DNA of 62,382 bases, filler included, from Basidiobolus ranarum (lineage: Eukaryota), in assembly GCA_040143965.1 (NCBI GenBank). It is 18 parts of 18 records of this genome, joined end to end, with 100 filler letters (N's around TTAATTAATTAA, not from the genome) between each part and the next. Parts side by side here need not be neighbours in the genome. Positions count along the whole stretch, not along the records: positions 34,755 to 38,124 come from JASJQH010002538.1; 17 more parts are not named here. The stretch is one strand, 5' to 3'. The notes under the pieces are model-generated. The model worked only from the letters and a program-made list of their open reading frames with translations. It was not told where the DNA came from and did no database searches. Below, piece after piece: positions 1 through 62,382 of this stretch. The stretch's first letter is position 1. Each line of letters begins with the position of its first letter. Both the position numbers and the translations under genes were made by a program.

Positions 1-296
1 TGGGCCTCAATCAAAGTTAGGCAAAGTAGTCAAAATCTTGATTAATTCTCAATACATCCATACTCAAAGATATCCATTGAGAGCTCTAGACTTAAGACAC
101 TATGAATAAAGCTTTCATTATCTTTTGAATGTGCAATAATGTCTAAAAGTACTTTTCTTAAACATACCACATAAGTAAAATAAACTGTTTCCAAAATGGT
201 AAATAACATCATGCCAGATAGTACCCAATCATGCCAATTTGTGCTGGCACACTTTTTAGCTGGCCTGATCTGGCTCAATAAAATGGAACAAGTCTA
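1..296. mobile_element. End of hAT-like DNA transposon (terminus ATGGAACAAGTCTA = reverse complement of TAGACTTGTTCCAT)
   Basis: The same 14-bp terminus occurs at 13954-13967 and 30170-30183. TAG-starting TIRs are common in hAT elements; superfamily assignment is inference. Confidence 0.5.
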
Positions 297-438
297 AAAT
301 ACCACCAAGAAACTGCCATCACACCATCAAAATCCCTGGCAGAATGCAAGCCACCAATATTGTGATGGTTCTCTGATGGTTTTGCTATTTTGGAGGGTGG
401 ATCCAATCCAGATCTAATTGATTTTATTTTTGTTAGGG
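297..438. mobile_element. Terminal fragment of non-autonomous DNA transposon with CCCTAAC-type TIR
   Basis: Aligns with 18020-18160 and, reversed, with 51767-51910. Ends ...ATTTTATTTTTGTTAGGG. Confidence 0.7.
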
Positions 439-1617
439 CATTTGACTCAGTGGTAGAGATCAGCTGTAGAGAAAGCTTCAGTAATTGACTTCCAAGTCCT
501 TCACTCTGCTGGTAAGGGCCCTCTTTATTGACAGTATAGCCAGAATTCTCCATCCTAAATTCTCCTCCTGTTTGTACTCAATACCAAATGGGGTGGTACA
601 ATGTTCTGTGCAAGGCTCTCTGCTTGTTGTAATATTCCTCAATGATTTTCCCTAGCTGTCTCCAGGATCCTTGCTTACTTTATTTGCTGATGCTATTAGA
701 GTTTCTACTTCTCAGTCTCAGCAGGATACTGTAAGTATTCAGAGGTGTCTATCTGAACATAACTTGGAGCTATCCATTGCCAAAACAATTTCACTTGGTT
801 GTAATATTTCCTTGTATGATTCTGAGATTCCTCAAATGTATCATGCAACCTATCTTGGCTTACTATTCACTCAAACTGGCATTGATGTGAGGAAACACCT
901 GTCAATTAGAATTGCCTTGGCCAAACAGGCTGTTTATAAGTTGCTTGCAGTTACACCTCCCAAAACATTTTATCATGGATGGCAAAGACTTCTCAAGCAG
1001 TTTGTGATACCTGTTCTAGAATATGGAGTACATCTGCTCCCACTCAACTAGAGGGACTATTCCAATCTTGATAGATTCATCAGCTACTACCTCAGGCTGC
1101 TGATGCCTGACTTGCCTGAGACTCTCTACTGAGGGCTAGATTTTTACTCCAACTGAATGACTGCAAAAATCCACTGGTCAAGAAGTGGCTAGCAACACCT
1201 TCTTTAAATTCACTATCATGCTGGAAACTGATACAAGATGATCCTCTTGTTTCTGAACTAGCTTTACAACTGCATCAAACAAAACAGCCCAAAATTGTTG
1301 CTATAGACTTCCAGCTGGATCTTTGGAAGCAATACCTTTCCTCCAAGACACCTTTTTTGATCCACATAATTCCAGGTTTTTGTCCTATTGTCCATTTGGT
1401 TTGTACTGAATATCTTTCTTTCTGCTGACCACCTGTACCCCTTAACACTGTATTTACATCCTCAGAACTGGATTACATTGGTCATCTAGTTAAGTATGTA
1501 TATGATCCAGTTTTGGCACAATATCTTAAAAGATTGATGTCATGATTGTCACTTTGTTTAGATTAGTATATAAACTAAATAAAGTCCACACCACCTGGCA
1601 CTTTTCATCTCCCCTAA
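438..1617 (+). mobile_element. Degenerate non-LTR retrotransposon (LINE): RT domain and 3' end with telomere-like tail
   Basis: Translated remnants AFDSV.RDQL*RKL, GVVQ..VQGS, LFADA (YADD box), LELSIAKT, YLG and PVLEYG match LINE RT subdomains 3-7 and thumb. Stops and frameshifts present. Ends AATAAAG-hairpin-TTTTCATCTCCCCTAA. Confidence 0.85.
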
Positions 1618-1678
1618 GTTTGTCTTTTTATGAAGCACATTAAGAATGTGCAAGGATGACTATTTAGATGCTGGTGTG

Positions 1679-1895
1679 TGTTGAAATTAGCATTGCCCAA
1701 GCACCTCCGTAGTCATGTATTACTTAGTATTTAGTTATCCCATATTTCATTAAGATATCACCCACTAATCACATTCCAAATTTACTTTGAATATTTGTAC
1801 CAATTTGAAGGTTCTCAGATATATAGATTCTTCAAGCTTGTGCTAGAAGCCCCAAGCTTTGCGCACTTGTTGCTGGGACCTTTCTTAACATATTG
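1679..1895 (+). mobile_element. Partial Ty1/copia LTR, family A
   Basis: Starts TGTTGAAATTAGCATTGCC and aligns with the full LTR at 19745-20091. Confidence 0.85.
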
Positions 1896-1965
1896 ATGGA
1901 GCTCTGTCAACTTTAGTCTTTATTCAAATTTCACTGCCACTACCAGATTTAGGGTTAGCTTTACT

Positions 1966-2835
1966 TTAGTTCCAGATGCTACCATTTTGTTGATATTGCT
2001 CATAACTTAGGGCCATGCCTTTTTCGAAGTTTATCTTGGGTTTCCAACCAAGATTCATTAGTCTATTGTTAGATATCTGCTCTTTGTAGATTTGGCCTTG
2101 TCTGTCCTCAACATAACTAATTCTGACATCATTTTTAGTCAATCTTTTCGCAATAGATGCAACGGTTAGTACGCTAACTTCTTCAGTGGATGTTATATTG
2201 ATAATTGTGTATCGGGGTTTGTTCTCGAGAATGGTAATTATACCTGAGACGATATCGTCGATATATGTGAATGTTCTTGTTTGTAGCCCGTTTCCATGAA
2301 TTTTTATGTCCTTGTTTCTATGGGCTCTGTCCAAGAAGACAGCAGGCGCCAGTGATTCCCTCATATTGGGACCATAAAATGTGGCCAACCTCATACATGT
2401 ATGAGGCAGTCCATAAGCTAAGATATCCTGCTCGCTCACAGCTTTCGACTTGGCGTATGGTTCGGTAGGAGATATTGGAGAGGCTTCATCAGAAGGATGG
2501 ATTTCATTGTTACCATAGCAACAGCAGGTGGATGCAAAGAGCAGGCGGATTCCATAACTATTGCATAAAGAGAGTACATTACGAGTGCCCTGTATATTTA
2601 TCATGTTAGAAAGACTAACATTATCCCGAAAGATATTAAGATCGGAGACGGCGGCTAAATGAATTATGGTACTAATCCGCGAATTCACAATAATACTCTC
2701 TAACTGCTCAGTATTCAAAATATCCATTCCATGAGCTATGTCATAGCTAACTACTTCATATCCTTTACGGCGAAGATTCTCAATTACTCGCTTTCCCAGA
2801 AATCCGCTCCCACCGGTCACAAGTATGTTCTTCAT
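1966..2835 (-). CDS. NAD-dependent epimerase/dehydratase (extended SDR; nucleotide-sugar enzyme), 289 aa, intronless
   Basis: ILVTGGSGFLG Rossmann motif, HLAA, N..GT.N, YAKSK catalytic YxxxK, R...YGP, G.G.QTR.FTYIDD, LGW.P. ATG at 2835. Confidence 0.92.
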   Translation of the reverse strand: MKNILVTGGSGFLGKRVIENLRRKGYEVVSYDIAHGMDILNTEQLESIIVNSRISTIIHLAAVSDLNIFRDNVSLSNMINIQGTRNVLSLCNSYGIRLLFASTCCCYGNNEIHPSDEASPISPTEPYAKSKAVSEQDILAYGLPHTCMRLATFYGPNMRESLAPAVFLDRAHRNKDIKIHGNGLQTRTFTYIDDIVSGIITILENKPRYTIINITSTEEVSVLTVASIAKRLTKNDVRISYVEDRQGQIYKEQISNNRLMNLGWKPKINFEKGMALSYEQYQQNGSIWN

Positions 2836-3233
2836 GGTAACAGGAGAAAATTTCAATCTATTATGCCAGAACAGTTAGAGGAATGTTGTCGTTCAAAATA
2901 ATCAACAATGTGTGGAACATAAAGCGAAAACTGCTCGCTTCAGCATTTATCTTCATCGACAGATAGAACTCCTTAATGATATATGAAAACTTACTTGTGG
3001 TGAGAATTAAGAGCGGTAAAGAGCTATGGGTTTTTCTACTTAAATTGGGAGGCTTAGTAGAATTCAACAATATATACTTTTTACGTCACAGAAGTCCGCA
3101 TGCGCTATTGGTTAGCTTTTAACAATAGGGTTTATATGTTGCAATTAGCCATATATGGATATGCAATTGATAAGGAATAGGAGCATGCATGGCTGGTGCA
3201 TATGGATGATGTGTATGAGTGGGTTCGCATCAA

Positions 3234-3379
3234 TAACTCCATGGATAATTTCAGATTTCTTCCTTGATTAACTCCATGGATAATTTCAGATTTCTTCCTT
3301 GATTAACTCCATGGATAATTTCAGATTTCTTCCTTGATTAACTCCATGGATAATTTCAGATTTCTTCCTTGATTAACTC
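3234..3379. repeat. Perfect 35-bp tandem repeat (TAACTCCATGGATAATTTCAGATTTCTTCCTTGAT) x4.2, running into contig end
   Basis: Read directly; the units are identical. Confidence 0.97.
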
Positions 3380-3479
3380 NNNNNNNNNNNNNNNNNNNNN
3401 NNNNNNNNNNNNNNNNNNNNNNNTTAATTAATTAANNNNNNNNNNNNNNNNNNNNNNNNNNNNNNNNNNNNNNNNNNNN
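3380..3479. other. Artificial contig spacer (first of 17)
   Basis: 44 N + TTAATTAATTAA (stops in all six frames) + 44 N. The same spacer starts at 6859, 10337, 13814, 17291, 20767, 24241, 27713, 31184, 34655, 38125, 41594, 45062, 48529, 51994, 55458 and 58921. Contig lengths run in non-increasing order from 3379 to 3362. Confidence 0.99.
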
Positions 3480-5728
3480 TATATCAGCATCAATATTTCT
3501 AGAAAACCAAGGAGTTCCATTCCATCAATCATACTGTACCAACATTGCCCCATAAGTAGCCGATTATAGTGGTCGTAATTCCCGCTCTTAAATTCTGCAA
3601 TAATTCTTTCCACTCCCTCAAAATCCTTTACTCGGTGACCAATAAGATTTCGACATATTGCGTTGGCTAAAATCGTGACCTTTTCCGATACCGAATGATT
3701 GTTATTGCTGAAGCTGTAGGAGAGTCCCAACCACCGGTTTACATGTTCCAAATTTTCTAGATATGTCCTGTCCATCTTGTCTGAGTAGTCCCTTGCGCAT
3801 TTCAACGTCTGTTGTAACAATAGTTTGATTGCCACAGATACGCCGACTACAGAGTACACAGCAACTGCACTTATCAGAACAGGTAAAGGAAGCTGCTTTC
3901 CAACCATAGCAATAGTTGCTGATATCACAGCGCTAAGTTCTCCGATAGGAGTAATCCTCTTCAACAGGTTCGCTTTGGATAGATATATGCGGTCTGATGT
4001 AAGAAGAGTAATCACTCTAAGGCTGATACTTTTGGTAAGACTAGTTTGTAGGTGAGATATCTCAGTATGAGCGCTATTTTGGCGGGCCCGATGATAGCTG
4101 TCACAAGAGCCTCCAGGATGGTTTTCCTGCGGTAAATGCTCGGGTAAATGGTTACCACTTTCCGAGTTACTTTTTGCGCTTTCCGAGTCTAAGTTACTGT
4201 CCAGCTTATTCAAGCGATTGGTTGTAGCATTAGGATTGCATATGTGCAAAATATAGGCATCGTAGAGATCTCCCAAATCTTTCGCTATCTTGGCAGAATT
4301 TACGTTTTTAACCATTTCTTCCAGTTTATCCATTATTACTATGAGCCTTGATTTTTTTTCTTGATTCATTCCGTCATACGCCGAATACACGAACGCCAAA
4401 TTCAGTATCTCTGCTATAGACATGCTTCTGACATAACTATTTCTACTCTTCCCACTTTCATCCACAAAAGCGTGGTAATTCATATCTGTATTCTTGCCGA
4501 ACACGGAAACGTATCCAAGAGTTTCGCACCATAACTTTGCATTCTCAGGTACCTGAACATTTTTGAAAACAACAGGGTAGTGACGAGTTGGATGGCTTTC
4601 TGGGCTTATCTCCTTGCCCTGGTAGAAGAATTTGGCGTTATGTAGATTAGATCCTGAGACCGCGATCTTTATAATACGTTTGCCACCAACATTTTCATCA
4701 GATTTAACAACAACATCTGTAACTTTGGCGACTCCCCAGGACGAGTAAGTTATGTCCGGAATAAAGCTTGCTGTTTCCTCGTTTATCAAGTGCGAGTCTC
4801 GAATTTCACATATTGCATCGGAAATCGGACCCCAGCTTCGCATACTGAGGGTATAACTGCTTATATCATGCTTCTGGATATTTGCAGAAGTGATTTTATG
4901 CACTTTGGGGACAACCCATTCCGGTAACAAAGACCATGTGCCACTTGCATTGCTATAGCACTCTCCAATATGATGGAAATTCCGTAGATCATTCCAAAGT
5001 TGGAATGCGCTGACTGCCTTTCGACATATCCCATCGTGCGATCCTTTCATCTCTTGCGGAGCTAGAATGTTGTATACCGCTGTAAGAAGCGCTACAATTG
5101 CCTCTTCCCCGCGTTCAGATATGCAACTAGTTAGGTTTGGTATAATATCCCCATCGTTGTAGAAAGAGGTAAAATTAGTGCGAAAATGATTATCATAATA
5201 TCGTGCGAATGTATCATCACCAATTGGAGGTGTGCCAAAAGTATAAACGTGTATGACATTTGGATCCATTCCAAGTATAGTGAGTACTCGGAGAGCCACA
5301 ACAACAGCAATGGCACCTCCTAAAGAATGTCCCGAGAATACTATCCGCGCCTTATTGTTTGCAGTGTGTTCTAGAAACTCTAAAAAGCCTTCTAAAGGTA
5401 TTTGTAACCCAAGCTCTAAGAAACCGGAGTGTATTCTCCCTTCGAACCCATGCATATGGATACTCTTACGATAGTTGAGATCTCTTAGGATATCGCGTAC
5501 TCTGCTGGTGGCTTTAAAAGACACATACATGCAATTTTCTGAAAATCCAACAATGTATCCATGGTCGCACCTACTGTTGGTTGGCGCAATGCTAGATATA
5601 GAGGTGCCCGAGCTCCTCAGTACTGAAAATACATCCATGGGATCTCTTCCCGAGAGAGAGTTTGCAAGGGAGATAGAGTTATACAAGTCAACAGAATTCA
5701 TGATACAAACATACATCCGCCTGTACAT
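3480..5728 (-). CDS. Class-3 lipase-domain protein with long C-terminal extension (about 750 aa, 3'-truncated), intronless
   Basis: IHSGF, VFSGHSLGGA nucleophile elbow, YTFGTPPIGD, NDGDIIPNL, H..Y (KHDISSY). A hydrophobic segment lies near the truncated end. Confidence 0.85.
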
Positions 5729-6329
5729 GTGGCTCTATTTATCTTATCTATGTCGGTTTGCGTGCTAAGCCTCCCCACCAGATCTCATATCCAATATTAC
5801 GGCACTTTATGCCTAGCCCAATGCTACAATCGCGTTTGAGTTTGACGTTCTTTATTTTGTTGCTGCAGGCTGTATTGTACCGGTATTGCCAAGTGAAAAT
5901 GCTTGATTCTATTAGAAACAGGCCTGTAAGATTCAGCATGTGATCATAAAGCTGGTGTATATTGGAATGTTGAACACTAATGAAATCAAGGCTAAATATT
6001 TGCACGCATTTCAATATATGAGAACTGTTCTCATGGAACTGTATTATTTTGATATGTACATGCTCTCTCTTACATCTTAGAAGATACTTTCAAAATTAGC
6101 AAAGTGCATACGCACTATCAATCAAATTGGTTCACTTTTTGGCATGCATTTTTCAAGTGACAATATCTCATCCTTTAGCCTTTGTTTTAATGGGCTATTT
6201 GTTACACTGGTTAAGCAAAGCCCAAAGAACAGTCCACTATGCATGAAACTGATCCCATGGATTATGGTGTTATTATACATCCCTATATTCAGTGTGGTCA
6301 GTGAATTATTTGAGTGCAACAAGCTTATA

Positions 6330-6620
6330 CCCTAATAGAAATTTGAGGATTGTTATTGTAGGAAAACCATCACAATTTTAATCCATTTTGGATTGACCAT
6401 TTACTTACCATCATAAAATTGTCAAGTTAGATTTGATTTTAATTAATTTTTTCAGTGTCAGGCATGAAATTTCAAGATCTTGCAAAATAGTTGCACATAA
6501 TTGGCTGCAATCTCAGAGAACTATGGATCAATGCATGTGTGAAAAACATAACTCAAATTTAACATATTTACCACTTGAATGCTAATTTGTCACCTTTGAA
6601 ATCCCTAGTTTCTTTGATAT
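6330..6620. mobile_element. Terminal fragment of CCCTAAC-TIR DNA transposon (second end type)
   Basis: Starts CCCTAATAGAAATTTGAGG. Aligns with 44753-44952 and, reversed, with 18161-18449. Confidence 0.75.
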
Positions 6621-6649
6621 ATATTCTCCTGAATACTCTTGTAGAGTTC

Positions 6650-6858
6650 TTAGGGGGGATGAAAAGCACCAGGTGGTGTGGACTTTATTTAGCTTAAATA
6701 CTATTCTAAACATAGTGACAATCAAGACATCAATCTTTTAAGATATTGTGACAATACTGGATCATATCCATACTTAACCTGATGACCAATATAATCAAGT
6801 TCAGAGGATGTAAATATAGTGTTAAGGGCAAAGGTGGTAAGCAGAAAGGAAGGTACTC
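6650..6858 (-). mobile_element. 3' end of the LINE family at 438-1617, capped by TTAGGGGGG
   Basis: Reverse complement aligns with about 1410-1617. Confidence 0.88.
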
Positions 6859-6964
6859 NNNNNNNNNNNNNNNNNNNNNNNNNNNNNNNNNNNNNNNNNN
6901 NNTTAATTAATTAANNNNNNNNNNNNNNNNNNNNNNNNNNNNNNNNNNNNNNNNNNNNCACTTG

Positions 6965-7058
6965 AAAAAAATGGAACGATACAGAGACGAGTAGCATGGC
7001 CCCTGCACCAGGATGACACTTAAATCTTGAGTGGACACCTCTTCGGAGGACATTTTTT
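6965..7058 (+). ncRNA. U6: U6 spliceosomal snRNA, variant or pseudogene (5' stem-loop cut off by contig start)
   Basis: GGAACGATACAGAGA...TAGCATGGCCCCTGCAC.AGGATGACAC: ACAGAGA box, AGC triad and ISL, followed by a CCTC-TTCG-GAGG hairpin and T6 Pol III terminator. Confidence 0.9.
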
Positions 7059-7757
7059 CTTTATACCTACTATGGGATATATCTTCGTCGTTACAGTAGA
7101 AATAGGGCGACAAGAATTAACACTTGAATGGTTTATATTTGTCATTGTACAAGATATTTATTTTTATTTCGAATAACTCGTTCCTTAGCTTACTTTAGTC
7201 AGTTTTAGTGGCACTTGTTCAAGAAAAGAGTGATTGTAGATATATTCCCCGGCCATAGTATTCTTCATTAGGCAATTGTTACTCTTCTTAGCCCTGTTTC
7301 CAAAATTATATAGCAAGTGATGAATCTGCATGGCCTGAGAGAGAGGAGTGGGTCAGAATCATGTCCTATTGATAGAGTTATGTATACTCTAGAATGGAAT
7401 ATGATCGTGCCACTAACCGTCTTCCTCTCCTCCCACATCAAAACCAGGCTCTGCTTAGTTTCTGCTATCGACTGTTAATATTGGCGTCGATATATTAGTG
7501 CGTCACTGAACCCCAAGACTATAAAATTCCAACAAGAATTAATATCAAGTTACAGTATTATGCATGCCTATTACCGAATTTTGGCATGCATTATGTATTT
7601 TATCGTAACTGATACTCTAAGGGTCGATACGACTACTAATATTTTTACTCGAGTTGTAAACTCAACTATCATCTCCAGTTTTATAGAGAATGATATTTAT
7701 TTTGGTGAAATACGGAGTGCTTGCTAGGGTAAGAATAGAAATGTGAATTCACACTGA

Positions 7758-8381
7758 TTACTCATCTTCCGGTTCTACCTCAGTCTCTTCATCCGGTTCT
7801 ACACCAGTCTCTTCATCAGGCTCAACGGTTGAACCAGTTTGTGCTGATTGCATGATATTGGGCTCGCTGTTCGGCATTTCTTGATCAAACTGTTCTTGCC
7901 CATTTGCAGGTTGCATAGATAAATCATCTTGTTCAGGCTGCATGCGCTCAAATTGGTTATTGGGTAGAAATTGATCAAATTGTTCTTGGCTGAATATTGG
8001 GTTGTATGAATGTTCACCACCACGTTGCTTGGAGTACACCGATGCGGTGTGTTCTCCTTCTGCTTCGACACTGGGTCCATCTTGATATTTCACGCGAATG
8101 CCCTTTTTGTTGCTGGCTTGAGCAGTATTGAGGTTATCATGTTTACGAGTAATAGTGGCGAATACTTGTTTCAATACTGGAGAGTGAGTGACGGGCCCGC
8201 TGAACATGACCGGTGTGTGTCGTGTTTGCACGCCTCGATTGCAAAGATATCCTTGTTGCGCGCAAGGAAAGTTAAAATAGCGAATAACATTATTGTTGTA
8301 TGGAGAGTAGCTGACTGGAGCACCGGAAGCTACCTTAACAACAGCAATACTGGAAACAAAGAGAGTAATCGTGAGTTTCAT
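7758..8381 (-). CDS. Secreted hypothetical protein (207 aa) with Q-rich internal repeats and acidic VEPDEET tail
   Basis: Signal-peptide-like N-terminus MKLTITLFVSSIAVVKVASGAP; QEQFDQ x2; VEP(D/E)(E/D)E x3; TATA-like element upstream. Confidence 0.75.
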   Translation of the reverse strand: MKLTITLFVSSIAVVKVASGAPVSYSPYNNNVIRYFNFPCAQQGYLCNRGVQTRHTPVMFSGPVTHSPVLKQVFATITRKHDNLNTAQASNKKGIRVKYQDGPSVEAEGEHTASVYSKQRGGEHSYNPIFSQEQFDQFLPNNQFERMQPEQDDLSMQPANGQEQFDQEMPNSEPNIMQSAQTGSTVEPDEETGVEPDEETEVEPEDE

Positions 8382-8444
8382 AGTTTAAGAATTGAAGACT
8401 TGGAGTACCTAGAGTTGGATATTTGTGTATATACGTGAAAGGGC

Positions 8445-8452
8445 TATTTATA
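8445..8452 (-). promoter_or_regulatory. Candidate TATA box for the secreted protein gene
   Basis: TATAAATA on the minus strand, about 65 bp upstream of the ATG at 8381. Confidence 0.45.
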
Positions 8453-8827
8453 TGCTGTAATCACCGTCTAGCAGACTATTTCATGGTCTAAGCTTTGGAA
8501 CACTAATGCGGTCATCGGGAAGTGTGATACATTTAAATTAAATGAGTATGCAAGCATTTACATATATAACACTTCTTGATGTTTACTATATTCAGAGCCT
8601 CCGGGGTTTCAGTATAGTTGAGTTGTACGGTAAACTAGTAATTTTATCTTTCCTAACTTTTTCAGGTGGCAAATGTCGTGGTCTTTCGCTAGACCAAATT
8701 TTCAACTCTCACAGATGTAATACCAATGAATTATTTTGTTGTTACTTAAATTTTCCAAACACTAGCAAAGCCATGTGTCATATTTCCATAAGTTACTCTA
8801 AAATTTATTATACTTTACTCTCTAGGC

Positions 8828-8865
8828 TTAAGGGGATGAAAAGCACCAAGTGGTGTGAACTATGT
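8828..8865 (-). mobile_element. Short, degraded LINE 3' tail fragment
   Basis: TTAAGGGGATGAAAAGCACCAAGTGGTGTGAACT matches 6650-6685. Confidence 0.7.
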
Positions 8866-9099
8866 GGAGTTAAGAGAACTAGGGTTTGGTTTTTAGAATC
8901 ACTATTGAATATTCCAAGTAAATTATACTTTAAATTAGGAATGTCATAGAGTGCATATAATAGGAGTATATTGATAACACAAAGTTAACCAGTGCATAGG
9001 CTTTGGAATTTTTGATTAGAGAAATTAAGGGTCTTAACTAAGATAATTTGCGATATATTAATCATGGCTAGTTGGACATGAGTTAGCATAAGGTTTTTG

Positions 9100-9420
9100 T
9101 GTTGAAATTAGCATTACCTAAGCACCTATATAGTCATATATAGCTTAGTATTTAGTTATACTATATTGAATCAAGATATTACTCATTGTTCGATATTGTC
9201 ATTTACTTAGAAGTTCTTCGATAGATAGATATTTCGAAGAAGCCCCAAACTTTGCACACATGTTCCTGGGCCCTTTCTTAACATATTCTACGCGTTAGTT
9301 TGTTTACATCTAGACAAAACTATAAATGTCAACTGAATACTCAATAAATCAGTAAGTGAAAACCATCAATTTCTCTAATTCTCCAAACCACTTCCAACAG
9401 GCTCCTAAAATACTCTAACA
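9100..9420 (+). mobile_element. Solo Ty1/copia LTR, family A
   Basis: TGTTGAAATTAGC...TACTCTAACA (TG...CA); aligns with 19745-20091. Confidence 0.88.
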
Positions 9421-10061
9421 AAAACTAGATATCTTCCATTTTATGCTGTTTTCCAGATCCTTTGCCCAACTCAATAGTTGTATTAAAATCCAAAGTTGAC
9501 AAGTTATCAATGTTATGTATGTTGGAGTAATATGGGAGTTGTTTTGGAGACTTTAATTGGTTTTACAAGTGAATTATGGTTAAGAAAAGCATGTAGATAT
9601 TTGTTGGTAACTGCAAGTATTTTTCTTTCCGAAATAGAGGGATTTCAGCTCAACAAGGATATGAGAGAGATTTCAGTTCCACAAGAAATCCGTGTCTTCA
9701 AACTCACAGCATCTATTAGTATGAGTAAAGTCAAATTGCCAGAAATTAAACATGCTGAACCCAGACACCAAGCAATTATTCTCAAGTGGCTTACATACCA
9801 ATATTAATTACACATACTGTGCAATGAATTAATAATAAAAGATATCTGATTAGTTGAATGCCACAAGGATTCCTTGAATTTAAGTAACTTGCCACCAATA
9901 CATTTATTGTAGGCAGTACTAATGAAATGAAAGATTTTATATTAAAGCAGACTGTAATATTCTTCAGTCCCAATCTCCTCATACTAATTGAGTTAATTTT
10001 TTTAAAAAAAGAAGTATGAGATGTATGTAACAAATAAATATCTTGTCTATATGTAGGATAC

Positions 10062-10336
10062 TGAAATTGTCTTAGCCTAAACATCTATATAGTCATATAT
10101 GTTGAAATTAGCATTGCCTAAGCACCTATATAGATATATATAGCTTAGTACTCAGTTATCTTATATTGAACTAAGATATTACCTATTTTTCTTATGAGGA
10201 ATTTACTTGGAAGTTTGAAGATATATAGATTTTTCAAACATGTGCTAGAAGCCCCAAAATTTGCACACATGTTCCTGGGACTTTTCTAAGCACACCCTAC
10301 TTGTTACTTTGTCTAAATCTTGACAAAACTATAAAT
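10062..10336 (+). mobile_element. Family A LTR (from 10100) nested in an older LTR fragment
   Basis: TGTTGAAATTAGCATTGCC at 10100 interrupts a related LTR start at about 10062. Confidence 0.8.
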
Positions 10337-10436
10337 NNNNNNNNNNNNNNNNNNNNNNNNNNNNNNNNNNNNNNNNNNNNTTAATTAATTAANNNNNNNN
10401 NNNNNNNNNNNNNNNNNNNNNNNNNNNNNNNNNNNN

Positions 10437-11060
10437 CTAAGTAAATTCCTTATGAGAATAATGGATAATATCTTAGTGAAATATAAGATAGCTAAGTACT
10501 AAGCTATATATGACTATATAGGTGTTTAGGCAATGCTAATTTCAACACTAAGCTGGTAAAAATATTCTAACTAAATTCCAATTGAGATTAATGGGTAATA
10601 TCTTGGTGAGATATAGGATAACTAAATGCTAAACTATATATGACTATATAGGTGTCTAGACAATGAAAATTTCAGCAGTAACGTCTTTAACATCAAGCCA
10701 AATTGTATTAAAATCACTTGGTTTTTTTTAAGCTGGTATATAACTTTAGTTTCAGACAGCTTGTCATTGATTTCTTCTGTCACAGATTCCCAATGTCCTT
10801 TTTCTTGCAATGGCATTCTCATCTTGTTTTCCAGACTTGATAATTGATTGCATCCAATTTTTTGAAATAAGGTAAAGTATAACTCTGACAGACAGATAAT
10901 ATTAAAAGCATAATTGTAAAACTCTTAATCAGTTGAAGTATTTTGGAAGTTATTGTAAGTAGTTTGGGGAGCTGGAAGAATGGGTAGTTTCACTTAACAA
11001 CTTACTTAGTGTAAGCAGCCATTTATAATTTAATCAACAAGTAGACAAACCAACATCTAG
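10437..11060 (-). mobile_element. Nested family A LTR fragments and degenerate copia gag start
   Basis: Reverse LTR starts at 10547 and 10677. ORF MRMPLQEKGHWESV resembles the gag MKILLQEKGLWDTI at about 20200. Confidence 0.75.
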
Positions 11061-11362
11061 TGAAACAGTATCACAAGTTATCTCAAAATAACAAAGTCTA
11101 ATTGTGACCAGATACCCCAACAAAAACCACATAAATACCTAAAAAACACCCATTTAGTACTATTGATACCGATGATGTATAGAAGGATGCATACCATTTC
11201 AATGTGAAGAGTAGTGTCTAGCAAGCAAGAATACTTCAAGGAATTATTTAGAAATAATCGCGGAATAATATCAAGTAGCAATACATAATTCAAAGATTAA
11301 AAGTATTTAGTAGGTATTTTCCAATGACATTTATTTACAAGAACTAGAATGGGGGTTGCTAG

Positions 11363-11944
11363 TTACTTAGACAAAGTTTGGGTCGTATGAAGATTCAATT
11401 CACCACCTTCGCGGTGTTGATAACCCCAAGAATCGTCGATTTTATATTTCGGTGAGCCATCTTCATTGACCAGCGGTTTAGGGAACAATGATTTCACTTT
11501 CTGAACCAGAATGGGTTCCTGTGCTGGAGCAGGAGCTTCATGAACCTCTTGCTCCGATGCCTCCGAATTCTCCGGGGTTTCTTTCGCTTCAATGGAAGCA
11601 CGACGTTCTTTTATCCGATTTGAGATAAGTTCTTTGGCCATGGTCACTGTTTCGGTGACGCAACCTACCACACCTAGTTTGTCGGGAGATAGGTCGTTAC
11701 GATATTTTGGTGTAGAACTGTTTGGACGTGGTGAATCTACATGAAGGTTTCCGGGGCCTTCGGTTTGATTGATGGTGTGTTCAATGGAGGGGACTTTTCG
11801 ACCAGAGAGTAGGTGAAGATTGCTGAGACCTTGACCTGAAGAGTGCACTAGCTCGTCTGCTTGCTGTTGAGAGACCACCTTAGCATCTAAAGAGGGGATA
11901 GCTTTTGCGTCTCTTTCTAAGTCGGTTAGATTGGATTGTGGCAT
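11363..11944 (-). CDS. Hypothetical hydrophilic protein (193 aa)
   Basis: Clean ATG-TAA ORF, CpG-retaining like other genes, TATA-like TATATATA upstream (about 11995). No recognisable domain. Confidence 0.65.
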   Translation of the reverse strand: MPQSNLTDLERDAKAIPSLDAKVVSQQQADELVHSSGQGLSNLHLLSGRKVPSIEHTINQTEGPGNLHVDSPRPNSSTPKYRNDLSPDKLGVVGCVTETVTMAKELISNRIKERRASIEAKETPENSEASEQEVHEAPAPAQEPILVQKVKSLFPKPLVNEDGSPKYKIDDSWGYQHREGGELNLHTTQTLSK

Positions 11945-12360
11945 GTTATGGTAGAAGTTATTGAGTAAATGCGGCTACCTCGGCTCAAGTGCTATATATA
12001 TGTACTTGGGGTAAAAGATACCATGAACCTCTTGCTATTATGTCATAGTGATGATTCAGATCTAGGCGTTACCAATCATGTGTATGTCAGTCACGGTATC
12101 TTATAAGGCCGTATACATAAAATAGAATGCAGTCACGTGAATAGACTACTCATGACGGGCCTAGATGCATTTGTAAGCCTCAACCACAGCAGCATTCTAG
12201 ATACCTGTGTGACGATTCCTCATCCAACTCCAATATTACAGCGTTTATTTTGATTCGCATGAACCGAGGTCACTACAGATCTTACAATGTATTAAAGGTC
12301 AGGAACAAAGGAAAGATGGTGGGGGTGATGGGGGTAGTGGGGGAGGCAGTGGTTGAAGAT

Positions 12361-13446
12361 TTACAAGAAATAATCGGGTGTACGGCGAGAAACATGAGGT
12401 TCACCTCTTCTAGGGGCCGGGTCGAACTGAAGAAAGAAATGTTTCATGTGTTCGTCTAATTCCATGATGGCAGCCTGATTTCCACACCTATAACAGTAGT
12501 TTGGTGCACTGAAGATGGTAACAACATTCTTATCTTGGCTCCAGCTGTATCCCTACAAAGATTGCTTAATTTAGACTTCAAACATCTAATCAGTCATTGG
12601 CTTACCTCCATAACTAGTTGATGAGCTCTGGCGATTAGAGTCAGTCCATTATTGTGATTGAATGCATCAGATATGTCCTGACCGAAGGTGTAGCCAGCGC
12701 CTCTGGGAGAAATCCCCCAGCCACAACGGTCATCTGGATCTGACCACAGTAAATCACACATGGGTCCTTCATGGGGAACCTCTTGGATGCGATCTAAAGC
12801 TCGTATATGATCAAGAGAATCAATGGAAGGCGAAAGGCCACCATGAAGGCAAAATACCTGGATCTGTTAGTAAGTTCATTTGTCAAAGATCATTAACGTC
12901 ATACCTGGTCTTCGATCAACGCGGTGAGTGGTAAAAAATCAAATAGATCCGTAAAATACTTCCAAACGTTGGCGTTGCCATATTTCCTCAAACATTCATC
13001 ATAAAATCCATATACTTGAGTAATCTGTCTGGACTCGTGATTACCACGAAGTATGGTAATCCGCTCTTTATAACGGACTTTCATGGCCACTAGAAGGGTT
13101 ACAGTCTCAACCGAATGGTAACCGCGGTCGACGTAATCCCCCATAAATAAATAATTGGTATCCGGGGAGTTCCCTCCGATTTTGAACAACTCCAACAAGT
13201 CATGAAACTGTCCATGTACATCTCCGCATACGGTCACTGGACATTTTACAGGTTGAACATTTGATTCTTCTTTTAGAACTTCTTTGGCCTATTAAAGACG
13301 TAGAATTAGAGTCAAATGTTGAGCCAAATGGTGTACCATACGTTACCTACTTTGTCGCAAAGTTTTTTAACCTCTGCTTCAGGGAGTTGCTTACATTCCA
13401 TTAATTGTTTAATCCAGCCATCGACTGGCCCAACATCCATATTCAT
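12361..13446 (-). CDS. PPH21: Protein phosphatase 2A catalytic subunit, 307 aa, 4 exons (13446-13351, 13288-12905, 12857-12606, 12552-12361)
   Basis: [28 protein letters not shown] and the invariant C-terminus RRTPDYFL*. Three GT-AG introns keep frame. Confidence 0.97.
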
Positions 13447-13913
13447 TTCAGTTAACAGCTAACACACTTGAACTAAAATAAATAAAGGTTTTTTAAAGAC
13501 CACTTAATAGTGGAGACAAAGGAAACGCGATATAGGATTATAACGTAAGCTCCTGATGATCACTTATATCATAACTAAAGGTGGCTGAGTACTATATTAT
13601 CTGATTTATGAATGCATATTATCTATTCTGGGTATTATATTATGTGATTTCCGAATTCATATTATCTGCTTTACACATATCAGCAGATTCCCGATGGTCT
13701 CATCAACAAAAATGATCGGGCTTCAAGGCGAGTTGGTAGAGATATAAATTCTCTACTATCTTGTGGTATCTCAGGAGTAATTGACAACTACATCTGGTTA
13801 GGGTGTCTTCTGTNNNNNNNNNNNNNNNNNNNNNNNNNNNNNNNNNNNNNNNNNNNNTTAATTAATTAANNNNNNNNNNNNNNNNNNNNNNNNNNNNNNN
13901 NNNNNNNNNNNNN

Positions 13914-13967
13914 CTAGCAGGCTGGATCGAGTGGCACAATCTGACCTGGTCCGATGGAACAAGTCTA
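13914..13967. mobile_element. hAT-like transposon terminus
   Basis: Reverse complement aligns with 30170-30225. Confidence 0.6.
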
Positions 13968-14205
13968 TTGTTTTTGAAGATAATCCAAGTTGTATTTCTC
14001 TAGCTAAAAACCCTACATTTCATGCTAGAATAAAACATATAGATATTAAGCATCAATTTGTTTGAAGAGTAATAGAAAATGATATAATTGAACTTGTCTA
14101 TTGCCTCACTGAACAACTGATAGCTGATATCTTAACCAAACCTTTAGCTAAAGCTCAATTTGAATTATTCAGATATAAGTTAGGTTTAAGAAAAATACAA
14201 AATGA
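13968..14205 (+). mobile_element. Ty1/copia RNase H C-terminal remnant
   Basis: EDNPSCISLAKNPTFHARIKHIDIKHQFV...IADILTKPLAKAQF. Confidence 0.85.
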
Positions 14206-14809
14206 TTTTCAAAGACCACACCACTATCATTTGATCCTTGGAGCTTATGGGTGGTAGTTCCATTGTAGCTACTTCCCCAGCTCTGCCATGACACTACTAA
14301 AGGGCTGCATTGGTTGAATAAGAAGCTGTGTAGTGCAGCTTGTTGCATCTTGAGCTCCTATATGTTCAAAGGCTTCTTCTTGCAAGAACCAACATCCAAG
14401 ATGTTTAACAACTTTACCATGGTACTGGCTAACTTTGAAATTCTAAGTATTTCCTGATGTGGTTGGTTGTGATTGGTTCTGGACAGCATTAGTAATTTTT
14501 TCAACCACTTGTTCCTTATATATAGCCACTACATTAGGCTCCAACTGAATCTCTATAGGGTGATACTGTTGCAGATTAAGCCATGCAGTGTAGCATTTAG
14601 ATGGGTAGGATGCATTAGGCAGCTGCTAGTTTAATCATATTCTGGTTCAATTCTCACAATCAAAAATATGTGTTTATTGCAAATATCATAGATTTAGCAA
14701 TTTTGTCACTTATATCAAATTTACTAGTTTACCAACACTTCTCCACATTACCTCAATACTCATTCATGCTTTACAGGCATCACAGAGACTCTTTATTCAA
14801 GCATAGACA

Positions 14810-15440
14810 CTCAGCTTAAAATATGAAAAATGCTTGGGAAACACTTGAGAGACTATAGAAGACTCAAAGTCTATGGAGAACTGTTACTGGTGTGGAAACT
14901 CAACCAGATGACACCAAGCCAAAAGAGATAGGTGACTTGAAGAGATGGGAGGAGAAAGCCCTTTCCACCATTAAGCTGAATCTTGATGATGCTTGACTCA
15001 CTCTTGTACTAAATGTAGAATCATCTGCTGAGGTTTGGGCCACCTTGATGACCCTATGCAAACTAAAGGAATTGCTAACCATATATGTCTACTAAGGAAA
15101 CTATAGAGCTTCCTCAAGATACCAGACTCTGACTAATGGACCTAGCATACCAACAAACTCAAAGTCTTTATGCCAAAGCTGACTGCTGTAAGAAATACCA
15201 AGGCAACACTTAAGTGAACAAATATATTATACAATCATATATTACCAAGCCACTCTGTGATTAACACCACTATGGAAAATCCTGATGATATGCTACTTAC
15301 TGAGACTCATGTTATCTCTAAGCTATTTCATGTAAAGAAGCTGCTGGTACATAGGACTAAATATAACAACAAGAGTGTTTTCCATGCAAAAAAACACTTT
15401 ATTGAAGTAAGGAACTCTGGCAAGGAGATCAAAATTTTAT
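14810..15440 (+). mobile_element. Degenerate copia-like gag remnant
   Basis: LWRTVTGVE...WEEKALSTIKLNL...SSAEVWATL resembles the copia gag (UBN2) N-terminus; many stops. Confidence 0.55.
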
Positions 15441-15448
15441 GTTGCAGA

Positions 15449-17290
15449 TGATAAAAGTGTTTAGGGGTTATAGAAGTGTTTTCACAAGATTTGGGTTTGT
15501 TCATTAGACACTTGGGTTTTACTAAATTAAAAATGTCCTATTTATAGGTTACTATGAAATGGGACTATTGGACATGCTTACATTATAACAAACATGGCAG
15601 TTAAAAATAGGTGAAAATTTGAGGTGATTTGAAGATGTTTTGAGAAATTAATTAAAATTGATAAAAGTGAGCTAATTGCTATTTCTAGCAATTAGACCAA
15701 TAAACAAATGTATTTGAATGGCAGAATTGGGTGCTGAATAATTAGAATATATATATAAACCAACTGCTAAATAATGAGTTGCTATTTACCTAATTTGAAC
15801 ATTCACACTCAACTAATTATTTTGTATTTCTCTTAAACCTAATTTTTACCTTAATAAATCAAATTGTGCTTTGGTTCAAGGTGTGGTTGAGATGAAAGCA
15901 ATCATTTCTTCAGTAGGGTGATGGACAAGTTCAGTTATACTGTTCTCTATTGCTTCTCTAACAAAATTATATCTAATATCTATTTGTTTTGTTGTTGCAT
16001 GAAATGTAAGGTTTTTAGCTTATGAAATACAACTTTAATTATCTTCATATACAGTACTAGCATGTTTTTGCATGTATCCTGAGTCTGTATGTAATTTCTT
16101 TAACCACATAGCTTCTTGCGTAGTAGCAGAGGCTGCCATATACTTTGCTTCAAAAGTGGAAAGTTCTATGATTGTTTCTTCTTACTATTCCATGTTATGG
16201 CTTCATTACCATAGAGAAAAGTGTACCCCAGTGGTTGAACTTCTATTTTCAGGGTTTCTTCACCAGTCTGCATCACTGTAGCCATCATAATATATGCATC
16301 AGGAGTGGCAGAGTATTCATGACCTAGATCTACAGTTACTCTCAAATTCCTGAATATTTGTTTTCCTGTAGTATTATGCTCTGATCTGGGATTTTTGAGA
16401 TATCAGCTGACAGTTCCCACTGTTACAGCACTATCTGCATATTCTCAGCCATTGTGTATATTAAACTGCTCACCGTGCAATGATAAGGGAATTCCTGGCT
16501 TTGATTTGAGTCATTTTGGGCCAAAATGGGATACAATTTGATTAATTTCACATTGGGATCCATTGGAGTTGATACAGGCTTACTATTCTCCATGTTGACA
16601 CACTTTATGACATCTAGGATTTATCCAGACTGATACAGTATAATTTTTTGATTTGGTTTTATTTCTCTTGATATGTATTCCAGGAAAAAAACTTCATTTA
16701 CCCATATCAGCTATTGGCTATTGGTTTGATAAGCCACTTTTTATCTGAGTAAGTGCTGTTAGATTATTTGGGGCTGAGTTCAAGTCATCCACCTATGGTG
16801 CCAAAATAAGGATTCTATTTCTGTTTGTTTTGATGTAAATACTGTGATCTGCAGTGCATTTTTGGAATTCTACTGATTTCAAATAGATATCTATCTTGTT
16901 GTACCAGGCCCTCTGTGCTTGCTTGTGTCCATATAGCAATTTTGTAGTTTACAGACCATATCAGGATGTTCAGGGTGAACAAATTCATCTTGTTGCTCCA
17001 TAGAGATCTCTTCTTTTAGATTTCCATTCAGAAAGGCTGTTTCTACATCCATTTGATATAAAGCATTGCTAAGGATGGCTTAGAGGGCCAGGATGGATTT
17101 AATGGAGCTATACCTAGCTACTGGAGCAAACATTCATTAAAATCAACTCCTGGAGTTTGGGAAAAACCTGTTGAAACAAATCTTGCCCTGTACCCTTCTT
17201 TGGTTCCATCTGCTTGGTTTTTGACTTTGTAAACCCATTTGCAGCCTATGGGCTTTCTCCCTGATAGTAGCGGACTCAAAACCCATGTTT
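15449..17290 (-). mobile_element. Ty1/copia 3' part: degenerate RT-RNase H plus 3' LTR family B (15449-15801)
   Basis: Reverse-strand CKWVYKVK, YQMDVETAFLNG and RNase H remnants. LTR aligns with 33738-34089. Confidence 0.9.
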
Positions 17291-17934
17291 NNNNNNNNNN
17301 NNNNNNNNNNNNNNNNNNNNNNNNNNNNNNNNNNTTAATTAATTAANNNNNNNNNNNNNNNNNNNNNNNNNNNNNNNNNNNNNNNNNNNNCCATGGACAC
17401 AGAGTACGTACCTCTAAAATTCAGACTAAATTGTTTTTGTGATAATCTGGCAATATTTTTAGGAAAGCTGCAAGACAGACTTCTTGGTGAGATAGATCAA
17501 CATATGTAGTATTATTGTTTGAGCCATGGGGTAATCTATTCAATCAATGACACATCTACTTGTGGCAGAACTTTTGTTGACTACAAGTTGGGGATATTTT
17601 GGCCAAATTCTTTATGGAAATTTACAAAAATCCAAGGACTTATTCTCATTGTGAACAGTAACAATAATCAGTTATTTGCCAAGTGTCAGTGCTATTCAAA
17701 ATTTCAGATGTTTAGCAACTTTCCACCATTAGTTTGCTGGTATGGCATGTTGATGTTGTTGATTTAGGTCTGATCAGTCAACTATGTGCATATGTAGAGA
17801 CTAAACACAACAAGATTCTTGTATTTTTTGATTCTCATCATGGCTGGAATACAAAGCCTAAAATATCTAAATAAAGGCATGCCTATTAATTTGAATTCCT
17901 ACAGCAGTAGTCCCAGTAACTTGCCATTTGAAAA

Positions 17935-18449
17935 TTAGGTTTTTGCAAAAATTGCCTGAAATTAAATAATGCATGCCAAATATGAGGATCTATATTTTAA
18001 CATGTATGAATACCATCAAAATACCATCAAGAAACTGCCTTCACACCATCAAAATCCCTGGCAGAATGCAAGCCACCAGTATTGTGATGGCTCTCTGATG
18101 GTATTGCAATCCAGAAGGGTGGATCCAATCTGGATCAAATCATTTTTATTTTTGTCAGGGATGAAAGAAACTAGGGATTTCAAAGGTAATAAATTAGCAT
18201 TCAAGCGGTAAATGTGTAAAATTGGAGTTTTGTTTTTTGCACATGTGTTGATCCATTGTCTTCTAGGATTGTAGCCAATCCTGTGCAACTACTTTGTGAA
18301 ATCTTCAAATTACAATTCTGAAACTGAAACAATTGATTTAAATCAAATCTGACTTGACAGTTTTATGATGGTAATTGAATGGTCAATCCAACATGGAGTA
18401 AACTTGTGATGGTCTTCTTACAATAACAATCCTCAAATTTCTGTTAGGG
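17935..18449. mobile_element. Two nested CCCTAAC-TIR DNA transposon ends (at 18160 and 18449)
   Basis: 17935-18160 matches 51767-51993 reversed; 18161-18449 matches 6330-6620 reversed. Confidence 0.75.
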
Positions 18450-19744
18450 TATTAGCATTGACTTTTCCAATTAGGGCTAAATCCTGCTCGATCTTCTGAT
18501 TGCAATGTCTTCAGGATCCCAATTACACAAGATTTCTCACTTCCCCCATTTGCTATATGTCACATTGTGAGACAATAACTATGCAGGAGGACTCTTTAAC
18601 TCTACTAGAAACTAGGAATGATGGGGAGTAAGCACCTCTTTTAGTTCAAAGGGCAACACTGTTTATTAAATAAAGACATTCAGACATCAACAGACTAGTT
18701 CTGTTCTCTGTAATTTTCTGGACAGCTCAATCTTTTATCCCCATTTATCATGTGAAGATTGCCCACACACCCTGTAGCCAATTGCACAATATTTGTCACT
18801 CTTTTGGATGGATCCTCACTGGAAGAGACCTTCATTGAAAAGTCCAAATGTACAATTCAAAGTCATGTCTTCAGTTTTTGCACCTAGAGCAGTACCTAGC
18901 TCAGAAACCTGTCTGACAAAATAATAAAGACTCTAATAGTGATATCCATGTGACAGTAGATAATCCCATCAATTCAACTTTATCCCTGAAGGTAGTAATG
19001 ATGAATCAACTACTTTATGTCTTCTCATGGCATCATTTAGCAGTTAAAGAAGTAACATCTTAAGTGCATTTTGCTGGCAGTAGATCATATTTGATAGCTT
19101 TGTTGTATTGTTATTTAATAAGCAACTTCTCTTTCAGAACAAGATAAATTTTATTACCAACACTTTGTCATTTTATAGCTGGGAGTAAAATAGTGGTTCC
19201 ACAAAGCTTTGCCTTGCATTCTTCCCCTACATTTGTCTTGTAAAGTCTGTTTGCTTGTAGCATGATTATTGTCTTTTTGCATCAGACTTGATATTTATTT
19301 CTAAAGAAAATTTTCAGAGGAAAATATAGTTTCCAAAATTCAAGATGCAAAAGTTACAGAGAGTGCCAGTTTAAGGTTTATGGTGTGGTGAAGTATGTTG
19401 GGAGTTGCTACAAATAACTTTCAGCACCAAAAGAAATGAGGATCCTGGTGTACTCACTTGTTTGGTGCAAGTTGATATTAATACTTTTACAAGAAGTAAG
19501 CTAATGTGTGGAGCATGTTCAGAAAGGTCCAAAAAACATATGTACAAAATTTAGGATCTTTTGGATAGGCTTGGCAACATCATATGCTCTGAAAACTTCC
19601 AAGTTGGTTAAACTACCTCATGTAAGTGAAGAACTTGAATAACAACAGTACAATTCTGGTAGCCAGCCACATGACTATATAGATGCTTAAACCATGTCAT
19701 CTCTATTGGTAGTAACTCAAAGATAATTCTTTTTGTCTTACATC

Positions 19745-20766
19745 TGTTGAAATTAGCATTGCCTAAGCACCTATATAGTCATATATAGCTTAGTACTTAG
19801 TTATCTTTTAATTCACTAAGATATTATCAATTATTCTCAATTGGAATTTACTTGGAATATTTTTACCAACTTAGAAGTTCTCAAGTATATAGATTTTTCA
19901 AACTTGTGCTAGAAGCCCCAGACTTTGCACACATGTTCCTGAGACCTTCCTTAACCCATTCTAGATGTTAGTTTGCTTACATCTTGACAAAACTATAAAT
20001 GTCAATTTCCACTCAATGAATCAATAAGTGAATACCACCAAATCCTCTAATTCTCCAAACCACTTCCAACAGGCTCCCAAATACTTTAACAGGTTATGAG
20101 CCCCAAGCTTGCACTCTCTGTAATGTCTACTTCTCAAAGCTATGGAACTTTTTCTTCTTCTGAAAAATTGGATGGAACCAATTATCAGGTTTGGAACATT
20201 AAAATGAAAATACTACTGCAAGAAAAAGGACTTTGGGACACTATTGTAGGAGAAGAAACAATGCATAACTATCTGAAACCAAAGTTTTACTCCAGGTTAA
20301 AAAGGAACAAAGTACCTTTATCACAATTTGTCTAACTGTTAAAGACAAATTGCTTATTCAATGTTAAAGAGCTAAAACTGCCAAGTAGGTATGGAAAGCA
20401 TTGGAAGACACCTACCAAACAAGTTCTGCTGCCAACAAGATGTTTCTAAGAAGACAATTCTTTAATTTGAAGATGAAGTCAGGAGAAGTCATTTAATCAC
20501 TGATTAATAGAGTCACTATTTTAGTGGATGAAATGGAATGCATTGGAGTACCTACTACTGATCAAGATATCATAGTTACAGTCCTGAATAGCCTGCCATG
20601 TAAGTTTCAGAGTCTAGTAATGGCTCTAGAATCAAGAACTCAAAATTTGAACTTAAAATATCTATTTGGCAGACTTCTGGATGAAGATTTATGCAAATCA
20701 AGATCCAAGCAAAGGAATGAAAAGAATGCTTTAATAGGCTTTAGGGAACCTTCCTATAAAGGTCAA
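19745..20766 (+). mobile_element. Ty1/copia 5' end: LTR family A (19745-20091), PBS, degenerate gag
   Basis: 347-bp TG...CA LTR, PBS immediately downstream, gag EKLDGTNYQVWNIKMKILLQEKGLW and VLNSLP.KFQSLVMALE. Confidence 0.93.
20092..20103 (+). promoter_or_regulatory. Primer-binding site GGTTATGAGCCC (internal half tRNA-iMet, Ty5/copia type)
   Basis: Abuts the LTR; identical motif at 34090-34101; complementary to the anticodon stem-loop of initiator tRNA-Met as in yeast Ty5. Confidence 0.85.
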
Positions 20767-21299
20767 NNNNNNNNNNNNNNNNNNNNNNNNNNNNNNNNNN
20801 NNNNNNNNNNTTAATTAATTAANNNNNNNNNNNNNNNNNNNNNNNNNNNNNNNNNNNNNNNNNNNNGCGCATTAATTACTTGCACCGATGTACAAATAAG
20901 TTCCAGATTAGCGTCATTAACAAAGCCACATTCTGGGTTAATTACGGTTGGACTGATCGCACGCACCGATTGCTCACCATGTACTACTCATTCCAAGGAT
21001 ACTTGTTAATACTGTGCTTGACAGGGTCCACTTTATAGGCCCATAATTTCTGGAATAAGTCTCGGCAATACCTGATATTACCGCGTGGCGTGAGTATTGT
21101 TAGCACAGCATTTGGAGATATCACATTAGATTGAAATTGAAGTTTGTTATACTCTTTCTTTGTTTGGATGAGACATTCCTGAAGAGTTCAACTGTTGATT
21201 TGAATAAAAGTTAAAATAGCTATGATAATCAATTAAGATGAAGTACCAATAACTTTGCTTCGAATAGAGTTAAACCAGAACCAATTGTGCGAAAGAGGA

Positions 21300-24240
21300 A
21301 TCGTTATACCATTTGTCATTTGTCTGTAGTCTTTAGCGATTCTATACCACTTCGTAAACTCATTATCCTTATAGTGTCCTCCCAAACCTAACGTTTTGTA
21401 TGACCATACAGTTTGTCACATATCAGCAGTGTATACCTTTTCGTAGACTTTGCTATCAGTGTTTCCCATAGTCTCTAGCACTTTATAAACTCTTCTTTAA
21501 GCGTTATCCGTATTGCTTGGTTCTTGGCACCATGCTTTTGTCTTTTGTCAATAGGTATTTGCATTTTGTAGCATCTGCATTAAATGTTTACCACCGCTTT
21601 GTAGACTCTACTTTAAGTGCTTTCCAAATCCATCGTTTCTTGGCACCATACACTTTGTCACTTATCGGTGGTTTTTAGCATTACATAAACTCTTCCCCAT
21701 ACCCGTCATTTTTTGGCACCCTACCATCTGTCTTTGTCAGTAGTCTTTAGCACTTCGTACACCCAACCTTAAACATATTCTATACCCATCGTTTCCTGGC
21801 ACCGTACTCTTTCTCTTTTTCAGCAGTCTTTAGCGCTTGGTAGACTATCCCTTTGGTGTTTCCCATCAACATATTCTTCGTCATTTATTAGTAGTCCTTG
21901 GGACTTAATAAACTAACTCTACTTTAAGAATTTCGTAATCGCTATATCTCGACACTACACCCTTCGTCACTTGTCAGTTGTATTTGCACTTGATAAAACG
22001 TGCTTTAAGTGTTTTCCGTGCCGGTTGTTTCTTGGCACTATACCCTTCGTCATTTTCAGTAGTCTTTAGCACCTCTTTACCACTTTATAGGCTTTCCTTT
22101 AAGTGTTTTCCATACCCGTTGTTCTTGGCACCATACTCGTCAACATTTGTCAGTGGTCTTTAACTCCCCGTACATTCTCCTTTTAGTATTTCTCATACCG
22201 CTTGTTTCTTGGCTCATACCCTTTGTCATTTGTCGGTAGTCTTTAGCACTTTGTAGACTCTCCTTTAACATCACTGATACCCGAAATCTCTTGACACCAT
22301 ACGCTTAGTTATATGTCATTAGTCTTTAGAGCTTTCTTGAACTCTCCTTTAAGTGATTTCCATACCTGCTGTTTACTTTTACCGTACTCTTTGTCATTTC
22401 TCAGCAGTCTTTGGCATTTGACTCTGCGGGAAGTGATTTCAACACCACTCTTTTCCTGACACCTTACCCTTCGTCCTTTATGAGTTTTCATAGTGGTTGG
22501 ACACTTCTTGGACTCTCATTTAAGTGTTTCCCATACCCAGCATTTCTTGGCATCATATCCTTCATAATTTTTCAGTAGTCTCATGCACTCCGTAGCCTCT
22601 CTTTAAAGTACTTCCCATATCGCTCGTTTCTTGGATTCATACCTTATGATATTTTTCAGTAGTCTCTAGCACTGCGTAAGCCCTCTTTTAAGTGTTTTCC
22701 ATACTGGTCAATTGTTATTACCATACCCTTTGTCACTTGTCAGTAATCTTTAGCACTTTGTTGACTCTCTTGTGAGTGTTTCGCACACCTGCCATTTTTT
22801 GGCGCCATAAGTCAATAATATCTGGATCAAGTCTCGGCTATACCTAATAGTATCACTTGTCTCGTAGCATGTTGCTAGAAAGCCAAGAAATTCTTGTTTG
22901 GTATCTTCTGCATCAATAGCGTAGCAGTTGCGGTACCCGCACTTCAAATCAAACCCTGTTGGTCATCTACCTTCGAACTCAATTGTGTATTTGGATCGTC
23001 GCATTCCAATATCTGCATTCTTTGATGACACTTCGACATATTTTTTGGTTATTGTGCATATTGAACTCTTCTTTAATTGTTTGCCACACCCGTTATTCCT
23101 GTCACCATGCTCATTATCAACTGTCATTAGTCTTTAGCAATTCTTTACCACCTCGTTAACTCATTCCCCTTTAAGTGCCCTCCCAAACCCAACGTTTGTA
23201 TGACCATACAGTTTGTCACATATCAGCAGTGTATAACTATTTGTAGACTTCGCTATCAGTGTTTCCTAAACCTGTCATTTCTTGACACCGTACTCATCAT
23301 CGCTTATCAGTAGTGTCTAGCATTTTATAAACTCTCCTTTAAGTGTTTGCCATACCGGACGTTTGTTATCACCATACCCTTTGTCTTTTGTCAGCAGACT
23401 TACCATACCCTTTGTCACTGGTCAGCAGTCTTTACCACTTCGTAGACTCTTCTTTAAGTGTTTCCTATACCCTTCATTGTTGTCACCATACTCTCAATAA
23501 TTTTTTAGGAGTCTTTAGCATTCCATAAACTCTTCTTGAAGTGTTTCCTATACCGCTTAGTTTTTGGCACCATATTTTCTCTTTTTTCAATAGGTTTTCG
23601 CACTTTGTAGCATCTGTTTTAAATGTTTCCCCGCGCTTTGTGGACTCTACTGTAAGGGCTTTCCATACCCATCGTTTCTTGGCACCATACTCTTTGTCAC
23701 TTATCGGTGGTTTGTAGAACTACATAAACTCTTTTTTAAGTGATTTTCATACTCACTGTTTATTGTCAACAAACCCTTTGTCATTTGTCAGTGGTCTTTA
23801 GCTCTTCGTAGACTGTTCTTCAAACGTTTCCCATATCGCTCGTTTCTCGTCACCATACCCTTCATCATTTGTCAGTGGTCGTTAACACTGTATAAACTTT
23901 TGTTTAAGTGCTTCCCATACCAGTGGTTTCTTGGCACCATACGCTTCATAATTTGTCAGTAGTCTTTATCTACATACCTGCCGTTTCTTGGCACCATTCC
24001 CTTTGGCATTTATCAGTGGTCTTTAGCTGCTCGTAGACTCTACTTTAAGTGTTTCCATACTTGTCATTTCCTGGCACCATACCCTTCATCGCTTGTCAGT
24101 AGCCTTCAGCACTGTCTAAACACTCTTTCAAATGTTTTCTGTACGAGTTGTTTTATTATTACCGTACCCTTCGTCGTTTTCAGTAGTCTTTAGCACATCT
24201 TTACCACTTTATTGGCTTTCCTTTAAATGTTTCCCATACC
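21300..24240. repeat. Degenerate ~84-bp satellite (about 30 units) with ~1.8-2.1 kb higher-order duplication
   Basis: Hand consensus CCATACCCTTCGTCATTTGTCAGTAGTCTTTAGCACTTCGTAGACTCTCCTTTAAGTGTTTCCCATACCCGTCGTTTCTTGGCA. Interrupted by non-repeat DNA at about 22810-23080. Confidence 0.92.
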
Positions 24241-24340
24241 NNNNNNNNNNNNNNNNNNNNNNNNNNNNNNNNNNNNNNNNNNNNTTAATTAATTAANNNN
24301 NNNNNNNNNNNNNNNNNNNNNNNNNNNNNNNNNNNNNNNN

Positions 24341-27300
24341 ATCGATCTTTCCGCTGGAATTGATGGGCATTCTGCTTAGTGGCATCCAAACAGTAGGGAC
24401 CATATACGGTGGTAATCTCTTTCTGGCAAGCTCGCGGACTTCACTGACATACGAAGCGGCAGCCTGTATCTTTTCACCACTCAGCACTTCGATTTCCGAG
24501 TCACTAGTGACCAGGTCATTGAATGTCAAGAAAGCGACCAGTGCCTTATGGTTTGAGGTGGAGTCAGTTACGAGGGGCAAGACACATGCTCTGCCAACCA
24601 TCCAGTGTTCATATAAGGCATGTTCGATTTCATCCAACTCGATTCTTAAGCCATGAAGTTTGATCTGATTATCTTTTCTTCCAATCAACTCCACTGAGCC
24701 ATCATTATTGAAGCGTGCAAGATCTCCTGTACGATATATACGTTCACCAGAGATAAACGGACTACTGACGAACGCAGCCTCAGTAAGATCAGGACGATTG
24801 AGGTAACCTCGGGCAAGCTGTGAGCCTGAGATACAAAGTTCACCAACTACACCCAAGGGAACAAGTCGCAAATCGGGGCCAAGAATATAAATTCGATTAT
24901 TACCACTTGGCTTTCCAACATTGCTACAGGATGAGTGTTCGGTTAAGTTAGGCTTCAATATATTGGCCACTGCTGCTTCTGTAGGTCCATAACCATTGCT
25001 TAATTCAACATGTGGCGCCCAAGTGTTTCGCACAGCTGCTGTGACCATTTCACCTCCAAGCATGAGTCGTTTCATACTTGGTACATTTAATGGATTTACG
25101 TGACTGGCTAAAGTTGGAGTCAGCATCATTGAAGTTACTTTCATCTTGTTCATATTTCCTTCGAGATCAGTGAGTAAGCTCTCCTTGGGGGCGAGTGCAA
25201 CACGGGCTCCAACAGACAGTGGTATGAATATATCCATAATCGATGCATCAAATGTATAATTCGCGAATTGTAAGATAGTATCAGTTGAGTCGATATTCCA
25301 GACATCTTGTTGTGCATATATGAAGTTCACAATTGCTAAATGCTCCAACATGACACCTTTGGGAGTTCCAGTGGAGCCAGATGTAAACAACACATAGCAT
25401 AGGCTAGATGGAGTAAGCCCACTAATCACCGGGTTTTCGGTTGGATACGTTTCGGCAACTTCTTCATCGCGGTCGAGGAGAATCAGCTCTTGCCCCTCAA
25501 AGTAGTGCTGATAACGGTTGAATGTTAGCACTACACGAGCCTTTGTCTCGCTGATAATATACCTATTGCGCTCAATTGGATTATTGGGATCCAATGGGAC
25601 GTAGGCACCACCAGCTTTAAGGACGGCTAACATTGCCACAATCATAGTAACTGATTTATCAAGACATAGTGGAAATACTGAGTCACGTTCGACTCCAAAT
25701 TCTATAATGTGATGAGCCAGACGATTTGCTCTATCATTGAGTTGCTTGTAAGTAACGAACTCAGATGTTTCAAATTGAACAGCCACATTATCTGGGGTGA
25801 GGCCAACTTGATTCTCAAACTCGGTATGCACACAAGAGTAATGTGGCTTTCCAGTATTAGATACGCTCCAACTTTGCAATAATGCGGACTCTTCGGCAGA
25901 AATGACGCTGAAATCGTTAACCGACACATTCACATTCTTCACGATTTCTGATAATGCTGTCTTCAGATGGTTGAACATCCATTGGGCATCATCACTGGGT
26001 ATAGTATCCTCATCGTAAGTTAGTGATAATTGACAGTCCTTGGACAAGGTTCCTAGCTCAACTACAATTGGGTAATTTGCAGGCATGGTGGTCTTCAGCT
26101 CCTTCAACCCAATTGATTCAATTCCACCATCGAAGTCTTCGCTAGGCAGATTCTGAACCACAAGAAGTGAGTCGAACAAGGAATGGATTCGTTCATCTAC
26201 ACAACATTTGATGATGTCCTGCAAACCAAGAGATTGATAACGATGCTGTTCCATTTGCGTCTTGTGAATAGTGCGTAACATGTCAAGTACAGTATGGTTG
26301 TCATCAAGAGTGACACGCACAGGCAATGTATTGAAGCAAGGTCCACAAATATTTTCAATGCCAGCCACTGGGAGATTTCTGCCAGAATTGACTACACCAA
26401 ACACCACATCCGAGTTGCCAGAGTGTGCTTTGACAACCAATGACCAAGCCAGATTAGCTATGGTGGCGATTGTGATGTTGTGCTTGCTGGTAAGGGATGA
26501 GAAGTCCACCTGAATATCCTCGATGATTGATCGTGAGGCCTTGATCTCTCTGGAATTCGAAGATTGCTTAGCAAGATGCGTTACCTCAACATTGGCCAGA
26601 AGATTCTTCCAATAGCCAAGAGATTCATCCTTGTCCACACCGGAAGTGAACTTGATGAAGTTGTTGTAGGACGGTCTAGAAGCCAATTCTTGCATTTGGT
26701 ATGCTTTCACCAAATCTTCCACCACAAGGCTCATGGACCATCCATCATAGAGTGCGTGGTGTATAGTCCATATGAAGTAGGCTGGTGAACCTTCGACAGA
26801 TACCAGAGTGAATCGTGAGAGGAGTTTTCCGACCTGGATACCTCTGCTGAGATCGGTGGTTAAAATATCTGAAAGCTGACTTTCAGAAACATCAGCACCA
26901 CTGAGCTCGATTTCATTCCAGTCAATGCTGTCCTCGGCTAAGACCACCTGAAGACCACTCAAGTGGGAGTAACCACTGTTTGAGAAGACAATGGTACTGC
27001 GGAGAATAGGATTGGTTCTTATGACAGATTGCCAAGCAGACTTGAACTGTGCTTTGTCGATGCTCACTTCACAACGATACACTTGCTGAGTGAGATAGCT
27101 TGAGTTATCCTGTAGACCCAAGGCAATCAGACCTTCCTGTAAGGGGGAGCAAGGGTAAACATCTGTGACCTGAGAGGGATCGATCTCATTTTGAACAAGA
27201 TCTGTATCGAACAAGTGCTCCAGTTGTTCGGAATCAAGTTTGAGGAGGGCGTATTTCTCAATTGCCTCAAGCTCGGCATCACTATCATGGATAAGTACGG

Positions 27301-27712
27301 TATTCGCGGCAAGCTCACCAATGGTTAGTTGTTCATAGAGCTGTTGGACACTCAACTCATATCCAAATTGACGAGCAGCACCCACAAGCTTAACAGCGAT
27401 GATTGAGTCACCACCAAGACTAAAGAATGAATCATGAACACCGATACGCTTCTCAGCCAGATTGAGTACCTTAGTCCACAGCTGCAACCAATTTTCTTCC
27501 TCAGGTGTACTAGCTCCGACATATTCACCATTGTCGGAAGTACTGAATGCTAACAGGTCATCCAAGCTGGTCAAGTTATACACAGTTACTACCATCTTAC
27601 GATCGATCTTTCCGCTGGAATTGATGGGCATTCTGCTTAGTGGCATCCAAACAGTAGGGACCATATACGGTGGTAATCTCTTTCTGGCAAGCTCGCGGAC
27701 TTCACTGACATA
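24341..27712 (-). CDS. Non-ribosomal peptide synthetase, internal fragment (A end - T - C - A), open at both ends, intronless
   Basis: T: FFSLGGDSI. C: YPCSPLQEG, HHALYDGWS. A: YVLFTSGSTGTPKG, NGYGPTE, GELCISGSQLARGYL, YRTGDL, GRKDNQIKLHGLRIELDEIE, LPPYMVP, NSSGKID. Confidence 0.97.
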
Positions 27713-27812
27713 NNNNNNNNNNNNNNNNNNNNNNNNNNNNNNNNNNNNNNNNNNNNTTAATTAATTAANNNNNNNNNNNNNNNNNNNNNNNNNNNNNNNN
27801 NNNNNNNNNNNN

Positions 27813-28833
27813 GTTGGGTGGAGCTGGATTCTGTACTTGAGCAATAGAAGTACAAAGTTCTTGATTTTCTTGCTGAAGCTGAGTAAGAGCTTGCATAATA
27901 TCTTCCATTGTGGGGGCTGGTGTAGACATAATACTTACTATGTTGTGAGGGGGAAGTTTTAAAAACCACAAGTTTCTCTAGGAATGATAATCACAATGCA
28001 ATGTCCAACTTTCTGTTGAAGAAATGATTGGCACGTTGACAAAAGAATATGCTGGTATCAACAACCTTTGATCTTGATCAAGTACTAAAGCTTCTTTGAT
28101 CAAAAACAACTGTAAACAGAACAAGTAGTGTCTTGACAAGGATGCATTTAGAGCAATTATCCAAAGGTGGAAGGCACCTTTGCCTTAGCAGGGAAGGTTG
28201 GGATAGATGGGGAATAAGAGGGAAGCCAACCTTAGGGGGTTTCAAGGTTGGAGAACAGGGATGGAGAGAAGCCTGTAGGCAAGTATAAGTAGTCTGATCA
28301 AACTGTCACAATAAGGAACTGGACAAGGACTGGAAACAATGACAAGAGGCCAGAAGGCATGAGAGTACTTGGGTGTAGACCACAAGACAAGACAAGACTG
28401 GATAAGGAAGATACTCTGGCAAGAATCTTTATTGATAACTGGCATTCATCAGACTGAGGTCCAATCAAGGAATACATGGGGCTTATAGAGATATTGCAAG
28501 GTGAAACATAATATAATGAATAGGGAATATACTGTGGCAAGTTCAAGAGTTGGGGTGTTGGGGACTACAAGGACCAATACAAAGAGGGATGATGCAAGGA
28601 TGCTCAGATGAGCTTGCATGGAAGGTCTTGGCAGAAATTCACTATGTGTGGGATGACATGATTGGTTAGGTTTCATGGAATGTTCCAAAGAAACTGACTT
28701 CAATATAACGTATTCTGGATGAACTAACACAAGATTGCCAAGAAGGGATGGCACAGCTGATATGATGTCATAATCTAATAATAGAAGAGTTCTATTTGCA
28801 ATAGATCAGTATGCCAAGATCAGAATCATGACA
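27813..28833 (-). mobile_element. Ty3/gypsy 5' end: 530-bp LTR (28304-28833), PBS-like site, leader and gag N-terminus
   Basis: LTR bounded by TGTCA...TGACA with TATA and AATAAA on the minus strand. Coiled-coil gag-like start MSTPAPTMEDIMQALTQLQQENQEL. Confidence 0.72.
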
Positions 28834-29599
28834 CTCTAACAGTTGACTTGTTGCTTCCAAATGCTGCTTCTATTGGGATAATGCAGTGTTATAGTTTGTC
28901 TTGGCCTGTATAGCAACTTTGCAGTTTTTACTTATGATTGCATACAAATCATAACAATGTTCTGCCTGCAATTCCCTTGTTGTGATAATTCTACCCAAGT
29001 TCTCTAAGTAGGAGTATTTCATAGTTGGCAAAGTAGCCATTTGGGAAGTTGGTGCTCTTGACCACCCTGATGTAGGAGATATTCTTTTTTCCACAATACC
29101 ATTCTTATGCCACAACAAAAATGTTTACAGAAGCCTTGCTATTATTGTCTCAAATTCTTGGGCTGTGAAAGCCAGAGGCTTCATAAAAAAATAGTCACAC
29201 CCATGGTCACTGTACAAAGCCACCAGCTGCACAAAGCCTAGTGAATATCAACAGTAATAAGTACACAAAATCAACTTTAGTCTTGCCCACTTAGTCCAAT
29301 GGCTATGCTTTGTCTCAAACTTTTGGTAGGATTGCCCAAAGTCATGATACTGTGAAGTTACCACAGTTATATGACCAGAATGATATACGTAGACATGCAA
29401 CCTTTATCAAACTAGTAAGTCCAGACAACTTCAAGGACATGCTGCTCCTTGTTGACCTCAGTAATTCCAGTACTGATGGTAGTATACTGTAAGTTGATGA
29501 AGAACAAATCAGTTTTGTTATGAACTCTGTGTTATTGGCAGGAATTAGTCTACTTATCACGCTTACAGTAAAGGAAGCAACTCTGATTATTGAGGAGTG

Positions 29600-30169
29600 G
29601 AGAGTTCAATCCAATATTAGCAACCAGGTGTTTATTGGTTTTCTTACACTTTTACCACAGTTGATTGGCAACTATTGCTGGCCACAAACCTGGTACAAGT
29701 GGAAACACTTGTCAATTGTATGACTTTTAATCCTTCAGTAATTAAACTACCATTGTGTGCAAATGGTTGTTTGGCTTTCACCAGTGATCTAAAAAGCCTG
29801 AAGTCCTGTACTGTTTGCAAACTATTGGGAATTACTGAATCAGGTAAATATTGTTCAAATTTGGCTTAAATACTGTGAATTCCCCATCTTAAAGTTTTCA
29901 TGAAATCACCCAAACATAGTTCATTCATTAAATACCAAGGTAATGGTCATAAAGCTCATGGTATTACCAATATACTTAATGGAATTCACAACCAGAATTT
30001 GAAAAGTCAAGGTTTCTTTGAGAACAAGTATCATCATGCATTTGCATTGGCTCTGGAAGGTTTCTCACTAAACAAATATACTTTTGGAAAGGCTTGCTAG
30101 CCCATAATTTAAACTAACTTAAATCTTCCTCCATCTGAACAGTACAAGAGTCATAATAATTTGATACTA
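29600..30169 (+). mobile_element. Degenerate CACTA/En-Spm (TnpD/Transposase_21-like) transposase
   Basis: LCANGCLAF...SCTVCK cysteine cluster, ALALEGF (D->E box), C*PII*TNLNLPPSEQYK (WP...NLPP motif). Confidence 0.75.
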
Positions 30170-31183
30170 TAGACTTGTTCCATTGGACTAGGTCAGATTG
30201 TGCTGCTCAATCCAGCCTGCTAGCACACCATCTGGCACAATCTGTCAATTATCATGGCTGGGTCCTACAACACTCAATTGGACAGTATAAGGAACAATAT
30301 GGCACTATACCACCACAATAGGACACAATGATTTTTTTGGCAATATTGTGCCAGCCCATACCAAGTCACCTGGTTTAATAGTGCCAAATTAAGATTTTGG
30401 GTAACCCACAAAGCAAGTTCATCCATAAGTTTGTAACTTACAAATTACTGAATGTGGAACAATAAGCAATTTATACCATATCTTACCCAATCAAATGTAT
30501 AGCCAAGACATTCACATGTTCTAAGGCCAATCATTTGTCTCTCACTCACACAGTATCCTGATTTTCAATTGGGCCCAACAGCTCCTGCATTACAACACAC
30601 CTGCAGTTTTGGCACACTGGTGACAAATCACAGCACTCAACAATGGATCAATCTGCAATACGACAGTAGTGATCAGGATTGCTTGATTCATCATGTTTAG
30701 ATCATCAAATTACTCATTCAATCATGTAAGCTTCTAATAGGGTGAGAATGTTAATGGATTGAGCCATATCAATCCAATATGGCTGCCCAAGCTTTTTATT
30801 GACAGTCATTTTTCATTTAATTGTAGTGAAATTGCTTGTATTAATAGGCTATGAGTTATTTTTTTGAAATATTATGATTTCACACTATCAGTGTCTCATA
30901 GAGACATAAGCAATTGTGATCCAATTAAAGCAATTTAAACTATATTTAACTGCAATCCATATCAATTTTGCATGATGGGCTAAACAGTAAAGATAGGATA
31001 ATGTAAGTATCAACAAGAGTTCTCAGCAGTTGCCCAGGTTTGAAGTGGTACCTGCTGATTTGCTTCTGCTATTTTTGTTGTCTCCTTGATATTTCCACAG
31101 AAGGAACTTTGCTTGAACCTCTGCACTGAGTTGGTTGGTTTGATCCTGCTCAAGTTCCTCTACCTTGGCCAGCATGAGTTGTG
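30170..31183. mobile_element. hAT-like element inserted into the CACTA remnant
   Basis: Begins TAGACTTGTTCCAT exactly where the CACTA reading frame stops. Internal sequence not identifiable and right boundary unknown. Confidence 0.5.
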
Positions 31184-31283
31184 NNNNNNNNNNNNNNNNN
31201 NNNNNNNNNNNNNNNNNNNNNNNNNNNTTAATTAATTAANNNNNNNNNNNNNNNNNNNNNNNNNNNNNNNNNNNNNNNNNNNN

Positions 31284-32895
31284 TTGTTTTGATGTAAATA
31301 CTGTGATCTGCTGTGCATTTTTGGAATTCCAGAGATTCCAAATAGGTATCTATCTTGTTGTACCATGCCCTGGGTGCTTGCTTGAGTCCATAGAGCAATT
31401 TTTGCAGTTTACAGACCATATCAGGATGTTTTGGGTCAACAAATCCATCTGGTTGCTCCATATAGATCTCGTCTTCTAGATTTCCATTTAGAAAGGCTGT
31501 TTTTACATCCATTTGATGTAGATCAAGATTATGGACGGCTGAGAGTGCCAGGATTGATCTAATGGAGCTAAACTTAGCTACTGGAGCAAAAGTTTCATTA
31601 AAATCAACTCCTGGAGTCTGGGAATAGCCTTTTGCAACTAATCTTGCTTTGTACCTTTCTATGGTTCCATCAGCTTGGTTTTTGACTTTGTAGACCCATT
31701 TGCAACCTATTGGCTTTCTCCCTGATGGAAGAGGACTTAAAACCCATGTTTTATTGTCCTGAAGTGCAGACAACTCATCTGACATGGCTCTTGCAAAAAT
31801 ATTTGATTCTGGATGCTCCAGAGCTTGATCTAGAGTCTGTGGCTTATCTCAAAATGCTGCATAAGCATATACGTCATCATTGGAAGTGTTCCACCAGTTT
31901 CCTGGCTTGTTTCTCCTTCTGCATGATCTTCTGGGTCCTGAATCATCCTCTGATGTAATTAGGACTTGAATTTTGATTGAATAGGGCTCAGATACAGCTG
32001 AAATTTATCAGACACTTCCTGTATAGTGCTGATTGTGTTCTATGGATCAAGAACTGTGATTTGAGGTGAAAAATTAGCTTTTTCATCAAAATCACATCTC
32101 TGCACTTGATGAACTTCTGATTTCCAGTATCAAACAATCTGTAGGCCTTAGAATCTTCAAAGTAACCACAAAATATACATTTTCTGCTTATGGTTCCAAT
32201 TAAAGCATTTTTGAGTGGGAATAAGGCAATATGCTGTGCAACCAAAGATCCTGAGATGATGCACACTTGGTTTTGATCCATATAGGTCTTCTAATGGAGT
32301 AGAATTTTGAAGCAATCTTGTTATGCATCTGTTTTTAATATAGACTGCAGTGGAGACAGATTCAGCCCAATATTAGTAATCTGACTTTTGATAATGTAAC
32401 GTTGATCTAGCCTGTTCCACTATGGTCCTATTAGCACATTGTGCAACTCCATTTTGCTTTGGAATATAAGGTACAGTAGTTTGTTGCTTAATTCCTTGTT
32501 TTGAGCAAAAACTAGCAAGGTCTTTAGAGTAGTATTTTCCACCAATATCACCCCTGAGTACCTTTATTTTTTGTGCTGATTCTTTCTCTACAATTGCTTT
32601 GTAGTGCTTGAAAGTAGCTAAGGCTGCATAGTTTAACTTGGGAAAGAATACTCAGGTATATCACGTTTTGACATCAATAAAGGTCACAAAGTACCTTTTC
32701 ACACCTAGCAAGATGTGTTTCATGGGCCCACATCTATCAGAATGAATCAGGGTAAAACTGTGAGTGGATTTGATCCCTCCAGAGCTTGTTTTCCATATAT
32801 GCAACCTTCACATAGATCCAATTTAGTGATATTTCCAATTTCCAAGCCTGAAACAAGCTGACTTTGGATCATGTGGGTCAGTTTTTGTTCCCCAA
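31284..32895 (-). mobile_element. Ty1/copia pol remnant (integrase to RT)
   Basis: RT ORF KPIGCKWVYKVK...YKARLVAKGYSQTPGVDFNETFAPV...HQMDVKTAFLNG...LYGLKQAPRAW; degenerate integrase upstream. Confidence 0.95.
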
Positions 32896-33522
32896 TGTTG
32901 AAATTAGGTAAATAGCAACTCATTATTTAGAAGTTAGTTTATTCATATTCTGGTTATTTAGTATCCAATTATGTCATTCAAAAACGTGTGCTTATTGCTC
33001 TAATTGATGGAAATATCAATTAGATCCCTTTTACCAATTTTCACTATTTTTTCTAAACTTCTCCAAATCACCTCAAACTTTCACCCACGCTTAGCAGGCT
33101 CATTTATTATGATCTAAGCAAGTCAAATGGTCCAATTTCATAGTAAACTATAAATAGGACATATTCAATTCAGTAAAACTTAAGTGTCTAATTCACAAAT
33201 CCAAATCTTGTCCCAAACACTTCCATATCCCCTAAGCACTCAATTCTGTTGTTCAAAAACGTGTGTTTATTGCTCTAATTGATAGAAATATTAGTTGGAT
33301 CACTTTTACCAATTTTCACTTTTTTCTAAAAACATCTCCAAATCACCTCAAATTTTCACCCATGCTTAGCAGGCATGTTTGTTACAATCTAAGCACATCC
33401 AATAGTCCTATTTTATAGTAAACTATAAATAGGACATATTCAATTCACCAAAACTTAAGGGTCTAATTCACAAATCCAAATCTTGTCCAAAACACTTCCA
33501 AATCCCCTAAACACTTTTATTA
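32896..33522 (+). mobile_element. Head-to-tail tandem family B LTRs (about 1.8 copies)
   Basis: TGTTGAAATTAGGTAAATAGC at 32896; block about 32960-33240 is repeated at about 33235-33522. Confidence 0.85.
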
Positions 33523-33737
33523 AAACTCCATTTTAGTAAGTATAAGCTGAGAAGTCTTTACTTCTTTTGCAAAGTGATACTATGGATCCTCCAGGCATTG
33601 TCTGGATTACATAGAAATAGCCCACTCCTCCCAAGCACTAAGCCATACTAGCAGCACTCATATGATTAAGCTTATACATCATCCTGGTTGTCTCCAATGG
33701 AGATCTCGAAGGGGCTTGCAAATTGACAAATTAAATG

Positions 33738-34654
33738 TGTGGAAATTAGGTAAATAGCAGCTCATTACTAAATATTGAGCTTATTCAAATTTTGATTTTT
33801 TAGCACTAAACTTTGCTGTTCCAAATTGTGTGTTTGTTGTTCAAATTGATAGAAAAATTATTTAGATCACCCTTACCAATTTTCCCTATTTTCTGCAATC
33901 TTCTCCACATCACCTCAAATTTTCACCCATGCTCATCAGGCATGCTAATTATGATCTAAACACATCTAACAGTTCTCTTACATAGTAAGCTGTTAATAAG
34001 ACATTTGCAATTCAATTGTATTCAAGTATATAATTCACAAATCCAAATATTGTCCAAAGCACTTCAAAATCCCCTAAATACTATTATCAGGTTATGAGCC
34101 CCAAGCTAGCTGTTGAAGGAATACCTACCAGTACTATTACCAACATTTTTGTAACCACAGAGAAGTTTAAAGGTGAAGACTTTCACCTTTGGAAGTTCAA
34201 AATACTAAGGTGCCAGGAGACAAAACCTCTGTTGATTTGTTACAGGTTGAGAAATAGAGCCAAAGAGTCTACCAGTAGCTATCCTGGTCTTGAACAAGAT
34301 GCAGAGGAAAGAACTCTTTGCACTTTGTGTAAATCTCTGAGACTCACAATTGAGATACAAACACTCAGCCAAACATGTCCAAACCACTTTGGAAACACTT
34401 GAGGGACTATAAGAGACTAAAGGTCTGGCTAATTGGCTATCTTTTGGGCAAACATTGTTCTCCATTCAGATAAATTCTGATAATCCTATGCTTAATCATA
34501 TGAACTGGACAAAAACAATGGCAGATCAGCTGACATCCAATGGAGCACCTCTAAGTGAATGTCATTTAGTCATGGCACTACTTGGGAGCCTGCCAGACAA
34601 GTTTGGGAACCTCATAATTGCCCTAGAATCAAGATCAAAGCCATTGACAATGGA
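33738..34654 (+). mobile_element. Ty1/copia 5' end: LTR family B (33738-34089), PBS (34090-34101), degenerate gag
   Basis: TG...CA LTR, GGTTATGAGCCC, EKFKGEDFHLWKFK, LLGSLPDKFGNLIIALE. Confidence 0.9.
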
Positions 34655-34755
34655 NNNNNNNNNNNNNNNNNNNNNNNNNNNNNNNNNNNNNNNNNNNNTT
34701 AATTAATTAANNNNNNNNNNNNNNNNNNNNNNNNNNNNNNNNNNNNNNNNNNNNC

Positions 34756-35528
34756 AAAGACAAGTTTGCCAAGTTTCTTCAAGAAAAAGCCAAAGTCACT
34801 CCAGTCATGAGAGCATATTACTCAAATGAAGATCACCCTGTAGGAGAAGACTGGCGTGCCAGCAGTTTGTTACCTTTTAGAAAAATGAAGCTCTCAAGTT
34901 TCATTAACCCACTACAATCAGACAAACGGCTCGCCTAGAATCTTCGAGAGAAGTTTGGGAATAATCCTACATTAATACTTGGTAACTGGATAGCTGGAAA
35001 TGAAAAGTATCATGAGCTTAATAGAGGTGTCGGAATGAGAAAAATGTTAGCCAAAGAAGGCTTCCAGCAATACCTCCTTGACGAGTTTAAAACTTCAAGT
35101 CTGTGCCCTACTTGCCAGAACGGTGAACTGGAAAAGTTTCAAAAATTACAAAATCCTAGACCATACAAAAGAGAAAGGTATCCTATTGTATATAATATAA
35201 ATCGTCACGGCCTTTTAAGGTAAATATAAGGTAACCGCTTTTAATATGCAAGTAAAAAATTCAAACCTAATTTCTGTTCAGGTGCAAAAACCAACAGTGT
35301 TTAAAGGTCGTGGCCAAAACTACTGAAGATTCTCCCCTTCGTCCTTGGGACTTAGGCTTTGAACTTTAGACATGTCCTTTTTAACTTGTGCTCAAATGGG
35401 GAATGACCCGTTTTGGCAGATTGAAGGAACCTCTCTCCACCGGGTATAAAAGAAAGAGCATCTCATCAGCTAGCAGCAGTCGGCCAACGAAAAAAGCAAA
35501 CAATCCTGTGTGGTTATTGCTACACTAA
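34756..35528 (+). pseudogene. Fanzor (eukaryotic TnpB-like RNA-guided nuclease) C-terminal remnant with one intron (35220-35281)
   Basis: Frame from 34756: PFRKMKLSSFIN..QSDKRLA*NLREKFG..LILGNW..KYHE..RGVGMRKML..GF..YLLDEFKTSSLCPTC..LEKF..NPRPY..HGLLR|CKNQQC..RPWD..LNFRHVL. This is RuvC-II DE.KTS plus CxxC/C..C zinc finger plus a damaged RuvC-III (WNRD). TAG at 34936 and small deletions. Confidence 0.82.
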
Positions 35529-35880
35529 ACATTTGAAACAGAGTAAGTCTTTGAGCGCTTTTTCTTTTGGTATATGTCTAGAAAAAGAATTGCCTTTTGT
35601 TTTGTTTGCTTATCTCCAATTTATTGCAATCGTCCCATTTATTTAATGAAATGTCTATTTGATTTTTTTAATTCTTCTCATTTTCGATTAAAACACTTTA
35701 ATACCGTGAGAGATTGTATAAATACTTGAAAGGAACATTCAACTCATTTTCTAATGAACAAAGAGAATTTATTTTATGAGATGAGAAATGTAGTTCACAG
35801 GTGAAAATCTGTTATGAGTATATGTGAGAGTAAAGAAATACGAGAGATTGGGAATATTAGAAAAAAATTAAAAACGTCCC

Positions 35881-36795
35881 CTAGAAATGCTTATCTATAC
35901 CAGCGCTTACTACACTCTCAGTTGCCTTCCACTGTTGAATCTTCTCTACTCCAAGTTTACCCTTCATGGTTGTACCATCCAATACTTCCTGAAGCTCTTC
36001 GAGACGTGATTCGGCTCTACGTTGATCGATAACTCCACCCATGTCACGAAGATCAGCCAACATATCAGAAATGGTACGAATATACTTCTTAGGTGGAGAC
36101 AGCATAAACACCTTGATTTTGTCTTCCAAATTAGAAGGAGTTACGAAATCACTGGTATGATAATGAAGCTTAAGTGCTTGCTTCAAACGATTTTGGGAGT
36201 GTCTAGCCTCGCGTGAACGATAATGCTTCAAACGAGCCTCTCTTTTAGCGAGTTTCTCGGCATCGAGGTTGGAGTCAGAGGGTTGAATCTCACCCAAAAC
36301 ATGTTCAGGTGCCAGCTCGTCACCAGGTTGGGTTTTACGTGCTTCTTCATATTCCTTTCTTTTAAGTTCTCTCTCCTGACGTTTCTCTTGAAGACGTTGT
36401 TGTTGTCTTTCTTTCTTCACTTTACTAGCGTGAAGACGTTCTTCTTGAACTGTTAAAAGTTCTTTTTTGAATTGCCATCTAAGTTGAGATAATTGTTGCT
36501 TATATCTCTTTTTAGCATCGGTAGGATGAAGCTCTTCCGAAGGTTGACTAGGTAAATCCTTAATAGTAAGAAGTTCTTTCTTAGGAGGTGGAGTTAGATG
36601 ACTACCAGGTGGTGGACGAAAACCAGGTGCGTATCCAGATTTTCCAGGACGATAAGTAGGATCGATAAACAGTTTCTTGGAAGGAATCTCTTTTTCGTCA
36701 TAGCAAGGAGCACTAACGGTAACGAAACTACGTAAAGCAGTGACACCACCACGTACCTGAATAACTTTCTTTGAAAGTTGAGAAATCAAGGACAT
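35881..36795 (-). CDS. Probable mitochondrial small-subunit ribosomal protein mS26 (304 aa)
   Basis: Mitochondrial presequence-like N-terminus, long charged coiled coil, and FVTPSNLEDKI resembling the MRP-S26 FIT.ENLE..I motif. Assignment is by motif recall only. Confidence 0.55.
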   Translation of the reverse strand: MSLISQLSKKVIQVRGGVTALRSFVTVSAPCYDEKEIPSKKLFIDPTYRPGKSGYAPGFRPPPGSHLTPPPKKELLTIKDLPSQPSEELHPTDAKKRYKQQLSQLRWQFKKELLTVQEERLHASKVKKERQQQRLQEKRQERELKRKEYEEARKTQPGDELAPEHVLGEIQPSDSNLDAEKLAKREARLKHYRSREARHSQNRLKQALKLHYHTSDFVTPSNLEDKIKVFMLSPPKKYIRTISDMLADLRDMGGVIDQRRAESRLEELQEVLDGTTMKGKLGVEKIQQWKATESVVSAGIDKHF

Positions 36796-37845
36796 GTTTT
36801 ACAACACTCAAGTTCCAAATATAAAACCGACAACAAGAGAGGGGTTACCAAAGAGGTGCTTCTATCAGAAGTAAACCGATCCTGAGAGAAAATAGAAGTT
36901 TTTCTTGGCTCCGAAAATGAGGAATTATACGAGCCGTTCGATCAGTAAGTATAAATTTTTTAAACCTTGATTCTCGATGTTCCTGATGGGGAGAAAGAAA
37001 CATAAGGGGAGGGGTAGCTTGTTCTCCCTGGAAAAATATCCGTATCCCTAGTTTGCGATAATATAGGTCTATCATTAAGTAATGCATACATTAAAATAAA
37101 ATTTAAAACTATGCATAAATGTTGTTTAAATTCAGCATAAGTAATCCAAAGTCAAAATGATTTTCTGATAGCAGAACCGATCTGTTGGTTCATAGAACCG
37201 AATCTAGAATCGACGTGGATATACCTTTACCATTTATCATTGGTATCATTACTTACCTTGCATCGTTCTTACCGTATAGCTCTATCGGATACCTATCCAT
37301 ACCGATCTTGCTATATTTAGGTTTAGCCAGGTGTCCACTTTTTTAGGTAAGTCAGTCGCAAGATTGCTTTACGGCGAATGATTACCCATAATTAGTAACG
37401 CCATAAAGATTTGTGTATGGCATATGAATCCTATTGCAATTTACCTGATATCAATGATTGATAAGATGAGTGATTAGATTGTAATTAAAGTTTTAGTATA
37501 TACGTATATAGTTCGTAAGATCGAATGCTTTATTATTTAATGTAATATCTTATTGTTTGGATTGTATATGAAATGCTGATTGTTCTGAAACTGAAAGTAC
37601 ACAATTGTTCCACCAACTTAAGTGTACTCGACATCAGTTTCGCGTTAGAACTGTCATGAAGAATTCTTTGGAATATTCATCAAATAAAAAGGTTGAGTAA
37701 ATGAAAGTGAAAAGAAAGGGACGTGAAATGAACGGAAAAATACATCTAATAAAAAAGATTAATGGTGAGCTTATATGTTTCAGGGGTTTTGGCCTCTATC
37801 GAGATTGAAATATGTATAGTAGTAACGGCGTTTTTTGGGAGGCAA

Positions 37846-38124
37846 TTAGTATGATTTGCCGAGAACAGCTGCAAGTAGGGCCATGCGTACGTAGAGACCG
37901 TATCTCATTTGGCGGAAGTAGGCAGCGCGTTGATCGAAGTCTACCTCAGGATCAATTTCGTTAACTCTAGGAAGGGGATGCATGACGATCATGTTTTCCT
38001 TAGCCTTGTTCATAACATTGTTGTTGATAATGTAGGCATCCTTGAGGCGTTCATACTCTTCAAGGTTGTCGAAACGCTCCTTTTGCACTCTGGTGACATA
38101 CAAGACGTCGGTAAGACCAATCAC
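37846..38124 (-). CDS. URA2: Aspartate carbamoyltransferase C-terminus (end of URA2/CAD multifunctional protein), 5'-truncated
   Basis: [48 protein letters not shown]. Confidence 0.92.
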
Positions 38125-38902
38125 NNNNNNNNNNNNNNNNNNNNNNNNNNNNNNNNNNNNNNNNNNNNTTAATTAATTAANNNNNNNNNNNNNNNNNNNN
38201 NNNNNNNNNNNNNNNNNNNNNNNNTAGCGGTTGATGATCAATGCAGATCAGTCCTTGGAAGCGCATGGTTGAGGTTCTTGATTTGCAGGTGGAGGCGTGC
38301 AGGATTTCTCCAAGACATATGTTCGGTACCCATTCAGAGTTGAAGACTCGCAAAAGTTACATATATACCCCTTTTGAACTTCAAGGCCTTAAATCATGCT
38401 GATGAGTTCTTATTTGTTGTCGAGCCATAGTATATGATCTATTTATGAATTGTGTGGTGCCCTTAACTCGATTGGTTGATAGTAAAGATACCATTTGATT
38501 TAACTAAGAAACACAAGATCCAAACAAATATATTCGAAATACATAAAATGCAGTAAATGAAAGGGTGAGCGTTTCCGATGTCAGGTATCTTCTAATACCT
38601 GGTAGCCCCTTTCTTTTTGTGGTATTTTATTAGCAATTGAATGGATACAGTACACTTCTATTCCAGACACTCGCTTTATTTTTCTGTCACGTAGCTTAGA
38701 GTTGCCCTTTTCTTCAATTTCTCCCTGTTCTTTTTGTCCTCATAGAACATTGGTGTAAGATCGTTCGCTTTCACCCAGTTTAACCGCTTCAGCTCTCTTT
38801 TACATAAATAAATTCATACACGAAGGTATAGTGGTAACATAACGGGATAAAAATTGATGTAACGGCATTAATTCTATGTATCAAGTTTAGTAGCTAAAGG
38901 CC

Positions 38903-41593
38903 ATGACGGGTAACAATATTAAAGTCGTATGTCGGTTTCGACCTCAGAACAAAATGGAAGAAAGAAAGAACGGTGTGCCTGTTGTCTATATCGATGAATC
39001 AGGGACATCGGTTAAATTAGAAGTAATGACAATCCCTCTACTATCACCTTTTTTTCTCGGGTCTTAGTTCGTAAACTCAACATTTTACTTTTCTGAATCC
39101 CATAGAGTAAAGATTATACCGGATCTTTCACCTTCGATAGGTGTTATGGTCCACTTACTTCCCAACAAGAGTTATTTGAATATGGTGTTATACAGACTGT
39201 AGAAGGTATGTATCTAGCTACTCTCTAAATTGGAGAGATACTAACTCTTGGATTGTTAGATGTGATGCAAGGTTATAACGGTACCGTGTTTGCATATGGC
39301 CAAACTGGTAGTGGTAAAACACACACTATGATGGTAGAATATAGCCCATGAGAAGTCCAGCATTTATAGATTCTTAATACTGTTTCTACATAGGGTGACA
39401 TGGGGAGTGACGAATTTAAAGGGATTGTTCCTCGTATCGTCGAGAAAATCTTTAAATCAATACACGAGTCTCCATCTACCACAGAGTATACTGTCAAAGT
39501 ATCCTATATGGAGATCTACATGGAAAAAGTTCGGGATTTACTAAACCGTCAGTATTCGCATACAATCATAAATGTTTCATAAGCGACTAATAATCACTCT
39601 TTCAAATAGCTAAAAATGATAATCTTCCCATCCACGAGGAGAAGAGTCGAGGTATCTACGTCAAAAACCTGTGTGAAGTGTACGTCAGTGGCTTGAATGA
39701 AGTTTATGAGGTTATGAACCGAGGTGGGAGTTCCCGTATGGTCTCTTCTACAAGTAAGCATGTTGTTTGGGTGACTTGATTCAGTCTATGAATAACAATA
39801 TCTTTTCTCGTGCTATCAAAGGCATGAATGCTGAGAGCTCACGCTCCCATTCCATCTTCATCATTGTTATCAACCAAAAGAATTTGCTAGATGGAAGTTT
39901 GAAAAGTGGCAAGCTATACTTGGTAGATTTAGCTGGCTCAGAGAAAGTGGGCAAAACAGGAGCTTCAGGCCAAACCTTGGAAGAGGCCAAAATGATCAAC
40001 AAATCTCTCACATCTCTTGGTATGGTTATCAACGCCTTAACTGACGGCAAGGTATTTGTTTGATAGTGATGTGTGAAATCATCAGGTTTGAATTAACCGC
40101 TGCATCTATTTCAGTCAACACATGTACCATACCGTGACAGTAAACTTACTAGGATTCTACAAGAATCTTTAGGTGGCAACTCCCGCACTACATTGATTAT
40201 CAACTGCTCTCCTTCATCTTACAACGATGCCGAAACATTGAGCACCCTTCGTTTTGGAACGAGGTAAAGACGAATTTAGGGAATACCTCCAAGCTATACC
40301 CATACTTATCAGAACGTGTGTTACTTATAGAGCCAAGACCATCAAGAACAAGGCCAAGGTTAATCAAGATCTCAGTCCTGAAGAGCTAAAAGCAATGTTA
40401 AAGCAATCCAAGGCTGAGGCGCTCACATTCAAACAATATATTGCTTCACTTGAGGGTGAATTGGTTGTCTGGCGCTCAGGTAAGTGCCAAGTATGGCTGA
40501 AAATACACCTATTGATTATATAAAACCCAAGCATTTACTTGTCATAAGGTGGTTCTGTGCCCGAAGAAAAGTACGCCTCCATGGACAGGATTATTGGAAA
40601 GAACAAGGGTCGAACTGTCGCTTCCAAAACCTCGCATTCGAAGCTACAAGCGTCAGCCGCTCTCCCTACACCTGCGTCTTCGACTTATGGAACCGACTCC
40701 CGCTCAATGTCACCAGTTTTAGCTTTTTCCGATGACGAACGTGAGGATTTCTTGAAGCGAGAGAATGAATTGACTGATCAACTCACAAATAAGGTATATT
40801 TAGAGGCTCTTTGATTTGGCCATGATGTATATTTATAAATGTAACTTCATGAATTGTAGGAGTTCGAGCTCAATAACCAAATTAGACTAAATGCGACACT
40901 GAAAGAGGAATGTAGCTCTCTAAAGAAAGATGTGGTACGATATGCAAAGGTATGCTGAGATTTGATTGCCCAGAATGTCGAGTTACCACCTCTAAACTGC
41001 TTGTTCCAAAACAGGAAAACAAAGATATGATCAATAAGATCAACAAACTTAGGCATCATTTAGAGAATCTTACGTACGAGAATAAGGATGCCGTAATCAA
41101 CATGGACAGCCTTAAAGAAGCTAATCAAGAGTTAATGAAGGAAGTTGAGGAGCTGAAGGTAAGCCCTATACAGACAACGTATTCATCGAAACCTTTATTC
41201 ATCGGCATCATCGCTCGGTTAGAAAACCATCGGCGAGCTTCGTCGGATTTCCAAAAACGCTGCTGACGAAGGAAAGGAGATGAGGAAGCAAGACAAAATG
41301 GCCCGAATGATGGCTGGGCTTGATCCTTCTGTCAGTGTATTTTCATGAACGTAATCTATGCCATGTATGCTTCTTACTAATATATTGTTCAGATTTCTGA
41401 GAAGGAGCTGAGAATAAAATATGCCCTCTCTGAGCTTGACGATGTCGAAAATAAGTCAGAAACATTCACCGATGGTGAGGTTAGGGCTTTAAGATCTGAT
41501 TTGTCTCATGCTAAAACGCTTATTGAACGACACGAACAAACAATCAATGAGTTGGGCTGCGAGAACGACTTTCTTACTCGAAAGAGAGGGGAA
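38903..41593 (+). CDS. kinA: Kinesin-1 (conventional kinesin) heavy chain, 13 exons seen, 3'-truncated
   Basis: [61 protein letters not shown], fungal neck [13 protein letters not shown]. Introns at 39023-39105, 39206-39259, 39334-39393, 39548-39609, 39754-39821, 40052-40114, 40264-40330, 40480-40548, 40794-40859, 40950-41014, 41159-41222, 41331-41392. Confidence 0.95.
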
Positions 41594-41693
41594 NNNNNNN
41601 NNNNNNNNNNNNNNNNNNNNNNNNNNNNNNNNNNNNNTTAATTAATTAANNNNNNNNNNNNNNNNNNNNNNNNNNNNNNNNNNNNNNNNNNNN

Positions 41694-42267
41694 TGTTATA
41701 ATTTAACGAGGAAGTATCAAGATTGATAAATACCTCGAATAGCTCGTCATATGCAGCCTCAGACTCTGCTTCATAATCCATAAATAGCTCTTCTCCCATG
41801 GAATCCACTAGGTTAGTTTGGTCCGTACTTGGATCTAACATGCTTGAATTTTCTTCATCCAGGGATACCTTCCCATCGTTTAAGCTTGATACGGAGTGAT
41901 GCTCTAACGTCTTTTCTGGTTCGGCCCCATCAATTATTCCTGGCTGTTGACTAAAAATATAGCTGTCAACAGATTCAATATCCAACTCAAAGCCGATATC
42001 AAGGGCACCAACAGAAGATGCCAATGGGCTATATTGACTATTTGATTTGGGTACTTCATCTTGATTATTGTTGTCAATATCTTCTTCATCCTGGAGCCAA
42101 ACTGAAAAGCAATATTAGACTTGATATGAGATAAAGTAGCAGTAGTGAGGCATAGTACCATATTGTTGAGACGGTTCTCCGGGGCTATTTACTGCTTCAC
42201 AATCCACATAACTGCTAGAATCAGATATACTTTCGATATCATCGTTGTCGAAGGGATGGGAAGACAT
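41694..42267 (-). CDS. Acidic hypothetical protein N-terminus (exons 42267-42159 and 42101-41694), 3'-truncated
   Basis: MSSHPFDNDDIESISDSSSY... splices in frame through a 57-bp GT-AG intron with CTAAT branch site to ...DEEDIDNNNQDEVPK...ASSVGALDIG. Confidence 0.6.
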
Positions 42268-43673
42268 TGTATGCCAAGATCAATACGGGACGTTGATAGT
42301 CACGGGCGCTATTTATGTGTTAACCGAATAAAAACACATGACACCCTGATTGGAACAGTGATGTTATTTTAGGGAGTACCATTGGTACTTGTTGCCGCAT
42401 TTGGTTTCGTTTCTTAGTGATACTGTCTGCGCTAGTCTCAGTATTAAGATAGCATTATCTGTGTCTCCCCAATCTAGACTATTTCTCATATGTATCTTGA
42501 TAGAATGATCAGGTATCCTGGTGATAGATTTCAGAGCATTTCACTGAGTGAAACCCATGCCACGTATTGCTATGTAAATAAACTTAATTTCTCCCTGATT
42601 AAAAATGGCGCAGTTTCTGGTTCATGACAAGCTCATTTCCGCAATGACCAGCGTTGGCCCTGTGAAATGAGCTTGTATGATATAGAACGCTATATTGGAT
42701 GCTGGACAGGTCATTCATTTTGTTTCATACGTTGTAGCCCCCACCAGGCTTTAACTACAGTATTCGAACTTCCTCAAGCTTATGGACAAGTACAAGACCA
42801 TTGTCTGCTTTATCCCGTATCCTTATGCTCAAATTTTGTAATAGCCAGCTCAGTTGTTGCACATTCATTGCGCGTAATTCTCGCAGCATAGCTTACCCTT
42901 GTAAAAAAATGAAATACGATATAAGGAGGGGTGATCATAGTTATATGCTAATACTTGACGTCACTGTGGATGTAATTTTTGTTGTGAACAATACTGGTCA
43001 GCAATTGCACAAACCATGCTGGTTTGCTTGCCTAATATTTATCATCGCATACTCATCAGTATGGATGATTATGTTGCAAACACACATTCAAACGATAAGT
43101 AGTCAAGTAGTGATGCATCTGGAGCGCTTAATTCAGAACCACTAAATAGCTTAATTGGCAATGTATTGAGGTAAGTAGAGAAATTACCACTATAGAACCT
43201 AATTGTCGCGTATTAAAACTTGTTGCCTAATAGTAACAATCACCCAAATGCTAGCCTCGTTGCTACGGGCTAATCCACAGGTTAGGACAATAATACTGGA
43301 GAGGTAAGCATGAAGATGTTAATATCTACCATCTATTTATCTACATAATGTATAAATTGTTTGTGATCAAAATATCAAACAAGTCACATTTATTACATGC
43401 ATGTTGAGAAATGTCAACATTCAAGGGCCAGGACAGTGGCAAACCATTGAACAGCTCAGTTAGTATAGCTCAGCAAAGAAAATGTCTAGCTTAATCTTAT
43501 GATGTTAACTAGGGAAGGAAAAGTCTCACATGGTGAAACTTTGTAGTGCTATATTTTTGATCTAAAAACAGGGGCATAAGGAATAGTAGTAGCCTAACAA
43601 AATGGAACATATTCAAATCATCTCCTACTATTGACATCTATATGCTGCGGTAGTTTTGTTCTCTTAGTTGTAG

Positions 43674-43716
43674 TTAGGGGGAGAGAATTCTCCAAGTGGT
43701 GTAGTCTTCATTTAGA
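43674..43716 (-). mobile_element. Highly degraded LINE 3' tail copy
   Basis: TTAGGGGGAGAGAATTCTCCAAGTGGTGTAGTCTTCATTTAG resembles TTAGGGGGGATGAAAAGCACCAGATGGTGTAGACTTTATTTAG (62157). Confidence 0.55.
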
Positions 43717-43924
43717 TCTCACTTACAACTTAATGTTATTCCAATGAAAGAAGTTCAAACCCTACCTGCATATACTTAGCAATCAAGTCAATTTGTGCAA
43801 ATAGCAAAGAAGCAGCAAGTGTGGATCGTTGTTGCATAGTGAGAAGAAAGTTGTGCATATTGTATAGGCTACAAGAGACAGGTCATGATAGTTGCTTAGG
43901 CCTAAATCATTTAGATTTTATTTC

Positions 43925-44272
43925 TGTGGAATTTAGCATTACTTAAACACCTATATAGTCATATATAGCTTAGTATTTAGTTTTCTTATATTTTACTAAG
44001 ATATTATCTATTATTCCCAATTGGAATTTACTTAGAATATTGACACCAACTTGGAAGCTCTCAGATATGCAGATTTTTCAAACTTGTGCTAGAAGCCCCA
44101 ACCTGTGCACACCTGTTTCTGGGACCTTCCTTAGCATATTCTACACCTTTTTTTGCTTACATTGTCATAAAACTATAAATGTCAACTTACTACTCAATTA
44201 ATCAACAAGTGAAAACCACTAATTTCTCTAATTTTCCAAACCAATTCCAACAGGCTCACAAATACTTTAAAG
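43925..44272 (+). mobile_element. Solo LTR family A (a second, reversed partial copy at 44540-44717)
   Basis: Aligns end to end with 19745-20091. Confidence 0.88.
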
Positions 44273-44752
44273 ACTTCAACACAGGCCTGTTCCTAGCAAG
44301 ATAAAACTTTTGAGCTGAAGTTAGTATATATATACACTTAAAATACTGGGGCAAAGAAAGCCAACAAGTGATGTGAATTGTAATCAGTGCAGGTATTCTC
44401 CTCCACAAGGTGATATTTGCAGCAATATTGACCAATTTACTCTGATAGGGTTAAATCCTACCTATACCTACCATGCAGAGTAATACATGTAAGCAGTAGT
44501 GATATAAAGGCAGCATTAAGTGGGAAAACTAATAAATATTGTTAAAGTATATTGGGAGCCAGTTGAAAGTGGTTTGGTGAACTGGACTATTAGGTGGTTT
44601 TCACTTATTGATTTCTTGAGTAGAAGGTGGAAATTTATTGTTTTGTCACAATGTAAGCAAAAAAAGATGTAGAGTATGTTAGGGAAGGTCTGAGTAACAT
44701 GTGTGCAAGGTTTGGGGTGTTGTGCACCAACATACAAAGTTGTTTAACTTAT

Positions 44753-44952
44753 CCCTAACAGAAATTTGAGGATTGTTATCGTAGGAAAACCGTCACAATT
44801 TTAATCCATTTGGGATTGACCGTTTACTTACTGTCATAAAATCGTCAAGTTAGATTTGATTTTAATCAATTTTTTCAGTTTCAGGAGTGAAATTTCAAGA
44901 TCTCGCAAAATAGTTGCGAATGATTGGCTAAAATCTCAGAGAACTATGGATC
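44753..44952. mobile_element. CCCTAAC-TIR DNA transposon end, CpG-retaining (younger) copy
   Basis: Aligns with 6330-6530. Confidence 0.8.
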
Positions 44953-45061
44953 TTAGGGTTAGGGGGGAGACAGTCACCCAAAGGTGAAATCTTTATTTCA
45001 AACAAAACAAAGAAGCCATAACTACTTTTGTAGTTTCTTAACTAATGTATGGAGATCAGGA
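44953..45061 (-). mobile_element. 3' end of second telomere-tailed retroelement family
   Basis: TTAGGGTTAGGGGGGAGACAGTCACCCAAAGGTGAAATCTTTATT; reverse complement aligns with 52094-52200. Confidence 0.75.
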
Positions 45062-47504
45062 NNNNNNNNNNNNNNNNNNNNNNNNNNNNNNNNNNNNNNN
45101 NNNNNTTAATTAATTAANNNNNNNNNNNNNNNNNNNNNNNNNNNNNNNNNNNNNNNNNNNNCATAAGATCACTTGGAGCTTACATTTATATTATCTATAG
45201 GAACGGATGCACCACATTTAGAAAGATTTGCCATATTTTGTATATTTACGGATGCGTGAATACGAAGTGGGTATAGATGTGGGAATAAATGGGGCAAGGA
45301 TTAGATTCCCAAAGAAAATTTTACAGTGCTGAGGGCATTCACCGCGAATATTCATATAAAATCTTCGTTAGGTATAACAACAGGGGGAAAGGGTTTTTTG
45401 AAACTTGTTGATAAATGCAGTCAGGTGCCATTATGCAAAAAATCTCTAGAAAATCAACAAATTTTAAAATCCAATGCAATTCATGGGATAGAATGAACTG
45501 AGCTTACCCCAAGATTAATGTCAATGAAATGTTTTCTTTTGTCATGACTTATTATTGCTACGGTTGAAGAGTAAAGCCCATACTAGTCTAACTATTCAAA
45601 GACTATCTAAGGACCAAGGTCTTGGCACTGAATCCTAGTAATTATTTATTATGGTCGAAGTCAATTACGCTATGATTCCTGTTTGTTCCGATTTCAATTT
45701 CTTCATATGTTTTCCATTAAAAGATACCATAGAGAAATAGAATGCCTGAAATCGGCACAATAGCTATGGCAACAAAGACGCAGTCAAAAGACATAGAGAT
45801 AATCGTCCTGCATATTCAGTAGAAAATACTTGGCAACTGTTACTTCATCAGATGGTAGATGGTTCAGCTCAATTGGACTTAATATGGAAACTTACTTTAG
45901 ATGCAAACAGGTTAGGCTGCATTCGTTAAAGAAGGTGGCGTTAATATTCTACAGGGATGTTCTGAATACATAACAATGCGAAGCTGAAAGTGCCTCGTTT
46001 CTCCATATTCCGAGTGATGTAATTAATTCTGTCACTCAGAATGTCAACATAACTACCATCTTAATCATTGGCTAACACAAACTATACAGCGAACTAATCA
46101 GGAGCAACTTTCTGCACAGTGGCCAATAAAATTCAGATAAAAGACTTAATTGGCATCTTGATTAGCATGTTCATGTTAGAACATCGTTAGACGGCAAAGG
46201 TCAAAAATTAGCATTTGTATCTGCAAAGCCCCTAGTATAACTCGTCACTATACATGTTTCTGATATGCTCATTAAGTGTTTAACAATAGATAGTGTAGCT
46301 CAAGGTTTGCCGTCATTGACTCTAGTGTATCTTTGTTACTGGAAGAGCTGTAGATTCGTTTCAAAAATATTCATTAAATCAAAGCGGGTATATGTGATTC
46401 GGTTCCTATATTTTTCGCCCCTATTAACTCGTAAAGCATGGCGACGAATGGCAGTACGTTAGTGGACATTCAGAAATACTACTTTATCATATTTAATATA
46501 CTTCAAAAGTACGAGTCTGGCTTGGTCATTCTGCACCAAGGGCAGCACTAGACAGAAGGTGCAGATGATATGTATGCAGCGTGCGTTATACTAGCTATCA
46601 TTCACTCATTATCGGCTTGAATACAGCCCTACTAGACATAGGAATGGCGTATCAACTTGAATGGGAAGCATTGTCTAAGTAAGCTGACTACAACTCTTGC
46701 GTCGAGGTGTTGCAACAATACTCCTCAAGTTCTTTCATACGTCATAGATACCTTGGGCCCTCTCATCCTCTAGCCACATGAGTGCTTGTCTGGTGTTTAA
46801 ACCTTTTTGGCCTCGCAATAAACTGTGGCATATAATTCGACTGCACATTTTGAATCACAATCCTTTCGTTAGATTAGGAAATCTTTTGTTTACAAAATCA
46901 TGGACGGTCTTTGTAGACTTTCAAACGTTTGATTGGCTCTTTGTCATCTTAATTTTAGCCTCTTAGTCCAAAAAAGGACAACCTACAGAAACAGCAGTAG
47001 GACGTATATTTGTGCAATCTTTGACAATGTCCATTTTGGGCGATATTCAAACATCTGGAGAGCAAGTAAATAATAAACAATAATTCATTATTTTTTGTCA
47101 TTGCTGTTGTAGTCAAAATGGCATCCATTGATCGCATATTTTATTCGTGCATGTCTTCATTTTATCTGAAGCAACCAACTGCTTGCTGGCTCATTCTGAT
47201 CGTTAACTCCCTGTGCTTGTCTCAACCACTCCCTTTTCTCTCTTATTCATCACAATCCTTTTCTCGTCCTATATTGGTTTGATATTTTATTTCATTCTAC
47301 TCTTACTACTTCCAAACTAGAGTCACTAGTGGCCCTTACCTTGCTTTAGAGTTACTTGTTTTCTCAATAATCTATAGTGATTCCTCTTTTATTTATCACT
47401 GTGGCCTGCATTTGGTTAAAGGAAGTGATCTTTTTTATCGACCAAGTATAGATCAGCAAAGCACCCATAAACACTCTGAAACACCACAATTTGAAGGAAC
47501 AAAC

Positions 47505-48528
47505 ATGAAAATAGGGCAAGAAGCTAGTAAAGCGAGAAACAGTCACTATGTTTTGTGGAATTATATAGACCGAAAATTAATTGTCAACGATCCAAAGTTG
47601 CCGACACTCGAACAGGTGCTATCAAGAAAAACCTCTCCACCAGTATGCTTATATAATTACTATCTATTTCTACGTGACACTTATCGCTCAGTAGAGAATC
47701 TCGACTTTTGGTTGGATGTGGTCGCTCACGAAAATCTATGTAAACTTTATTGCAAAGAATTACTCTCCAACTTGAACGATTCTCATAGCCGTGCTCACTC
47801 ATTTACCCCAGTCGAGAATCTTGGTACCTTAAATAAGCTTAGTCTCAAAGAAGTATCAGATGAACTCAGGTTTAGTACAATAAGTGGAGTAAGTACTGAA
47901 AAGAGATCTAGCTCAAACGCTATATCAACTACTGATTTAGAGGCAACGAACTTGACGACTCAAGCGTCACATATGGAGGTCTCTATGGATAATAAAATCG
48001 ATTCTAGTGGGCATTACACGAAGCGATACGCTGATTCTGAACTACCATTGAGACAAACTAACAACAAGATTCAACGAGATGATTTGAGACAATCTGCAGA
48101 AAAAATATATTACAAATATATTGTATCTGGTGCCGAGAAGGAACTCGTACTACCTGAGATGATTCGCCAGCGCATCAGCCAAATGGTAGAGAATGACCAC
48201 CGTGATGATCCTGAAGTTTTTCTAGAAGCTAAACTCTTTGTGTTCGACTATATGGCTCAAGACTCCTTCCCAAGATTCATTCGGGCTAGAGCATATTCCA
48301 ATCTTGTTACCCTCCATGCAATGTTTCGACTGGTATTAGGCCTGTTTATATTGTTCTTCGGCTTTACTGTTGAGTTTACACTCATCTTCTTGGACTATCA
48401 ACCAAAGCTGGCACGGCTTTGGGTAAGTAAACTGATGATTTGTCCGAAATGCCCTAAATCAGACTAGAAGTGACTAATATGTTGATGTCTAACTCATTTT
48501 AGGGCTTCATACCTATCTGGCTTGGGAC
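47505..48528 (+). CDS. RAX1: RGS-domain membrane protein, Rax1-like (intron 48423-48502; 3'-truncated; start uncertain)
   Basis: LPTLEQVLSRKTSPPVCLYNYYLFLRD...ENLDFWLDV, SAEKIYYKYIVSGAEKEL, RDDPEVF, FPRF, then transmembrane helices. Confidence 0.82.
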
Positions 48529-48628
48529 NNNNNNNNNNNNNNNNNNNNNNNNNNNNNNNNNNNNNNNNNNNNTTAATTAATTAANNNNNNNNNNNNNNNN
48601 NNNNNNNNNNNNNNNNNNNNNNNNNNNN

Positions 48629-51560
48629 CTGGCTTTGATTTGAGTCATTTTGGGCCAAATTGGATGAATTTTTTGTTTTATTTCACATTTGGATCCATTG
48701 GTGTTGATACAGACTTGCTATTCTCCAAGTTGAAGTGTTTTGGGATGTCTGGGATGCATCTAGACTGATTCAGGATGATTTTTAGATTAGATTTATCTCT
48801 CTTGATTTGGATTCCAAGAAAGTAACTTTATTCACCTCTATCATTCATCTGAAATTAGTTTGATAAGTGGTTTTTTGTCTGATTAAGTGATTCTTGAGCA
48901 TTTCTGGCTATGATCAAGTCATCCACATTTAGTGTCAAGATAAGGATCCTATTTTTGGTTGTTTTGTCTCAAATACTGTGATCTGCTGTGCATTTTTGGA
49001 ATTCCAATGATTGCAATTAGGTATCTATCTTGTTATACTATACCCGGGGAGCTTGCTTAAGTCCATAGAGCAATTTTTGCAGCTGACAGACCATATCAGG
49101 ATGTTTTTGGTCTACAAATGCATCTGGTTGCTCCATATAGATCTCTTTTCTATATTTCTATTCAGTAAGGCTGTTTTTACATCCATTTGATGAAAATCAA
49201 GGTTACAGTTGGCTGAGAGTGCCAGGATTGTCTAAAGAAGTTAAAGCTAGCTACTGGAGCAAAAGTTTCATTAAAATTAAACGCTAGAGTCTGGGAATAA
49301 CCTTTTGCAACTATTCTTGCTTTGTACCTTTCTATGATTCCATCAGCTTGGTTTTAGAATTTGTAGACCCATTGGCAACCTTTTGGCTTTCTCCCTAATG
49401 GTAGAGGACTTAAAGCCCAAGTTTTATTGTCCTGAAGTGAAGAAAACCCATCAGACATTGCTTTTTACATAATTGTGTTTGCGGACACTCCAAATCTTGA
49501 TATAGAGTCAGTGGCTCAAAACAGAACACTGTATAAGCATTCACATTGTTATTGGAAGTGTTCCACCAGTGTTCTGGCTTATTTCTCCTTCTGTATGCTA
49601 TTCTGGTCTTGAATCATCCTCAAATGTAATTGGCACTAGAATTTCAGTTGAATATGGCTGAGATTCAGCTGGAATCATGTCAGACACCATCTGAATAGTG
49701 TTGATTGTGTTTGCTGGATCAAGAACTGTGATTTGAGGTGAAAAATTTGCTTTATGATCAAAAATCAAATCTCTGTACTTAATTAACTTATGATTTTTAA
49801 CATCAAGCTGTCTGTAGGCCTTAGATCCAGCACAGTAACCAAGAAATATGCATTTTGGCTTTTGGGCTCCAATTTAGAGCATTTTTGAGCTGGAATCAGG
49901 CAATATGCTGTGCAATCAAAGAATCTGAGATGCGTCACACTTGGTTTTGATCCATAGAGGGTTTCAGATTGCGTGGAATTTTGTTGTAATCTTAAATGGG
50001 CATCTATTTCTGAAAGAGACTGCACTTGAGACAGTTTCAGCCCAATATTGGTAATCTTACATTTGATACTGTAACATTGTTTTTGCCATCTCCATGATGG
50101 TCCTATTTGCATGTTCTGCAACTCTATTTTGCTGCAGGGTATAAGGTAGGGCAGTTTGTTGCTCAATTCCATGCTTAGAACAAAAATTAGCAAAGTCTTT
50201 AAAGCAGTATTCTCCACCATAATCACTCCCAAGTGCCCTTTTTGTTTGTGCTGATTCATTTTCTACCTTTACTTCTTAGTGCTTCAACATGTCTAAAGCT
50301 TCATATTTTGATTTGAGAAAGATACCAAATATATGATGTTTTGTCATCAAGAATAGGTCATAAAGTACCTTTATCCACCTAGTGAGGCATTTTTTGTGGG
50401 CCCACATGGTCAGAATGAATCAGGGCTAAGTTCTGAGTGACCAAATATCTCCAGACTTAACAATAGCTGTCTGTGATGTTTTCCATATATGCAACCTTTG
50501 TGCATATCCAATTTAGTCATATTTTCAATTTCTAAGCCTGAAACAAGCAGAATTCAGATCATTTGGGTCATTTTCTGTTCCCCAATGTGGCCTAATACTC
50601 TATACCACATTTGATAGCTTATTTCAACAGCTTTGGCCAAGTTCTCATGCTCAGAATGGAATTTGTTGATATCTAGCTGGTATAAGTTTTAAGTTTTGAT
50701 CCTGGTAGCTAATTTGGTATTATTCTGCTCTGTGATAGTGCATCCAGCCTTGCTGAATATGAAATTGGTTACTTGATTTATGGCTATGCTTACTGAGAAT
50801 AGAATCTTTGCTATATTTGGTACATAGAGCTCATCATCCAAAATTGCCAGCAGTTTTGCTGAATTTTGGTCTATATTGAAAAATACTGTACTCATACCAA
50901 CTGCATCTAGTGCATAGTCAGCACTTAGTAGACTTTCCTTGTTTGGTTTGGTTTTAAGTCAGAAAGCCAATCTTTCTTGTTTAAGATAGCTCCAAAGCTC
51001 CTGATTCAATGTACCACATTTCTTAGTCTTCTTTAGTGGTTACTGATAGGGCAGACACAAATAGATGATCCCTCTCAGTGCTTACTCAATTTATTTGTTC
51101 CGTTTTAGCTGTTTGCAAAAATCCTTTTTCTACAATGTTTGATTAAATGGCCTGGTTTCCTGCAATACTTGCAGATGATTGATTTCCTAATAGGGGCACT
51201 ATTATTGCAGCCAGTTGGATGTTTTACAGCTCCAAAAATGCTTGTTCTGCATTATTTTGCTGAGAACTAGATCTGCTTGATTCATCACTCACAACCTACA
51301 CCAACATATTTGTTATCAATTGCTCTGATCTTGATTTCAGGGTGATTATATAGATTCCTAAACTCGTCTGGCAGGCTCCCTAGTAGTGTCATGACCAAGT
51401 CATGCTCTTATAGAGGTGCTTTAATGGGTGAGGGCTGGTCTGCCAGAGTTTTCATCCAATTTATATGATGAGGCATAGTATTATCAGGATTTATCTGAAT
51501 TGAGATTAATTTTTGTCAGAGATATAGCATATTAGCCAGACTTTTAGTCTCACATAGTCC
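48629..51560 (-). mobile_element. Degenerate Ty1/copia internal region (gag - zinc knuckle - protease - integrase - RT)
   Basis: CKYCRKPGHLIKHC knuckle at about 51130-51175, integrase and RT remnants in copia order, many stops. Confidence 0.92.
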
Positions 51561-51766
51561 ATCATGGGATACACTCTAGTGATCCACTCTCTACTTTGGA
51601 AGGCATTAACATGCCAGAAGCTTACTCAGTTGTTGAAGACACATTAATAAATCTACCAGACATGTTCCTTTCTAGCAATAGTGCAAGCAAAGATATTATA
51701 ACCCCTCCCAATTATGTAGTAAAACAACATTTGAGTAAAGTTCAATACTAACCACTTTGACAGCTA

Positions 51767-51993
51767 CCCTAACCAAAATAAAATTGATTTGATCCGGATT
51801 GGATCCACCCTCCAAAATAGCAAAACTGTCAGAGCACTGTTGCAGTATTTTTGGCCTGCATTTTGCCAGGGATTTTGATGGTGTGACAGCGGTTTCTTGA
51901 CAGTATCTTAATGGTATTCATACATGTTAAAATATTGATGCTCAAATTAGGCATGCATTATTCAAGATCCAGCAATTTTTGCAAAAAATAATT
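51767..51993. mobile_element. CCCTAAC-TIR DNA transposon end
   Basis: TA|CCCTAACCAAAATAAAATTG...; reverse match to 297-438 and 17935-18160. Confidence 0.75.
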
Positions 51994-52093
51994 NNNNNNN
52001 NNNNNNNNNNNNNNNNNNNNNNNNNNNNNNNNNNNNNTTAATTAATTAANNNNNNNNNNNNNNNNNNNNNNNNNNNNNNNNNNNNNNNNNNNN

Positions 52094-52212
52094 AGATCTC
52101 CCTACATTAGATAAGAAACTACAAAAGTAGTTATGGCTTCTTTGTTTTGTTTGAAATAAAGATTTCACCTTTTGGTGACTGTCTCCCCCCCTAACCCTAA
52201 CCCTGACCTTAA
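52094..52212 (+). mobile_element. 3' end of second telomere-tailed retroelement family with (CCCTAA)n tail
   Basis: AATAAAG-ATT-TCACCTTTTGGTGA-CTGTCT-CCCCCCCTAACCCTAACCCTGACCTTAA. Confidence 0.78.
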
Positions 52213-52589
52213 TGTTGAACTCAATGAAAGGCTTAGATGGAATTCTGTTGTAAAACGTAACGCATTTTAGCAATATACTTTTTTTGTAGTACCAGTAGCT
52301 TTTAGGGAAAATGCAGTTGCTCATTCTCAAACGAGCTTGCCTTGACTCACTTAAACTGGTTGTAATCTATGCTCCTGTGTGGACAATACCAACGAGATCC
52401 TCGTATCAATGGATATTCATATTATGATTCAATAGTATTAGGTGCTGCAGCGGTAGAATGCTGATGTGTTCTTGGTGTAAGTATCGGAAAAAACATGTTA
52501 TAAAAACCACCGTTCAATTTGTGGTTCATTATACAAACATCCACTACGCTCTGAGACCATTATCTGACATCTCCGTTATTCGGTGTTTG

Positions 52590-53125
52590 GCTTGCTACTA
52601 TCCCGAAGAAGGCTCTCTACTGGGGTATCCGATTCAAAGCTGGCCGCTCACCTTGTTGTTTTTGAAAATTGCTCATATTGTGTAATCATGTAGCTTCAGG
52701 GGTAGGAAATTATTAACCGTATCGCGTGGAAGGTTCTTCACCGAAGCATATCCGGTTCAAAGTTCCCTGCTCCCCTGGCTGTGGATGGATATTGTTCACA
52801 TTGTATAGTCATATAGCTTCATGCAGCAAAGAATTTAGTCTTTGGATCTTTTAACATCAGCTAATGGAGCATTCATGGGCCACCATTCGATGTAGCAGCA
52901 ATCAATATTGAATAAAGAAGTGTTTGATAAAATTTGGATTGCTATTCATGTGTTTGTGTGTATGCTATGAATAGAAGTAAATTCACTCTGCTAGCGAATA
53001 TTAGTTTAACTAGTATTTTTATCACTATTTTATTCACACCTTACTAAGGAGGGAGTATCTTGTAATGTACTTGACTTCATTGTTCTTAGCAGATACGCTT
53101 AGTGTTCAACCTAAATATACTGGTA
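52590..53125. repeat. Diverged direct repeat, copy 1 (copy 2 at about 54640-55130)
   Basis: Co-linear matches such as CTACTGGGGTATC..TTCAAAG, GCTCATATTGTGTAATCATGTAGCTT, GTAGCAGCAATCAAT, TATGAATAGAAGTAAA, TTAGTGTTCAAC. Confidence 0.85.
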
Positions 53126-55557
53126 ACATATCGGTATTAGTGTTACTTGTAAAATTCTGAAGTTACAGTTGCCGAGTGCAAAATGCCTGATTTCGTTTAC
53201 CATAACCAGAAGTAAATATTGAGTATATCTACTCCTAACAATCGGCCCATAACCGTGGAGCAATTTAACATGATCTTAGGGTAACTAATCTGGGAATAAA
53301 TGCAAGTCGTGTAGAAGTTGATACAGGAAGCATAATCAGGTTTTTGATTTACTGATTTGGAAACAAACGGCCTCTTTGAAGGCCTCAAAATCCACAGTTC
53401 ATCTCTGTTTTTAAAAATGCTATGGTTTCAGGAATTATATGGGACTAACTGAGGCCAGTAACTTTATATTCCGATCTTTCAATGTTCATCCATGCCTATA
53501 TGCTACTACCTACTATTCCAGGTCCCGTACACCTATGAAAGTTGAAGTTTTAATAAACTCTACGTTGTTGGCTTTTATATTGAAATTAAGATAAGCTATA
53601 GTGAAGCATAAAATATCACTGTCTCGTTGTGTATGGCTGGCATAATAACGAAACTTAATCTAACATCTCGGCGTATTATGATGATGAGAACAGTATTTTA
53701 TTCATCACACTACTCATGACTTTCGCAATACAATACTATAGTGTCTTTAATATAGTGAAGATCCCTTCAATTAAAGTGTATTGTAGTCGTGTTGTTTGCT
53801 CGGTGTTACTAGTCAATTTTGTCTAGATATAGTGACAATATTGATATAAAAATGTCATTTAGGGACAACTCGGTTCTGTCTGGACTTGCTATTCAAGTTT
53901 GAGCTAGTTTACTTGGCTTAATGCGATAGAATTACAATAGGACACTCTACTATTCCCACTCTAGTGTTGATATCTATCGTAACACTACTACTGGACTTTT
54001 CTAGTTTAATGGAGTTTTCATAAACCAAGAAGCAGTAGTAACAACAATTCTATTCTGAATAAAGCAATACTTGATCCAGTTTGACGTGTATGTGAATATA
54101 GTATTGTCGTTACATGTGACCCAAAACATACTGCTCAAAACCGTTCATCAAAAGCTTATTGATGATGTATTCAAATAGATCCTTCAGCAAATGACTACCA
54201 TCACTAGTAGGAAGTAATAGGTCCATAATTGAAGCTGGTCACAATGCACAGGCAATTTAACTAGTATAATATACATGGACTTTTATAGCAGTAATCGAAA
54301 TAACCTCTAATATATGTATTGATTAGAGCTGCTGCTATCACCGACGAGATAGTATATTCGTAATAGCTGATATTTTTGCCGCTGGCTTCGATACATTCTC
54401 AATCCAATTTATAATAATAATAAATAAATACAAGTGTCTTGATGTAGGTGAGTATACGTGATATATAGACCTTATAAAGTATCCCAAATTTATTATGCAT
54501 CATTTTAGGGTTAGGTAAAGCGGGCTTTCTGCTTTTGTCCAAAGCTCTTTGAGGGAATATATTTCATTGCACTTTTTTTCAGCCCAAGGCGAAGCATGGT
54601 GGAATTCTGTTGTAGAACCTTATTCAGTCATTGGCTTGTTGGTATCCCGAGGAAGGTTTTCTACTGGGGTATCTGGTTCAAAGTTTGCTGCTCAACTTGT
54701 TGTCTTGGTAAAATGCTCATATTGTGTAATCATGTAGCTTAAAGGGCAGGATATTATCAACCTTATCTCGAAGAAGGTTCTCCATTAAGGCATCCAGCTC
54801 AAAGCTTCTTGGCCACAATGTAGCTTCATGAGCAGTGAACTCTACCTTTGGATCATTCATCATCGACAGATAGAGTTTACATGGACCATCATTCTATGTA
54901 GCAGCAATCAATTCTGAATAAAGGAATGTTTGATAAAACTCGTACTTATATTTGTATTTGTGTGTTATGAATAGAAGTAAACCTTTATGCTGATGAATTG
55001 TTGTTTACGTAGTATTGTGATTACTTTTTAACTCACCATACTTAGGAAGGAATACCTTAGCGTACTTACCTTTATTTAAAATGTTTTAGCTATTCTCAGA
55101 TACAGTTAGTGTTCAACGCAAATAAACCAGTATATTACTGGTGTAGGCCCGCGATCCTCCAGCAACTTATCTCATATATGATAAACCTTAATGTTACTTT
55201 TAATATGGTAATAAATGCAAGCTGAAATCAATTCTGGTAGCACTATCAAAACTGGATACATTCCACACACATCGCTACATGAATGGGTAAATATTGGGAA
55301 CAATCCGGGCGCTTAATCCTAATGGGTTACTAGTGTGAACATCAGTTGAGTAATCTCAATTCATATATAAAGGCCACCTTCTACTCGGTGAAGGAGTATA
55401 CAAACATCCACTACGCTCCTCAAGTTTCTCCATCACCAGAATTTAGGGCTCCTGGCTNNNNNNNNNNNNNNNNNNNNNNNNNNNNNNNNNNNNNNNNNNN
55501 NTTAATTAATTAANNNNNNNNNNNNNNNNNNNNNNNNNNNNNNNNNNNNNNNNNNNN

Positions 55558-57354
55558 ATAGTAAACTATAAATAGGACATATTCAATTCAATAAAACTTA
55601 AGTGTCTAATTCACAAATCCAAATCTTGTCCAAAACACTTCCAAATCCCCTAAACACTTTTATCAATTTCAGGGTTGATGTTCTCTATGTTGAAGTGTTT
55701 TAGGATGTCTGAAATGTATATAGACTGATTCAGCATGATTTTCTGATAAGGTTTATCTCTCTTGATTTGGATTCCAAGGAACAAACTTAATTTACCCATA
55801 TCAGTCATCTGAGATTAGTTTGAAAAGCTTTTTTCATCTGCTCAAATGCTTGTGGATCATTTGTGGCAATGCTCAAGTCATCCACATGGAGTGCCAAGAT
55901 AAGAATCCTACTTCTGGTTGTTTTAATCTAAATACTGTGATCTGCTGCAAAATTTTGCAAATCCAGTAATTCTAATTATGGATATATCTTTTTGTACCAT
56001 GCCTCAGGTACTTGCTTGAGTCCCTATGGCAGTTTTGCAGTTTACAGACCTTATCAGGGTGTTTTGGGTCAACAAGTCCATCAGGCTGCTCCATATAAAT
56101 CTCTTCTTTTAGATTTCCATTCAGAAAGGCTGTTTTTATATCCATGGGATATAAATCAAGATTATGCATGGCTGAGAGTGCCAGCCTTTTTCTGATAGAG
56201 CCAAACTTAGCCACAGTAATAAATATTTCATTAAAATCAACTCCTGGAGTCTGGGAATAACCTTTCGCAACTATTCTTGCTTTGTACCTTTCACTGGTTC
56301 CATCAGCTTAGTTGTAGACTATATATACCTGTTGGCAATCTGTTGGCTTTCTCCCTGATAGTAGAGGACTTGAAATCCGTGCTTTATCACCCCAAAGTGA
56401 AGAAAACTCATCAGACATAAATTTTTCCCATAAATATGATTTTGACACCTTAGAGCCTGATCTAGAGTCTGTAGCTTGTCACAGAAAGCTGCATAAGCCT
56501 GTACATCATCATTAGAAGTGTTCCACCAGCTCCCTGGCTTATTTCTCCTTCTAGACAATCTTCTAGGTCCTAAATCAGTCACTGTTGTGATTGCAATTTT
56601 GGTTGAAATTGGCCCAGATACATCAGGAATTTTGTCAGACTCTTCCTGATTAGTGCTGATTGTGTTTTCTGGATTACAAACTTTGATTTGAGGTGAAAAA
56701 TTTGCTCTTTCATCAAAAATCACATCTCTGCACTTAATTAACTTCTGATTTGTGATATCAAGCAGTCTGTAGGCCTTAAAACCATCACAGTAACCAAGAA
56801 ATATGCTTTTATTACCGTTTGGGTCCAATCAACAGCAATGTTGAGCTGGAATTGGGCAATATACTCTGCATCCAAAGATCCTGAAAAGATCCATGAATGT
56901 TTTTGATCCTTTTAGGGCTTCAAATGGAATAGAATCTTGTAGCAATCTTCTTAGACAATTATCTTTGAAGTAGACTGCAGTGTAGACATTTAACATTGTT
57001 TTTGCCATCTCCAATATGGCCTATTAGCACATTGTGCAGCTACTTTTTGCTGTGGAATGTATGGAACATCATTAATTTCATGTTTAAAGCATAAACCAAC
57101 AAAGTTTTTAGAGCAGTATACTTCACCATTATCACTCCTTAGTACCCTTATTTGTTGTGCCAATTCTTTCTTTACCATTGCTTTATAGAACTTGGACATT
57201 GCTAAGGCTTCTAATTTTGATTTGAGAAAGAATACCCAAGTATATCTTTTTTTGTCATCAATATTAGTGATGAAGTACCTTTTGCCATCTAGGGAGACAC
57301 TTTTCAGGGGGCCACATGGTCAGAATAAATAAGGGCAAAATTCTGAGTTGATTT
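55558..57354 (-). mobile_element. Degenerate copia integrase-RT, interrupted on the left by a plus-strand family B LTR end (55558-55665)
   Basis: RVLRSDNGEVY, FLGYCDGFKAYRL, RDVIFDE, MDIKTAFLNG. Confidence 0.9.
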
Positions 57355-58920
57355 TGATACAAGTCTCTAAGGGATTTGGAAGTGTTTTAGACAAGATTTG
57401 GATTTTTGAATTACAAACTTATTTTTATTGAATTGAATATGTCCTATTTATAGTTTACTACAAAATAGGACTATTGGGCTTGTTCAGATCAACACAAACA
57501 TTCCTGCTAAGCATGGTTAAATTTTTGAGGTGATTTGGAGAGGTTTTGAGACACTGGTGAAAATTGGTAAAAGTGATCTAATTGCTATTTCTATCAATTA
57601 GAGCAATAAACACACATTTTTGAATGGCAGAATTGAGTACTAAATAATCAGAATATCAATACACTAACTACTAAATAATGTTTTGCCATTTACCTTATTT
57701 CAACACCGATAGTAACAAATTATTTTGTATATCTCTTAAACTTGACTTATACCTTAATAATTCAAACTGGGCCCTAGCTAAAAGTTTAGTTAAGATGTCA
57801 GCAATCATTTCTTCAGTAGGGTAATAGACAAGCTCAATTTTGTCATATTTGATGGCTTCTCCCACAAAATGATGCCCAAGAATGTTTATGTGTAAGTCCA
57901 TATAGCAATATCTGCAGTTTACAGACCATATCAGGGGGTTTTGGGTCATCATAGCCATCTAGTTGCTCCATATAGAACTTTTCTTCTAGATTTCCAATCA
58001 GAAAGGCTGTATTTATTTCCATTTCATGTAAATCAAGGTTTTGGATGGCCAAGAGTACTAGGATTGATCTAGATAAGCTAAACACAGCTGTAGGAGCAAA
58101 GGTTTCATCAAAATCAACTCCTGGAGTCTGGGTATAACCTTTTGCAACTAATTTTGCTTTGTACCTTTCTATGGTTCCATCGGATTGGTTTTTACCTTTG
58201 TGGACCCATTAGCAACCTAATGGCTTTCTTCCATGTGGTAAAGGGCTCAAAACCCATGTTTCATTGTCCTGGAGTGAAGAAAACTCATCAGATAATGCTT
58301 TTTCCCATAATTTTGATTCAGGACACTCCAAAGCTTCATCTAGAGTCTGTGGCTTGTTACAGAATGCTCTATTAGAATATATATCAGCATTGGAAGTGTT
58401 CCACTAGTTTTCTTACTTATTTTGCCTTCTGGATGATCATCTGGGTCCTGATTCATCCTCTGACATAACCAGACTGGAATTTTGGTTGAATAGGGCTCAG
58501 ATAGGGCTGGAATTCTGTCAGACACTTCCTGATTAGTGCTGGTTGCATTTTCTGGATCAAAATCTGTGATATGAGGTGAAATATTTGCTTTTTCATCAAA
58601 CAATCCAGTCACATTGATCTTGCCATCTCCACTAAAGTTCTATTGGCACATTCTGCAACTCCATTTTGCTATGGAGTATAAGGTACAGGAGTTTGTTGCT
58701 TATTTCCATGTTTAAAACAAAAACTAGTAAAGTCTTTAGAGAAGTAGTCTCCACCATTATCACACCTTAGTATCCTGTTTATTTTTGCTGATTCTTTTTC
58801 AACCATTGCTTTGGAGTGCTTGAATGTAGCTAAAACTTCTGATTTTGATTTAAGAAAGAATGCCCAAGCATATATTGTTTTGTTATCACTAAAAGTCATA
58901 AAGGACCTTTTTTCACTTAG
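57355..58920 (-). mobile_element. Second copia nested in the first: 3' LTR family B (57355-57705) plus internally deleted IN-RT-RNase H
   Basis: LTR TG...CA; IADILTK RNase H end joined directly to mid-RT (LYGL); ILRCDNGGDY integrase motif. Confidence 0.9.
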
Positions 58921-59453
58921 NNNNNNNNNNNNNNNNNNNNNNNNNNNNNNNNNNNNNNNNNNNNTTAATTAATTAANNNNNNNNNNNNNNNNNNNNNNNN
59001 NNNNNNNNNNNNNNNNNNNNATTTGAAACTAGTGTTTTTCCTATCTGATACTATGGTTTACCGCAAGAATGAACATACGCATACGTAATATTGGATCTTT
59101 TCAGATGGATCTTTTCAGTTGGATCTTTTCACTCGACTTACCTGGATGAGATTCTTAACATTCAAAAACCCCTTACTGACATACTTCATTTTATGACAGA
59201 GGCATCACTCATCTTCTACTATTTATAGTAAGCATGTTTTGGACTGATGCTTTGGACCTAAATCTATTCACTAAGGACAGTAAGGAGATCCAACACAAAG
59301 AATAACTATGACCACACACATGCCTAAATATAACCTAATCAAGCAGACATTCTTTGTTACAACCACCATGATCAAAAACCGGTGCTTTCCTCAGATTTAT
59401 CGATTCTGCACTACAACCATGTCGACTAATTTCAAGTAGAATAAACGTTCACT

Positions 59454-60347
59454 TTATTCCATTTCAAAGTTACTGCCAAATTGAGAGCAATGATCGGGAT
59501 AGAAAGTAAGGGAAGTATTTTCATTAGAAAAAGGTAATATAGTGGAGTATAGAGATGTTAGCATATCTGGTTCCCAGAAATCTCGGTAATTGGTGTTATT
59601 CACTCCACTCAATGCCAATGGTTCGCTCAATATAGACTTATAATACTCAATCGTCCTACTTAGATATTCTTTTTCTTGCGCGAGAATTTCGCAATTCCAA
59701 CAGTTGTGAGATATCACTTTTGCATACTTTAGTTCACTTTCATGTTCGCATACCGGTTGTAAGTTTACAGATGGAGATAAAGAAGGCGCTGTTGAGATCT
59801 TCGAGGGTGATGAATTTCGCTTCTCTACCTGAAGATGTGAAGGCTTGATCCTTGCATAGTTATATGGACTCGACGTACGTTGGATGAGATGAAGAGAATT
59901 CCGTTCATCTCGGTTGAAATGTCGGTGAGCATAGATTACGGCTGAGGTATCTTGACTCTGCTTAGTTCGTCGCCGATCAGAAACTCGGTGGAAGCCATAT
60001 ATCTATTGGAAAAGTTAACTACTTCTATAATTACCAACTACTTAAACCACTTCATCCTACATTTAATTGGCGAGAAAATGAAGTAAACTTGTTGGTTTCG
60101 TAGTATTGAGGAAGCACTGTTGAGGCAAAACTGATGGGATCTTTAATGACAAATCTGGTCCCTGACTGCTCCCAAGCTATCATATCACAATAGCTTGGCT
60201 CTGAAAGTATCCTAGACAAAGAAGCAAATTAGCAAGTGCAAGCAAACACTATGTAAAAGAAAGATAATAGCGAGAAAGTTACTTGTGAAGATTTAGCACA
60301 AATGGGGGTATGCGAATACTAAGTTTACCTGTATGTCCCTTTAACAT
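59454..60347 (-). CDS. HSF-type DNA-binding domain transcription factor, 254 aa, 3 exons (60347-60283, 60211-60061, 60002-59454)
   Basis: PPFVLNLHKIL..MIAWEQSGTRFVI..FASTVLPQYYETNKFTSFSRQLNIYGFHRV is the HSF signature. Both introns are GT-AG and keep frame. Confidence 0.92.
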
Positions 60348-62156
60348 ATTGTTTAATGTTACAAATCACATTTCCCCCGGTTTTTATATAGGCTGACGAA
60401 AAGGGTGGAAACAATGATATTCTAAACCTACTTTACATCTTACCAGCACCATGTTATGTTGAATCGCCAAAACGATATGAACCATTGTGTATCGTGGTCA
60501 TAGTGTTTTAAGGGATGTTTTGTTTTCGGTCTTGAATTCTCTACAATCTCTTCTTATTGGGCAGTTGGTTGGATCACATATACAACAGTTGATTCATACC
60601 CATATTGAATAGCAGTTGACTGCTCAAAGAAGACTACGCTCGTCATGAATTATACGCATTGACTTCAACAATATACTGCTATGGACACTTGCCTCATTGT
60701 GTCATCATTACATATTGCGCACAGATAAGGCCAAAGAATGAGACCTCTCTACTTAGAACCCCTACGACCTATTAGTGCTATACCAGGAATTGATTAATTG
60801 AAGTCACATGCAGTGAGAAATAGCCACGATACCATTGTATTGAGACATGCTTTAGTTCTGAATCATTCGGTTGTAACTGCATCAACTGAATAATCATTAA
60901 GATATTGAAAACCAAGTTGGCTGCTGACGAATCGTGACCGAACCGATCGGCATAATGCCACATGAGCACATATAACCTAATCGACCAAAATTCTAATCTA
61001 TTCGTTTGGTTTCTGATATTCCAGCACGAGCGTCATACACAAGCGTTATACACAAGCGATCACACAAAATGTATTACTATGAAGTAAGCTCTATTTGGTA
61101 GAAACCTTTGTATATTTATTTCATATAATTATTGGCTCAGTGGCACTATGTTTGTTAGGAATACTCTCTTCAAGATGAGCGGAGGGTGTAGTATGGTGTA
61201 ACTGCATATCTAAACATCTTGATAGAAAATAGATATACAACTTAGTTCATTATAGACATGTAATACTGAATCACCCTACCCAAGTTTGAAATTTCCTGGC
61301 TGAGAATCTTAATATTATCTGTATTTTCTATTACTGGCTTATTGTCGACTAATGGATACCAAAATAAAGCAGCAATGTGCGACTATCTGAACAGCAAACA
61401 TCCCAGGGAGAAAATGGCAAACCTGAGTAAGATGATTGAGTATTACCTATATACTCCAAACCATCTAATAACTGCAAATAATACGAAGTGCTAGCGCGCA
61501 TGTGTGCTTTGAACACCTGTATCTACTGTAATTGGAAGGAGTATATCAAGTAGTTAAGATTGTAGAGAATAAGATGGAAGTAAATGTACATGGCGGATTC
61601 GCATACTAAACAATCTAACATAATGCTCTGAGTGTGATTGCAACATCATTGAGTGCTATAAGCTCACAGTCCACTACATTTATCCAAGAATTTTATCCAT
61701 GTCCATACTACCAGATAGCAATTAATGTTGTATAATTTATCATAAATGTGCTTATTTTGATAAATCAAATCACTTGGACACTGGGAATTGTGTTATTGAA
61801 AGCTAAATATAACTTGACTTTGGTCCTTGCTCATGTTGGCATCAACCCTACTTTTAACTAGTGAAAATTTGATGTTTATTGTAATATCACTATTTCTCAT
61901 TGTTCTGTATTATTTATTGGGAAGGATGTTGACTTAGGCATTTATTGTTTTGTCAACATGTAAGCAAGCTTACATGTAGAATGTAAGGAAGATTCTAGAA
62001 ACATGTGTGCAAAGTCTGGTGCTTCTATACCAATTTCCATGTTTGCCGCACTACATCTCCATTCATACTATGCTCCACATCTTGCTCATTTCTGTAGTTT
62101 CAGCCACTATTGTAAAACAATTCCTTATAATAAATGATTGGCTAATCTTGCAAAGA

Positions 62157-62298
62157 TTAGGGGGGGATGAAAAGCACCAGATGGTGTAGACTTTATTTAG
62201 CTTAAATACTAATCAAAACAAAGTGACAATCAAGACATCAATCTTTTGAGATATTGTGACATTACTGGATCATATCCATACTTAACCTGATGACCAAT
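62157..62298 (-). mobile_element. LINE 3' end copy capped by TTAGGGGGGG
   Basis: Aligns with 6650-6790. Confidence 0.88.
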
Positions 62299-62382
62299 GT
62301 GTTGTGCACCAACATTCAATGTTGTTTAACTTATGCCACATCTATACAACTTGCATAAATATCTGTTTAGTTTATCATTATT
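62299..62382 (+). mobile_element. Probable third LTR family start (TGTTGTGCACCAACA)
   Basis: The same ~34-bp start occurs at 44718-44752, in both cases interrupting another repeat. Confidence 0.5.

Follow-up and report, generated by a model that had tools for sequence, protein, structure and literature searches.

A LINE family of Basidiobolus ranarum with a putative stem-loop and a CCCTAA tail in place of poly(A)

Seven LINE ends in a stretch of Basidiobolus ranarum DNA all stop at C(4-7)T(T)AA(CCCTAA)0-3, in a constant register that places TAA against the flank, and no poly(A) or other A-run follows the tail at any of the seven. The family thus resembles a LINE whose fixed tail is unusual and whose copies sit in ordinary DNA, and telomere priming of it is not proven. 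With about even confidence, we interpret the copies as a "stringent" LINE of the APE type, in which the element itself encodes the stem-loop and (CCCTAA)n tail and of which the window contains at least two subfamilies. Literature searches turned up no account of LINE tails in Basidiobolus or of its telomere repeat.

The window (the whole stretch analyzed, 62,382 nucleotides) consists of 18 parts of 3362-3379 bp each, with N44-TTAATTAATTAA-N44 spacers between them. Its G+C content is 36.7%, its repeat content is high, and it holds no telomere-repeat array longer than the LINE tails. U6 was the only match in an Rfam scan of the window, which returned no ribozyme. An RGS-domain ORF at 47283-48467 was 100% identical to a Basidiobolus ranarum protein over 78% of the ORF length, and its next-best matches, at 57-74%, came from B. 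ranarum and B. meristosporus, which places the host in Basidiobolus, among the early-diverging fungi, in line with the original prediction.

LINE copies and their 3' ends

The LINE features of the window are as follows, with the basis of each in parentheses.

439..1536, + strand: subfamily 1, copy 1, a 5'-truncated ORF2 remnant (tblastn, translations)
1537..1617, + strand: 3' UTR of copy 1 together with its tail module (sequence, alignment of seven tails, fold)
6650..6858, - strand: subfamily 1, copy 2, running off the contig end, tail C6TAA (88.6% identical to 1408-1618)
62157..62300, - strand: subfamily 1, copy 3, 144 nt, 5'-truncated at 62300, tail C7TAA (94.9% identical to copy 2)
8828..8860, - strand: tail-only copy 4, comprising the stem-loop, the spacer and CCCCTTAA and preceded by unrelated sequence (tail alignment)
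43674..43715, - strand: tail-only copy 5, comprising AAATGAAG, a variant of the stem-loop and C5TAA (tail alignment, fold)
52094..52212, + strand: subfamily 2, copy 6 (ORF end at 52095-52130, AATAAAG, stem-loop TCACC-TTTT-GGTGA, tail)
44953..45061, - strand: subfamily 2, copy 7 (ORF end at 45060-45022, tail C6TAA-CCCTAA, 2 units)

In tblastn searches, positions 455-1536 (+) of copy 1 matched 5/5 family proteins, with 48-54% identity over the RT part (455-1129) and 29-42% over the C-terminal part, from 1132. The ORF2 remnant runs from the RT motif (K/R)AFDSV to the C-terminus and carries many stops and frameshifts. It is followed by AATAAAG (1578-1584), a CACC-ACCT-GGCA stem-loop (1589-1600), a pyrimidine spacer (1601-1610) and CCCCTAA (1611-1617), so that the 3' module of this copy is present in the sequence as it had originally been described. 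Every copy in the window is without the 5' half of the element. The point of 5' truncation varies, lying inside the RT in copy 1 and at 144 nt in copy 3, and the 3' end is fixed in all copies.

Copies 2 and 3 are each 88.6% identical to copy 1 and 94.9% identical to one another, and copies 6 and 7 share 96% identity. The latter two are ends beyond the five named in the original prediction and, judged from their sequences, belong to a sister subfamily. Their ORF termini (DLPTLDKKLQK and PDLHTLVKKLQK, each before a stop) resemble that of a relative, P0002. In their UTR, AATAAAG recurs together with a stem-loop of the form TCACC-N4-GGTGA, and the spacer and C-run recur as well. Copies 4 and 5 share only the last ~32-40 nt with the other ends, each is single-copy in the window, and the sequences upstream are unrelated; their 5' ends are undefined. 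Copy 4 may be a SINE-like partner or else an extreme truncation.

CCCTAA units terminate 6/7 copies. The tails hold 1, 1, 1, 1 (a variant), 1, 2 and ~4 units behind C-runs of 4-7, and near-identical copies differ in the tail: copies 2 and 3 have C6 and C7, and copies 6 and 7 have ~4 and 2 units. In copy 6, C7TAA (52185-52194) is followed by CCCTAA, CCCTGA and CCTTAA. Since the tails of subfamily 2 contain two and ~four tandem CCCTAA-like units, the tail is a variable short tandem repeat. The five ends named originally had been said to stop at C(n)CTAA with no poly(A). All five do end in C(4-7)T(T)AA against unrelated flanks, and none is followed by an A-run, but the end at 8828 reads CCCCTTAA rather than CCCTAA.

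Alignment of the seven tails showed that homology between copies ends at the tail in 7/7 and that the seven flanks are mutually unrelated. Immediately past the tails stand G, G, T, G, C, G and T (or C). Telomere repeat continues into the 3' flank at 0/7 ends, which does not support the telomere-primed reading proposed earlier, and short-read contigs would under-represent copies in arrays. Same-orientation CCCTAA was found in 0/2 visible 5' flanks. A solo LTR (family E) begins 60 bp past the tail of copy 1, and beyond it, on the opposite strand and ~350 bp from copy 1, lies an NAD-epimerase gene, a housekeeping gene; copy 1 is therefore outside any repeat array. The constant register fits an RNA-copied tail better than it fits telomerase-seeded ends.

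No target-site duplication (TSD) was found for copies 1 and 3, the two with both ends in view. The longest common words were 5-7 nt and lay away from the junctions, and 17% of random pairs reach 7. This null result is weak evidence, because both loci are repeat mosaics. The copy 3 locus (62000-62340) was also tried as a single clean insertion into an LTR, and the LTR-like segments on either side were only ~65-70% alike.

The module of AATAAAG, CACC-N4-GGTG and spacer is kept across subfamilies whose UTRs are otherwise dissimilar. The CACC-N4-GGTG stem is predicted in 5/7 copies, from both subfamilies, and copies 1 and 5 are predicted to fold in another way. Stems are 4-5 bp long, with folding energies of -4.3 to -9.7 kcal/mol and z of -0.5 to -2.9, values that in most copies are indistinguishable from those of shuffles, and no covariation was observed in the stem-loop among the seven copies.

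On both strands of the window, C>=4 T(1-2) AA occurs at 14 sites: 7 LINE tails, 5 in a copia-type LTR, 1 in the LINE ORF (1438) and 1 unique (28232). CCCTAA was counted 38 times (24.65 expected), and 38 was reached in 2/100 shuffles. The copia-type LTR family with CCCCTAA (33235, 33510, 34077, 55653, 15461), which runs from TGTTG to ACA, was considered as a fifth hexamer-ended family and rejected, because its homology runs past the hexamer (ACACTTTTAT in 3/5 copies), unlike that of the LINE ends. Family E (1679-1894 and others) was likewise set aside as an LTR, from TGTTGAAATTAGC to TTTAACA, with no relation to the LINE tail. TIR, Helitron and piggyBac/Harbinger ends, as generally known, were rejected on three grounds: an inverted partner is missing, the flanking base varies, and position 438 falls inside the RT.

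The possibility that the C-run and TAA form the terminus of a separate element (TIR, LTR or Helitron-like), or an assembly artefact, is largely refuted and retains hardly any probability. It could draw on the ends at 8828 and 43674, which share only the last 32-40 nt with the other ends, and on one other CCCCTAA of the window that lies inside a copia-type LTR. However, in 5 copies the tail follows without a break on the ORF end and 3' UTR of the LINE, which bears out the earlier view of it as part of the LINE and not as a TIR or LTR terminus; an inverted partner is absent, a 6-mer is not long enough to lead an assembler astray, and homology continues past the hexamer in the LTR family and not in the LINE.

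Reverse transcriptase and endonuclease of the relatives

The copy 1 remnant, translated with X at two stops, was used as a protein query and matched P0002 with an E value of 1.7e-60. P0002 as query in turn gave relatives of 821-923 aa at 50-64% identity, together with two B. meristosporus proteins. Full-length relatives are 47-64% identical among themselves, and the named members come from Basidiobolus only, in agreement with the assignment of the LINE family to an early-diverging fungus. Outside the family the next proteins are ~30% identical, and a 50%-identity library contained five close representatives. By these sequence comparisons the family is narrow and Basidiobolus-restricted. A metagenome scan with the 24-letter tail pattern gave 0 matches; a scan with the protein alignment gave 28 loci, at 24-59% identity over the best segment, with CCCTAACCCTAA in 0/28. 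RTETP, a Repbase clade name that may be relevant, is mentioned in the literature in clade lists only.

RVT_1 (Pfam) matched the relatives with E values of 1e-22 to 1e-27, and in a sequence search of the PDB the best matches were LINE-1 ORF2p (E 1.4e-21) and then R2; this search matched the RT and left the endonuclease part unmatched. At the N-terminus, the sole Pfam match to pass its cut-off was Exo_endo_phos_2 on P0008 (27.5 bits, cut-off 27.4). Exo_endo_phos on P0003 (E 7.4e-5) fell under the family cut-off, as did the remaining N-terminal matches, which were weak. Comparison of the family N-termini with the APE domains of 9 other LINE ORF2s by hhalign gave a probability of 96.4% (E 1.2e-9) and aligned the family YLPPS, GDLNxxH, VDWI and SDH with the canonical APE motifs. 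Across 34 aligned sequences, the G-D-x-N motif, the VDWI Asp and the SDH His were invariant, and the first metal (Mg)-binding Glu was replaced by Asp in 3/3 sequences covering that position. An AlphaFold model of a whole 923-aa relative from 5 sequences was unusable (pLDDT 39.5), and the domain alone was modeled instead with 34 sequences. The resulting model, of the 251-aa relative P0194, had a pLDDT of 85.2, and a Foldseek search with it returned 186 PDB matches at E<=0.001, AP endonucleases (APE1) and ExoIII foremost, with a match to the LINE-1 endonuclease 7n8s_A at TM 0.61 and rmsd 3.9.

Altogether, the Pfam, hhalign, alignment, AlphaFold and Foldseek results show that the relatives have an APE-type endonuclease at the N-terminus, its catalytic residues conserved. 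The evidence is drawn from relatives 48-54% identical to the window copy, because the window copies are all 5'-truncated. The original prediction had raised an endonuclease-less model of the Athena/Coprina type, which is unsupported for the family because the relatives carry the APE domain. It had also noted the lack of a CCHC or endonuclease motif after the RT, and on this point Pfam and the alignment concur: no endonuclease or zinc-finger domain was found by Pfam in the ~230 residues after the RT of the relatives, where the single match was marginal and sub-cut-off (Carn_acyltransf in P0004, E 0.025, 13.6 bits), and the 5-sequence alignment showed no CCHC or other Cys-His cluster there, only two separate invariant Cys.

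Families ending in TTAGGG and head-to-tail junctions

Two short, unrelated families, B and C, with three copies each, end in TGTTAGGG, the reverse complement of the LINE tail unit. Their copies were found by alignment, BLAST and a motif scan.

289..438, + strand: family B, 5'-truncated, ending TTTTTGTTAGGG immediately against the 5' truncation of LINE copy 1
17940-18160, + strand: family B, further copy, ending TGTCAGGG
51767-51993, - strand: family B, further copy
18161..18449, + strand: family C, ~290 nt, ending TTTCTGTTAGGG, with a family B end immediately before it
6330-6618, - strand: family C, further copy, starting 30 nt past the tail of LINE copy 2
44753-44952, - strand: family C, 5'-truncated copy, directly past the tail of LINE copy 7

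The three family B copies end TTTTTGT(T/C)AGGG or TTTTGGTTAGGG before three different flanks, and the three family C copies end TTTCT(G/A)TTAGGG, again with differing flanks. Truncation in both families falls on the side opposite the hexamer, as in retroelement copies. The hexamer thus stands at the terminus of four families, two as CCCTAA and two as TTAGGG.

Exact head-to-tail abutments at the hexamer were observed at 438 (B end and LINE), 18160 (B end and C) and 44953 (LINE tail and C). At 6649 the LINE tail is followed by 30 nt and then family C, and a diverged C-like stretch lies past the tail at 62157, so that family C follows 3/7 LINE tails, with differing entry points. This suggests chains or targeting rather than random insertion. 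Either of two routes would fit: the RT may have jumped, end to end, from one RNA template to another that bears such a 3' end, or insertion may have recurred at the tails of older copies. The TTAGGG at 433-438, immediately before truncated copy 1, is the one hexamer at a 5' junction; its orientation is wrong for a telomere cap, and it is the end of family B. At junction 438 the family B end overlaps the LINE's own ACTAAGG-like codons, which constitutes microhomology.

Explanations for the tail

If the copies are a stringent-type LINE, the transcript would end, where poly(A) would otherwise stand, in a fixed module: AATAAAG, then a stem-loop with a stem of 4-5 bp (CACC-N4-GGTG), a pyrimidine spacer of 7-10 nt, and a C-run leading into CCCTAA units, 1 to ~4 in number. 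The element's own endonuclease would nick ordinary interstitial DNA, probably for target-primed reverse transcription, and the RT, which may recognize the stem-loop and tail, would start at the terminal CCCUAA. The tail would be element-encoded and copied from the element RNA, with slippage or variable initiation as the probable source of the differing C and unit counts. RT recognition of such a module, with a start on the terminal repeat and slippage, is what PMC4176376 gives for L2-clade LINEs and their SINE partners.

Stringent LINEs (UnaL2 and ZfL2-1/2 of the L2 clade; CR1, RTE and Tad1 LINE/SINE pairs) are described in PMC4176376 as having APE and RT without poly(A), a conserved small stem-loop just before a short tandem-repeat tail of variable copy number, and short non-autonomous elements with only the tail in common. 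By analogy with the SINE partners in that account, the two tail-only copies that carry this module alone would support the stringent reading. The Basidiobolus element differs from these LINEs in that its unit is the canonical telomere C-strand hexamer after a C-run, its stem is only 4-5 bp and a putative RT signal, and its host is a zoopagomycete-grade fungus. Several observations count against the stringent reading: the tail unit is exactly the canonical telomere hexamer, four families share one terminal hexamer, unlike the prediction for an arbitrary microsatellite tail, no TSD was found, family C follows 3/7 tails, the first Mg-binding Glu is Asp, the stem is short and without covariation, and the APE evidence comes from relatives, the window copies being without the 5' half. 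The rival explanations stay alive because the hexamer is shared in both orientations.

One of these, which we consider unlikely, is hexamer-guided integration of the TRAS/SART kind, in which APE would nick at or near TTAGGG/CCCTAA-like sites, the tails of older elements included, and the CCCUAA of the RNA would anneal to the nicked TTAGGG 3' end, so that the tail would be partly or wholly common to the target. TRAS and SART are two families oppositely oriented relative to the telomere repeat, and the coexistence here of C-strand- and G-strand-ended families recalls that arrangement. The exact abutment of elements at hexamers (438, 18160 and 44953), the succession of family C after 3/7 LINE tails and the microhomology at 438 also speak for such integration. 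TRAS1 and SART1 (R1 clade, Bombyx mori) are, like the present family, APE-type LINEs linked to a telomere repeat, but they have poly(A) and lie inside (TTAGG)n arrays, whereas the Basidiobolus LINE has no poly(A), 1-4 units on the 3' side only, and ordinary flanks. Against guidance by the hexamer, telomere repeat continues in none of the seven 3' flanks, and neither visible 5' flank has the same-orientation CCCTAA expected of a duplicated target. Furthermore, SART1 targeting is reported in PMC7265360 to depend on the repeat sequence and to need at least 3 repeats, and the LINE copies here have neither such repeats nor the SART1 poly(A).

The original prediction favored endonuclease-independent priming, in which a CCCUAA 3' end would anneal to telomeric G-overhangs or to telomerase-seeded TTAGGG breaks and RT extension would heal or extend ends and build head-to-tail arrays. 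We regard this as quite improbable for the present family. The tail is telomerase-template-like, unit number ranges from 1 to 4, no TSDs were detected, and head-to-tail chains with 5'-truncated proximal elements occur, as in MoTeR arrays, which have single TTAGGG at stable junctions (PMC7367193); moreover, PMC8557442 describes a similar use of reverse-complement telomere repeats at the 3' ends of endonuclease-minus PLEs. However, the APE endonuclease is kept, with catalytic residues conserved across members 47-64% identical, the tail ends in TAA in a constant register instead of the random register of telomerase-seeded ends, copy 1 is gene-adjacent in a window without a telomere array, and the B and C hexamers are wrongly oriented for internalised telomere tracts. 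Athena and Coprina PLEs resemble the Basidiobolus LINE in carrying reverse-complement telomeric repeats at the 3' end (6/7 LINE copies, if the host telomere is assumed to be TTAGGG). They differ in having a telomerase-related RT, no endonuclease and hammerhead ribozyme motifs, whereas the Basidiobolus RT matches LINE ORF2, its relatives have an APE domain, and the window contains no Rfam ribozyme.

MoTeR, FoTeR and Cnl1 (CRE clade) are fungal parallels in tail structure: PMC12857005 and PMC7367193 describe them as non-LTR elements without poly(A), with a TAACCC/CCCTAA run, sometimes of one unit, at the 3' junction, and with head-to-tail arrays containing 5' truncations. In these elements, which lie in telomeres and have variant repeats at the 5' end, the endonuclease is restriction-enzyme-like and sits C-terminal to the RT; by contrast, the Basidiobolus LINE has an N-terminal APE (in relatives), no REL or CCHC motif, and non-telomeric flanks.

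It is also conceivable, although unlikely, that the hexamer ends are functional telomere mimics, such that CCCUAA LINE RNAs and UUAGGG B and C RNAs would pair with telomeric or break 3' ends or with each other's cDNA. If so, template jumps would build the head-to-tail chains, chromosome ends would occasionally be capped or healed, and TRAS/SART, MoTeR and Athena would have an APE-type counterpart in a fungal lineage from which no such element is known.

LINEs with telomere-repeat sequence are the main natural links of retrotransposition to chromosome-end maintenance. The known fungal cases (MoTeR, FoTeR and Cnl1) use a restriction-like endonuclease, and the known elements with reverse-complement tails (Athena and Coprina) have no endonuclease; if an early-diverging fungus has an APE-type LINE with an RNA that terminates in (CCCUAA)n, the same solution would have been reached by a third and independent route. 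The partner families with the complementary hexamer raise the interest of the system, which offers a tractable case for the question of tail-guided priming. Should the tail serve for recognition or slippage only, the family would add a neat new case to the stringent-type LINEs and would help the annotation of Basidiobolus genomes.

Short families B and C and their junctions

Two short interspersed repeat families, B and C, are each represented by three copies:

289-438 (+), family B
17940-18160 (+), family B
51767-51993 (-), family B
6330-6618 (-), family C
18161-18449 (+), family C
44753-44952 (-), family C

Both families terminate in TGTTAGGG, which is the reverse complement of the tail of the window's LINE (the APE-type non-LTR retrotransposon family). 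In both, the flanks differ from copy to copy, and it is the side opposite the TGTTAGGG end that is truncated. One possibility is that families B and C are non-autonomous retroelements whose tail has the G-strand sequence.

Elements were also found to adjoin one another head to tail:

438/439, junction
18160/18161, junction
44952/44953, junction
6619-6649, junction

At these junctions an element's 3' end, which is intact, lies directly against the 5' end, often truncated, of another, and three of the seven LINE tails in the window are followed by family C. This arrangement fits either template jumping by the reverse transcriptase or insertion into tails.

Other features of the window

31284-34654, copia-type element
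48629-51993, copia-type element
55558-58920, copia-type element
13914-17290, copia-type element
24341-27712 (minus strand), NRPS modules (PP-binding, Condensation, AMP-binding)
6959-7057, partial U6 snRNA gene at a contig start
21313-24240, degenerate tandem array, ~3 kb
3234-3379, perfect 35-bp tandem repeat, 4.2 copies, at a contig end

The copia-type elements carry RVT_2 and retroviral SH3-like domains; their LTR starts with TGTTGAAATTAGG and ends with CCCCTAAACA, and at 32966-33515 an incomplete LTR of 275 bp occurs as a tandem duplication. The NRPS contig is a single open frame throughout, has a G+C content of 44.6% versus ~37% in the rest of the window, and begins and ends with the same 111 bp. 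Horizontal acquisition or contamination could account for this contig, with an assembler overlap at its ends.

The U6 gene (Rfam RF00026, 55.5 bits) ends in a T-run. Units of the degenerate array are ~84 bp long (224 bp also scored) and 65-77% alike, and no ORFs of at least 80 aa were found in it.

The LINE 3' part in B. meristosporus

In P0006 and P0007, Basidiobolus meristosporus gene models related to the LINE, its C-terminal ~170 residues occur in two or three joined copies that share an identical start point. These copies imply that in the B. meristosporus genome the 3' part of the LINE is arrayed in tandem.

Follow-up and report, generated by a model that had tools for sequence, protein, structure and literature searches.

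A decayed Fanzor1 gene fragment with a predicted intron on a Basidiobolus ranarum contig

The edge of one short contig from Basidiobolus ranarum raises the question of whether this fungal genome holds a remnant of Fanzor1, the eukaryotic counterpart of TnpB, and, if so, whether the copy could still function and by what route it arrived. The window, which is the whole stretch of 62,382 nucleotides that was analysed, consists of 18 contigs of approximately 3.4 kb each and 17 artificial joins, each formed by 44 N, TTAATTAATTAA and another 44 N. Because the joins are artificial, adjacent contigs are unrelated and features are not readable across them. The joins fall at 3424, 6903, 10381 and so on to 58965 of positions 1-62382, and the contig sizes step down by about one base each, from 3379 to approximately 3362.

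Two other features of the window were noted in passing. The contig that precedes the one of interest carries a copia-type LTR retrotransposon gag fragment on the plus strand at 34413-34652 (PF14223, E 3.1e-10), which has no link to the Fanzor piece. The contig at 20867-24240 contains diverged tandem repeat arrays with a unit of 83-84 nt (28 codons) at 22074-24192, which probably encode a repeat protein on the minus strand. Strand skew is strong in 22001-24000 (GC skew -0.25, AT skew -0.31).

Identity and extent of the fragment

Positions 34756-35528 are almost certainly the decayed 3′ part of a Fanzor1 gene, amounting to roughly its final 240 codons, and represent a transposon pseudogene of a family that is abundant in Mucorales, Rhizopus among them (Table 1). 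The sequence is filed as a pseudogene of Fanzor1 descent and not as a working member of the family because its RuvC-III motif and its open frame both fail. A preliminary description of this DNA had proposed a Fanzor1 remnant and had named an HMM search against TnpB and Fanzor proteins as a check. When the fragment was compared with all PDB chains using phmmer, PpFz1 from Parasitella parasitica (PDB 9cf0) was matched at E 3.3e-32, with query residues 37-155 aligned to chain residues 1092-1206, and SpuFz1 from Spizellomyces punctatus (PDB 8gkh) was matched at E 1.1e-14. The other three PDB matches had E values >1. Exon 2 by itself is too short a query, and yielded only a spurious WD-repeat match in the PDB.

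Pfam scans of the fragment detected only the Cas12f1-like TNB family (PF07282), at an E value of 0.1 that is below the cut-off, and full-length homologues likewise exhibited only sub-threshold PF07282. The precomputed label PF26935.1 attached to the homologues was not adopted, as it is absent from the Pfam scans of both the fragment and the full-length homologues. Searches of protein collections identified homologues longer than the fragment (63 of 221 candidates) and homologues of similar length (33 of 43 candidates), and a library of 1.84 billion representatives yielded 1021 matches at E<=1e-3, including 302 at <=1e-10 and 13 at <=1e-30. The best named matches are 'hypothetical proteins' of Rhizopus delemar and R. 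arrhizus, which are 68-73% identical across 99-100% of the query.

After HGLLR, the Rhizopus homologues continue with CKNQQCLKAV...RRLWNRDMAATLNFRHIL...RPERFCRSKKPLSTGSKRK...NNPL. This C-terminal run, CKNQQCLKAV...PLRRLWNRDMAATLNFRHILSSLRANGERPERFCRSKKPLSTGSKRKDMSS...PTKRQNNPL, comprises the second zinc pair, the RuvC-III motif and a basic tail. The window matches this block only if 35220-35281 is removed and two frame shifts are permitted. The contiguous C..C / WNRD / LNFR block of the homologues, together with the matches to solved Fanzor1 proteins, upholds the proposal of a Fanzor1 remnant.

Conserved residues were assigned by using an alignment of the window fragment with 20 homologues (hereafter A1). 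Based on the RuvC/TNB architecture of Fanzor1 (PMC11423790), E110 corresponds to the RuvC-II glutamate, whose catalytic role is described in the same paper, and C117 and C120 correspond to the first zinc pair. The TNB zinc finger, CxxC ... CxxxxC, is complete once the intron is removed, with CPTC supplying the first half and CKNQQC the second. The RuvC-I aspartate block IDPGRRD is present in the homologues (A1 columns 511-523), and its equivalent here would fall upstream of the contig edge at 34755.

The fragment begins at 34756, the first full codon of the contig, and its 5′ side is cut by the contig edge. Its first exon corresponds to residues 339-487 of a 577-aa Rhizopus arrhizus protein (P0004). 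A tblastn search with this protein covers only residues 339-577, the rest being upstream of the edge. From 34756 to 35219/20, the frame reads KDKFAKFLQEKAKVTPVMRAYYSNEDHP...PFRKMKLSSFIN...LA(TAG)NLREKFGNNPTLILGNW...RGVGMRKMLAKEGFQQYLLDEFKTSSLCPTCQNGELEKFQKLQNPRPYKRERYPIVYNINRHGLLR. The order of motifs is PFRKMKLSSFIN, the TAG at 34936-34938, LILGNW, RGVGMRKML, LLDEFKTSSLCPTC, NPRPY and HGLLR, and frame reading located each motif of the preliminary list where it had been placed. That description also took the frame to run from the start of the contig; the frame does run from 34756, but the contig itself begins at 34755 and its edge is an artificial join. No second Fanzor copy was found in the window by tblastn with three full-length homologues or by blastn with 34755-35880.

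Table 1. Coordinates of features on the contig carrying the Fanzor1 fragment, in window positions.
Feature	Position	Strand	Remarks
Contig with Fanzor1 fragment	34755..38124	.	3,370 nt; artificial 44N+TTAATTAATTAA+44N join at either side
Fanzor1 exon fragment	34756..35219	+	Mid RuvC domain and first half of TNB zinc finger
In-frame TAG stop	34936..34938	+	Homologues have a sense codon there (RLAKNLREKFG)
RuvC-II catalytic Glu codon GAG (LLDEF)	35083..35085	+	E110, invariant column of A1
First zinc-finger pair CPTC	35104..35115	+	C117 and C120, both invariant in A1
Predicted intron, spliceosomal-type	35220..35281	+	62 nt, phase 2; GTAAAT donor, CAG acceptor, CTAAT; predicted from sequence and homology
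Decayed last exon	35282..35528	+	Second zinc pair, damaged RuvC-III, +1-frame piece, tail; ends TAA 35526-35528
Second zinc pair CKNQQC	35283-35300	+	Exon 2, after intron removal
Frameshifting net deletion in RuvC-III motif	35346..35361 (about 35349-35359)	+	11 nt by count; W-D-L-G vs RRLWNRDMAATLNF in homologues
Second frameshift, back to first exon-2 frame	35403..35411 (about 35403-35409)	+	tblastn and frame reading
Spacer, Fanzor stop to stop of convergent neighbour	35529..35880	+	352 nt
Neighbour gene, intact, convergent	35881..36798	-	304 aa; mitochondrial ribosomal S26-like, PF14943 weak, E 0.0033
Aspartate carbamoyltransferase (CAD/URA2-type) C-terminal end, off contig edge	37849-38124	-	Chaetomium thermophilum ATCase, E 4.5e-32 (best PDB)

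A predicted intron and the decay of the reading frame

The interruption that splits the zinc finger has the features of a spliceosomal-type intron, including a CTAAT sequence at 35267-35271 that is located ten bases 5′ of the acceptor. If left unspliced, the transcript would carry a TAA directly after HGLLR. Joining 35219 to 35282 keeps the frame, which then reads HGLLRCKNQQCLKVV...RPWD with a junction of HGLLRCKNQQCLKVVAKTTEDSPLRPWD, and the resulting HGLLR-CKNQQC is the exact reading of the Rhizopus and Basidiobolus ranarum gene models. The preliminary description had left it to the homologues to show whether the downstream C..C/NRD block is absent from the family. The C..C block occurs right after HGLLR in 15 of the 20 A1 homologues, and all 15 of these retain the RuvC-III aspartate. 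The remaining five gene models end or diverge at or just before HGLLR, and four further models (P0019, P0028, P0067 and P0074) stop exactly at HGLLR. Such endings are expected where a gene caller misses an intron whose donor makes a stop.

More distant, virus-like relatives were recovered from metagenomes (502 of 595 candidate stretches) and from IMG/VR (338 of 420), and 160 loci were kept and fetched (for example L001 at 4001-4408, L082 and L096), 16 of which were inspected. One open frame runs through HGLL.C..C in all 16, and WNRD is present in 15. A single intronless ORF of approximately 650 aa occupies 14 of the 16 loci. The upstream part is cut by a contig end at L003 and L133, and likewise at L005, and the frame of L104 is closed approximately 184 codons upstream of the match. 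Because the homologues are continuous at this position and the virus-like loci are intronless, the interruption in the fungal copy is predicted to be an inserted intron and not a coding segment. These comparisons agree with the 62-bp GT-AG intron with CTAAT that had been proposed between HGLLR and CKNQQC. Introns in such genes are on record: the capture of introns and nuclear localization signals by Fanzor genes has been published (PMC10530073), and multi-exon Fanzor genes were predicted by Bao and Jurka in 2013 (PMC3627910).

The coding sequence is interrupted by the TAG at 34936-38, by two frameshifts and by internal stops. In exon 2, stops occur at 35367-69, 35382-84 and 35404-06 in the frames that are passed through. 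The RuvC-III WNRD motif is destroyed, such that the window reads RPWDLG followed by a frameshift where homologues read WNRDMAAT. The sequence LNFRHVLFNLCSNGE then occupies the +1 frame at 35359-35403, with LNFRHVL in this frame from 35359. After the second frameshift, the first exon-2 frame resumes with RFGRLKEPLSTGYKRKSISSASSSRPTKKANNPVWLLLH and runs through RFGRLKEPLSTGYKRKS...RPTKKANNPVWLLLH to the TAA at 35526-35528. The segment KRKS...RPTKK lies in this first exon-2 frame and aligns with KRKDMSS..PTKR of the homologues. This basic C-terminal tail is predicted to be NLS-like, and the C-terminal ending of the window copy is shared by gene models P0094 and P0075. The A1 alignment also reveals that nearly invariant residues have been altered (HEP to HEL) and that three codons (YNI) have been inserted before RHGLLR.

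The preliminary description considered this copy dead on the basis of the TAG at 34936 and damage at WNRD. Both lesions are present, as are the LNFRHVL block and the basic tail that it listed, and the second frameshift adds to the damage. A premature TAG, loss of RuvC-III, a second frameshift and changed near-invariant residues indicate that the copy cannot work.

A gene that is truly intact and active could look like this if the stop and frameshifts were sequencing or assembly errors and the 5′ part resided on another contig. The assembly is indeed poor, given that the window is built of contigs of about 3.4 kb, and the break at 34755 reflects where the assembled contig ends, not a biological truncation. 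However, there are four independent lesions in 770 nt in addition to the near-invariant replacements such as HEP to HEL, and the 304-aa ORF on the same contig is unbroken and, along its entire length, matches its Basidiobolus homologue at 83% identity. Because this adjacent gene is intact, the four lesions are unlikely to stem from a local assembly error. Moreover, the relative P0075 from Basidiobolus ranarum is damaged as well, with LLDQF and CPTF in its sequence and the WNRD block missing. We therefore regard an intact, active gene as very unlikely, and genuine decay of a Fanzor1 gene as the reading to be carried forward.

Host lineage and placement among Mucorales copies

The convergent 304-aa neighbour is 83% identical across its full length to K493DRAFT_320275 of Basidiobolus meristosporus, which is its only non-self match, and it looks like a host-lineage marker that assigns the contig to Basidiobolus. 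A search for proteins of near-equal length recovered two Basidiobolus ranarum gene models. The first, P0075 (K7432_007251), is 73% identical over 108 aligned columns and 80% identical over the phmmer stretch. It is annotated as a 'hypothetical protein' and is itself a decayed Fanzor1 tail in which the glutamate is replaced (LLDQF), a zinc cysteine is lost (CPTF) and the WNRD..LNFRH block is missing. It has in common with the window copy a derived tail, KEPLS.GYKRK..SSSRP.KKANNPVWL. The second, P0099, represents an upstream part with 83% identity over 23% of the query. These sequences indicate that the genus Basidiobolus carries decayed copies of this Fanzor1 family. The preliminary description had also taken the copy to imply a spliced Fanzor1 family in this genome; such a family may exist, and the two B. 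ranarum fragments lend it indirect support.

Given that the best protein matches are from Rhizopus and that the fragment sits at a contig end, the piece might instead lie outside a Basidiobolus-like genome, either as contaminating Mucorales DNA or through a chimeric join. Yet it is contiguous, with no intervening N, with the gene that is 83% identical to B. meristosporus, and an assignment to Mucorales DNA was rejected for that reason. No Rhizopus protein exceeds about 75% identity to the fragment, which thus does not come from a sequenced Rhizopus. In addition, its sister in the tree (support 95/90) is a gene model that an independent B. ranarum assembly supplied, and the two have the derived tail in common. 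Contamination or a chimeric join is accordingly an extremely improbable explanation, and we treat the fragment as Basidiobolus DNA.

To place the copy, the window fragment was aligned with named and unnamed homologues and 155 window columns were kept. Rows with <95 filled columns (P0050, P0055, P0057, P0081 and P0093) were dropped, and P0094-P0099 were left out for low coverage. Identity to the window copy reaches 74.8% for the best R. delemar row and 64.3% for the best R. microsporus row, and is 41-57% for Gilbertella, Helicostylum, Pilaira and Rhizomucor. Two trees, a quick one of 86 rows and a careful one of 69 rows, agree on the placement; the careful tree excludes 17 unnamed ena/jgi/lgn rows and retains six virus-like ena/jgi rows as the outgroup. 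In the careful tree, the window copy and the B. ranarum copy form a pair (95/90) that is nested (99/93) in a set of 24 rows from R. delemar, R. arrhizus, R. stolonifer and two long-branched Phycomyces rows. This set is in turn nested (97/95) in a set of 30 rows that includes six from R. microsporus. Constraining all 61 Mucorales rows to a single side of some branch lowers the log-likelihood by 10.34 units with an AU p of 0.029, a value obtained with only 152 columns, for a hypothesis framed after the quick tree, with multi-copy families and with Phycomyces rows that are oddly placed.

The aspartate carbamoyltransferase fragment on the same contig offers a rough yardstick, as it is approximately 66% identical (57/87, counted from the alignment) to the Chaetomium enzyme. 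By this measure, an identity of 75% between a Basidiobolus pseudogene and Rhizopus is high. The B. meristosporus-like host gene, the B. ranarum sister, the nesting in the Rhizopus clade, the higher identity to R. delemar and the AU result tip the balance slightly towards a scenario in which the Fanzor1 transposon came to Basidiobolus horizontally from a Rhizopus-lineage Mucorales fungus, crossing between phyla, and then decayed. As a separate observation, two Phycomyces blakesleeanus proteins (P0045 and P0054) are also placed within the R. delemar/arrhizus clade, where their branches are long, which might reflect a further transfer or a long-branch artefact.

The present copy shows Rhizopus-type Fanzor1 relics to be carried in Basidiobolus genomes, and a full-text search found no literature naming both 'Basidiobolus' and 'Fanzor'. 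Should DNA-level data bear out the nested placement, this would provide a datable transposon transfer between two early-diverging fungal phyla. Such a transfer, if true, bears on the spread of Fanzor elements.

Guide RNA, element end and known relatives

The likely working of an intact ancestor can be drawn from the Fanzor family (PMC11423790, PMC10530073). Fanzor1 is a RuvC/TNB endonuclease that is guided by RNA and borne on the DNA transposons of eukaryotes. Presumably, an intact gene would be transcribed and the short intron between the zinc-finger halves spliced out, and the protein would enter the nucleus via its basic C-terminal tail. There it would bind a guide RNA whose source is the non-coding 3′ end of the element, and the complex would cut guide-matching DNA beside a short motif.

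In characterised Fanzors, the guide RNA derives from a 3′ non-coding region that abuts the right end of the transposon (PMC10530073), and that of PpFz1 is 75 nt in length (PMC11423790). The right end of the present element and any remnant of its guide RNA must reside in 35529-35880 or overlap the end of the ORF. The preliminary description had placed the omega-RNA and the right end at 35400-35660, which would be a reasonable expectation by analogy with these systems, and the searches gave it no backing. Specifically, an Rfam search of the contig at E<=1 found nothing relevant, folding across 35400-35860 in 80- and 120-nt windows gave no signal (MFE z-scores of -1.4 to +2.3), and no meaningful direct, inverted or TIR-like repeats, and no TSD, were found in 34755-36000. 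DNA of relatives from the metagenome and IMG/VR collections is only 30-40% identical and is too distant for alignment of 3′ flanks.

A region inside the ORF, 35300-35439, has MFE z-scores of -2.4 to -2.8, and a similarly damaged copy exists in Basidiobolus ranarum. These features could be taken as signs that the remnant has been co-opted and kept, perhaps because it gives rise to a small RNA or supplies the 3′ UTR or terminator region of a neighbouring transcript. However, such z-scores do not stand out among the 48 windows that were folded, Rfam gives no match, and the reading frame decays as neutral sequence would. The chance of co-option is consequently close to negligible.

The window copy is instead an ordinary relic of a known family, as Mucorales Fanzor1, spliced and NLS-bearing Fanzors and the structure of a close relative are all published. 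Mucorales Fanzor1 has been on record since 2013 (PMC3627910), and the structure is described in PMC11423790. Among known systems, the bacterial TnpB proteins (IS200/IS605 and IS607) and Cas12f resemble the window copy in having a RuvC domain and a zinc ribbon (TNB), as reflected in the weak PF07282 match. They differ in being prokaryotic and in lacking spliceosomal introns and an NLS tail, and their similarity to the window copy is below the Pfam threshold. Across residues 2-155, the Fanzor1-like ORFs from giant-virus MAGs and from freshwater metagenomes show 30-40% identity and keep the same HGLL.C..C / WNRD / NIYKI order. In contrast to the window copy, these are single, intronless ORFs of approximately 650 aa, and they form a separate, long-branched outgroup in trees. 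SpuFz1 (PDB 8gkh) belongs to the same family and has the same motif order (E 1.1e-14), but it is far more distant and its match ends before HGLLR.

The best solved relative is PpFz1 (PDB 9cf0-9cf3; Xu et al. 2024, PMC11423790), which aligns through RuvC-II and the TNB zinc finger to HGLLR. It is like the window copy in its motif order and in having a host among the early-diverging fungi. However, PpFz1 is catalytically active and works with a guide RNA of 75 nt (PMC11423790), whereas the window copy is a pseudogene for which no RNA was detected. In PpFz1, the two stretches that match are also separated by approximately 105 additional residues (chain 986-1092), which are lacking from the window copy and from the Rhizopus proteins P0002-P0009. 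These residues correspond in position to the FRI insertion of approximately 100 aa described in PMC11423790, which reports the FRI in Parasitella and Rhizopus only. In our alignment, an insertion of about 100 residues at the FRI position (A1 columns 619-728) occurs in P0048, P0051 and P0053, which are a Mucor saturninus protein and two unnamed proteins, and neither the R. delemar/arrhizus group nor the window copy has it.

The closest resemblance is to Fanzor1 of Rhizopus, for which Bao and Jurka (2013, PMC3627910) described families ROr-1 to ROr-4. The R. delemar/arrhizus models P0002-P0014 are 68-75% identical to the window copy over 151 columns. They have in common with it the CKNQQC...WNRD...LNFRH...KRK block and the ...NNP.WL.LH end, and the window copy nests in their clade. 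The hosts differ, in that Rhizopus belongs to the Mucorales whereas the window copy resides in a Basidiobolus-like host from another fungal phylum.
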